Shown piece after piece: positions 1-64,000 of a stretch of DNA of 64,000 bases. This DNA is from Paraphysomonas bandaiensis (lineage: Eukaryota > Protista > Chrysophyceae), in the NCBI GenBank assembly GCA_965644295.1, contig CBFFRP010000078.1, positions 1 through 64,000 on the forward strand, given 5' to 3'. Each line of letters opens with the position of its first letter. Position 1 is the stretch's first letter. A model generated the notes under the pieces. The model was given only the letters and a program-made list of their open reading frames with translations, was not told where the DNA came from and did not search any database. A program made the position numbers and the translations under genes.

Positions 1-1537
1 CCCACAGCCCATCCATCTCATTGGATAGACACTGTATTCCGCATACGGTATACTCGACTACTGTACTACTGTGTCCTACAGGATGTATACCATTCCGTGT
101 ATACCTCTACTGCTGTTGGACACATCACCATGTCCATGTACCTGTCTACCTGTACTGTTGGACACATCACCATGTCCATGTACCTGTCTACCTGTACTGT
201 TGGACACATCACCAGCTCTCTCTCACTGTCCAACACACTCATAACACCACTGCAGTGTCATACACACACACAGTACACTCTACCTCCTCCTAGAAAACCC
301 CCAGACAAACTATCGCCTCTCCCTTACTGGGCGTATTGGTCCACCCACTATTCCTCCTTCCTTCCACAAACTCAATTCCTTCCATCTTATGATGTGTTTT
401 GCTCCAACGATCACTTCTTCCTGGACACCAAATACCCGGTGGAGTTGGAACTACACGCGCTACTCGAGAGAATTCCTGACTTCGTCATCATGCGTCTCCA
501 AAATGTGTTGCAATGTCATTCCAAGGGAATGCAAGGAGTCCACCGTGCCAGGTCCATCAACCATCCCTCCCACGCCCTTCAGGGGAAGGAATTCTCCTCC
601 GATAACAGCGGTGACGGACCTAGCAAATCCACCCACACATTACCCTTATCCACTAAGGATGCCACCACACCGTATGCAACGTTATTTGACTATTTCCCAG
701 TCAAACGGAAGCCACCTACCACCAACCCTACTCAACTGAACACCATGGGAACTCCAGCATTAGCCCCAGACGGCCCATCCTCACTCTCCACTACCACTCC
801 TGACCTCAGGCCGGATGTACTGCCCAAGGATATTGCCACATACCCCCTACACTACACAGAGGGCCGGGGTCACACGCCCTTTCACTCCGATCTGCTGAAC
901 AACTGGGTTAGATATGATGAAACCCAAACCATTGCTGCCTCCCCACAGGGAAACCTTTTAAAAGAAATATACGCACACATGCTATCCCCTGCCTGTTTAG
1001 ACATATGGGAAGGATTCATAGCCAAGGCTTCCAGGACGGACAACTATGATCTCATGATATCATTCACGCTACCAGAGCACAAATTGGACACCACGCACAG
1101 CGCCCTACTAGTTGCCCAGCATCTCGCGAATGGCAACAAACCCTGGGCAGACTCCACTCATGTTGTATCTAGGCATGTGCGGACCCTTTGCCTGACACAT
1201 CTGGAACTAGGTGCACTCAGGACCCTAATTCAGAATGCTGAGCCCCCTCCAAAACCAATGGAGACCCATCCCAAAGGGAGACCCCCAGATCAAAAGCGCC
1301 GGTGAGTCCACGGACACACGATAAAGGCGAATTTCATATCACACAAAAAGAACGGAAGTGGTTGCACCTTGGTGCTTGCGGCGACGCACAAGCAGCTTTC
1401 GTAGCGTTAAATAGTAGGATAAAAGAGTTTGTATTGATTAGTTACGGGTAGTGGTCTAACTAGTATGACTAGCATTCTACTAGCCACTAATTGATGCAAG
1501 GTCTCAACGCCTATTGCTAAATAATCAGACATTCACT
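1..1537 (+). mobile_element. Non-autonomous/chimeric non-LTR retroelement copy (5' end outside window) with ORF 97-1305 ending PKGRPPD and the conserved 3' module
   Basis: 1-310 matches the reverse complement of ~31790-32081. 1255-1537 matches the 3' ends at 30942-31220, 16430-16710 and 63710-63990. Confidence 0.75.
113..213 (+). repeat. 42-bp tandem repeat (~2.5 units)
   Basis: Unit ctgttggacacatcaccatgtccatgtacctgtctacctgta encodes VGHITMSMYLSTCT. The sister copy near 31890-31950 has only ~1.5 units. Confidence 0.85.
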
Positions 1538-1780
1538 ACCTATAACTCTACCTACAGTGTTTTATTTCTAATGCATTGATCATATACTCGCACTATTTAG
1601 AAGTAAAATACTTTTCTCCATACTACCAACTACATTATACGCATAGTACTAGATATACTGTATTACTTCAGAAGCTCAATTGCGAAATGACAACCGCTAT
1701 TGCCTTATTCACGGTGTAATATTTATTTGGGCTTGTGGTTAATTATTGAAGAGCGTGTAGGCAATAGAAGACACATCTAT

Positions 1781-2601
1781 CTAATAGCTGCGAACTCCGT
1801 CCTTTGGTTCATGGATGGTGATCACATCGGCCAGAGAACTCTTAGGGCCAACAATTCCCTTAGGATCGTGCGGAAGCATAACTGAAACCTTGACACCGAG
1901 GACACCTTGTCTCATGAGAACATGTCGGACAGCAGTGTCAACATACTCCCTACAGACAAAAAATTGGAAACAAAAAAATAATTGTATAGTACTCACTCGA
2001 AAGCGTGACCAGTCTTGATCATATAACCATCAGCGAACTTCTGAGACTTGGCACGCTGTCCACGAAGCTTACCAGACACAGTAACCTCAGCCCCTTTGGC
2101 ACCAGACTCCATAATGAAGCGGAGTACACCATAACAGGCACGACGCACAGCAAGGTTGCCAAGTAGCTTGTATTTAAGAGACTCTGCCTGAGTCTGGGCG
2201 CAGAGACCACGGTTGGCGACACGCTCAGCAAATAGATCAACACCTCCCTCCTTGAAGTTAAATCTGTGCACACAAGCCACGTGAATATAAGACGCATACT
2301 TGAACGAATGCAGGACCTTTTCTGAACAACAGATGTCAACTCACGGATTCTCTGTCCCTTCTCGCCCAGAACATCCTGAGTACGGGTAGCTTTGATAATA
2401 ATTTCCGTACGAAGGGGTGTCACACGAACTTCCACTCCGGCATAGCCATCCTCGGCCAATTCACGAGAGAAAAGCTTTGAATAAAATAAAATAAACTTCA
2501 GGCAGTATAAATATAAATAAATCCACCTCGTTGATTTCGGCGTAGAAAACACCGTCTGCCACAAACTTTCTCTTCTTGCTAATAAGTGCTGCCTTTGCCA
2601 T
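1781..2601 (-). CDS. RPS3: 40S ribosomal protein S3 (uS3), 4 exons: 2601-2527, 2474-2317, 2263-1997, 1949-1781
   Basis: Peptides [49 protein letters not shown] and [15 protein letters not shown] introns of 52, 53 and 47 nt restore the frame. Confidence 0.97.
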
Positions 2602-3105
2602 TTCCACAAGTCCAAGTTGTATATATATGTAATGGAAGGGGATAAACACTGTGATAGGTAGAGAGATGTAGGCACAATTGCCTACGTGATCATCATCCAT
2701 CTAAAACCACACCTCACATTGCTCTTGTCGACCTTGAAGGGGCAAAAAAAGTAAAAAACTGAAAATACTGGGTGGGGATCTTTTGTACAAGAATTGAATG
2801 AATGATGACAAAAACGGGGCCATTTTTTTTTGTGGGGGCAAATCCATATCGGCATCCTTCGTACATTTTTGTTCATAGATGCCTCTTATATTGAGTCAAC
2901 AATTATCTGTATTTCAGCCGTAGTTGTATTGCAGCAATATAAAGAATATTTACTTCGTTATATTTCCGAAAACTAAGATGCTGACTGCCGATACGTCGTC
3001 GGATTGGAGGCCTTCCTCAATGCTGTCAACAAATGTAGGAACATCTTTGTATATATTTACTCATTTCGATGCCACACCCATATGCGTAATAGTCGTGTAT
3101 AGTAT

Positions 3106-4104
3106 ATGTGCAGCCCCCTGGCGTGGTTATTGTTTTTTCTGCTGCATGTTCACATGTATGGTTTCCATGTTGACGGGTTGATTATCACAAGACCCCGATT
3201 CCTGAGCTCGTGCCTCTCTCCCCCGTCCCGCCACTCATATACTAGGGAGAATACTAGAAATAATAGGCTTACAGGTACCTGGAGGGTTCGGGGGGGAGCA
3301 GGGGCACGCAAGGACTTCTCACTTGCCGATAGTGTGGATATTTTAGAGACTAACAGTGAAGAGCGCAGTGACAGTGATGACGAAAGTAACAATGAACTTG
3401 GAAACAACGAATTTAATGCGTTGTCGCAGTCGAATGTCGCAATAGCAACAGTTAAGGGAGTATGGCAGAAAACTCCCCCTCTTACGAGAGCATATATAGC
3501 TGCCTCTAGCACTCTAACTATCTTGTCATGGCTTTTCAATAGTAATCGATGGCCTTCGTTTCTTAGCTTGGATTGGAATTCAATTATCTTACGATTACAA
3601 TTATGGAGGCCTGTTACATCTTTCTTGTATTTCGGCCCTTTTGGTTTGAGTTATGCGCTAACACTTCAGTTTGTGTGGCAGTATATGGCCCAAATTGAAC
3701 GTTTTTACTACGACCAGCCAGAGCGTTATCTCGTTCTTCTATCATTTGGTGCTAGTTCGTTGTTAGCCGCCTATTCTGTTCTTGGAATCAGCACTCAGTT
3801 TCTGGGACACAACCTCTCCACCTACCTGGTATACATTTGGGCACGTCTGTTTGAAGGCGTCAGTGTTAATATGATGGGGTTGACAACTCTTCCAGCAGAA
3901 ATGTTACCCTGGTTCTTTTGCGCGCAGACAATGCTAATTGATGGTGTTCTACCAGTTGCAGATCTCCTGGGGATTGCTGCGGGACACCTCTATCTCTATG
4001 GCGAAAATAACAAGATGTTGGAACCGCCACAGTTTCTAAAGGATGTCATGTCGAGTCCTCCTATGAAAAAGTTGTATAGGCCATTTAAACATTTTGTCGA
4101 GTAA
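3106..4104 (+). CDS. DER1: Derlin (Der1 family) with N-terminal signal/transit-like extension
   Basis: Derlin motifs TPPLTRAY, QLWRPVTSFLYFG, LSTYLVYIWAR, LPW and GIAAGHLY. Hydrophobic N-terminus followed by an Arg/Ser-rich stretch. Confidence 0.9.
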   Translation: MCSPLAWLLFFLLHVHMYGFHVDGLIITRPRFLSSCLSPPSRHSYTRENTRNNRLTGTWRVRGGAGARKDFSLADSVDILETNSEERSDSDDESNNELGNNEFNALSQSNVAIATVKGVWQKTPPLTRAYIAASSTLTILSWLFNSNRWPSFLSLDWNSIILRLQLWRPVTSFLYFGPFGLSYALTLQFVWQYMAQIERFYYDQPERYLVLLSFGASSLLAAYSVLGISTQFLGHNLSTYLVYIWARLFEGVSVNMMGLTTLPAEMLPWFFCAQTMLIDGVLPVADLLGIAAGHLYLYGENNKMLEPPQFLKDVMSSPPMKKLYRPFKHFVE

Positions 4105-4199
4105 TAAATACAATGACCATGTATTTATATTATTGGAGTGTATATCTAGTATACTACCACTATATTGAGGAGCAACTATTATTGAAAGTCTTATTATTA

Positions 4200-5720
4200 G
4201 CAGTAGGAGTCAAGAACTGGCACAAGATAAGTAGTTAGATGAAGACTAGTCAAGCTAGATCGACTTCTACCTGTAACTAACTACCACAAATTCTCATATT
4301 CTACTATTTAACGCTACAGAAGCTGCTTGTGTGTCGCCGCAAGCACCAAGGTTGACCACTTCCGTTGTTGCATGTGAGGGACAAGCTCTCTATGGCGTAA
4401 GTTCTTGAGGTACAGAAGGAATTAGTCAGGGGGGCGCCCGGCACCGCAGGACTTTGTGGAAGAGACACTGTATCAGTGAGTCAAGCGTTCCTAACCGGAG
4501 ATACATGGGGGTAGATTGGAGCTCCGAGTTTTTGAATGGCTCCAGCCCCGAGTTGGGCCTGCTGGGGCAGAGGAGTAGCTGACGGAGTCGGCATCGTGGC
4601 GTCTCCGCTGAGGCGGGGGTAGTGGAAGAGGAAGGCAACCTGAGGGGCGTGTTAGGTCTCCGCTTTACACGTAATAAGCGCAGTACCCGCGGCTTCCGCT
4701 GGGTGTTACTGCATTTAAATCGTGTGTTGGCGCATGTGTGACGCGGTCTGGGGGAAACCCGCGGACTCCACCATGCTTTGCTTCGTGTGTTGCCACGTCG
4801 CTGGCGCGGTTTAGGGGGGAGTCGATGTGGCCCCATAGGTTAGACAGCATGACGACAACTGCGATCCTGGAGCATTTGTTTGGCTGCAGCGTTGAGCGGT
4901 TGAAGAAGGGTAATAACTGCTTTATCGAGGGCACGTAGTCGACGCGAATTTAGGGTGCAGTTGTATCGCGTTCCAAAAAAGCTTTCCATTAGAGCCTCGG
5001 TGTTAGTTCCTGTCCAGAATTGTACAACTTGCGGAAGTGAGATACTCCAGGCTCTTCTGGAGAGTTTCTTGAGAATATGGTACTCCAAGGTGGTAGGATC
5101 AGGTCTCTTTGGATTTTTCGAAGACACTCCTCTTGTGTCTCTGAAAGGCGGATACTCTTATCTGAGAGATGGAGGCGTGTGGAATATCAAGACACATACG
5201 TTTGAGAGAGTCACAAGTGGAAAGCCACAGTCAGCGCATCCGGCTATGTTCAGGCCAAGTACAAATTTTGTTTTAGCCCTATTCCTACCATTGCTGTAGG
5301 ATTTGTCCCATGTAAGGGCTGTATTGAGTATATGCGTTTGTCGTAGTTGACCTTGAATCTACGCAACCTTCCGGGGCCAGTTTATGCGGAAGAAAGGCAC
5401 CGCTATCTTTCCAGTATTATACAGGTGCACGATCCAGATTATGACCGTAGAGTTGTTGGTCAGTGTAATTCTCTAAAGTCCATTGATCGCGAAGAGATTG
5501 GATATCAGTGATCATAGGAGGGTGAGTGATCATACGACCGGCGAATTCCGGACTGACGCCAGCAGTGCCATATTCCGAACGTAAGTATACGTTCCATTAC
5601 TCTGGCATCATCAATTTCACAGAAAAAGTGTAATTGTAAAGGCACAGCATATGATCAACCTCCAACCATTCACGCCCTTCAACCGTGTCTGCTATAATGT
5701 AAATTCCTTTGTCTTCATAA
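4200..5720 (-). mobile_element. 5'-truncated decayed non-LTR retrotransposon (RNase H end, CCHC remnant, GRPPD*, 3' module)
   Basis: On the - strand: DKGIYIIAD (~5700), CADCG (~5230), QFWTG, GRPPD-stop (~4422-4439), 3' RNA motif at 4316-4365. Confidence 0.75.
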
Positions 5721-6594
5721 TAATAATATATTATATATATATATACATATATATATAATATTATGTCCATTGTCAGAGTTTATTTTTTATCAGTCATGCG
5801 ACTCTCTGCAGTTGGTGTGAGCGACCCCAATTAATATTCCTCTTGGTGCACGTTTTGGATGTCCGAGTGCGCGTCGTCGTGTGGAGAGGGCTTCCCCAGT
5901 TCTCATGCACACAGCCTTGCTATCTGTATGTGAGTGCTGTGACATAGTTCATACGCAAACGGATCAATAATATGCTAGAGGTATGTCTTGCAAGGAGCAA
6001 CATTAGTTAATTCAAGTAGGGTGTTGTAGGTTTACAGTTCACTGCAGAGGGAATGGAAATATTTTAGGGTATTGGCCACATTTTTTGTAGTAGTGAATGT
6101 AGCAATAATATTGAAATCTGATTATTATAAGAAGCGCAAGCTTGTGCGTTGCCGTGAGATCAACCTAACAACTCGCGCCACACTAATAAAAGCATATAAC
6201 ACATCAGTTACTATTATTGCATGTACTGACAAAAGTGCTCAACTATACAACACGACTTACTTATAACTACTACACATGATGGGCAACCGACGAGTTGCAT
6301 GTGTAAGCCGAATTATACGCTCCTGTCCAGTCTACTTGTAAATGTATGGGTGAATTAGACCTCTCATTTTCAGTAGTGTGTTAGAGTTGCAAAAGCCAAT
6401 TATTATTGCAATGAAGGCAATTATTATTGCTCGTGCTGTTGATGTTAATTGCAATATAATTGCCACAAAGAGGGTTGCAATTATATTGCAATTAACTGTC
6501 AAAATTAAAATGACGACGTTATTATTTACGCCTCAACCGAACACTGCAGCTGTAGGCGGAATGAGAACGAGAGAACCGTGGATACTATATGATA

Positions 6595-6954
6595 CAGGGA
6601 TAGAGGGAAAAATATACTGCAATATACTGTTGTTAGATATAGCGTTCAGTAAGTAAATACATCCGCAGTTTTTTCAGCTATATATAGCCAACTTCAGCTT
6701 CTCGCCATCATCCTCTCTGTATTGTTACAATAATCACTGTCTGAACTGAGATTTTTATATACATCGACTTATATTTTTTACTCTGCAATTAAGAAGCTTT
6801 CTGTATATATATATATGACTATCATAAAATTGATTGCAATATATAATATTGTGAGCTACTTATTAACAGAAACAATATTGATGGAATATTTGACCAGTCC
6901 ACCAATCAATATATTATTTAACAATATTATAATATATTGTTCTCTATATCCCTG
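6595..6954. mobile_element. MITE with CAGGG...CCCTG termini and 10-bp flanking direct repeat
   Basis: Ends cagggatagag / ctctatatccctg. CTATATGATA at 6585-6594 and 6955-6964. Confidence 0.7.
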
Positions 6955-7239
6955 CTATATGATAAAAACACGGCATAATATACATCATCCATCAAGAATG
7001 GCATGTTCACTCTCAACTATACATCCAACACCCGTCTCTTAGCTATTTGCGAAGTGTTTTGGCCGACGAACTAGGACTTCGACTGTATATGAACCCACTA
7101 CATATATATTCTCTGGAGAGCCAAAGTGCACATTTTCAATATATATGTATCCTGTATATGCGGCAGATCTTTAGGGCCCTCTTCAAGGTGGTGTTCACAG
7201 TAGCAGCAGGTAGTCTGGAGGGGAGAGTAGAGTAGCTCT

Positions 7240-8040
7240 AGCGCCGGGTCCTCCCATGGTCACGAAGAAGCGGTCTCACTGGTGCAATTTTGCACGCTGA
7301 CGCATGAAACAAGTGTCTGCCAAAATCTGTTACAAATTCAAGCTGACTCCAATTACGTACGTGCACTCGTCCAGCACATGCATCCACCTTGCACTCTTCT
7401 CCGCTCTCGGATAAAAACCTACTAAAAAGTAAGAAATAACATGACAGCACACACAAATGATCTACACTGCTTGTTGGAGAACAGTGCCAGAGAGAGCCTT
7501 GATATAATCTCAATGACCTGGGTCATGAGAAACTAAGACTAGGCAGGTCTAATCACATCATTGTCATTGACATGCATCCATGAGGAAAGTTTGACGCATT
7601 ACTTCGTCGGTCATTGGCCACACAGATACCGAATAAACACATACTCAGCATCAATCACTCAAAAAAGCAAACGCAGTGAGAGCAAGCAGAAAGTTGATAT
7701 GCCTGACATCTGCTGACTTCAGGTTTTTTGAGTTCTTAAGGTGGATATCCCGGATGATGCTTAACTTCAGCAAGCAGCGCAGTACCCCGGCTACCCTTGA
7801 GGTGGGCCCTGTCCCGGATGCCTGTTTATTCGTCAGGGCCCAAAGACGTCTACACAAGTGACACTTATTAGTGACACTGTTCCTTCTTGTACCACACACA
7901 AGCATCAGGCTATGAGTGGGCAGAACAATATCTGCTGACTATATAATATGCGGCTCACGTCAGTTTCCCGGAGAAATTTCTCCGGTACTTATCCCCCAGA
8001 ACACCACACACGAAAAGGTGTGAGTCCGACTTTGTTGAGG
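7240..8040 (-). repeat. Dispersed repeat, probably a decayed Copia RT/RNase H fragment
   Basis: Homologous to 62080-62730 and 60893-61130. Those copies translate in pieces to CVDDFGF, HIIRYL and MDASW. Confidence 0.55.
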
Positions 8041-8042
8041 GT

Positions 8043-8185
8043 GAATGTAGCAATATAGGCGTGTAAGAGACAGAACTAATAAACTGAAACTAGGAACTAC
8101 TGCTTTACTCTGATATCCTTCTATTCAGCGCTACGAAAAAGCTTCTTGTGCATCATCGCAAGCACCAAGGTGCAACCACTACGAC
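8043..8185 (-). mobile_element. Isolated 3' module of the non-LTR family
   Basis: agtggttgcaccttggtgcttgcg...cacaag and cctatattgcta on the - strand. Confidence 0.75.
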
Positions 8186-9071
8186 TTCAGGAATTGCCAT
8201 TACAGAAGAAGCGATCAAAGAGAGATTAGGGTGTGTTTTAGTGGGTATGAATCCCACATAACTGTTTTACAGCGAAGCGTGATGTTGTACACACTATCTA
8301 TAAGGAGATTTCACATCGTTTCAACCTATATCTAATAATAGTGTTGCAATATATCTAATAATAGTGTTCCCTAGCCCTGATCTGCAGTAGTATGTCTTCT
8401 TGACAGAAGAGGATATTTCATGTTCTTCTTGACACAATTAATGAGTGAAACTTCACTGCATTAACAACTATTGCACTACTCATGTGAATGATATAAAAAA
8501 ACGGTCACCAATAAATCGGGATTTGGCTTCCCGCCACTGGCCCACCTCTACTTCATTTGAAATACTCCTCTTCTCCCCTGTAATCGTTTCTTCGTGAATC
8601 GTAAACAGCTTTGAAGATAACGTTATCGGCGACCATGTCTTTGGATGAGACATGAAGTAAACATTTTGCAAACGTGAGAATTTTACGATATTTTGGGAAA
8701 AACTAGGAGAATTTACCATAAATTATCTAAGTAAAAATGTTTAAAAAGTTTTGTTCTGTTTGTAATATTTAACACTGCAGAGAGAAAACAAAATATATTA
8801 TTTATTAACATTTAGGTCTTATTATTATAGGGTGCACTTTTTCTCCTACCAGCAAACACTTTAACTGCCCTTATACAATCCATGTCCCAATTTCAATAAT
8901 TGACAATTAATTGATACTCAGCCCTGACTACCACTGTCAACCCATTGATTATCATGATGAGCAAAATAAGTGTAGCTGCCAGCAGTCACTGCCCTACTCG
9001 TAGCTACTTTTTTTCTAACCACTTGTGATTTAAATACACAATCATCAATATATGTTACATCATATATTTAC

Positions 9072-9750
9072 TGTAGGAACAACACACAACAAGTCCATGA
9101 ATATTTCTCACTTTCTCACCCACTTCGAACTGCATTTCATACTCCCCATTAATAGCAATCACACCACCAATACACGTAATACACTACTTTCTCTCGGTAC
9201 AACATGAGGTTCTTGCATACACTCGGCTCAACGAGAGAACACACGTAGTATAACTGTACAACATACCCATCACACACCCCGTACAGTCATAAATATACAT
9301 TGTATTAACCTGGCTATTGGAAACTTACCATTTAAGTGCTCACGTACCCAGTGATGCTTAATTCGTATATGCTCAGATCGTTTAGGGTAAACTAGATTTT
9401 CCGAAAGGTCTTTGGCGCTCTTGCTGTCTATGAAGAATGAAGTTGGCTTCGTTAGCGATAGTCCTAGTTTGCGTAGAACCCCCCGGAATCACACCAATCC
9501 TTGCATGGCTGCATGCCATATATTCGGACTCCATGCTGGAAGTAGCAACCGTAGATTGTAATTGCGACTACCATGCAATTGCTCCAGCACATAAGAATTC
9601 AATATATCCCGAGTGGAACGTCTCGTTAGTGTGTCGCCTGCCCAGTCCGCATCGCTGAACACATGTAAATTGAACTTCTTACCACTGACTTTGATTCCTT
9701 TACTCGTCTGTAAACATGTGCAGTGTCAAAGCAGGTTTATAGGAACAATG
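9072..9750 (-). mobile_element. 3' remnant of a canonical Copia (RNase H, PPT, ~200-bp 3' LTR)
   Basis: The - strand gives SDADWAGD..TRRST, VATSSMESEY, FIDSKSA and RSEHIRIKHHWVRE, followed by a G-rich tract and a TG...CA segment at 9072-~9275. Confidence 0.75.
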
Positions 9751-10744
9751 ACTAGGTATGATAGTGCCTCTCTACTATCTTCTATTTTATATGCTCTATT
9801 CTATGTGTCTACCGGTCATGAGTATATGCGTCCACACATGCCTACTGCCTCTCCTTCACCCATACATATATGTATATGTTGCGACCTTGCTACCTAATAT
9901 ATATATATGTTGTATGTGTGTGGTACCTTTGAGTTTGTCATCATACTTTGTGGGATCCTCGTACTGCAGATACACAGGGATTACACTATACACTATACTA
10001 CAATAAATAAGCAGTAGGCAGTGGAAAGAGTGCATAGATAGGGATGGCATAGAAAATACCAGCAACCGTATATATAAAATACATTTTCTAACGTAATTTA
10101 CACAATTTACATAGTTTCGACCGTTTACTGCTCTGACTGACCTTAGTAAGTGCAGTACCAGACACCCTTGTGGCAAACGTAGAGGAGTATGAAGCCACCA
10201 ATGAGAGGTAGGGCACATTAGACTGCCTAATATCGACACTTAAAGAGTTCTTAGGTGTTGTCATCGCGCCTTATGGTGGCCACTGGAACATATTTGTTAT
10301 TTCATGACGTTAGCTTATTCACTGGGAATACTGACCTGATTACAGACGTCACATACTGTCAGCAAGGCACACAGTAATAATAAGAGTCCTTGACAAGAAT
10401 ATATGCGTGCAGTACTTTTATGCATAGCTCCCCCTCCTACATACAGCAGTACACTCCCATACAAAAAAACAGAATTTCGTTTTTCTGGTAGGAAATTATA
10501 ATAAAAACGTGGTGTTTTGAACAGTTTTCACGTTTAGACAGTTGAAGTTGTGATGAAATTTTCACCACACTCCAGTGCCTACAGAGGTCTGCTGAAGCTA
10601 TATATACAGTCAGTATTCAGTATATATATATATTTTGTACGACACAGATAACAGTCGGTTGTTGTATTCTACACAGTATTCCAGATAGTCGTGTTAGTCT
10701 CTCATGGCACTTTCCTCTCTACACCTAACTTAGCACGAGGAAAT

Positions 10745-12249
10745 ATGGTGTCTGCACAAGGACAACGGTACTGGGTGTCCTTTATCATTTGCGGTTTATT
10801 GTGCTTCGTCCTGCAGGTGGTGTCCAGGCACTCCAATCAATCGAAATCTCCCACTTCTTTGAAAGCCAACGCCAATGCAAGCTTTTCTTCCTTCCAAGTC
10901 AATTATCTTACGATATTTTTACTCGCCATGTTTTCTGATTGGCTGCAAGGTCCGTATGTATATGAGCTATACGTTTCATATGGGTTTAGTCAGGCACAGA
11001 TAGCTGAATTGTTTGTTTGTGGATTTGGTTCCTCCATGGCTGTGGGTACCTTCATAGGGTCTCTTGCCGACAAGTGGGGAAGGAAGCTTATGTGTATCAT
11101 GTATTGTATGTGCTATATAGTCGCATGCATTACAAAAATGGTTCCTGATTACTGGACGCTAATGCTTGGTCGGTTCTTGTCTGGTATTGCTACGTCTTTG
11201 TTATTCAGTGTATTCGAATCATGGATGGTTTGCGAGCACAACAAAAGGGGATATGATGGACATCTTCTTGGTGATACGTTCAGCTACGCTACATTTGGAA
11301 ATGGACTGGTAGCTGTTGTGGCTGGGTTGGTGGCAAACATGGCTGCGGATTCTCACGGCTATGTTGCGCCCTTTATTGTGGCTATGCTGCCCTTATCAGT
11401 GGTGGGCCTCATGGTATTCTTCACATGGTCAGAAAATTATGGAAACCCATCTCTTGGCGATTTTTCTTCTCTATCTAAGGGTTTTGATCTGGTTAGAAAC
11501 GATTCTCGGGTAGCTGCTCTTGGATTAGCTCAATCGTCTTTCGAGGGTGCCATGTATACGTTCGTATTTATGTGGACACCCGCTCTCAAGTCAGTGGAGG
11601 AAACACAGGCCGAATTAGATGGAAAGACCCTTGAGGACTCCACCTCGGAGCATTTAGGACTTATATTTGCTGTGTTTATGGTGTGTGTAATGGTTGGATC
11701 ATCACTTTTCAAGATCTTGGCAGCAAGGAGAGATACTCTATACCAAATCCCACTTCTCGTTCATGCTACTGCCTTTGTAGCAATGGGAGCCACAGCGATG
11801 TTTCTTGAAAACAAGATGGTTGTCTATTCTATGTTTTTGCTATTCGAGACTACTGTTGGTTTGTTTTATCCCGCTTATGGATGTATAAAGTCAGAAAAAA
11901 TTCCCGAGGAGATACGCAGTGCAGTAATGAATATATTCAGGTAATGGCCGCGTATAATTATGAGTGATATCTATAGTAGACGTGGTAAATGTTACCACCA
12001 CATATTCCATTTCTTTACTACGTGTTTTCAGGATCCCGCTCAACATTTTTGTCGTGCTACTTCTGCTGAAGATAAAATACCTCTCCCCGGTAAAAGTATT
12101 TCTGATCTGTACACTTGCCCATGGCATTTCTTTCATGTGCTACTACCACTTCTACACCTCAACAAAAACTTCCACAGGTCTGATAGTTACAGTGCGTTGT
12201 CACCATCTAAAACTGTGCTTTTGCTATATCAGGGATGCTTCCACGATAA
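10745..12249 (+). CDS. MFSD5: MFSD5/MOT2-family molybdate-anion transporter; intron 11941-12031, probable second intron 12178-12232 (otherwise stop at 12281)
   Basis: Motifs DWLQGPYVYELY, GFGSS, GIATSLLFSVFESW, FEGAMYTFVFMWTP and RSAVMNIFR|IPLN. Confidence 0.92.
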
Positions 12250-13070
12250 TTCTAATGCGGTCAGTTTCGTTGAAGATGTGATATCGATTCAATTATACTG
12301 CGTTTTTGCAAATTGTTGAACGTACATGCTTACTTTGTTGCTATCTTTTGATGTATTAATAAATTTTGGGATCTATTATTGGGCTTAGTCAATTTCGTGC
12401 AAGACTCATTCTAGCCCGTTCCATTATATAGCACTGTTACTGACAGGGCTGTGTATCAATTATTGAAATTGCAATAATTGAAATTGGGACAGCAAACTAT
12501 AAGATACCGTCAATTAGACATGTAAGTTAGTATACAAATTGACAGTAAGCTTCACCTCACTCTCAGAGGATATATATTACCCAGATACAGGGCTGCGCAA
12601 CAATTAGTTGAATTGCATAAAATATACGTAATAATTGCACTTAATTGCTCGCAGGAAGGTTGCAATTTATTGGCAATTACGTACTACTTTGTATAAGTAC
12701 ATATTAAGATTTTTGCAGGGCCAGTCAAAAATATATTGGATTGAAATATAGTGCTATTCTTGCTTGCTACAATATATTGATTATTATTTAAGCAAAAATT
12801 GGCCTCGCAATATACTATTGCAATATATTGATATATATATTGCGCATGCTAGTGTGTTATTTAGAAAATATACCAGATTTATCAATAACTACTATTCATA
12901 ATCACAGACTCATCTATTGTTAGCTATTACCACTATTCATGTTCAATATTAGAATTGTATTGTCTATGTCAAGCAGGCTTAGGAAACAATATATTGAATT
13001 GCAATACATTGTAAAATATATTGATTGGTCGACCGGCCAAAAATCCCATCAATATTGTTTCTGTTAAAGT

Positions 13071-13268
13071 GGGTGACTACCTAAATTGCACAAACACATA
13101 AATGCATAAAAAAAGGCTGCATAAACTCATGAATTAATGCAGATTTATGTTTTTTTAGGAGACCCCTCCGGACCCTTCGTACAAACTATCCTATATGCAT
13201 AAACTGTGTCTGAATAGATTTTTATAATCCCAGATTTTTTATGCATTGTGCAATTTACGTAGCCACCC
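13071..13268. mobile_element. GGG-ended MITE (PIF/Harbinger-like)
   Basis: TIRs gggtgactacctaaattgcaca / tgtgcaatttacgtagccaccc. A second copy starts at ~35476. TSD not cleanly resolved. Confidence 0.75.
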
Positions 13269-13295
13269 AGAGTAACTCACAATATATTGCAATAT

Positions 13296-14503
13296 TGTAG
13301 GACTATCCACCTATATACAGAGTATATATATGTATATGTCCTGTATTATATTATATTAAGTGTAGTACAGTATATACTTGTAGTAAGGAATACAATGTAG
13401 GGAAATGTGATCGTTGGGTTTAAGTTTAGCCGTTGATATTGTATAGATGTGTATTATTCATAATTCAGTTTGATATAATAATCACTTCTTTATTCTCTTA
13501 TATGAGTGTGGTGCTTTATACATACATATGGACACTCACAGTAATATTACTCTCTAACACTCGTCCAGCGCCATAATATAAAGCTATTATGGAGGCAAAT
13601 AAGAGAGGAAAGAAAGCCCCTCGTATTGAGAAATTGCTAGCTTCTGAATCAACGAGCAAGAGATGACTCAGTAACATCTGCATCATCAAAAAAACCATCA
13701 TCTGAGGAAAATGAAGTCTCCACTTCCAAGAATAGGAAAGAGATTGAGGAGAATGTTTCCTCAAGAATCTGATTCCGAGAGGGAAGATCAGGGTGATTTC
13801 AGGAATACCTGCGTAGACTTAAAACAAGTCATCGCAACGGAATCCATTCCGCACCTTAAAACGGTGGAGAGAGAGGATGTGTTGGAATTCTGTGAAGACC
13901 TATCAAAAATGGACTTCAATGGTACCAGATTCCAGCGTTCTTATCTTTTATAGCACCAGAGGTGAAATTGATTCTCAATATTAAGCGTAAGCACGATTTT
14001 GAGAAGCCCGAAGATGCATGGTTGGATGCAACTGTTGTATCAACGGAAGATTTCATTGAATGGCTTAAACAAGCTTTTGGTGAAGATGAGGAGCAATATG
14101 CCGATACGTCGGATCCACTTCGAAGGTTTACAGAGATAATATTCTGGGACCTAAGGTAAAGGTGGAGTTAGGTTCTTCTAAGACTTTCTTAAAGGAATAT
14201 AGCCGATTGGAACAACTGTATAAGTTGATTCCAGAAGATTGTCTTACAGAGGAAGCAAATAAAGATGTAATTACTAACCTCCGAAAGATCGTAGACAGTG
14301 GGCTGAGGAAGGATGCAAGGGATAAGTTCGTTGCAGATGTGAATCAAGTTTCACTCAATTCCTCAGATCCTTATGAATTTGGTTCATTCTGCGAAAAAGT
14401 GCTGGAGGTGAATGAGGCCTACAGCAAAGCCATTAAGAAGGTAAAAAGGATGTTTAACAAATTGGACTGTAATGGGGAATATTCACTAATATCTAAAAGA
14501 TAA
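13296..14503 (+). pseudogene. Possible decayed LTR (13296-13559, TG...CA) followed by a stop-interrupted gag-like ORF
   Basis: Three collinear acidic/helical ORF pieces (13711-14503) broken by stops. No diagnostic motif recognised. Confidence 0.35.
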
Positions 14504-14859
14504 AAATTCTTGCGTTGCTACCTAAATTTTTGAATCCTCCTTCCCTTATTTTTTCGCCGACTACTCGCGGTTTCAAATTGTTTATCCACCTCTGCTAACG
14601 AAATTGAATCCTTTGTGTGTACTGTCATGTTATTTCTAACTTTTAGTAGGTTTTCATCCGAGAGCGGAGAAGAGTGCAAGTGGATGCATTAGCTACTAGC
14701 TACAAGCTAAATCTCTCTATGGAGACCGTGGTTGTGTCACATCAGTGGGTCAGGGCTCAGATTGTCCACCTCTCTCCAAGCATGTCAGCGCTGACAGCTC
14801 CTATCGGACATCTCCCTTTGTAGACGTGCGGGTAGGCACTCAAAAAAGGTGCACTTGTT

Positions 14860-16710
14860 CATTCCCTAACACCTTCTTTGTACTCCATCGACCCCTTTGT
14901 TTGTAAGACGGACCATTTCTTGGCAACCGCACAACCCAACTCCACATGGCCTATACATGGTGCACTCCCCCCGGCTTACCTGTCATCCCTACAGGCTACA
15001 CATCTCAGTGGTATACGCGAATACAGTCACTCTACACAATATATACAGCGTAACACGCTGTACTCTTCCAGTCAATCTCGTCGACTCCACATAACACTAT
15101 CATCACAGCCTTAGCTTATACTTATATGTGCACCTCCTACAACAACCACCTGATACAATGCAACATGGAGCCATTTTCTCTAACAAAAGAACCTACACCT
15201 TGAAGTTTGTTCTCCCTCCTTCCCATCAAAAGTGCCATGTCAAGAGTGCCACATCGGATTTCAAAGCCGACGTGCCCAGACTCCAGCTTCCATCCACTCG
15301 CATGTTCTTGGAATGGAGCAGCTTTGCACCAGCTATAGAATACAGAACCCTAGATGTCAGTAACCTAAAATACAAGATGATACGGCGTTCTTTGGAATTA
15401 TACATTACCTAATCCATGAATTGGGGCTTCCAATTCTACTCCCTACCCCGCAAGACCTAGCTACTTTCAGGGCAGCCGCGAACTTGCTCAGATTTACCTG
15501 CTCCTACGGCGAGCAGAGTAATCCGAGCGCTCGACCTTGGCAGACCTGGGTTCGAAGTCAGGCAGGGTATGGGTCAGAATGTCGCCGCTGATTCATGCAT
15601 GCTCTCAGCGCCTCTTCTACAGATTGAAACTGGCACCTCAGTTGACGACAAAGGGCGTCAACGAACAGAAAGTCGACACATTCAGCTGTCGCTATTCCAA
15701 ACTCCAAGAGATCAATTCGTCGATCGCTCCACGGAGGAACCAACACTGGCATCCGTTGCTGCGATATATGGTTAGTCTGCTGACTCGGTCAGCACTAGGC
15801 CTGCACACGCCTACAGATTGCGGAATATACTGGACATGTTACTTCGGGCAGGAGGTTTTGCCACACTTCCCCCGTACGAAGTATTTTGGACGTTAACTCA
15901 TTTCAAAGGCAAAACGATTCTGCTACAGACAAAACCTATCGTTACTACCACATTCTGCTACTTCACAACCCTTCCCGAGACCAAAACTTAAGAACGCAAT
16001 TCTTCAAAGCGCTATTCAACAACGAAGTTGGTGGACATGTTGAAATCAACCTAGGCTCACCACTGTGTTGACGAATGATAAGCAGTGAAACACCCTCGCT
16101 AAAGCAATCCAACTGGACTCCGACCCTTTCACTATTTCACATCGCCCTTAAGTCGGAAACACTCCTGCCTCCCGTGCAAGTATGGAAAGCATGTGAGGCA
16201 ATAGGGATCCCTACTGCGGATATACAAGACATCATAGGGATAGGACCATAGCACCGGGCCGTATGAAACCATCAGGCCCTAGACAGCGGCGACGCCGTCT
16301 CTGGCAACTCCACCTATACCTGACGCCCAGACGGTGCACGGCGACACCGCCACACCATCAACCTCTCAGCACACACATCTAGTGCTCAGGACCTTAATAC
16401 AGAACCCTGTACCTCAGAGCCTGGCGGAACCTTATCCTAAGGGGAGACCCCCGGACAACTCGCGCCAGTGAGTCCTAAGACACACAAGCAGGGCGAAACT
16501 CACAAACAACATTAAGAACGGAAGTGGTTGCACCTTTGTGCTTGCGGCGACGCACAAGCAGCTTCTGTAGTGCTAAATAGTAGGATAATAGAATTTGTGC
16601 TGATTAGTTATGGGTAGAGGTCTAACTAGTAGATCTAGCATACCACTAGCCACTAGATCGGAACGAGTTTTTAACGCCTATTGCTAAATAAAAAGACTTT
16701 CAATATATAC
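14860..16710 (+). mobile_element. Internally deleted non-LTR retroelement copy
   Basis: 16245-16710 is closely similar to 63510-63990 (PYPKGRPPDN, 3' RNA motif). The 5' boundary is approximate. Confidence 0.65.
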
Positions 16711-17137
16711 AAATATACAGTGTAATTACGTAACGATATTATGCTATAAGATAGATTACGTGTCTACCTAAGATATATTAAAGTATTGGTTGGAAGCTGT
16801 GACAATATTGCGAACGACAATGAACGCTGACGAATGGTTATCGCAATTTTAATGAGTTCAACGTTCAGTCAATTACTTTAAGCTATCCTCACGTCTATTT
16901 CTGATGGATATATTTATAGCACCATTTAGCCGAGTAGCTATTACAGTGTAATGTATTGATTCCGTAACCACTTTTACAATGATATGTGTGAATAATAGTC
17001 ACAAGCACACACAGCAGAATATGAATAGAGTATAACAAACATATCACCTCTATTTACTAGAACCTACATTGTTACATATCTACATCAGTACCATAAACAC
17101 ATTTAATACACACTTTACCTACGTTACGTGCATCATC

Positions 17138-19324
17138 CTATTTCAGTGACAGCAAGGATGCTGCCAAGGTAGCACTAGAGAATTCCATAGAATACGAAGC
17201 CACTGTTCGTAGTCCTTCAGCAATGTAACCTAGCCTCCTATCGTGCTGACTCATTAACTCTACCACACCAGCCACGTAGAGTATAGCATCGTTCGTCTCC
17301 AGTACCGCACATGGCCCTCCCATACCATCACCACATAAGGACGCTGATACCCCTTCAGTTGGTAATACGGGAACACATCCACATGCCATCGCTTCTACAG
17401 CCAACTGACTAGAGGTTTGTACCACTGATAGATCCAGGAAAAAATCACATTTTCGGAGAATATCAGTGGTCTTGAGCTCATTCCCCAAGAAACCAACATT
17501 ATTTCCACCAAGTAGAGACATGTTTACAGACATTCCACCAGACTTAATAGAATTCACCTTGTCCACTAGAAATTGCTTTGATCCAATTATACTTATGTGA
17601 ATCCTCTTCTCGCAGCACTCGAGTAAGCCGAATATCACTTTGACAGCCTCGTCAAAATTCACGCGCACTCCTCGTGAATTTAGATTCACCATGAGGTGGA
17701 ATACTTTTTCCGGGTCAGTGCGGCGCTTCATCATCATTGTGGATTGGTCGACAAAATAAATCTTTCTGTCTAGCGGATGGGAAATGAGGAGAGTGCTGGC
17801 GTTGTATCTGCTCCGGAACTGCTCCCCTACCCATGAGTTCGGTACTATAACCCTCACAGGTTCATCGGATTCTTGCAACAGAGAAGAAAGACAAGAATGC
17901 AGCCTGTCATATGGTGCTCTTAGCTGTTCAGAGAGCGGCAGACTGGTGAAAAGAGGGGGAAGGTGGTCAGATGCGTATAAAACCAGAGGTCGTGACGCTT
18001 TCAGGGATCTATGGGCCAACAATGATTCACATGATTCAGAGACAATCACATCATATGAATCAATCGCAATGGAAGTGTTGCGTAAAAGCAGGCTGTTTAG
18101 TACGTTGGGCTTGATAGACGTCTGATGGACTTTAGGGATTGAATGCAATCGAGGTGATTGCATACTTGCAGTCGACACAAGTGGTGAGCTCTGTATGACA
18201 CTTACCCTTGCACCTCCTTCTGCCATTAATACCATACTATGCAGGCCAGCAGAGCCCCATCCTCTGCTAGTTTCTAGGCCATTCTCACTGTGCCCCACTA
18301 TATACAGCACAGATATATTAAAAGATCCTACAAACCTAGTAGCGTACTCTTTGTAAAGCTGGGCAACGCCTTCAGTTACTGCCCTCATTTTGCCTCTTGC
18401 AGATATGGCAGACGACGAAAATAGCTTGAGATCATCGGCATAGCGGTTCTTTAAAATTTTGTTAGCACGTTGTTTCAACCTATCTCTTGTCGACGTTAAG
18501 AACGAAGCCGTCTTGGTATGGTACAGGTAAACGCTAGGAACCATATAGGCCTTAAAACCTGCCCGCATAACCCTAAGAGAATAATCCACCTCTTCTCCAT
18601 AGCCCGTAGGAAACGACTTTGTATCGAAGCGTCCAACCTTATTGAACACTTCAGCCTTCAGCATCAAGCAAAATCCATTCAGCACAGACAGTCGAATTGG
18701 CTTTAGAGATGCTCCTTTATGGGCTACGTAAGAAGCGAGAGAGTCAACGCTCAGACCTGGAGGAAGAGGGTTAGTGGCCCACTTGCCACTGCTCTTCAGA
18801 TCAGGAATAGATTGATATGTTGCAGCATTGGAGATGGGACCCACCATCATTATTCGGTTTTGTGACATTAGAACAGAGAACAGGCTCTCTAGCCAACCAT
18901 TAGTAACCACAATATCAGAATTGAGAAGCACAACAGCAGACGGATTTTTACCAGTGTAGGATAGAGCAAAGTCGATTCCTTTCTGCACAGCATGTGTGTA
19001 GCCACGCCTGAATTCCGTTGTCTGCAAACATTGGAAGTCCTTTTGAAACTTCATACATAGCTCACGTTGATATGAAATCGTTTCCTTTTTACTTCCGTCA
19101 TCAACAAAAATAACTTTCTGACAGAGAACATTTCTGGGGGGGCGATGACGAATAAGAGACTCGACGCAGGACTGTATCACTTCTTTCGGGGTCTTCACAG
19201 ATATAACAATGAACACTGTACCAAGAAACCGCTGTGGCTGGACGGAAACTGCGGTAGAAAGACAACACGGGTGGGAGAGAAGAGTACTCAGAAGCAGTAC
19301 TAAAGCGGGGATCCAACTAACCAT
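17138..19324 (-). CDS. Intronless signal-peptide-bearing glycosyltransferase with GT2 (GT-A) and GT4-like (GT-B) domains
   Basis: GT2 motifs FVDDGS, LLNSDIVV, VGPISN, NGFCL and GYGEEVDY. GT4-like motif VEAMACGCVPV. Hydrophobic N-terminus. Confidence 0.85.
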   Translation of the reverse strand: MVSWIPALVLLLSTLLSHPCCLSTAVSVQPQRFLGTVFIVISVKTPKEVIQSCVESLIRHRPPRNVLCQKVIFVDDGSKKETISYQRELCMKFQKDFQCLQTTEFRRGYTHAVQKGIDFALSYTGKNPSAVVLLNSDIVVTNGWLESLFSVLMSQNRIMMVGPISNAATYQSIPDLKSSGKWATNPLPPGLSVDSLASYVAHKGASLKPIRLSVLNGFCLMLKAEVFNKVGRFDTKSFPTGYGEEVDYSLRVMRAGFKAYMVPSVYLYHTKTASFLTSTRDRLKQRANKILKNRYADDLKLFSSSAISARGKMRAVTEGVAQLYKEYATRFVGSFNISVLYIVGHSENGLETSRGWGSAGLHSMVLMAEGGARVSVIQSSPLVSTASMQSPRLHSIPKVHQTSIKPNVLNSLLLRNTSIAIDSYDVIVSESCESLLAHRSLKASRPLVLYASDHLPPLFTSLPLSEQLRAPYDRLHSCLSSLLQESDEPVRVIVPNSWVGEQFRSRYNASTLLISHPLDRKIYFVDQSTMMMKRRTDPEKVFHLMVNLNSRGVRVNFDEAVKVIFGLLECCEKRIHISIIGSKQFLVDKVNSIKSGGMSVNMSLLGGNNVGFLGNELKTTDILRKCDFFLDLSVVQTSSQLAVEAMACGCVPVLPTEGVSASLCGDGMGGPCAVLETNDAILYVAGVVELMSQHDRRLGYIAEGLRTVASYSMEFSSATLAASLLSLK

Positions 19325-19451
19325 ATTGATAGGAAAGTGCTATATAGGCAATTGCTGGGTCTACAACCATTTACGTTCGGCTGACATGGTGGTTAGATGA
19401 AATAAGGCAACACACTGAATTCTATGTTGTTGTTATTATGTTGTTATGTTA

Positions 19452-21008
19452 GTATGTATGTATGAATGTATGTATGTATGTATGTATGTATGTATGTATG
19501 TATGTATGTATGTATGTATGTATGTATGTATGTATGTATGTATGTATGTATGTATGTATGTATGTATGTATGTATGTATGTATGTATGTATGTATGTATG
19601 TATGTATGTATGTATGTATGTATGTATGTATGTATGTATGTATGTATGTATGTATGTATGTATGTATGTATGTATGTATGTATGTATGTATGTATGTATG
19701 TATGTATGTATGTATGTATGTATGTATGTATGTATGTATGTATGTATGTATGTATGAATGTATGTATGTATGTATGTATGTATGTATGTATGTATGTATG
19801 TATGTATGTATGTATGTATGTATGTATGTATGTATGTATGTATGTATGTATGTATGTATGTATGTAGGTAGGTAGGTAGGTAGGTAGGTAGGTATGTATG
19901 TATGTATGTATGTATGTATGTATGTATGTATGTATGTATGTATGTATGTATGTATGTATGTATGTATGTATGTATGTATGTATGTATGTATGTATGTATG
20001 TATGTATGTAGGTAGGTAGGTAGGTAGGTAGGTAGGTATGTATGTATGTATGTATGTATGTATGTATGTATGTATGTATGTATGTATGTATGTATGTATG
20101 TATGTATGTATGTATGTATGTATGTATGTATGTATGTATGTATGTATGTATGTATGTATGTATGTATGTATGTATGTATGTATGTATGTATGTATGTATG
20201 TATGTATGTATGTATGTATGTATGTATGTATGTATGTATGTATGTATGTATGTATGTATGTATGTATGAATGTATGTATGTATGTATGTATGTATGAATG
20301 TATGTATGTATGTATGTATGTATGTATGTATGTATGTATGTATGTATGTATGTATGTATGTATGTATGTATGTATGTATGTATGTATGTATGTATGTATG
20401 TATGTATGTAGGTAGGTAGGTAGGTAGGTAGGTAGGTAGGTAGGTAGGTAGGTAGGTAGGTAGGTAGGTATGTATGTATGTATGTATGTATGTATGTATG
20501 TATGTATGTATGTATGTATGTATGTATGTATGTATGTATGTATGTATGTATGTATGTATGTATGTATGTATGTATGTATGTATGTATGTATGTATGTATG
20601 TATGTATGTATGTATGTATGTATGTATGTATGTATGTATGAATGTATGTATGTATGTATGTATGTATGTATGTATGTATGTATGTATGTATGTATGTATG
20701 TATGTATGTATGTATGTATGTATGTATGTATGTATGTATGTATGTATGTATGTATGTATGTATGTATGTATGTATGTATGTATGTATGTATGTATGTATG
20801 TATGTATGTATGTATGTATGTATGTATGTATGTATGTATGTATGTATGTATGTATGTATGTATGTATGTATGTATGTATGTATGTATGTATGTATGTATG
20901 TATGTATGTATGTATGTATGTATGTATGTATGTATGTATGTATGTATGTATGTATGTATGTATGTATGTATGTATGTATGTATGTATGTATGTATGTATG
21001 TATGTATG
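19452..21008. repeat. (TATG)n microsatellite with (TAGG)7, (TAGG)7 and (TAGG)15 blocks
   Basis: Directly visible. TAGG blocks at 19865-19892, 20009-20036 and 20409-20468. Confidence 0.99.
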
Positions 21009-21295
21009 CGCAGAGAAAAATACGGTACTCGGTCGAATGTTACGGATGTTACAAATCAATAAACGGACGGAATACCCCCGTTGCTTTCACACAGTCTACA
21101 CTACAGGTAGTCAAAGCAAGGTTCTCTTTATAGTTACTACAGAACTTCTCAGTAAGAGGAAATTATGCCTCTATTCTACAGCCGTACACTACACACTGCA
21201 TAATATAACACCATACACCTCTATGTGCCCTATGCATATCTTATACAGTCACTTCAAGTACTAAACTGAAAAGAACATCCTCTCATTCCTCTACG
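21009..21295 (-). repeat. 3' LTR
   Basis: Direct repeat of 25710-25996, preceded on the - strand by a short purine tract AGGGG. Confidence 0.95.
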
Positions 21296-21311
21296 CACCC
21301 CTGTGATGTGT

Positions 21312-24300
21312 CTACTCGTTCCCAACGATCAGACATATCAAATGACGAAACAATTTTCCTTGTAGGGGTTTAGTCAGCACATCAGCCAACATCTCTCCTG
21401 TAGGTAAGTACTGAAGCTTCACGTCTCCCCTATCATGGTGTTCTTCGACTAAAGCCTGCCTTACTCGTAGATATTTCGATCGGTATTTGCCTCCTCCTTT
21501 CGTTACGAGACTGAGATTCGACAAGTTGTCCTGATAAATAACAGGTGGGTCAAGCGCATAGCCCTGCCCACACACAAACTCATGTAATCTCATTGCATTA
21601 GACATCATATCAGATAGGCCGACCAGCTCGGATTCGGTCGAGTCTTTCGTCACGATTCGTTGCTTAGTTGATCGGCATAGTACTGTGGCCCCTCCAAGCT
21701 GTACAACTACGCCTGTATGCCCTTTTCCGTCTTCGTGGGTGGCGAACGAAGCGTCGATGAAGCTTCTTACCCGCAGCTGCTCTCCAATCTTCAGCTGCAG
21801 ATCTTGATCCCTTGTGTGCGCAAGGTATTTCAGCACTCGATTCAACTTCTGCTGATCTCCGATTGTCGGACCCTTCACTCTTGTTGTGAGGTACGCTATA
21901 CTGAGCAGGATGTCTGGTCTAACTCTTATTGACAGATATAGCAATTTGGCCACCACTGAATGGAAATTGGCAGCCTCCTTCCTCCCCAATTTCTGTCCTG
22001 CGCCCTCTGCGAACAGTGATGATGTCGCTGGAGATGCTGCTCTGCCAGTGACCGCTGCCTCCTCCAGCACTCCGTCTAGGTAAGCCCTCATTGACACCAC
22101 TGCCCTGTCATCTATCATGCTCACATGCATACCTAAATACGACATGTCTTTGTCATCACAGTATTTTACCTCACCATATTGTTTCTTTAGTTGTTCCACC
22201 AACCACTCGGTGTCACGCTTGTCTTGTGATAGCACTAGCAGATCGTCCACGTGTAGTGTTATAGTGCACTGCTTGCCGTTGACAGTCCTATTGAGAACAC
22301 ACTGATCCACCGGGTTAGCCACGAAACCAATGCTCTCCAGGTAAGCTCTTATCGTGTTGTACCAGAGCTTGGCGCTCTGCACGCATCCATATAACGCTTT
22401 GTCTAGGCGCACCAATATTTTGCCTCTTTCATCAACATACGGCTGGATTGTGGGGTCTAGTTTTCTGAGTATTGTGGCCAACATCGGCTCCAATTCCATT
22501 ATTACCTCTTCGCCTGACATCTCCGCATTGAGGTATGCACCACCTATATCAATTGTCGATACATGTCTCCCCTCTCTCGCTGCTATTGCTAGGCATGCAA
22601 ATACTGACTGTATGTCCACAGTGGGTGACGACGTGTCTGGGTACAGTTTCCGGTCCTGCTGTGCCCCGTTCGCAACCAGCCTCGCCTTGATTTTCTCGAA
22701 CCTTCCGAGTCCGTCGTATTTCGTCTTCAAAAACATCAGCGATCGAATTGTTCGTTTGAGTTGAGTCTTTGATAGGTCACTCCGGTGTACTGGAACTATC
22801 GCCTTTTTTTCATGCAGCAGCTGCTTCAGCTCCCGTACTATCGCCAGGTAGGCTTCTTTGCCGTGTTCCTTTAAACCTTTGGTTACGCTTGTGTGATAGG
22901 CTCGATACATTACGGGCTTTCTTCTTGTGCCTGCCGCTATCCTTGCTCCGGCTGATGATGATGATGATAGTACTTCGCTTGTATTGTGTGTCATCCCTGC
23001 AGTTTCCACCCCTGTAATTTCCGGATCGTCGATGTCGTTGGGTGTTGCAGCGCCCGGTTCCTGTTCGCTCGGCCCATCAGCCCTGTCGCCATCATCGTCG
23101 ACTAGTTCCGTGATTTTTGTTCTCTCTCTCTCTTCTGTGTGGCCGTGCCCTTCGTCTGTGTCAACTGCTGTCATCTGCCCCTCCTCGTGAGGCTCCTTCG
23201 GCTTATCGATCTCGTCATTCTCAGCTGGTGGCGTGGTATCCTCGATCTCTCGACTCTCATTCTCGCTGGTCGTGACAGGTGAGTGTGACTTGTTGTGCAA
23301 TGACGATATTCTATTCACGGCGTCTATTACTATTTGCGTGGTCACCATCTTCACCCAGTTGGTCCTACTCACATATTTATTTGTTTTAAGGTTTAAAAAT
23401 ATCCAACTCCCGTTTGCGTTGCCGGATGGGTACAGCGCGATACATGGTTCTGTTCTGGCCTGCTCCGCGTTATTGCTCTTGACCTTCGGGTCATAACATT
23501 CTACGTAGTCCCCGAAAGCCAGTGACAGTTCCTTTTTATAATTGGGTTTCCGACCAGTCAATGCCACTCGCGGTGCTACAGTTGTGCCATTGGTGGATGG
23601 CCTCCTCAAGTTCATGCGGCTGTTGGCGTATCTCACCAGGTCTCTGACGTTGGCATCTGGTAGGTTCCATGGTAGCCCTGAATGTACACTGCGTATTGTC
23701 TCTTTGAGTCGCCTAATCTTCGCGTCGATCTTGTCCAGGTGATCTCCAGCCCCTGCCACGTCAATCTCCATCCCTGTGATTTTGCCTCTCAGGGCCTTGA
23801 ATCCCGGCTGAGGGTCCAGGTAGGTAACTGTCGGTATGTACCCGTAGCTTCTTAACAGGTTTACTTGTTCCTGTAGGGCCAATCCCAACTGATCCGTTGT
23901 TTCGTTTTCGAGTGAAGTAACGATGGTTAGTCCCAATGGTTCCGCTAGTGTGAGCATGAACGATTGCTGTCTCACACTGAAGATGTCTGTGTACAGCCTT
24001 TGCTCCTTCTGCTGTTCTGCCTTCAGTTCCGGATCCGCGTATTGCCGGCTGACTTTCTTATTCGTCTGCTTGCCTCTCACCGCTTCGAACGGTCTCCCAT
24101 ATATGTCAAAAGCTCTTCTGATATCACTCGGGGTAAGTCGCACCCCTGTAACGTTTCCGTCGCTCACTAGCTGCACAGCATCTCTCTCCGAGTCGAAGCC
24201 CGAGTTTCGGATCAGGTCTCGTGCTTCTCGCGCTCTCGCGACTTCTACTTTCGAATATTGGGCTTCGCGCTCCGCTACAGTCGTTACGTTGACTTTGGCC

Positions 24301-25697
24301 GTCGCCCAGTCGCGCATGTCGGCCACATACATCTTGTTCTTTCGATAGAAAGTCAAATCACTGTCAGGTAAGTGCACAGTGAAAGACTCTCCCTGCCTAT
24401 ATGTCACTTCATATATGTCTTCTACGTCCGCCTGACATAGTACGCTTGCCCTTAGCTCATCTGCTGTCTTACAGGTGAAGAATTGGTCTAGCTCGCCTAC
24501 ATTCGGTAGTTCCAGTGCGTGTCCCGATAATCCCGCCACGGTGCATCCTCTGGACGCCGGTCTTACATTGTTCAGTAGTCTTGGGTGTACTACCGAGACA
24601 TCCGCCTGATTGTCGAGTAATACTTCGTACCATTGGAATGGCTCGCTTCCTGACGTGAAGGCGTTCAACATTGTTGTCGTGCAGTGCTTGTTTTCTGATT
24701 CTTGGCTACTGTCTGGGCATTCGTTCATTCTGTGGCCTGGCTCACCGCAGCCCCAACATATGAGCTGCCTTTTTTTCTGACCACGTTTGCTGTTGTGCGA
24801 CTTCGTGTCGTTCCCTTGTTGCTGCTCTGGTGTATCATCGCTATCTGCTGATTTCTTGCCTTTGTCAGACTTCGATTTGCTCACGAATGCGGATCCGCCG
24901 CCTGCTCTCGTTGCTCTCTTCGGCGTTAGATATTTTGATGCTTTAGTATATATTTCATTTACGTGCGTAGGTGCTGCTTGCGTTCCCATTGTTAGATCGT
25001 TGAGATAGCTAGTTTTGAAATCGCCATATCTCATGTCGTCCAGCCCTTCGAAGAAATCCATCGCGATGTCTTCTTCATTCATTTCCGCGTTGTTCATGTC
25101 TTTGTAGGCTTCTAATAGATGATCAAACCTCTCCTTATAAGTAACTATACTCTCATATGCTCCCTGTTTAGCGTCTTTGTACCTTTTCCTCGCTTCTGCT
25201 CGTACCACTGTACTTACGCTGGAGTTAGTGGATACTTTGTGGGTTTGTTTGATAGCCAGCCATAGTAGTAGAGGATCCTTAGTCCTGTTCATGAGCTCGT
25301 ATTCATCTAATAGCTTGACTGCATCCATTGATTCGTGGCTCAGATGGTCTACCATGAATGAGTAGAATGCCGATCTATCGTTCCGCATCTTGTCTATTAA
25401 TCTCCCTCTGGTCTTGGTCTTGTCCTTCATCAGGTCGAGGTTAACTCCATAGGGGTCGTCTTCCAAATCAAAATCCTCTGGGTTTATCGCATCGGGCTCA
25501 TAATATTTGTCCAGCTCTACTAGGCGTGCAAGATCACCGTACTTTTGCATGCCCACCACTACAAGCCTCTGTTTGAATGTGGCGAAGTTCGAGTTGGCAC
25601 CGTATCTTAAAGTCGGTACATGTTCTGGTCTATCGGTGCTCGGTTTCTTGCCGAATCTTGCAAATCTTGTTGGCTTGTCGTTCGTTGTCTTCTTCAT
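21312..25697 (-). CDS. Copia Gag-Pol polyprotein (1461 aa)
   Basis: Zn knuckle CWGCGEPGHRMNEC; protease LLDNQAD; integrase YTD...LDPQ...HLDKID; RT KARLVA, DIGGAYL, ALYG, HVDD; RNase H IDASF, ESE, QDN, ADVLTK. Confidence 0.97.
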   Translation of the reverse strand: MKKTTNDKPTRFARFGKKPSTDRPEHVPTLRYGANSNFATFKQRLVVVGMQKYGDLARLVELDKYYEPDAINPEDFDLEDDPYGVNLDLMKDKTKTRGRLIDKMRNDRSAFYSFMVDHLSHESMDAVKLLDEYELMNRTKDPLLLWLAIKQTHKVSTNSSVSTVVRAEARKRYKDAKQGAYESIVTYKERFDHLLEAYKDMNNAEMNEEDIAMDFFEGLDDMRYGDFKTSYLNDLTMGTQAAPTHVNEIYTKASKYLTPKRATRAGGGSAFVSKSKSDKGKKSADSDDTPEQQQGNDTKSHNSKRGQKKRQLICWGCGEPGHRMNECPDSSQESENKHCTTTMLNAFTSGSEPFQWYEVLLDNQADVSVVHPRLLNNVRPASRGCTVAGLSGHALELPNVGELDQFFTCKTADELRASVLCQADVEDIYEVTYRQGESFTVHLPDSDLTFYRKNKMYVADMRDWATAKVNVTTVAEREAQYSKVEVARAREARDLIRNSGFDSERDAVQLVSDGNVTGVRLTPSDIRRAFDIYGRPFEAVRGKQTNKKVSRQYADPELKAEQQKEQRLYTDIFSVRQQSFMLTLAEPLGLTIVTSLENETTDQLGLALQEQVNLLRSYGYIPTVTYLDPQPGFKALRGKITGMEIDVAGAGDHLDKIDAKIRRLKETIRSVHSGLPWNLPDANVRDLVRYANSRMNLRRPSTNGTTVAPRVALTGRKPNYKKELSLAFGDYVECYDPKVKSNNAEQARTEPCIALYPSGNANGSWIFLNLKTNKYVSRTNWVKMVTTQIVIDAVNRISSLHNKSHSPVTTSENESREIEDTTPPAENDEIDKPKEPHEEGQMTAVDTDEGHGHTEERERTKITELVDDDGDRADGPSEQEPGAATPNDIDDPEITGVETAGMTHNTSEVLSSSSSAGARIAAGTRRKPVMYRAYHTSVTKGLKEHGKEAYLAIVRELKQLLHEKKAIVPVHRSDLSKTQLKRTIRSLMFLKTKYDGLGRFEKIKARLVANGAQQDRKLYPDTSSPTVDIQSVFACLAIAAREGRHVSTIDIGGAYLNAEMSGEEVIMELEPMLATILRKLDPTIQPYVDERGKILVRLDKALYGCVQSAKLWYNTIRAYLESIGFVANPVDQCVLNRTVNGKQCTITLHVDDLLVLSQDKRDTEWLVEQLKKQYGEVKYCDDKDMSYLGMHVSMIDDRAVVSMRAYLDGVLEEAAVTGRAASPATSSLFAEGAGQKLGRKEAANFHSVVAKLLYLSIRVRPDILLSIAYLTTRVKGPTIGDQQKLNRVLKYLAHTRDQDLQLKIGEQLRVRSFIDASFATHEDGKGHTGVVVQLGGATVLCRSTKQRIVTKDSTESELVGLSDMMSNAMRLHEFVCGQGYALDPPVIYQDNLSNLSLVTKGGGKYRSKYLRVRQALVEEHHDRGDVKLQYLPTGEMLADVLTKPLQGKLFRHLICLIVGNE

Positions 25698-25709
25698 AAT
25701 TTCCTCTTA

Positions 25710-25996
25710 CGCAGAGAAAAATACGGTACTCGGTCGAATGTTACGGATGTTACAAATCAATAAACGGACGGAATACCCCCGTTGCTTTCACACAGTCTAC
25801 ACTACAGGTAGTCAAAGCAAGGTTCTCTTTATAGTTACTACAGAACTTCTCAGTAAGAGGAAATTATGCCTCTATTCTACAGCCGTACACTACACACTGC
25901 ATAATATAACACCATACACCTCTATGTGCCCTATGCATATCTTATACAGTCACTTCAAGTACTAAACTGAAAAGAACATCCTCTCATTCCTCTACG
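25710..25996 (-). repeat. 5' LTR
   Basis: Direct repeat of 21009-21295, ending 12 nt before the ATG. Confidence 0.95.
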
Positions 25997-26654
25997 TATG
26001 TATGTATGTATGTATGTATGTATGTATGTATGTATGTATGTATGTATGTATGTATGTATGTATGTATGTATGTATGTATGTATGTATGTATGTATGTATG
26101 TATGTATGTATGTATGTATGTATGTATGTATGTATGTATGTATGTATGTATGTATGTATGTATGTATGTATGTATGTATGTATGTATGTATGTATGTATG
26201 TATGTATGTATGTATGTATGTATGTATGTATGTATGTATGTATGTATGTATGTATGTATGTATGTATGTATGTATGTATGTATGTATGTATGTATGTATG
26301 TATGTATGTATGTATGTATGTATGTATGTATGTATGTATGTATGTATGTATGTATGTATGTATGTATGTATGTATGTATGTATGTATGTATGTATGTATG
26401 TATGTATGTATGTATGTATGTATGTATGTATGTATGTATGTATGTATGTATGTATGTATGTATGTATGTATGTATGTATGTATGTATGTATGTATGTATG
26501 TATGTATGTATGTATGTATGTATGTATGTATGTATGTATGTATGTATGTATGTATGTATGTATGTATGTATGTATGTATGTATGTATGTATGTATGTATG
26601 TATGTATGTATGTATGTATGTATGTATGTATGTATGTATGTATGTATGTATGTA
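25997..26654. repeat. Pure (TATG)n microsatellite
   Basis: Directly visible. Confidence 0.99.
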
Positions 26655-26689
26655 TTCTTGCGTTATTTATGGTGACCTCTGAATGATGC

Positions 26690-26822
26690 GGGTGGTTGTG
26701 CATATCGATTTCATTGAAAAGTCATCGTTTTTCATTAAAAAGTCACTTTTTCACTTTTCACTGAAAAAACGATGACTTTTCAATGAAATAAACAATGAAC
26801 AAATCGATATACACAACCACCC
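26690..26822. mobile_element. Small hairpin MITE with GGG termini
   Basis: gggtggttgtg..atcgatttcattgaaaagtcatcgttttt is inverted at aaaaacgatgacttttcaatgaaat..atcgat..cacaaccaccc. Confidence 0.75.
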
Positions 26823-27335
26823 CCTGTAGGCACATGCGATACAGGCGCGGTCTACGAAAAGAGGTGTGGATGTCATTGGCATACCGCATAGGTGTATGCG
26901 ACTTGTTTTGTTTCTATTAATTCCAGTGTGGTGTATATTTCAAAAGTATTTTGGGTACCGGGCAAAGGTTTTGGAATTGAATCCCCATATATTGCGGGGT
27001 AGGGCACAGACGAGTGGTAGTATTCTTCGTATGATGCGACACGAAAGATTGCCAGACGATACGAATGAATTCGTAGTGAACAGTCTGTATGACGAGGTAG
27101 GCGGCCGCCATATAGAATGAATTATATGATTGCTTTATATATATGAGACTCGTATGCTGTAGAGGTGAAGTGAGGCTGTTATGAATGATTCGTGGCACTT
27201 TATAGTGCTGTCCAGTTCTAAAATAATACGAACTGCCATTATATGGTGTAGATCACTGTCCATTGTTATGAAGCTATTTAATATATTAGTGTTATGTAAA
27301 ATGATAGTATATACTGCCTAATATGACGCCTTATC

Positions 27336-30300
27336 ATGCAGTGGGATAATATTGAGATTATGGAAAAAGCCCAGGGTCCGCATAGTCTCGTTGTGCCGAC
27401 CAGCAGAGCCCCTGAGGACAAGGCGGTGAAAGTAATCAGTGGCAGGAGAAATAGCGATCCATTTTTTAATAACAAAACAACTCCGGAGTCTCTTGATTTC
27501 CAGGAGTGTGAGAGTATGATGTATCGCAAGGTCAGCCTCATCGCACATCGTTCCTTCACATCTAATGTTTTTTCTAGCATGAGACAAGAAGGTTTTTTCA
27601 AGACCGTGGCCACTTCTGGACCAAGTCTCGCTTAGTAACGCTCTGGAAGTGGATTTACTGCATCATTGTTGCATTTGTTGTTGGTTGTTTTGGCTGTTTC
27701 ATCACCACCCTTATAGATGCACTCCTTGCTTGGAAGTTTTCTACAGGTGCACCGAAAGTGCATGCAATATATGTTGTGATTTAGGTACTTGTAGCTGTGG
27801 CCAGGATAGAAGAGGGTAACTGGGCAGCTGCATTTTTTGCCTATCAGTTCATGAGCCTGTTCTTCATATCTGTGGCGGGAACGCTCTGCTACTTCCAGCC
27901 CATCGCAATAGGTTGTATTTATATCTCGATTCTAATGTAGTGATGGGCGGGTGTATTGCAGGTGGAGGTATCCCCGAGATTAAAGCGTTTTTGAATGGTG
28001 TGAATCTAAGTCAGTTCGTCAATATTCGCTTGCTAGTTGCCAAAACACTTGGTTTGTGTTTTGCTATAGGTGCTGGTCTTCCAATTGGGAAGAAAGGGCC
28101 TATTATCCAGATTGGGTCAATACTAGGTGCTGTTATATCGCAGGGGAAGAATAAAGCATTCGGAATGGATTTGTCCTGGACCAAGTTTCAAGAGTTCAGG
28201 AATGACTACACGAAGAGAGACTTTGTCACTTATGGGACCGCTGCTGGTGTAGCTGCTGGATTTAGAGCTCCGATTGGTAGGCTTCTGTGCAGTCCGTATT
28301 TCGAGCTACATAGAACTTAGCGTGTTTGTTCTACAGGTGGTGTGTTGTTTGCGCTAGAGGAGGGTGCTTCATTCTGGTCTACATCACTTACATTTCGGAC
28401 ATTTGTGTGCGCTACAGTCACTATGATGACAGTGAGTTTCATATTCGATTCTCATGGGTTTGGATTTCAACGGACTTCAGAGATGTTTGTATTTGGTCAA
28501 TTCAAGGACCTCCACGACGGGAAGACTAACTTCCGGTCTTATGAAATATTTATATTTATCCTCATGGGAGCTACAGGGGGCGTGATAGGTGCTCTTTTCA
28601 ACGTTATCCATATTCGAGTCGCCAAGTACTATGGATCTCATATGGCCACTCCAAAGTTAAAGTTTGTACGGCTACTAATGTACACCGTAGGCATGGCATG
28701 TATCAGTTTCTTGCTTCCACTTGCATGGCAAAAGTGTACACGACTACCCACCGATGAAGAGACGGTCAACTGGACTGATGATGAGGTGGCACTTCTTGAC
28801 AGTTTAGTTCCATTTCAGTGCGAATCAGGACATTACAATGAGTTGGCATCACTTTATTTCGTTACTGCCAATCAGTGCATTAAGAATCTTTTTCACTTCA
28901 GAGAATACGGCCACAGTACTTTCCCCTCATTCACTGCAGGTCCCCTTATATTATTTTTCTTATCGTACTTTCCGATGACAATGCTTGCGGGTGGTCTCGC
29001 AATTCCAATGGGTTTATTTGTACCATCCCTTGTGGCCGGTGCGGCCTACGGGCGTATTTGGGGCCACGCACTAAATTCAGCTTTCCCCAATAGTTTCGCA
29101 GACTCAGGGACCTATTCACTCATGGGGGCGGCTGCTATCAATGGTGGAGTTACTCGTATAACCTTGGCGATGACTATCATTATGCTTGAGACTGCTGGAA
29201 ATATGACATACCTCCTTCCTCTCATGGTCACCTTCGCAGCAGCGAGGTACACCGGCAAAGTTTTTAACGATGGTATATATGATATTACATTGAAGTCCAA
29301 AGATTTTCCGTTCCTCGACAGTGCATTACACACACTGGGCCTGCTTAACTATAACCCGGTAACGGAGATTATGGCGGCCCCCGTTATTACCCTCTGTGAG
29401 ATCGACAAAGTCAGTCGGGTGTACGAGGTGCTGAAACATACATCACACAACGGGTTTCCCACCATTGATAGATATGGGAGGTACAGGGGACTTATTCTGC
29501 GTAAATACCTGTGTGTACTACTTGAGTTAAGAGCATTTTCCGCTACAATGAATTCGAAAGAAACAGCTCAGAGCTTTACCGAGCACGACCATGAGGACGA
29601 CGGTGTAAGGCTCACCCCTGCTGCGGTTGTGTTTTATGAGACCCTTGAGAAAAAGTACCCAAAGTACCCCAATATTGATGATATCACCTTGGCTCCATCC
29701 GAAATGGTAAGGCAGGCATCGCATCATATGTTCTGCTTACAGCTTGTTTTGTACGTCATGTAGGACATGTACTTGGATATGCGGGCATATATGGATACAT
29801 CTGCCCATATGATTCACGACAGTACATCTGTCGCCCGGTGTCATGAGTAAGTATCACTGCTCAAGTGTAGTGAAGTAAATAATATTTTGCAGTCAATTTC
29901 GTACTATGGGCCTTCGACACCTGGTGGTTATCGACAGCAATCATCATGTGGTGGGAATGGTTACACGTAAGGATATAACTGACAAAGCACTTCGTGCTCA
30001 TTGGGAGGCACAGGTCTGTGATATAGTTATGCGTTGCACAGGCGACATATTTAGTACAGAACTGTTTTCATAGAACTTTTTCGTATATAGAACATGATAT
30101 ATATTATGATGTATTGTACCTGCTTCGTAAGCTCGACAGATAGTGATATCTGTACTGTATCATAGGGAGAACATATGGAGAAGTATGTCAACGTTGAGCC
30201 TTTACCTCCCGCTGTTGTATACGAAAATGATTTGGGCCACACTGACATTGCAGGCCTGCCCACTACTTTCGGACAGAGCCTTGACGACTCAGGATCTTCG

Positions 30301-30552
30301 AAACAAAGCAATGGTTCACATTTTCACCAACAAATGAACATAAAGACTCTAAAAGATCACTCACCGGCTACGGGGCTCAACTTGACGGAAGTCCCACCAG
30401 CCCGACTGGACAAAGTCTTTCCGCGAGACGACATCGAGGAATACTATGATGACGACCTCGTCAGTGAGGAGAATATCACGTTAGATATGCCCTCACCTGT
30501 GGTCTTGGTAGATGATAGAGACGATGATCAGGACGAGGGCGAGGTATATTGA
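27336..30552 (+). CDS. CLC chloride channel/transporter (CLC-6/7-like), multi-exon, two CBS domains
   Basis: [31 protein letters not shown]|[24 protein letters not shown] and FRTMGLRHL. Short GT-AG introns, e.g. 27912-27961. Confidence 0.93.
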
Positions 30553-30941
30553 GCCGTGGTGCTAACACCTGGAGGCTTGCGTGCAGAGATCTCTGCAGTA
30601 AAGTTTGGAAACCGATAGTTTAATTACAAAGCACTTACGTATTTCAGTTGGTAATACTTGTTATGATAATCATTTCCCTGTTGACTTTCAACATTATTTT
30701 AATTGAGTGAGGGCAGTTGACTGCTAAGAATCCACTATCGCATACGAGATGAATAGGGCACGACGTTATATTGTATGTTTAGGAAGTGTAGTACACATAC
30801 ATATTTACGTATTTGCACTCCGGATATCGAGCTACAGGTATCTGTGCATCACCAATATTTTGAAATACGAGGACATTGTCAAGGACCATCACCACAAATT
30901 ATAATGCATACATTCACTTCGGTTTGTTGGGTACTACAGTA

Positions 30942-32590
30942 TATTGAATGTCTGATTATTTAGCAATAGGCGTTGAAAGCCTGCACCAATTAGTGGCTAG
31001 AAGAATGCTAGTCATACTAGTTAGACTACTACCCGTAACTAATCAATACAAACTCTTTTATCCTACTATTTAACGCTACAGAAGCTGCTTGTGCGTCGCC
31101 GCAAGCACCAAGGTGCAACCACTTCCGTTCTTAGTGTGTGTTATGAGGCTCGCCATGATCGTGTGTCCTGGGACTCACCGGCGCGTGTGATCTGGAGGTC
31201 TCCTCTTGGGATGAGACTCCACTCGCTATATGATAGATAGCCTTATGTACCTCACGGGGACTGACTTATTAGCCTTATGGCAGTTAGGGGAAACAGTAAT
31301 ATGCCCTTCTGAGATTGGCGATCTGGTGGCCTTCCTTTAGGCATTGTTCCAAGTGGCTCGGAGGTATGTGGATGAAGGTCTTGCAAAAGGTTATGGCCTA
31401 CTGTGAAGAAGCGTCGAAATCGGCTCTTTTGCTGTCTTAGCCAGCGGTAGAGAACACATGCAAGAGGGTGTATAGCTGTACAGGGGTGGGATGTGAGGGT
31501 CATCCGGTGTGTCCAGCTACAGGGAGTCGAGAGGGAGTGTGATGGTGCAAGAGAGGCAACATCTGATTGAGGGGAGTGAGACTGCGCAACAGAACAAGAG
31601 TCACTGAGGTCGAGTACTCTGATAGACCTATGCACGAGATGATCGTGATGATGATGATGGTCTGGAGGAGACACTCGGACGTCCTCAGCTGCTCTTGTTA
31701 GTGTCTGTGTTGGTGCAGGGGGTACAGACTGAGGCATAGAGAGTGTGTGTAAGGAAGATGACGGCAAGGTATCAGAGACGAAGGGAGGGGAGATGGTTTG
31801 TCTGGGGGTTTTCTAGGAGGAGGTAGAGTGTACTGTGTGTGTGTATGACACTGCAGTGGTGTTATGAGTGTGTTGGACAGAGAGAGAGAGCTGGTGATGT
31901 GTCCAGCAGTACAGGTAGACAGGTACATGGACATGGTGATGTGTCCAACAGCAGTAGAGGTATACACGGAATGGTATACATCCTGTAGGACACAGTAGTA
32001 CAGTAGTCGAGTATACCGTATGCGGAATACAGTGTCTATCCAATGAGATGGATGGGCTGTGGGGGTGATAGGTGAACAGGGTGAGGGGGTAGCCTGCTGG
32101 GTGGATGGACCACAGACAAACCATGTTGGGTTGGGCTGGGTTGTCGTCAGGAGACGGCCCTGTTGTGCAGTGGAGAGGTGTCGAGAGGAGACAGGGGTTG
32201 CAGAGAAGGTACATGGGGGCCGTTTGCGTGGATCTGCTCGCACGAGCCATGCTGTAAGTGGTTGTATCCGTAGAGAACCGTGTAGGAGACGAAGGTGTCT
32301 CCTTAGGTGATAGCATATGCATGCGGTCAGCGCTGCATTGGTGCAGGCACGTTGTTTAACTGAAGTAGTTGAGTAGGGTGAAGGTTGCAAGGCCAGGCAG
32401 GGGGACTTGGAGCGTGTACAACATGGTGTGACAGGTAATTTGTCGGAAGCGTGGTGGTCAACAAAATGCAGCAGTAAGGGAGTGTAAAAGGCCCTGGGCA
32501 CACTGATGTGACTCAGCCACGGTCTCAATAGAGACATTGGGCTTGGAGCTGGTTAATAGGGTGAAACTTTATGTTGGACTGTATTTGCCA
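30942..32590 (-). mobile_element. Non-autonomous/chimeric non-LTR retroelement copy, sister of 1-1537
   Basis: Shares the 5' block and 3' module with 1-1537 but has a different middle. Two RPPD motifs. The 5' boundary is approximate. Confidence 0.75.
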
Positions 32591-32727
32591 TCGTAGGGCA
32601 GAGAATTATGGTACTACAGTTCTACAGTTGTCAGAAACAGTAAAATATCAAATCTAATGATAATATTATACAATGATATAGTTCAGACTGAAATATACTG
32701 ACTGCTATTTAAGACAGGGCCTGGTAA

Positions 32728-35426
32728 CAGGCTTGCGTAACCATTAATGGCCATTAATGGCGACGCATTGCTTCCCCCATTTTTATGGCCATTAATTTTA
32801 AAAATCCCACCATTTTTATGGCCATTAATGGACCATTTATGGTTTGATTACTATTGCTTTATTGCTTTTTAGAAAGAAGTAAATGGAAAGTGCTAATAAT
32901 TAGACTAAGTACTAGCTATTTAACAGCAATGATGAGCAGTTCGTTCCCATGTTACAGTCAGGTCAGATAGTTAATACGCACAATAGTCTTAAACATCATC
33001 AGCAACTATAATATCATCAATGGTAACTTCGTTCCATAAGAATTTGTTGCAACGCAAAAAGAGTAGCAGCTCCAAACGTTGGGGTTCCATTAGCTTGCGC
33101 TGGTCTCTCATAATAAGTTTTGCTCTGCTAAATAATCGCTCAACAATATTGGAAGTCGTCACCAACAAATGATTCATGGAGCGATATTTAGTGGCTCTCC
33201 TGCTGTTCTTTGCCTTTTTTGCCACAGCTTCTCTCACTATATCCACAGCAAATCCTCCTGTTTCCCCCGTTTCATCATCGCCACTGCTATCGTCATCCTT
33301 ATGAGCCGCAAGGAGATAGCCCTTAACGGTTTTAGATTCTGCAACAGTCAGAGTATTCTCCAGTTGGCTTTGGATCTTCACAACAGCTCTCTCGAATAAT
33401 GGGTCAGTTGTAATGGTAGCATTAGCACCAAGATACTGTTCCATATCTGGAAAGTTTTCAATAAGTTTGTCGAACATGCTACGCACAAATTAATGATCTA
33501 CAGACGATTTCTGCAGCATCAATGCGACTTCGTTGCACTTAGCAAGAAGGTCTGATGTTACTTGCGCGATCCGTCGGTGCTGTGGTACAGAAGGTAGCAA
33601 GTCAGTAACATCGTCATTAAAGTTATCACAAGTCAACACAGGAGAAAGTAACAAATACCGCTTCCATGAATGATGGACAGAGTTCCAGCGTGTGTCATTC
33701 CTAAGACAAGCAGCATAACCAGATACTTTTCGTAACCTTGATGAATTCTTCAAGGTTCGTAGTTTTTTCATAAGATTTTGCACTACGTCTAGCAAATCAT
33801 CTTCACCTTCATAAAGTTTGGAAACTGCAAGGTTTGATTTGTGAGATGCGCAACCCAGTAAAGGCACTCGGAGCAATCGTGCCAATTTTCTGTTGACGCT
33901 ACAGTTATCACCAGCCACGAATTCAATGTTATCAAAATTGCGACCAACAAGATTTAATTCGTCGAAAATGTAATCTCCTATAGGCTCAGTCAGCTGTAAA
34001 GTCAATATCTTCATCATTATCGTCATCGTCCACCTCATCCTGTGGACCACAACACAACAATACAGTTGTTACATTGCCTTTACCATCTGACCATGTTGCA
34101 AAAATTGCTATGTAGTGCTCGGTTCCGCAAGTCCAACCATCGAAAATAAGACCGAAAGAATTGGGGATGATGTGTTTTATTGCATTCTCCACAGACAACT
34201 CAAGTTTTTTAAGATACTTCATCAGAGTTGTACGTGAAATCGACTCCAAATTAGTGTTCTTTCGAGTGAAAGAATTCTCCACAAAGGAAAAAGGCTGGTC
34301 ACCCATAATTACCCACTCTAACCATTTGTGAATATTGATGGCTTTCCTTGTCACTGTCCTCTCCATATAGCTAGATATGGTCCCCCCCTTTGTCTTTTGC
34401 TGTTCCAAAGCACTCTCCAAAGCCTGTTCCCAGCCTTCTGAATGTCTACCTTTGACATGGGCAATGCAACTTGTGTAGTTTCTTTGAACCTGCGCCGCAC
34501 AATTTGCACATGATGTGCAGGCATGGATCTCATCTTTCTCGAAAAAGGCTTTGTAAATTTTGTAGGGCCGTCGTATAACTTGCTCATTTATTAATATGGT
34601 GCATTGAACAGAACATTTATGGTAATCCTGCTGCGTATCGCATTTCTTAAATCTATATAATAATGGGTGGTTTTACTATTACTGCTGTCCACAAGTGACA
34701 GTTTAAAATATGGAATATTATTGTTTTTTCTCTTTTTTGAGTTTTTTAAGTCAAAAATCAGGGGAAAAAAATGGGAACATAAGCAAGAGATGGATGAAGT
34801 TGCAGATCAACATGACTGAGAACTCTGAGCAAATGGCGATTTAATAAGTATTAAAAATGCAATATTTGTTCATTACATTATATATGCGTTGCCACCTACA
34901 CATTGCAAATATGATCGAGCCACTCGTGTTGTAATTTCTTCTCGTTTAAATTAGGGTTTAAACGTCTCCGTTTATTGCTTATTCACTATATACTCACAGT
35001 CTTTACATATCTTTACCTTTTTGTATTATAATATATTGCATAAAGTTCTTATTGCTTATGCTGACAATAAGTGGCTGGGCTGTGAATTTAAAACTAGAAA
35101 AGAAGGTGGTACAATCAATTCATGTTAACATTCACAACATGTGATTGTGCTGTTATCACATCAATAGAATTTATATGAATTCTTAAAACAGATTGTTTAA
35201 ATGACTTAAATAGGTATATAATATATTAATAACTAATAATGCACCGGAAGGTCGTGGCTTGTCACGTATTCTCACATGATGATGCTGACAACTGGATACT
35301 AACTAATGGATATTGCCATTAATGACCATTAATGGGCACTACATCTCTCCTCCATTTTTATGGCCATTAATGAATTGCTTTTTTTCCATTTTATGGGGGA
35401 AGGCCATTAAAGGTTACGCAAGCCTG
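32728..35426 (-). mobile_element. hAT DNA transposon with TIRs and 8-bp TSD CCTGGTAA
   Basis: TIRs caggcttgcgtaacc / ggttacgcaagcctg. TSD at 32720-32727 and 35427-35434. Subterminal ccattaatgg repeats. Confidence 0.92.
32989..34587 (-). pseudogene. hAT transposase with frameshifts and a stop
   Basis: Motifs QPFSFVEN, FDGWT, GDNCSVN, GCASHK, DTRWNS and TSNIVERLFS, split over four ORFs. Confidence 0.9.
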
Positions 35427-35621
35427 CCTGGTAACCATTATTGGTCCATTAATGGTAGTCCAGTTCCCGGGCAATGGGTGACTACCTAAACTACATAATT
35501 ACATAAATCTGCATAAAACGACTGCATGTAAACGCGTGAATTTATGTAGATTTATGTTTCTTATAGGAGACCCCTCCGGACCCCGACAAACTATCCTAAA
35601 TTCATAACACTCGGTATAAAC

Positions 35622-36467
35622 CAGGGCCTGGTAACCATTAATGGTAATGCCATTATAATTGCCGGGACGTTTTTAATTAATGCCATTAAAATTGCGGGGA
35701 ACTAGACTACCATTAATGGGCCATTAATGGTATCCCATTAGTGACCTGTACTGCTATATATAGAACTGAGTGTTCTTAAGAGTATAGTATCTCCTCTGTA
35801 CTCCGAAGAAACTCTAAACAATATTAGACAACAATGTTCATGCAACTCTACAGGGAACGATGAAAGAGAGTTGACAGGCAATGAGAGAAGAGCAGTTAGA
35901 CATGTGCAACTGGATTCATCCATGGAGGTTGGTGTACCCGACAGAAATAATGAGGGCGAGAGTGAAGGAACAGATTTTGCACAGCGTGTTCTGGACAGCG
36001 TCGAGGTCACCAAGAGAGCTCGACTTGGTACCTATGAGTCCAACTATAAGTAGCTGCTTGCTTCATATTGAAGCACAATCTAATGTTGTTGAGAGGCTCT
36101 TTAGTCGTGCAACGTTGATTATGACACCTGAGCGTAGAAACATGAATCCATATCGACTAGAATCGGTGCTATTCCTACGAGCCAATTACATGTTGTAGGA
36201 TGTTTATACCCTCCATAAAGCCCTGCAAGAGAAGATCCTGATGTATCAGTAGAGAGCGAGAAGTAGTTAAGATTTGTAGTCTGCTATTTAACTAAAAATT
36301 AGCAATTAAGGGAGCACAACAGTATCTATTATATGAGTGGTGCTATCTACTTTAAGTTAGTAGGTATTAATGGCCATTATAATTGCCGGGACATTTTTCA
36401 TTAATGCCATTATAATTGCCGGGAGCTGGACTACCATTAATGGGCCATTAATGGTTACCAGGCCCTG
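35622..36467 (+). mobile_element. Internally deleted hAT element (second family)
   Basis: TIRs cagggcctggtaacc / ggttaccaggccctg. 7/8 TSD gtataaac/gcataaac. Remnant SNVVERLFSRA..R. Confidence 0.88.
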
Positions 36468-38094
36468 GCATAAACTGTTTAAAGAGCTTAAGCTATATAA
36501 AGTGAACATAATATATATGCTACTCAACACTGTAATTTAATCGACAGAAATGAATCGAATAAGAAGTCACTGTGCGTACTGCTTTTGTTGCTGCTGTATA
36601 ACAGCTGTAGAAGTTGACTTGAGATCGGCAGTTGTTCTAGCCATTTAGTTTTAGGTCCTCTCTTTGTACTTATATAAACAACTCAGGTCTTGCAACCTAA
36701 GATCACTGAAAAGATATGTGAAATGGTTGTTTGTCGCAACAACAAAACAGAAAACTATAATAATAACTCTTTAAGAAACCAACAGCCAGAAATACAAGCT
36801 CCCAAGTATCCTGCAATCTAAAGCTCCCAATAGACAGATCAGTCAACCAACTATGTTAATTTCATAGAGAATTATTATTAAAACTAAAGTTACAAGCAAA
36901 ACAAAAGACAGACCCCTAGTCTAAAGACTCCTCCTCATACACAGGACATTGAATGCAACCACAACCGTACAATATGCTCATACATGTACTACACTACATA
37001 CGATTCATATCCTACATCGTTTATAGTCAAAAACGCCCTGAAATACGCCTAAATAGGTCCTTTCCAAAAACCTCCGATTTTTGAGTCCCAAAAACCCAAA
37101 CATCCCCAATTTTTTGAGAATTGCAGAAAATCGCCGATTTTCGAGCCACAAACACCCAAAAATGACAATATTCGAATCCACAAAAATTGCAAGCACATTT
37201 CATGACAACGTGAAATACACAATCGCCAACTCATGCATAATACCGACAAAATGCAATCGGGTTCAAAAGCTTACAATCGAACGGTTAAATATCATTTCCT
37301 TGCAAGAGTGTGTACTTTAGACTGGACCATACAAATACACTCATATTCAGATCACTAACATGCCCATGGCACCTCTGCATCTGCGTCCAATGGCACCTTA
37401 CGAATTCCTCCCCATTCCGGAGAAAATCAACGGTGTATGGCAATGGAGGAAATAATCGTATATCATAGTCCGGAACGATGAGCAAGCACATAGAGCTGTT
37501 CAAAAACATCAGAAGACTTCTCATATCGATGAATGGACTACGAATATCGCACATGCGGTACCAATCAATGCTTCCTAACTCAAAACGCTATGACACCGAC
37601 TACCGTATGGATATAGGCGTAAACCGACGGGTAGCTATCGCGTAGACCAAAGAAAACGTGTGTTCGAGGGTAAATCCTAGTTGTCTGTCGTCTTGCCCTC
37701 GTAATAATAATCTGTATCTCTTGTTGTCACCAATCTTATACAAAACAAGCTACATATACCCTACATATTATGTTATCATATCGTTATTGCATTAATATAG
37801 TTATCAATATTATTATGATGATGTCATTAAACGTGTTAAAGGGTGTTATAAAAGCCCACGGCTTTACACTTATTCTTGGTGGTTGTAGATGCGTTGTCAG
37901 CAGGTCTTTGAGTGCGCTCCTCTAGTCCCAGGTGATTCCGGGTTTTACGCATGAGCCAGACTACAATATCTATTGCTAAACGCTTCAAATACTCACCTTT
38001 AATCAACTTTTTCAAAATTTCACCAGGTTTTGACTGTTTTACCAGGTTTGTTGAACCTATTACATCCATTTTTTTTCCACTCACTACATCATTA

Positions 38095-40775
38095 AATTGA
38101 TCAATTTTCCAGTCCGAGTTGTTTGCAAAATTGCCATCTGCTACCATGTCAAGATTTGACATTTAAAGAATTGAGATAGAACACTGAACGACAAAAGTAA
38201 ACTTATTATAATCAAAATATCTCCTATCATTCATCAATTTCATAATATATAATTATTATGATCTCTACAACGACCACTCATTTCTCATACGATCTTACGT
38301 CGTGACCACATATTTCCGTTTTACTACTATAATATCTATAGATAACATCGTCATGATATATATCATTTCTCATATATATAATATATTATATACAGCTCAT
38401 CACTACGGTATACTCTAATATAAGAAAGTCTGATTATTACACGAGAACGGTTGTGTACAGAAACTAGTTTTACATCTACTAACTAAAAACTGGACTTGCT
38501 ATATACTCTACTAGAGTGGCGGGCAACCGTCTCTGGACTGCTTGTGCATCGCTGCGAGCACTATATGATGCAACTGTCCCTTGTTGTAGTGAGGTTAGTC
38601 GGGGGTTTACCCTTGGGCAATGTGTCTGGCGGGCATGATGTGCCATGGGTTATGTGAGGAGTGGATAAGGCGAGATGTATATGAGTGTATGTCGGCGGTG
38701 GAGATGGTGCTGGTTGTCGAGGTGGGGTTTCGGCCACAAGTAAGGAGTAATTGTTTCGCTTGACTCTGTCGGGAGTAGGATAGAGGTGATGGATTTTTCG
38801 AGGGCGTGGAACTGAAATTCGAGCAGTGAGCTAGATATGTGGTCCGAATTCGTCGTCGGCCAATTGTGTGGCAGTAATGTGGCTGGGGGGTGTTTGGATT
38901 CCATGCGGCTTTTTGCTAGTTTGATTATGGCGGTGTGAAACCTGGGATGGGGGAGCGTGCGTGTGCGAAGTTTGTCAAGCTTATTGTGGTGTACTTGGTG
39001 GACATATTCTCGTATGTGAGTGAGGTCAGGGGGTGCGCAGGTGAGAAGCATGTGCGCCAATGATGTCGTTGTCTGTTTTGGGTCTGTGCATATGCGGAAG
39101 CCGTTGTGTGATCATGCCCGGTTTTTCCTATAGTTCTGTTTCTTCCAATTGCGTATGATACGTCCCATACGTATATGTAGTAGTAGTTTTTGGAGGAGCC
39201 ACCCGTGAAGTTAGCTTTTTGTAGAGGCGTGCTCTTGTGATCGTTGAACAGAGTTGGAGCTGTGATTGAACTTTGTCAATATAGTAGCTCGGAGAAGTGT
39301 TGCGTAGCTGGGGAGAGGGAGGCTGTAGTATGATGCCTAGTTGCCCCCATTGTACCCCAGGCTGGTGATGTACATGTCGACGTCTTGGGGGGGGGGGTGC
39401 TCGTAGCGTTGTAAAAGAGTGGCCGCACTCTTGGGCTGTTCTCTGAGTGTGAGGGCTCGTTGAAGAGTATGCCATTTTTGAGTCTGGGCGTGGTTGAAAA
39501 TTTGCGCATTCCAAGCCCTTTGTATTTCGTGGGAAGGTAGATAAGATCCGTGGGATATTCATGGGGGAGAAGGAGTATTTTTCTAGCGGCCTTTGCGAGT
39601 AGTTTGTCTATATGTCGATGTATTGGCATATATATGTCCAGCAGGATGATTTGGTGGCCTTTTATAGTAGGGTCGGGAGTATATATGTGTGTTGAGGACT
39701 ACGAGTAGCTTGCAATCAGGTGTCGCACATTTTTGGAACGTAGAGAACTGCCGTGGATTTGGCTATATATGTAGTTGGCGCACCATATATCTGTGGGAGT
39801 CAGTGTTTTTAACTGAGAATGGAAGTTGTACGCCGAGGTACTTGTTGGTGGAATTGTGGTTGTTTGGATGGGGATGGGGTGTGGGCACCAGTTCCAGTCT
39901 CTTATATATGATGATGTGTGGGTTTGACTCTAGCGTGGCCGTCACCGCAAATGGGGCTCCCAAGGCTATACGTATTCAGTTTTTGGAATGTTGAGTTGCA
40001 TCCCGGAGAAGGCGCAGAATGATGATAGCTTGTCAGTCTTGAGCTGAGTGACCTCAATGGAGGTTGTGATTTGGGAGAGGTCATCTGCGGTCGCCTCATC
40101 TTGGCTATCATCACATCATCATGTAAGTCAGACCAGCATAGATAGGTCATGTCAAAGATGACTATCCATGCAACTATTGATTCTGTTCCGCCTTATGTAG
40201 CCCCTCTCTCCGCGGAGAATTCCATGTCAGGGTGCTGGATAAAGGAGCCATCATCTGAGCCAAGCAGTTCTTCTAGTGATCGGGGATCGATGTGGTCAGC
40301 CATGTGTCAGCCATGTGTGGGGCCCAGAACAGATGAAGGTGCGACCCCCATCGTCGAGGTCGCTTTTTGTCCACTTCACTACAAGCAACCTTTTAGACAA
40401 ACGTGGGAAAAATATTCCCACGCTGCTTTGTACCCATTTGTACCCTATCCTATATATTATGTAACATTAAATTGATCAAATTTTGGAAGCTGTTTCCAGT
40501 CCGAGTTGTTTGCAAAATTGCCATCTGCTACCATGTCAAGATTTGACATTTAAAGAATTGAGATAGAACACTGAACGACAAAAGTAAACTTATTATCATC
40601 AATATCTTCTATCTTTCATCAATTTCATAATATAATTATTATTATCTCTAAAACGACCACTCATTTCTCTTACGATGTTACGTCGTCGTCACAATATCCT
40701 TTATGCCACATATTTCCGTTTTACTTCTATAACATTATCTATATTATTATAGACAACATTGTGTCATGATATATA
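38095..40775. repeat. ~270-bp direct repeat pair (38095-38365 and 40470-40775)
   Basis: Shared tttccagtccgagttgtttgcaaaattgccatctgctaccatgtcaagatttgac... block. Confidence 0.85.
38400..40350 (-). mobile_element. Decayed non-LTR retrotransposon (RT motifs, CCHC remnant, 3' module)
   Basis: GGTESIVAWIVIFD, ATADDL, GMQLNIPKT, KYLGVQL, LIYLPTKYKGLG, AHMLLTC and PKGKPP(D). RNA motif at 38535-38580. Confidence 0.85.
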
Positions 40776-41498
40776 TTCTATATATAATCAATTCTCATAA
40801 TATGTTTACTTTACTTAGAGTATTATACAGTGGTGATAAGCTGTATTATGAGAATTGATTATATATATGCAATAGTGGGATTTTTCCCCCTACGTTTTTA
40901 GGAGTATTTCTCGTATACCGTAGTGTATCATACGTACTGCTGCAGGTACTGTATATATGTATTCGTTTGTTCGAGTCGTAGTACTCTCGTAACGGTTATA
41001 ATTAAATACATTATAGCAACTACAGCTTGTAATTGCTCACAAACAGCAAATCTTAACACCTCCTCGTTTGGCACCATGATGGGTTCGTGTGTTCATAATA
41101 TGGAGCCGATGAACTATCTTTTTTCTACTACTAACAGGGACGACGAGGCCGGTTTACACGTTGAGGGATATCTTATTTGTTGTTGCAGAAGAAACGTTGT
41201 CCGCAAATCCAGTCAACCTTGTAGCCTTTTGACTATTATGATGTGGTATATATAAGAAGTATGTAGAATTCTTGCAAAAAAGAGGAACACAGTCGCATAA
41301 GATTTCCCGATAGCGAGCATATATGTATGAGTTCGTAGCTTTATAGTAGAGACACATAAATAAGCCCACTTCAAAAAATAAAATCGGTTTCGTCGATGGT
41401 GTTAGTCTACCTGAACAATGCAGTGATGACGACCACGAACAGTCCGTCATGTACAATGGATACTATATATATATATCACAATACCATGACTATTAGTC

Positions 41499-44400
41499 GA
41501 CGAGGTAATACCAAAAAAAACTGGTACAGCGATTTCACCAGGTTTCATAATAATATAATATATCTAATTAAAAGTGTGTTGTGTGTTAACATTTTTCAAT
41601 GTAATTTTTGTATCTGAGAGGTTAAAGATAAAGAAAAAGTCGCAATTATAGCTGTTATATATTAGAAGTATTATTTATGGAGTTACAAGTTGGCCCTTTT
41701 TGCTACTCTTGTGTATTGTAATAAAATATTATCATATTCTCATATTATATATAGTAGCTTCATAATATTATTGCAAACGCTCCAACCGAGTAGCCTGATT
41801 CAGGATACATTGCATATAGTCATATATAGCTATCTCCACTACTACTGCATGCGCTAGAAACAGAACCCACCATAACCATTAGAGACTGGAACTGGAACCC
41901 GCACACCATCCCCATTAGAGCCACCACAGTCCCCACCAAATACCTCGGAATCCTACTCCCGTTCTCCTCGAAGGACACCGACTCGCACGCCTGGTGTGTC
42001 GACTACGTCACCACCTCCGCAACACATCTTCGCTACAAATGTGCATCCCCAGACTGTAAACTGTTAGTGCTTAACACACAAGAGTACTCCCGACACTACT
42101 CTACAAAGCCACCAAAGCCTCCTGGACGTACGACAGATACCTGGACATAGACAAACTCCTTGCACGAGCAGCCAGGAAAGTCCTCCGACTACCCCCAGGA
42201 TACCCCACAGTCCTCATCTATCTGCCCACGAAATACAAAGGACTTGGCCTGCGTAAGTTCTCCACACATGGGCCCAGACCCAAAAGTGGCACACACTCCA
42301 AAGGGCCATCACCCTGGGAGGGGGAACCCAAGCGAGCCGCCATATCCATCTTACAACGTCACGATCACAATCGCCCAGAGACATCGACCTTTACATCACT
42401 AGCCTGGTCCAATGGGGACAACAGCTCGGAATTCGACTGCAGCCCCCATCCCCGGCCACGCCCCAATTCCGAGAAACCATCGACAAGGTCCAATCCCAAC
42501 TCCAACTGCACAACAATCATCCACACGATTTTCAAGCCATCTTCACTGATGGTTCCTTCACTCGCACAAACCTCTCACCTGCTCATCTCCTCGGTGGTGC
42601 TCACGTACAGCCCGCAACACACTACGGGGGGGCAGCAATTGTCTGGCTCCCACCCAAAACCAACTGGAGCACAGGAATTACCAAAATCCTTCGACTTACA
42701 GCCCCCGAGCATACCTTACCCGGGATAACCCCATACACCTACGAGACCCTGGCAATGTCAGCAGCCCTCACGTTCTCGAAACTCGTCTCCTCCACCGTAC
42801 CTATGTGCACCGACTGCCAAGCAGTCCAAACACGAACCACGGAAGCTCTCTCTCTCGTCGGCGGCGGGCCCTCGGCACAAAGCCCCAGGGCATCTTTTAC
42901 GAATGCCTCGCCACAGGAAATCACCGACAGCGACCAATCCGATGGGTCCGCTCCCATCCAGAACGCCGAACACAAGATCGGAACAACTGGACCTACAACG
43001 ACTATGGCATCTACATAGCTGACGCTGCCGCCAGTGGAGAGTGGTCGGCGATCGACAAAATACTAGGCGGCACAAACTACAGCGTGGTCACGACTGAGAT
43101 CACACACCTCATCGACGAATTCCTCACTGCCGGCCAATGGCAATGGAGAAGATACGACAAATTCCTCCACACCGACTGTGGACCCATGCTAGGGGATGTC
43201 ACCGAACTCCAACACCAATGGGACCTCCACCAATACATCCTCACGCGTGACGGCACGTACTCCGCAAGCGCAAGCCGAGACTCGCAGTACTGGACACACA
43301 GGGGCACCAGGCTCCCACACAAACTTCATCCTCTCAAGCCCAATAATTCGTCCAACTGCTATGTCCCATTCCACGACCGCATCCGCGAAACTGCATATGT
43401 CTGGGACAAATCATACGCGATGGGCAGAAATAGGGCCAAGGGCAAACATGGAGACGAACTCACAACAGCAGCCAAATGCACGGACTGTGACCACAACCTG
43501 GACAACATGGCGCATATGCTCCTCCACTGTCCACACCCTGAGATCGCCCAACTACGTGAACATGCCTTCCACACACAGCAAACCCAGCTTACAAAACTCC
43601 ACGGGCAACGACAACCCATCCCCTGGCTCCACACCGCCCTACAAAGACTGGCGAGGGCTGCCTGGGATCCCACCACACCCCAGGTTGAGAGATACTGGAC
43701 CGGACAACTAACAGCCTCGCAACTGGCAAATGCTTTCGGACACAACATCTCCACCACGTTGCACGACCACCAGTTCCATAAACTCGAGAAATCCGTCACC
43801 AAAGTCCTGCTCCCCCTCTACAATGGAGGAATAAACATGCTCAAAAACAGAGGATGTCAATTTCACAGTAACGATGTGACAACAATGACACCAACCTCGA
43901 CTCATGCCAGCTCACAACCACGTCACACATACCCTACTACCAACCCGACGATCCTCCAGCTACTTAAAGCAACATCCACCCCCAGAGCCGTGCCCCACAC
44001 GAGACCCCTCCCCCAACGCAGGCCTGTCAACCCGATCCGGAGGCAGACAACACTCATTTCCGACAGAACCGCAACCACAACTAGTACTCCCAATAAAACC
44101 TCCGCTGACACACATCCACAGAATGGCACGTCACCCCCCACACCCCGACTCGCATGCGGATATGGACCACCAGACACACTACCCAAAGGACGACCACCAG
44201 ACTAAACTTAAAACAAGGGATGGTTGCACCAAGGTGCTTGCAGCAATGCACAAGCAGTCCCGAGATAACTGAGCATTTCATATTTTGTGTTACAATTAGT
44301 CTAAAGTAATAGATAGATAAATGCAACAAGTTCTCTCATGTAATAATCAGATCTAATTATATACTACTGCATGCAATATTCACCAGGTTTTGGTATATTA

Positions 44401-44913
44401 TCTCGACTTAAGATTTGGTGTATATGCGCATTTTTTGCGCAGATCATGGATTTCCGAAATCTGGTGACCTCTTCGACAAAGAAAAGCTAACAGAACTTCG
44501 TGATCTTTTGATGATCATCTACCTGCGGATGATCCTCCACCTGCTTAAGATCCTCCGCCTACCAGTAATGTGCCCCCAACGGCTATTGCCGCATCGTCTC
44601 CAACGAGCATATATACGTGAAGATAGCTATATTTTATGAGTATGCAATGTATCCAAAGTCAGGCTATTCGGTTGGAGAGTTTGCAGTCTCAAGAGAGGCA
44701 GATGTAGCTATATGATGAAAAAATGATATATATTACAAAACACAAGTAGCAGGGGGCCAAATTGTAACTCAATATATATACTGCTAATAACAACTATAAT
44801 AGCGACTTTTTCTTTATCTTTAACCTCTCAGATATACAAATTACAGTAGAATATAATAACTCAATAATACTTAGATATCTTATTATGAAACCTAGTGAAA
44901 TCGCTTTACCTCG
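41499..44913. mobile_element. Diverged foldback/long-TIR element (arms ~41499-41840 and ~44620-44913)
   Basis: For example tctgagaggttaaagataaagaaaaagtcgc vs gcgactttttctttatctttaacctctcaga, and ctccaaccga.tagcctga vs tcaggcta.tcggttggag. Confidence 0.7.
41845..44370 (+). mobile_element. 5'-truncated non-LTR retrotransposon: RT thumb, RNase H, CCHC, PKGRPPD*, 3' module
   Basis: KYLGILLP; LIYLPTKYKGLG; FTDGS...YETLA...TDCQAV...WVRSH...GIYIADAAA; CTDC..HMLLHC. Frameshifted upstream of ~42850. Confidence 0.9.
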
Positions 44914-45049
44914 AGTTATTGTGGCTCCAAATTTGCGGCAGGCTCTACTGTGAAGGTATATACTAGGTGCATATCTTTGAGGCAGGCGGCGCTAAATGGG
45001 GTATATGTGAACACTACAGGGAACATTTTCTTGATTGAAGAGTCGTCTA

Positions 45050-45210
45050 CTCTCGTACAAATTTATTCGAGGGGAAATATTACTAGCCATTGTGCTGGTA
45101 CACAATTTTGGTACTCACCATGTTGTAGTCTCGTGCAAATTTATTCGAGGGGAAATAAATATTACTAGCCATTGTGCTGGTACACAATTTTGGTACTCAC
45201 CATGTTGTAG
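45050..45210. repeat. Tandem duplication of ~80 bp
   Basis: tctcgt.caaatttattcgaggggaaat...catgttgtag occurs twice. Confidence 0.9.
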
Positions 45211-45599
45211 GATTAAATCAAATTGCATCTGTATTTAATCCTTTGTATGATGAGGAGTACGTAAGTGTGGAGGGATACGACCACATTGCAAGATATTTCA
45301 TGTAATAAGAATTTCTTAATTATGCATTGCTTACTTTCACATTAGTAATCAACCCTAGCATTTACAATACACTAGAGGGTTATAAAATGAATTTCTGACT
45401 TTTTAATAATTTAGGATCACTACCACATACATGAGTATATATATATATGTATCTGATGAGTTGTTACTCTCTGGTGTACATGTTGTGGACATTTGCTGTG
45501 GGGTACCAAGTCAAGTATTCGGTGATGACCTACGATTTTCCATCATTATCAGCATCACCATCTGCATCATATGATGCTGATAACAAGTTGCTGCATCAT

Positions 45600-46003
45600 C
45601 TGTATGCAAGATACTAACTCCTCCTCAAGATCCAATATGGACTGCCAATGTCTGAGTCGTCTCCATAGATGTCAACGTTTTTCTTGCAGAGAATACGCTG
45701 GTAAATGTTTTGGGCACGACAAGTGGTATCATCCGTCCCACTGTTTCCATGGGCTTCCTCCCATTGTTGCACAATTTCTTATATCAGGACCTTTACGATC
45801 AACGGCCTCTTGGGCAGCAATCTTATATCTGTACAATTGATATATTTTAAAGATTCAGCGTATGCACTGCTATCTGACCTCTCTGCCGCAGCTACCCAGT
45901 CTAGACTAGAAGACAGAAGGATGTCACTGACTATATTCATGACAATTGCCTTCTTGTAGTTCGGGACACCTGCCCGTCGACCACTGGGAGATGAAGTTGC
46001 CAT
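45600..46003 (-). pseudogene. Degenerate DUF6818-like (Myb/SANT-like) gene, possibly TE-derived
   Basis: GRRAGVPNY..IV..IL....W, a GT-AG intron, then KLCNNGRKP and CRAQNI in shifted frames. Confidence 0.5.
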
Positions 46004-46491
46004 ACTCGACGAATTCCTTACTTACTACTTTAAGAATAAGTATAACTCATCACAGCAATACGTCCTGGTTTAAGACCATCTCTTATCAGATATAAGTACT
46101 TACTAATAGAAACCAACATATAGTCTTTGTGTAGTGTCGAATTTCATAGTGACAGTGTTAAAATAGTAAATAGCAACTAGTAAATAGTATTATCTGAGCT
46201 CTGAGCACTACAGATAGAGCTTACAGTGTATAATTTCCTTCATCACCACCTTGATAATGCATTTAATGTATAGTACTATACCCTATGCATCTAGCAGTAA
46301 GTAACTAAACCAGAACTACTAGAAGTTGCTCCACAACGTAAAGTAAATATTCTTGCAACAGGGCTAATTAACTTAATATTCCATTAGTAGAGCCATATGG
46401 AGGAGTACACGTAGCATAGCGGCAACTAAAATATGATCACGTGACAAAGGGGGTACAACAATGGCATCCATTACTTCGACTTATTACCAAC

Positions 46492-47273
46492 CTAAAAGTG
46501 TGTCTTGAAATATTCTTTAGCTTCATAGGGGTTAGTCTTGATGGTGTCCTGTCCCGGAACCCAGGACGCAGGGCATGCCTCACCGGGGTGAGAGTCCGCC
46601 CACTGAAAAGCCTTAAGAATGCGAAGCGTCTCTTCCACAGATCGGCCCACCTGGTCGTCATTGATCTGTAACAAACGAACCGTCAGCACAGATGATGAAT
46701 AAATTATGAGGATGTATAACCTGGATAGAACGGATGAAGCCGTTAGGATCAACGATAAACAGTCCTCTTAGCGCGGCTCCATACATGTCATCATTCTCAT
46801 CATTGACCAACACGCCGTACGACTGCGATATCGTCTTCGATGTATCCGCAACAAGTGGAATGTTGAGATCGCCAACACCTTTGCGACACCGATGACAAAA
46901 ATTAAATATTAGTGCCAGCTAACTTACCTCCCTCAGAGCGAGGTGTACGTGACCATGCAAGGTGTGTATGATGGGAATCAGTCGACACAGCAAGAACTTG
47001 TGTATTGGCATTAAGGAACTCAGAATTTCTCTCCGAGAAAGATATCAGCTCAGTGGGGCAGACAAAGGTAAAGTCGAAGGGGTAAAACAGAAGCACCGTC
47101 CACATGCCATTGTCCATGTATTGAGACAAACTTACGTCGGCAAATTTGTCGTGGAGAACAGCCTTTGCTTTGAACAGGGGTGCTTTTTGTCTGGGCCGTA
47201 AGTTTGTCAGAGCGACAAGTGGCGACAGAGTCAACAAGACCATAGCACAGAAAACAGATACGTTGCGGATCAT
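46492..47273 (-). CDS. Typical 2-Cys peroxiredoxin with signal peptide; exons 47273-46928, 46878-46721, 46665-46492
   Basis: [32 protein letters not shown] and GEACPASW. Confidence 0.95.
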
Positions 47274-47483
47274 CTCGACACAATTTAAGTACACAGTTAG
47301 TGTGATTAATACGAAGTTTGATGGGACGACCTGTTGGGCAATATGGGTATAGCCTGATTCTATCCGCAGCATAGTACGGCATGGGATACTTTTTTGCAAG
47401 GAAAGGTCGACAACGAACAAAAAAATATGTACACTCTGTGCAGCAATCTTCTTCTGGAAGACTACGACGAACCTATGAATATA

Positions 47484-50400
47484 CAGTACCGTATAACCTC
47501 ATGCCAGCCGGCGTCAAAAAGTCCTTCAATTCAAAAGAGTCCGAACAACCGTTTTTTGATAAAAGTCCAAAAACCCACCGATCTATGTAAAACTAAATAA
47601 AGGCTGGATTTTTGGGAGTTGTGTAAAATAATTTACACAAGAAAAAATTATTCTCTATTGTAGTGTGTGTGAGTTTTTGGGTTTAGCGAAACTAGAAGAA
47701 CTATGTAAAATGAATTACACAACCTAAACTAAAAAATCCCCTGGTTTTTCACTCAAATATGTCACAAAACTACACATTTTCAAGATAATAATCGGCATAT
47801 TGTCCACAGAATCCAGAGACAGATGTCTGTTAGCTTCACATACAGGATACGATGCGATACTTTTACAGTAATAAGAGGAACGCAGGCTGATATGATCATA
47901 ACCTCACTGGGAATACATGAGCTCATAGTTCTTTCATGCCACATGCTGCTGGTTGTTGATTCAGCTGGTGAAAGGTATGGTTAAGTGGCATTCATACAGG
48001 AGAGTTGGTCTATTTCAAAGACAGAGATAGCAGAGTTGATTCCATGACCATAACACCGGAGGGACCGGATGATATTGTAAATATATTCAATTTAGTGGTT
48101 CGAAACAGAGCATATGAGTATACTCATACTGCAGAGCTGATCATCAGAGAGACTCACATAAGAATAACTCCACTTGAGTGTCATTCTCCTCTCTGATTTG
48201 AAGGTAAATACTACTATGATTGTATCATTTATAGATACTTTCTCATAGTGTCCTGTGCGTATTGATGTATATAAAGATACTGTGTTGGAGCATGTCAATC
48301 ATTGTCACCTAGATATAGGGTGCTTTGTATCTTGATATTTACCATCTATCTTAAATAGAATATTAGTGCTACCTGTAACACTCGTTCTAAACTCTCATTT
48401 TTATCTCTTCAGTGACATTAATACAATTAAGACAAGCAACACTTGAACTGACCCGACACTGGACACTTATCATTCTATGGCAATCATGGACCACTGAACA
48501 CGAATATGCAATCAGATTTCATTTCATTCACTGCTTCTTTCAATATCGCAAGGTTTCCTATATCGTTCCAATTCGTAGAGTACCCCTCACATCCGGCACC
48601 ATTGCTCGAAATCCCTACATTGAATTTTCATCATGAAGATCTTAAAAGGTTTATATATAGATGGACTCTCACATATATGAGTGCTGTGCAATTCCTACGA
48701 CTTGTTTTTGAATAATGTCTGATTTGTGTTCTTTCAGTGACTTCTTTGCATGACTTCAAAAGCATACGAGAAGAGAACCAACAAGACGCCATAGACAAGC
48801 TCCAGGCAGCTAAATTTGCAAAAGCACAGTCGAAAGACAGTTATGGATCTGATGTTGACCCCAATAATGGTTTTAATTGGTGCAAGGTTGCGCAGTTATG
48901 CACATTCCTAAACTTTTGTTTCTGTAAGCTCCACTCTCTTGAGTTTGTATCTGTAGCTAGCCAGACTGTTGTATCATGATAGCAAACGGTGGTTAGATAA
49001 AATTGTTTGATAGTAGTACCAGCTTTGCGATTTGTATTATACATCGCAAAATAATTAGTTAGTGGCGTATAGTTATTAGTGTTTATACGTTTATACTACC
49101 AAAAGAAAAACAATCATAAATCAGCGGTAATAAAACAACATAATCCCGCTACCTATGTTTTTTTATCTGCGGTACTCGTCACGATGTCGGCGCATTATCT
49201 CTGAGCATTCTGATGACGTATAACAGCACCAAGATTCACAACGCACACACACTACCGTCGTCAGGGTCATCGGCTTGGGTTTGAATCTTCCCCATCGCCA
49301 CTTTTATATTCCTTTAAAATCTTGAACCATTTCTTACTCCTCATCACTACCTACGACTTCCTTCAAACCCTGCATAGCTCTTCATCACTCTCCTCCTTAT
49401 GCATGTCCTCCCAGATTGTATCGTCATCTGTAGTTTTGCTCTCAGTTTGCTGATTCTTCCTGTGTGCAGGACGGAAATAGTACTCTGCACCCATCCATTC
49501 ATGTCAAAGTTGAAGCACTTCAAATCCTTGTATTAGCGTCCCCGGATTACTACAATATGACTAAGTAGGGCAGACTCTGCACTCATGGTGGCTGTATACT
49601 TTACGAATCGTGTCTTCTCCTTCTTGACAATCGCGACAGAGAGGACGCTTCTTTTCATTAATTTCTTCATATTCTGTGATAAAATTCTGTCAATAAAGTA
49701 ACCACAAATCGCCAACGATACAAACCTTTGCACTGCTTCTGAAACCCTAGCATAATGTTGTGAATGTCCGAATTGGACTTGTGCCAGGGCAAAAATCGGT
49801 TGTCTTGAGGATTTTCGGATGATACCCCTAAGACGGCGCCTACTATGGCTACGCTGGATACGAAATTGAAGCCCTCACGGATGCCCTCCTGCCTTCGCGC
49901 ATTGTGGAAGGCTTTGGCTCAATACGAGGGGACATTATATTCAAATACTTGTATAGGGCTCCTTGGGATCCTTAAGGAAGTTGCCCTCTCCTGCTTGTTG
50001 ACAGCCCCTACACTGGTCAGTGTCTTAACAAAACCCCGCCGGACGCAGAAGTGAACGAGTTCCCAGTTGCAGTGGCATCATAGCTCACGTCGGACATGAT
50101 GGTCACACCGCTTTCGTCCGTCCACGCGGTATGGCCAGTATAGCTACGACTGGGGTCTAACCCTCTTTCTCACTTGTCCTTGGCTCTAAAAGACAGTCAT
50201 TTCATCATAATAAATACATATGCTCCGACAAAAAAGAGTTACCTGAAGAACACTCCTCGACAGAAATCTGTATAAACGCATAGATAGACAAAAGTAGCTT
50301 CCTGAGGAGCACTCTTCGAGATATATTTTGCTCTCAGCAGTGCAGGTTCACACTGCATAACTGCGCAACCTTGCACCAATTAAAACCATTATTGGGGTCA

Positions 50401-50961
50401 ACATCAGATCCATAACTGTCTTTCGACTGTGCTTTTGCAAATTTAGCTGCCTGGAGCTTGTCTATGGCGTCTTGTTGGTTCTCTTCTCGTATGCTTTTGA
50501 AGTCATGCAAAGAAGTCACTGAAAGAACACAAATCAGACATTATTCAAAAACAAGTCGTAGGAATTGCACAGCACTCATATATGTGAGAGTCCATCTATA
50601 TATAAACCTTTTAAGATCTTCATGATGAAAATTCAATGTAGGGATTTCGAGCAATGGTGCCGGATGTGAGGGGTACTCTACGAATTGGAACGATATAGGA
50701 AACCTTGCGATATTGAAAGAAGCAGTGAATGAAATGAAAATCTGATTGCATATTCGTGTTCAGTGGTCCATGATTGCCATAGAATGATAAGTGTCCAGTG
50801 TCGGGTCAGTTCAAGTGTTGTGTTAATTGTATTTCAATGTCACTGAAGAGATAATAATGAGAGTTTAGAACGACACTTTTGGACTTTTTATCAAAAAACG
50901 GTTGTTCGGACTTTGAATTGAATTGTTCGGGCTTTTGACGCCGGCTGGATTGTATTGACTG
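47484..50961. mobile_element. Foldback-type DNA element with ~590-bp inverted arms and TA|CAGT...ACTG|TA ends
   Basis: 47504-47572 is inverted at 50877-50948. 48382-48902 is inverted at 50354-50873. The core holds degenerate Cys-rich coding remnants. Confidence 0.75.
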
Positions 50962-51070
50962 TACTTTTCCCAAAATCCTGCGTTTAAACAACGCACCTTT
51001 CGTCGGCTCCTACGTATCTATTTCAGTTCATGTCATCAAACATTGAAGCTCTGTTCGCTGTGTAAATTGT

Positions 51071-51523
51071 AAATCTGGAGCCAAACATTCCCGCGGAGAA
51101 AAGAAATCTAGAAAGGCTATGCAGAAGCTCGGGCTCCGCCCTGTTTCTAGTATTCAAAGAGTGACTATCAATAAGTCCAAAACCATCCTATTTGTTATCG
51201 CCCAGCCCGATGTGTTCAAGTCCCCCACCAGTGAGACTTACATTATCTTTGGCGACGCCAAGGTTGAGGACCTCTCCGCGGCTGCTAATGCCAAGGCTGC
51301 TGAACAATTTAGAGCTCCTGATGCTGCACAAACTGCACCACCAGTTAACCCATCTTCAGAGGCTACTACAGAAGAGGGTGATGTGAGCGAAGATGGTGTT
51401 GACTCAAAGGATATCGAACTTGTAGTTTCACAAAGCGGGTGTTCCCGTAGTAAAGCCATCACTGCTCTTAAGAGCAACAATAACGATATTGTCAACGCTA
51501 TCATGGAATTGACATTGTCATAA
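51071..51523 (+). CDS. NACA: Nascent polypeptide-associated complex alpha subunit (5' end unresolved)
   Basis: [42 protein letters not shown] and the UBA domain DIELVVSQ...[10 protein letters not shown]. Confidence 0.93.
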
Positions 51524-51855
51524 ATAGCTGCATGTGCTAATATGTAGATTATTTTCACTGTTAACGACCGAACTGTTAGTCATACGACAGTGCATTGCTA
51601 GTTTATAGGGAATACTGTAGTTCTAAGTCACTTAATTTATTCCACATTTCTTTTGTCATATTACATTTGAGTATAACTGAACAAGGTGTGGTGATATCAT
51701 ATATATATATTCATAGATATGCAAAATTCGAAACGTGTCCGGAATGCGCTATGCAAGGGAGCATATTGTGGTGTACAGAGATAAGGACATCAGTGAGTAA
51801 TATAAAACTATTAGAGTTGAGGCTATCAAAAAAATACGGTTAGTATCTAACAGCT

Positions 51856-53161
51856 CTAATAATAAGGCCTTTCCCATCTCTTTCTCGACAAATCTTCATC
51901 TACTTGCACGTACCATGATGGTTCATCTACGTCTGGGTTTAGCCTGTAATCCATAAAGAGTTCCTCTCCTGGGCGAATTGTTTTGGAGGCTACCAAAACT
52001 ACACTCCTCATGCAGGCGGACCTACATTATCAGTGAAAGGAAGATTAACACAAACATTGTATATAGCTCTCAATAGTAAATATGCCTGGAAATCGCTGGC
52101 ACATAACATCACCTCACCTGTCGGGTGTCCCTAGGAGAGTAGGCTTCCTTGCATAGAGGTTGGGAATATATTTCTGCAGATGCTTCGGGAACTCTTCAAT
52201 TCCAAAGGGATCACCCGGAAAATCGTACGTCAACTAAGCCACAAAGCCGTTACATCGAAATTAATTTACCACAATACCGCTCCATTTAAACACATTGTGT
52301 CAACCGCTCACCTGAAGTACGTTGGGGTCTGTATGTCGGGGAGGGTGGTTTACCATATGTCCGAACCCATACGGGTTATAGGGAGTCTATACACATATCA
52401 CAAACAATATATGTGTTTATATATGCATGCAGCTTCAACGTGTATAATGACACTATCTATACGACGTCATACCTTTCTTGCTGATCTTCCGTCTATGATT
52501 GAGCCGTCCATCCTACTCCATATCACAATTGCAACAGTGAGGCAAACCACTAGAAATGATAACAGTACCTGGCCATGAGAAAATACTCCGGGTCGGGTAA
52601 TAGTGTGCTGTCCACATAGTCGTTCGTGAGATACTGCGCAAGATGCACCAGCCCTGGGAACAGCACCATTACAGTGCCGGCACTAACATACGTGCCCTTC
52701 AAGAAAACTCCATATCCTGCATTCGGAATCATAGATTTTTTAATATCTAATACAAACCCATTTAACTGAATGAGGCGATGCGCGAGCTCTTCCTCATACT
52801 CCTCATTGGCTGGTGGATTATCGTTAAGTTCCAAAGTTGCTTTGTGAATATTTTGAAATATAGTCTCCATCTGACTCGTGAGAGCTGACTGAAGTTTTTT
52901 TTGCAAGTGAGACATGTCTGTACATCGTATTTCCTCGTAAAAGGTGTTTACAACATCCTCTGGTGGGTCTAAACCCGCGTTCTCCTTAGACCACTCATAG
53001 CACTTGACTAATAAGTTTCCTTTGCAGACATCTATCTCCGCCTGATTCATCTCTTGTATAGACTGGATTGGTTGCAACATATTCTCCATATACTGCGGGT
53101 TCAATGACTTTGGGATGGGCGACTTTGCCAACCGCTTCGTGATACTCTTGAAGATATTCAT
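51856..53161 (-). CDS. SET-domain protein, SETD9-like, multi-exon
   Basis: S.IPNAGYGVF, FPGLVH, DGSIIDG, NPYGFGHMVNHP and GEELFMDYRLNP. Confidence 0.8.
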
Positions 53162-53672
53162 ACTTTACACAAGACGGATCGGGTTGATGGGATAAATAAA
53201 TCGAAGGGCTGCTAAAAGAGTGTAATGATACAGAGCTAAGATAAATCACTCCTCTCTTGGCTGAAAGGGTGCTAGGGAACCGATGTCTTTGTGCTTTATC
53301 CACCCACAGCGCTTTCGTCAAGAGGCCGCAAAGTGTATTTTTGGATGAACCGCCCACCCATAGAATTCGGGCCCCTTTTTCCAATAAAAAATTTCAGTGA
53401 TAAAAATGAGGATTATTGATGAAAGTGTGACTTCTTTTCAGATTTCAGATTTCGAATTCAGAATTTCATATCAGATATATGCAGCAGTATTCCACCCTTA
53501 ATACGGGTCTATGATGGTATATCTGTGCAAGAGTTAGACTAGGCCTTCAATGATTCTCCCGCTGACAGGATTGAACATACGGTCGTCTACCTGTCCCATG
53601 GTACTTGTATATGCATCTCATTAGTGGGACCCAAAGACATATCACGTACCACTCACCTGACCGACAACTGCA

Positions 53673-56600
53673 ATGTGGTCCACTGTGAACTCGAAGAGAA
53701 GGGATGACGCAGTGCAAAAGGAGGAAACGAAAGAAAACGAAGAGTACGAGCTTCGATTGAATTATAAAAGTGCCATAACAGCTCTTAGTCTGTCTAACGA
53801 GTTGCACGATGCTAAATGGAGTGAGGCCAAGCACACTCTACAGTGCCTAGACATGTCTTTGAGTGAAAAATCAACGGATCATAACAGAGTAAAAGACGTA
53901 CACCTGTACTTTTTGGTTAAAAAAAACTTATCGGTAATCCATGAAAAGGAAGGAAATAATATAGCTGCAATGTATGATGCTCTTGATGCTGTTCAATGCG
54001 GAGTCGAGACTGAAGATAGTGCTTTACTTGCCAGGATTGCTTCATTGGCGATAAAAGTTGGTGACTTATGGACTTGTCAAGCACTTCTTAATTGTGGACA
54101 TCTTTCTAATTCTTTTGACTGTATTGTAGAAGCTCTGCGACATAAATGCTGTGAAGGACTGCGGAAGCAGGCCCTGGTTTGTGACATGGAAGAATGGGTG
54201 GACTCGGTTGACATTTTGCATGTTTCAGACTCAAAATCAGGTCTGAATGTGAAGAGTATTTTACAAGGATTGACTCGTCTTTTTGACGCGTGGACAGAGA
54301 GTGGCCCTCCCAGTTATATTACTCTTGTCTCAACATCCTCTGCTGTGGTTGCAAATGCTGATTGTGCTGAAGTACCGTCATTTGTTGATATTGTTCACCC
54401 CATTTGCTTTAGAGACGGCGAAACTGTTGTTAGTGACGATAATGGACAGGGTTTTTATAACGTAGATGCTACTGAAGATGACACTGGAGAGGTAGCAGAT
54501 AGTGCTGTACCGAAAACACTCAGACGCAGATCTGCTCGTCAAGAGTCCCGAAAGCAGCGCAATGGTGAGATGGATTACAGTGCAATAGTGGTTACGACAG
54601 ACCTTGGTCTTCCCAGTGGGGCTGGATTACGAGAGTGTGATGAGCAATTATGGGAAAGAATAAGAAACCAAATGGAGGGATATTTTTCTCATATATTAAC
54701 AGGAAAAGAGGCACAAAAGCAAGGGTCAAGAGATCCTCTAGGATTCTATATATCATGTTTAGTAGATGTTGACGATGTCCACCAAGTTCCACTACCCTTG
54801 GACGTTGTCAGTAACTTATGGAGAGATATTGTGAGGGAACAGGCAAACTCCATTTTCGGACGGGATTGTCGTTTGAGATTCTCATCCCACGATCATGCTG
54901 ACTCGTCCTGTTCTGAAAGAACGATAGACCGAGATGACGAGAAGATCATTCAAGCAATGGAGGTGATGTCTCCTGGCGCGTGGCACGACCTGTCTGCTCT
55001 CCTCTTCATGGAAGAGGTGACGGAGCGCCGTGTATTGTTAGTGCACCTTTGTACGGCGCTGCTCTCTGGGCTGTCTGGGGCAGTGGCGGAGAGTACAAAC
55101 ACCACATCTCTACTTGGAGATATTGCAGATCATCGAGGGAATCTTCTGTCTGAGGGTGTACTTGTGTGCTGGGTTGTTATACTGCGAACTCATGGTGGAA
55201 AACTGAATTGGGTCCTGACGCAGATGTCTGAGTGCGAGCAACTCCTTGTTGCAGAGTGTTGCCTGAATGCTCTTATGAGATCTGCTAATGATGACTTAAA
55301 ACATAAAGAATACTACACACAGACGATGACTGCACTCCTCGGCATATGGGAAAATAGGGGGTATCTTCTTTTCAACAATCAGGCTTCGGGAGAAATAAAA
55401 GTTGCCGCGCAAGCTAGACGGTTGTGGGTGGTTTTGCACTATGTCCGTGAGTTTTCCTTCAACGGTTCTTTTGCAGGTTCGTAGTTCCATTTGTGTTAAG
55501 TGTGTGTTTAACAATGTCTTTATTTGTTGTTCCAGCTAGTTCGTGCATACAGCAAGTGGTAGATAATTTAGCAGTATCCCTCGGAGAGAGAGTTGTCACG
55601 CTACCACATTTGCCTCCTCTGACTGGGTTCGATCAGCCCGGCCTATCAGGAATTATCAGCGCCGATGCAGCACAGGATGCCATATCTGAAGCAGATTTTG
55701 GGGTGCGTATGTGGGCACAAAGGTATCTCGCCCTGGACGTCTCTGATTCTGATGCTATTTGTAATTGGATGAAAGGCTTGTGGGTATACTTGCAGCATCG
55801 CGATGACTCAGAGCATTCCACCCCTCGATGTGACATTTTCCAATGCAAACTGATTCCACCGGAGACCGCTACAGCGATGCTTCAGTATATCAGTTCAGAT
55901 ATGAATCTTTCCGACATTTTTCAGAAACATATCGATGACATCTCTAGGAGTCAATATGCATTTTCTCTGTTGGTATTGCATGCGTGTTTTAGACTCGGTG
56001 ATGCAGATGTTCTAGCCCGTATTTGTGGGGTGTTGCTACTGGAAGCTTCCGAAAGTTGCTATAAAGTATTTGAAAAGAAAATTGATGAGAAGAAGATGAA
56101 GTGGTTACTGTTGAATTGCGATGTTATCTACGCTGTGCTTCATGTATTATCCTCTGTGTGCGCATTGGAAAATGGGGGGGCATGTACAAGAGTCGATATG
56201 GATCGGATAAATGGGGAGCTATCCCTTTTTTTGGAAAGTGTGATTATGGAAGGGATGATGCTAGTATTTTCTGCATATCAGATATGCCTTCAATACGGGT
56301 TGGGATACCGAGATGTCCTACAGACGTATTGTGTGTGCGCTGCTCATTCTGTGAGTACGGTTATCATTACAACTGACATATTCAAGGGAAAAATTTCACC
56401 CTTGCTACTGTCACTGATATCATGTGCGGAATTGGAGATAGGAATCACATTATCATACAGTGTAGGTGCCGAATCCATTCTCGATCGTTGTCCAGCAACA
56501 CTTAAATGTATGGTGCACATTTCTCGGTGGAGCACTAAAGCTGATGAAGGTGTTGACGTCAGATGCATAGCACTGTTAATGTATTATTCTCTGTATCTGA

Positions 56601-59600
56601 TGCGATATCTCGATGGGGATGGGATAACTGTGCTATCTTCTCACTCAGCAATAAATGTGGATGGTTCCTCACCCCGTGTGCGGGGAAGGGGAGGGGCAGA
56701 ATGGGAGCCGATGTGGGCATCAGCTGCAGCAGATGGTGAGACGACGGATGTTGTCGCTGTAACTTTTGGGGCATGTCAACTAATGATGCACTCTGTTCAG
56801 AATGGCATCGTTTTGTTCACTGATGATGAATTTCTTCCTATCGATGTCTCTTTTTCAGTTATGAAGCTTGTGTATGGAACCATCAGTTCACATGGACTCT
56901 TTTATATAGATGGTGGCACGTTGAGCATTTTGACCCTAGATGTACTATCGCCGTTAATCGTTTCTGCTTATGGAGTAAACTCGGCGAATAGACCGCCGCC
57001 GCAAGTACTGAGCAATCCCAACTGCGTACTCTGTGGAGTTTCCATTCGCGATCTGTCTGAGTCATCTCTGTCTTCGTTAATGCAAATCATCGGACAGGCA
57101 CTGTTTGACGTATTCTGTTTCCCGCTGTGCGTGTGGTACTGCAAGAATAAAAAGGAATCCTTAAATTTCAGCGTAGGAATGGATAATCTTAATTTTTTAT
57201 TTGCCTTCACTAAGTTTTGTTTTGAAGACATGGGGGTTCATGTGTCTGCCTGCCGAATCGCATACAACTTTATTTACACCTCTATTGGTGGTGTACGAAA
57301 TCCATCCACTGTTTTCCCCCTGGTTGAAGGCGTGGAGTCTCTACTGTTCCAATATATATGTTCACCTGAACCTTCCACTGAGATATGTAGGTCGGTGAAA
57401 TCCATTATTACTTCTGATGCCTCCAACGACTATGATCGCGATTTGATGCTAGCTGTGTATGACGAGATATTTCGGTTAGGGCTTCAGGAGGCGGATACAA
57501 TCGAAGAAGCGTATGACAACTTATTCAGTTCCCACCCTTTTTTTGGACAACACCCAGATGAAATTAAATTCTACACGAATATTAATTTCTGTTTTAAATA
57601 TCTGTCACTTCTTCCAGGCAACGCAGATGTTTGGTTCAGGGTTCACGAATATATATGGGAACTCACTAACCTATCACTAGATGACATTGGATTCAATATT
57701 TTCCCACTGAATAATGTTTCGAATTCGATAAAGTGCTTTCGATTTCCATTGGTAGAAGTGAACAAACATGTTCTGTGTGGAACCCTGACTTCACATGCTG
57801 AAGAAGTGATATTGACTACCAAGCGTGCTCTAAGTGATTCTGGTATGGCCTACTTTCGACAGCAGTGCATGGCATGGAGACAAGACTCATGCGACTCCAT
57901 GAAGGCGACATGTACATGTAATGAGTCTCTTCTGGCTTGTGCAGAGCGGAGGCCTCGGTTTGTCAGCTGCTTGGATGGATTTTCAGCAGATAAAGTAGGT
58001 GAAAAAGATGCTTATGAGTCCGCTCTTGTTGGTAACGCCATGGTGTTTGCTAAACTAAATGCACTTGTTACGGCACTGGATAGGGTAATCTCTATCCTCA
58101 GCGACATAATGTGTGCTCCGAGTAACAATTTGCGGAATGAAGAGGTAAATAGCCTTGGGATGGATTACTACAGCAGCAAATTTGTGTCTGTGTTTGAAAT
58201 GCAGTGTATTACCCTGTTGACTATACTTAAATTACTGGATCGAGACACGGATGAGTATAAGTCTACTCTGGAGAAAGCATATTATGCATCGTGGAGAGGT
58301 AGGAAGATGATTTGATGTGAATATATCGTGATATTTTCTTCAGGTATTGACATTTTGGTCTCTAGTACAAAGCCGTCAAAAAATAAGCTTTTCGATTTTC
58401 AGAATGTGGTGGGCTCCGCAAATATGGACTACGATGTATGTAAAGACCTCCCTGAACTACAGACAAATGACTTCGAAAGTATGAGCAGTGGGTACTTTCT
58501 TTACTTTGTTCGCGGAAAGTGTTTGTGGAAACTTACACGAAATGCATCACAAGCGCTACCATACCTTGCTCACGCAGATTGCCTTGCAACTAACTTAATC
58601 TCCGCTGATAAGATAGACAGGCGTCATAGAGCTGTGATTATAGGTGAAATTCATAAGGTAAGACTCCACGCAGCGCGGAAAATCTTGTCGACCCATCCAT
58701 ATATTCCCCCTTCTGAGGAGGTACTTGGAGTGTTGCAAAGGACGTATGGTGCAATTGGTCAGATGAGTGACGGGCGGCTGAGCAATGATGCCCTCAATAC
58801 TATGAATAGCCCAGTGTACGCCGTTGGTAGTAGTACATCCATTGTTGTGTGTCAAGATTGTGGGCATCCTTTATGCGTTGGGGGTGATGGGGTTGATAAC
58901 ATGCTGGCACATGACGAACGGTTATGGCACGTGATTGAAGATGCTCTCCGTGGACTGGAAACATGTAGACAATTGAACCCTTACGATTTTCATTCAGTTT
59001 TTGTCAAATCAGATTTTTTGAACAGCCTTCGGTATTTCCAGATTCCATCAGTAGTAACGTGGAATGTTGGTGGCCACAATGAACAGCAACACTGTAGTGC
59101 TCCAACAGATATTCTTTCAACATGCATCAAAGAAATGTACAAGCTTTTTGATAAACGTCGAACTCAGATCGTTGCAATGTGGACACACAAAAATTCTCCA
59201 GTAAGATTTGATCAGGTACAGTGGTGCATCTTTGCCACCGCATTGTTCATCATTGCGCTTTTAGTTTTTGGAACGCATTATCAACTTCGACAGTCTCCGC
59301 TATAAGGTATGTCTTTTCTGAAATTTATGTTTTCCTGATATTATAAATGACAGTATATATGTCATTACTGGCAACTACTCTTTTCCGCCAGGGATATTCT
59401 AAAAGTTCGTGACTTAATGACCGCTGTGCTATCATGCTACTCGAAACAGAGCTTCCGCGGGGCAGTGCGATGGTTGACTATGACGAGTGCCTTGGTATTG
59501 ATACAGTTGTTTGCAGGTTGTTTCCGGGATACAATCGCGTCTGTGTCTAGTAACTGCGAGAAGCATGAGTCCGCAGAAGAGCTCATGCGTCAATATTTCT

Positions 59601-60604
59601 TCAGCGTGGAGGGTGTGGTCACAGGAGCCAAGGTGAATCAGCCGAAAATTCAGAAATGCTGTGCTCGACTATTGGTTGAAATGCATATTTTTATGGTGTC
59701 CCCTGAAGAGTATGCAACTTCAGGGAGTAGTATTGACCCCGATGAATGGGACGTAGAGTCACGATTGGATTCCGCTATGGAGTGGTGCGTCCAACGAGGG
59801 TGGGTATCTGGCAACAATGCCATCTCAAAGAGAATACGCGCCCGCAAGTCTACGAGTAGTCATCGGCGAGCGTCATCTGCTGCTCTAACGTTATGCTGTG
59901 ACGAGAATATACGCGAAGGCGATCAGTGTAGCAGAAATGCAGGTGGTCCCACTTCTTTCCCGCTTATGAGTACCGCAGACGAGCGGATGCTTGACAAACG
60001 CTATGCAAAGCGTAATTCGAAAGTCTCGAACGATGGGTTGTTTAAAGCAAAGGCTATCAATGCAGTAAGAAACAAGTTGTCCTTTCTGAATTATCGCGGT
60101 GTAGGGGCAGAGGAGCGAGAGGAAGTCGGAGTGTTGTCGGATATTTTGACATACGAAAGGCCGGAAGATGAGCATTCTGCCTACGGAATAGATGTAGACA
60201 GATCACGAAAGAAGAGGGCCATAGATAGTGTCCAGCGTCGGTTTTCTTGCTTTGGAATTGTGAATCAACCTAATCGCTATTTTGAGGCATTTGATGACGA
60301 ATTTCTACACATTGACAGCGAAAGTGCTGCTGTCAATGCATCTGATGGATCCGTCTGTTATGAATCTTCGGCAAAGGCATTTAAGAGAAAATCAATAGAA
60401 CGTGTTGCCCAGGTATTCTCGGTGATGTCCAAATCTGGGGACGAACTCCACTACGTGCCTAGTAAGTCTAGGAAGAATAGCTCAGATGCATTGATACCAT
60501 TGTGCGTCCCTGCAGCAGTAGAATTAACTCCTGTGGTAAGTAGAATGCCTGTCGCATCTCTGAAAAGGAGAGCTCTCGATAGTGTCAAAAATAGGTTTTC
60601 TTAG
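53673..60604 (+). CDS. Large multi-exon TPR/helical protein, CABIN1/HIR3-like (HIRA complex)
   Basis: N-terminal TKENEEYE...Y..A, LYFLVKKNL and D..L..RI..LA resemble CABIN1/Hir3. C-terminal C...NPYDFHS and LFDKR..IVAMW. Four long collinear ORFs joined by short introns. Confidence 0.68.
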
Positions 60605-60892
60605 TAGAAATCGTTGATATAAAAAGTGCGTCGTAAGTTTTAGTAGTAAATGAACACTTTTTTCTCTGCAGCTATGTCGTGTTCATACCAATCATTTCAG
60701 AACATGAACCTACACTCGTTGGTTCTCAGTGGATAACTACAGGAAAGTATGGAACTTTTCTCCGCTTATATAACAATCATAGCAACTAGTTGAAGTGTAA
60801 AACGTTGATTACATATGTCATTACACATCATACGCATTATTATGTGATATGTTGCTATTCGTTATCCATATATATTTGTCATGACCAGCTAT

Positions 60893-61290
60893 AGACTCAC
60901 ACCTTTTCGTGGTGTTCTGATGATATAGCAATGTACCGGATATATTTCTGAGGAAACTAACGTGAGCTGAATTATATATAGTCAGCAGATATTGTTCTGC
61001 CCAATTATATCCAAGTGCTTGTTTGGTACAAATGACACTTTTATTAGTCTACAAGGATCATTTGTGTAGACGACTTTGGGTTCCTGACGAATAAACAGTC
61101 AGACATCCGGGAATGGGTCCACCTTAAGGACAGCGAGAAAGTGGTTGCACCTTGCTACTTGCGGTGACGCTCATGTAGCTTTCGTGGCGCTAAATGGTAG
61201 GATATCAGAGGTAAGCACTAGCTAGTTAAATTGTTTTGCTACACTAGTTCAGACTCTTACACGCCTATTGCTAATAATCAGGCATCCACT
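60893..61290 (+). mobile_element. Short chimera: Copia-like fragment fused to the non-LTR 3' module
   Basis: 60893-61128 matches parts of 62093-62420. 61137-61290 is the 3' module. Confidence 0.7.
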
Positions 61291-62079
61291 TAAAGACAAA
61301 GAGATCAAGATCTACTGAACAATATTATGATGATAGACAATGATATGATATTATGCTTACTATTGATATAACAGAAGCAGACAAAGAGATAACAGATGTG
61401 TAATGAAGACTAGCAATGAAGAATAATGATGAGAAATATGAAAATTTACAGGACAACATTATAATGATGCGCAAGGCTGGAGAACTCCTGTTTTACATCC
61501 AGGCTAATTTGAAATATTTTTGTATCAACTACAATAATAAAACACTGAATGTATCTCCCTTTAAACATTGATGAGGAGTGATTAAGAGTTATCATCATCA
61601 GCTGTGTTTAACTGATGTATTAGTATATAGCAAGGGAATAAAGTTCATTACTAATTATTGATAATACGATGCATTTTTCTTCCTTGAGAAGTTGCTTGTA
61701 GAGTTAGCCAGTAGCTGTAGACATATTTACTCATATTGATTATTGATATGGGGAGGAATCAGGCGTTGGGGTACAATATCCTTCTATAAGTTCGAGAGAG
61801 TAAAGGACACTAAGGATAATGGTAAAGGGATGTGTTCCCTCTACTGCCACAGCTAGTGAGAAACAGATTAGAGCTGATGGCATTGCATTACTCATTACCC
61901 TTATCTAACAGGGTATATGTGTAGCACGCAGAGCGCGAAAAGTAGGGTGCGTAAACCAATTTTTATAATTAGCCGCTTCTGACTTTAACTTTTCTTTATG
62001 TTATAGGTGTTAGTTACGCAAGTAACAGTCAAATGCGATATCAAAAATACAATTTATAGGTAAAATATTATAACTATCT

Positions 62080-63992
62080 CTCAACAAAGTCGGACTCACA
62101 CCATTATTTTGTGGTGTTCTGATGATATAGCAATGTACCGGATATATTTCTGAGGAAACTAACGTGAGCTGAATATACCACACAAGCACTTGGCTATATA
62201 TAGTCAGCAGATATTGTTCTGCCCAATTATAGCCAAGTGCTTGTGTGGTACAAAGGACACTTTTTTACTAGTCTACAAGGGTCACTTCTTGTGTAGACGA
62301 CTTTGGGTTCCTGACGAATAAACAGTCAGACACCGGGAATGGGCCCACCTTTATAGGGTAACCGGGATATTGGGCTGCCTGCTAAAGTTAAGCATCCGGG
62401 AAAGGATCCACCTTAAGGATTCAACAACCCTGAAGTCAGCAGATGCATGTCAGGTATATCAACATTCTGCTAGCTCATTGCGTTTGCTCTGAGTGATTGA
62501 TACCGAGTAAGAGATCACATTATTCGGTATCTGTGTAGCCAATGACGGAGGCAATGCGTCAAACATTACTCATGGATGCATCATGGCAATGACAATGGGA
62601 TTAGACCTGTTATATCTTCCCACACGTCCACTGCCTAGTCTTGGTTTCTCATGAACCCGGTCATTGAGATTACAACAAGGCCCTGGCACTGTTCTCCAAG
62701 CAGTGTCAGGTACATTTGTGGTGCTTTTATATTATTCTTGCTTTTCCTACTCTAGCGTGTAGGATATTGGACACATAGAGTGGGGCACTGCTTCTGCGTA
62801 AACTGGCACAAGCAGATGGTGGTCCATCAAAGGATAAAGTTAGTTCCCACCTACGCCAGCGAGTACTCAATGCAGCATTGACATGGGACAAATCTTTCAG
62901 CATAGGAAGAAACCGGGCTAAAACCAAACACGGACTCGACCTGGCCAAAGCCGCATGTTCTGACTGCGGATTTTGACTAGACTCACTCAAGCACATGTGT
63001 CTAGACACTGTACAAATGACGCCATCACGCAGATAAGGGAGTCTGCATTTCACAACCACAATAACGCGCTTCACGAAGTACTGAGAAATCCGGTACTACC
63101 CCAATGGACCACCACTGCACTACAGCGGCTCTCCAGCAGGGCCTGGAATCCCGCCGTTCCACAGGTAGAGAGATTCTGGACAGGTACCATCACCACTACA
63201 CAACTCGAGACGGTTTTTGGAGATCACATCCATGAGTCATTGACACCCCAGAGACTGCGCAACATCGAATCAGCGGTCATCAGATTGCTTCTACCGCTTT
63301 TCGCTGCAGCAAAGCTAATGATCCAAGATCGAAGTAGAAGATACGTTACCCTACAGAAAGGACCCCCTAGGCTACTACCGCGACCGCGCCCAAAACATAG
63401 ACAGAAATGGAAACGCCCAAGGGTGCTACGATTACTAGGAATTCACAGATGAACCGAGACTGGAACACTGCCCACCACACATAGGAACCCCCCCAGTCAT
63501 ACACTTAGGACCACAGCACCGGACCGCATGACATCATCAGGCCCTAGACAGCGACGCCGTCTCCGGCAACTACACCTATGCGCGACGCTCAAACGGTGCA
63601 CGGCGACTACGCCACAAACCACCACACCACTCACCTCACAACACGCACATCTAGTGCTCGGTACACTTAGGACCTTAATGCATAACCCTGTGCATCAGAG
63701 CCTGGTGGAACCTTATCCCAAGGGGAGACCCCCGGACAACACGCGCCAGTGAGTCCTAAGACTCACGAGCAGGGCGAAAATCACAAACAACATCAAGAAC
63801 GGAAGTGGTCGCACCTTGGTGCTTGCGGCGACGCACAAGCAGCTTCTGTAGCGCTAAATAGTAGGATAATAGAATTTGTGCTGATTAGTTATGGGTAGAG
63901 GTCTAACTAGTATGTCTAGCATTCAACTAGCCACTATATTGGCACGAGTTTTTAACGCCTTTTTGCTAAATAAAAAGACTTTCAATATATAC
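62080..63992 (+). mobile_element. Copia-like fragment (62080-62730) abutting a 5'-truncated non-LTR copy (~62740-63992)
   Basis: CSDCG, PQVERFWTG and PYPKGRPPDN. RNA motif at 63799-63849. Confidence 0.8.
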
Positions 63993-64000
63993 TAGCGTGT

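Follow-up and report, generated by a model that had tools for sequence, protein, structure and literature searches.

The window, by which we mean the whole 64-kb stretch of DNA analyzed here, belongs to a source assembly of 62.5 Mb in 669 contigs. At its left end, an open reading frame (ORF) on the forward strand (97..1305) is followed by a structured motif at 1352..1402, which begins 47 nt 3′ of the stop codon, and a second conserved box lies downstream at 1520..1539. The motif is 45 to 50 bases long (a module of ~48 nt) and had originally been predicted at ten sites in the window. We built a covariance model, R1, from an alignment of those ten sites and scanned the window on both strands with filtering turned off. 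The scan returned exactly the ten sites, at scores of 43.8 to 78.2 bits (E values of 6e-18 to 6e-9), and the next-best match in the window had an E value of 0.32. Since R1 recovers these ten and no others, the list of sites is complete and specific for the window, and the motif was also read in the sequence at each of them. The features of the window are given below. Type names are those of the carrier elements described in the next section, and P3 denotes the GCAC/GUGC hairpin.

97..1305, + strand: ORF of an internally deleted LINE-A, with 99 to 100% identity to a 3021-aa LINE ORF
1352..1402, + strand: motif copy of LINE-A type with closing stem ACGGAAGU/GCUUUCGU and loop GCGA (R1, 75.2 bits)
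1520..1539, + strand: 3′-terminal box AATAATCAGACATTCACTAC; element end at ~1535-1542, with loose contig ends at 1535 and 1542
4316..4365, - strand: motif copy of LINE-A type with a decayed P3 region (GGUCA-ACC) (R1, 62.7 bits)
4172..4198, - strand: terminal box of the 4316 copy (box pattern)
6134..6178, - strand: motif copy of the D type with a closing helix of 9 bp (GCGCGAGUU/AAGCUUGCGC) and a GCAA loop; P3 hairpin absent, inner spacing atypical (R1, 46.7 bits)
6100..6126, - strand: terminal box, 7 nt after the D-type motif (box pattern)
8133..8182, - strand: motif copy, SINE type, decayed, with loop GAUGAU and a closing-stem 5′ strand that is not complementary (R1, 58.4 bits)
16518..16568, + strand: motif copy, LINE-A type (R1, 76.9 bits)
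16687..16713, + strand: terminal box (AATAAAAAGACTTTCAATAT) of the 16518 copy (box pattern)
31078..31128, - strand: motif copy, the best-scoring variant and the commonest in the genome (at least 150 identical sites) (R1, 78.2 bits)
30934..30960, - strand: terminal box of the 31078 copy (box pattern)
38535..38580, - strand: motif copy of LINE-C3 type (GGGAC/GUCC) whose P3 loop contains an insertion (R1, 43.8 bits)
38412..38438, - strand: terminal box of the 38535 copy (box pattern)
42805..44205, + strand: C-terminal ORF fragment of LINE-C1 with a CxxC...HxxxxC motif (genome search), ~94 to 95% identical to copies in open frames of up to 3731 aa and 43% identical to LINE-A
44217..44261, + strand: motif copy of LINE-C1 type (GGGAU/GUCCC, GCA-GCAA-UGC) that starts 11 nt past the stop codon (R1 match)
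44342..44368, + strand: terminal box of the LINE-C1 copy (box pattern)
61137..61185, + strand: motif copy in a SINE-like element (60894-61273), with several substitutions, a variant unique in the genome (R1 match)
63799..63849, + strand: motif copy of a LINE-A sublineage that has C in place of U12 (GGUCGCACC) (R1, 75.8 bits)
63969..63995, + strand: terminal box of the 63799 copy (box pattern)

The motif is present in at least 1,000 to 1,500 copies genome-wide. Exact patterns for its 5′ and 3′ halves matched 1076 and 1469 times, respectively, and reversed-pattern controls for both halves gave 0 matches in the genome, which excludes a chance origin.

Carrier elements and their 3′ ends

Two ORFs in the window stop just before a motif and have the C-terminal sequence PKGRPPD in common. 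Pfam searches of the ORFs beside the window's motif copies returned no domain and no reverse transcriptase (RT), and the element type was therefore settled from full-length elements elsewhere in the genome. A genome search with ORF 42805-44205 led to copies within open frames of up to 3731 aa. Two full-length elements were fetched, one with an ORF of 3731 aa (type C1) and one with an ORF of 3021 aa (type A), and the motif follows each. Pfam finds SET, Exo_endo_phos (APE endonuclease), and RVT_1 domains in each ORF, and among solved structures the RT region is closest to human L1 ORF2p (E of ~5e-7). Because of this domain content and RT relationship, the carriers are classed from sequence as APE-type non-LTR retrotransposons (LINEs). 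The original prediction had assigned the motif to the 3′ UTR of a non-LTR family; that assignment holds through the full-length elements, although no copy in the window itself adjoins an RT. A literature search found no published SET-bearing LINE.

Twenty further 3′ ends were fetched, anchored solely by the end of the protein match, and all 20 had the motif, placed at the same offset from the stop codon. In these ORF-anchored ends and in the full-length elements, the motif starts 11 to 47 nt 3′ of the stop codon. The C-terminal regions of LINE-A and LINE-C are 43% identical over 340 aa, and their 3′ UTRs showed no similarity in blastn. LINE-A and LINE-C nevertheless both keep the motif core and the terminal box, and within the 3′ UTR they alone are conserved across lineages.

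Elements without the full coding capacity also carry the motif. Residues 1 to 367 of ORF 97-1305 correspond to aa 196 to 562 of the 3021-aa ORF and residues 367 to 402 to its last 36 aa, joined in frame; SET, APE, and RT are deleted from this element. A SINE-like family of ~560 nt has no LINE coding sequence and has its motif, tail, and 3′ end in common with LINE-A; the window copies at 61137 and 8133 belong to short elements of this kind. The D lineage is a third, divergent type with 142 genome copies. D-type patterns with two other spacings had 4 and 0 matches in the genome. The ORF-less SINE-like elements and the D type each keep the motif in more than 100 copies.

The second conserved box, AATAATCAGAY...TTCAATAT, stands at the very 3′ end of the elements, which continue for 8 to 170 nt past the motif to reach it. 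Thirty type-A copies can be aligned for ~145 nt past the motif and diverge after ...AATAATCAGACATTCAATAT or ...CACTAC. Type C3 copies end ~120 nt past the motif, at ...AATAATCAGACTTTCATATA, and types C1 and C2 have similar ends. Of the 10 motif copies in the window, 8 are followed on the same strand, at 7 to 170 nt, by a match to a relaxed box pattern (A[AT]TAA[TA][CA]AGA[CT]), and the strict form (AATAAT[CA]AGAY) occurs 7 times in 64 kb, 6 of them after a motif. The layout of the 3′ UTR is thus the stop codon, 11 to 47 nt, the motif, a variable tail, the terminal box, and the end. In LINE-A and LINE-C, the motif sits 75 to 145 nt from the 3′ end, and it adjoins the box (7 nt) in the D type only. 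The original statement that copies end without poly(A) was right as to the tail, since the ends of copies carry none, but the ends do not lie at or near the motif: the elements close not with the stem-loop but with the box, in TATAT-like letters.

Structure and covariation

The structure alignment comprised 93 R1 matches from the window and the fetched loci, 72 of them distinct, and two folds were scored on it. All five modeled pairs of the closing stem vary on both sides, and 90% of cells are paired across the 72 sequences, part of which were gathered by selecting unusual 3′ strands, a choice that enriches variants and cannot create matching 5′ strands. The whole-structure covariation score was 0.303, compared to 0.153 ± 0.008 for shuffles (0 of 500 reached 0.303), in an alignment where many sequences are dead, interrelated copies and shuffle statistics overstate independence. 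With partners slid by 1 to 3 columns, the score was 0.07 to 0.10. The closing-stem covariation noted in the ten window copies is also present in the larger alignment.

At least five versions of the closing stem are present in multiple copies: GGAAGU/GCUUCY, GAAAGU/GCUUUC, GGAGGU/GCCUCC, GGGAY/GUCCC, and GCGCGAG/CUUGCGC. The GGAGGU/GCCUCC version has ~40 copies (among 11 inspected, the 5′ strand matches in 6 and differs by a G-to-A change in the rest), and the GCGCGAG/CUUGCGC version has 142. Each pairing named in the original prediction was found (CGGAAGU/GCUUCUG, CGGAAGU/GCUUUCG, GAAAGU/GCUUUC, GGGAU/GUCCC, GGAC/GUCC, and GCGCG/UGCGC). The closing stem tolerates single mismatches, because uncompensated multi-copy variants exist, with GCAUUCG and GCGUUCG 3′ strands opposite CGAAAGU. 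GAAUGU variants of the 5′ strand have 12 copies in the genome.

A second helix, capped by a GNRA loop, also covaries. The pair under the loop is G-C in 50, A-U in 16, and G-U in 4 of the 72 sequences and tracks LINE lineage, with GCG-GNRA-CGC in type A and GCA-GNRA-UGC in type C; the corresponding GCG/CGC-to-GCA/UGC swap had been reported for the window copies and is present in them. Tetraloops in multi-copy lineages are GCGA, GUGA, GCAA, GAGA, and GUAA, closed by G-C or A-U, and non-GNRA loops are found in single decayed copies. GCGA, GCAA, and GUGA are the loops that the original prediction listed for the window, and GAGA was found elsewhere in the genome. A further swap listed there, UGC/GCA to UAC/GUA, occurs only in the 61137 copy; because that variant is unique in the genome, we rejected the swap as evidence of covariation, and the double change may reflect random decay. 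The closing stem is topped by a U-G pair in 57 of the 72 sequences. Since this pair would read A-C on the opposite strand, the fold belongs to the sense-strand RNA.

The inner part of the motif showed no covariation in the 72 sequences. Its lower stem UGCUU/AAGCA and the GCAC/GUGC hairpin are each ~92 to 93% paired, owing to invariance, and covariation cannot decide between a long hairpin and a three-way junction. In 7 of 7 lineage sequences, the minimum-energy fold was the three-way junction, 3.5 to 4.8 kcal/mol better than the long hairpin. Above the closing helix of this junction come a G-A mismatch and an extension of 3 bp (GUU/AGC), followed by the hairpins GCAC-CNNG-GUGC and UGCG-GNRA-CGCA. 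The GCAC/GUGC hairpin, which the original prediction had mentioned as a possible alternative, is thus part of the lowest-energy fold in all seven; the closing stem and the GNRA hairpin of that prediction stand, but its single long hairpin with an AC bulge is energetically disfavored. The point between GCACC and GGUGC is the exact site of at least five independent insertions, a pattern expected of a hairpin loop. In the D lineage, the G-A mismatch is replaced by A-U, the closing helix runs on via GUU/AAC... as 9 bp, and the UGCUU/AAGCA lower stem is unable to form. Against the junction, the change of U12 to C in an abundant sublineage breaks one extension pair, and the D lineage does without P3, a part that is not universally required. 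Folding z-scores were unremarkable (-0.4 to -2.4) and not significant for most copies. Energy modeling, the insertion sites, and the extended D-type helix make the three-way junction the probable fold of the motif.

The function proposed below could also be served by a single long hairpin, UGCUU-GCG-GNRA-CGC-AC-AAGCA, in which GGUUGCACCUUGG would be an unpaired protein-binding loop. RNAalifold returned this fold for the ten window copies, its lower stem is paired in 93% of cases over the 72 sequences, and the double change in the 61137 copy preserves that stem. This double change is, however, the sole one in support of the hairpin and sits in a genome-unique variant, and in each of the 7 lineage sequences the hairpin carries the energy deficit given above. 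The D lineage (142 copies) pairs AAGC with GUU to extend the closing helix, as the junction predicts, and the independent insertions between GCACC and GGUGC point to a hairpin loop at that position. We consider the long hairpin possible but doubtful, and the three-way junction is the fold used in the model that follows.

Occurrence in RNA contigs and databases

RNA runs were compared as assembled contigs, from which RNA ends, strand, and cleavage are not readable. Contigs containing the region 600-1700 came from marine metatranscriptomes, both poly(A)-selected and random-primed, and from runs labeled with three coded organisms. Contig depth over the first element of the window peaks at the motif. 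Many contigs break at 1348-1356 and have differing upstream sequence, as expected if many families share the motif, and contigs also break at 1535-1542, which is the element end. All four runs contained a contig joint linking 629 to 1203, a sequence arrangement that points to a further deletion variant.

A search of the window and 17 loci against Rfam 15 at the gathering score gave no match, in keeping with the original description of a structured RNA of no known class. With E values of up to 10 allowed, the 1200-1600 region had only a chance match to an lncRNA, and a search by E value on one SINE head gave nothing relevant; no HDV-like ribozyme was seen at the head of the SINE copies inspected. 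Covariance models of known self-cleaving classes (hammerhead, HDV-like, twister, twister-sister, pistol, and hatchet) did not match. The strict motif pattern had 0 matches in metagenome contigs. With a looser pattern of 18 bases there were at least 120 metagenome and 5 viral matches, which were attributed to chance; all were rejected by R1, one of them being a partial match at E = 0.007. Homologues of the LINE C-terminal region were limited to six short ENA contigs, and the three scanned (P0001, P0002, and P0006) carried the same or nearly the same motif variants and no new diversity. Across the metagenome, viral, and ENA contig searches, no homologue of the motif was found outside this organism's own sequences. 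A literature search found no paper joining the terms non-LTR, GNRA, UTR, and retrotransposition.

Proposed function and relation to known elements

From sequence comparison and by analogy with studied retrotransposons, we propose that the element's own protein probably reads a two-part signal in the 3′ UTR and that the motif is the part it binds. The motif would act in cis within the 3′ UTR of these APE-type LINEs, a clade whose members have one giant, SET-bearing ORF. It would form the structured upstream half of the signal and the terminal box the other half. The ORF protein is predicted to bind the folded motif on the sense RNA, recognizing the closing helix, the GNRA-capped short helix, and, most likely, GCAC-CNNG-GUGC as the third hairpin of a three-way junction. 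Such binding would pick the RNA as a template, and the terminal box would then be positioned at the nicked target for target-primed reverse transcription (TPRT); binding would thus fall to the motif and initiation to the box. Internally deleted LINEs and the ~560-nt SINE-like elements keep both motif and box and would in this way borrow the LINE machinery. Which protein recognizes a given RNA would depend on lineage-specific letters in the closing stem, in the P3 loop (UU, AA, or AU), and at the G-C or A-U pair below the GNRA loop. RT recognition, one of the two functions originally suggested, fits all of the comparative evidence, namely, the position of the motif, the deleted LINE, the SINE-like carriers, and the lineage-specific letters. 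Counting against RT binding, the LINE motif lies 75 to 145 nt upstream of the 3′ end, unlike classical stem-loops.

That distance, together with a start only 11 to 47 nt past the stop codon, an odd site for RT entry, would suit a post-transcriptional signal of the LINE mRNA, acting through host proteins in stability, nuclear export, localization, or translation termination, with the derivatives as passive carriers. The region is also found in contigs of poly(A)-selected metatranscriptomes; such RNA may occur in cells, contigs being no proof of transcription. Retention of the motif by the ORF-less SINE-like elements and the D type, at more than 100 copies each, makes a link to translation hard to sustain, although stability or export would still fit, and the lineage-specific stems and loops track the lineage of the LINE protein. 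We regard a host-read mRNA signal as unlikely. The other originally suggested function was a catalytic or 3′-processing RNA. Ribozymes are known in other retroelements, and the compact junction-type fold, the strongly conserved unpaired GGUUG and CACAAGC, and the lack of an Rfam match could be read as those of an undescribed small self-cleaving or processing RNA. However, no hammerhead, HDV-like, twister, pistol, or hatchet match appeared even at E values of up to 10, and the D lineage, which lacks a third of the fold, is still abundant. All inserted copies run continuously from the ORF or the SINE body through the motif and its downstream tail to the terminal box, indicating that the template RNA is uncut at the motif. 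Contigs, which cannot show RNA ends, have no preferred break inside the motif. Cleavage or processing by the motif is the least probable of the functions considered. Only slightly less improbable is that the motif is a new small three-way-junction RNA class with an activity of its own, such as conditional cleavage or a switch between the mutually exclusive long-hairpin and junction folds that would gate translation versus reverse transcription of the giant LINE mRNA; were this so, the motif would not simply be a passive tag for protein binding.

The preferred reading, recognition of the motif by the element's own protein, opens no new category of biology. Its interest lies in a clean natural data set on template choice by LINEs that are not of the L1 type: the copies number more than 1,000, come in at least five stem versions, and belong to two autonomous and several parasitic lineages. 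The host is a marine protist of a little-studied clade, and its LINEs are unusual in having a single ORF of 3,000 to 3,700 aa with a SET domain. The layout, with a module past the stop codon and a separate terminal box, departs from the textbook stem-loop in the 3′ tail. As R1 marks the 3′ ends of the whole LINE/SINE superfamily, its use would better the repeat annotation of this genome.

Two known systems frame the proposal, along with human L1. In R2, the parts of the RNA on which binding depends overlap with those required to initiate TPRT and to position the template, but the two sets are not identical (PMC11194090); the two-part arrangement of motif and box matches this partial separation of determinants. 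Like the R2 3′ UTR RNA, which is selected by R2's own protein (PMC10499050, PMC11194090), the motif forms a multi-helix region of the 3′ UTR. R2 is site specific, uses a restriction-like endonuclease, and has a ~250-nt fold in its 3′ UTR, whereas the elements described here have an APE endonuclease, dispersed insertions, and a ~48-nt module, and the motif has no sequence or Rfam similarity to the R2 3′ UTR. The APE and RT architecture is that of human L1 ORF2p (PMC10830416); L1, a LINE of the relaxed type, chooses its template via the poly(A) tail, in contrast to the specific structured signal of elements that have no poly(A).

In LINEs of the stringent type, the cognate ORF2 binds a 3′ stem-loop that is required for mobility (PMC4176376, PMC1636434). 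As in eel UnaL2/UnaSINE1 and zebrafish ZfL2-1/ZfL2-2 (PMC1636434, PMC4176376), a conserved 3′ UTR structure is common to the LINE and its non-autonomous partners, poly(A) is absent, the stem is kept by compensatory change, and lineage-specific letters could set cognate recognition. Unlike the stem-loops of those elements, which lie in a conserved 3′ tail near the 3′ end and are often followed by short tandem repeats, the motif stands directly past the stop codon, probably folds as a GNRA three-way junction rather than a single hairpin, and is accompanied by a separate terminal box at the 3′ end. The LINE clade is also a different one, found in a protist and marked by a giant, single SET-bearing ORF. 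The overall pattern, a structured 3′ UTR element, no poly(A), sharing with non-autonomous elements, and lineage-specific letters, matches that of the stringent-type LINEs. The recognition principle is already well known in those elements, and the motif is a new example of it.

Terminal box and tail of the 3′ untranslated region

Downstream of the folded motif, the 3′ untranslated regions of the LINEs carry a second conserved block, the terminal box, in which AATAAT[CA]AGAY precedes a run of about 10 AT-rich bases. This box marks the true 3′ end of the element in every lineage, the divergent D type among them, and in several insertions extra TA repeats lie beyond it.

Terminal boxes in the window
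1520-1539
4172-4198
6100-6126
16687-16713
30934-30960
38412-38438
44342-44368
63969-63995

The type-A tail also holds additional self-complementary segments, GUGGUCUAACUAG...CUAGCCAC, found at 1403-1500 in the window and at about 1550-1650 in 30 type-A copies fetched from the genome (L001-L030). These segments are conserved within type A and absent from types C and D.

Motif copies with a mismatched closing stem

In several copies of the motif, the closing stem has a 5′ strand that bears no relation to its 3′ strand. Examples are the copy at 8133-8182 of the window and the genome matches G000:C12:52796, C13:1560, and C15:15645. The sequences look as if 5′ truncation had fallen right at the motif; reverse transcription might therefore be prone to halt there, at the motif in its folded or protein-bound form.

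Other coding sequences in the window

The window has two further open reading frames (ORFs).

17138-19324, minus strand: ORF of 728 amino acids with family-2 glycosyltransferase domains
21312-25697, minus strand: Copia-type ORF of 1,461 amino acids with RVT_2 and a zinc knuckle

The first, which also has a weak, subthreshold family-1 glycosyltransferase match, appears to be a host gene surrounded by repeats. The Copia-type ORF is bordered by 287-bp direct repeats (21009-21295 and 25710-25996; 100% identical), probably the LTRs of a young insertion, outside which are long, near-identical tandem arrays with a subperiod of 4 to 8 nt (19285-21008 and 25993-26655).

Autonomous LINEs and an internally deleted LINE-A

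The autonomous elements are LINEs with a single giant ORF each, of 3,021 and 3,731 amino acids, in which a SET/PR-type lysine methyltransferase domain lies a short way upstream of the APE endonuclease. Full-length ORFs were located in loci fetched from elsewhere in the genome.

L043:874-9936, minus strand: full-length giant LINE ORF
L041:615 to L042, plus strand: full-length giant LINE ORF

Within the window these LINEs are present only as fragments, at 97-1305 and 42805-44205. The former is a LINE-A derivative with an in-frame internal deletion that removes amino acids 563 to 2985 and leaves an open frame of 402 codons; RNA-library contigs from four runs contain a further joint within it, 629-1203, that skips 573 nt. 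In the N-terminal part of its ORF, a 42-nt tandem repeat (113-238; 2.6 copies) encodes the repeated peptide TVGHITMSMYLSTC, as it does in the full-length LINE-A element.
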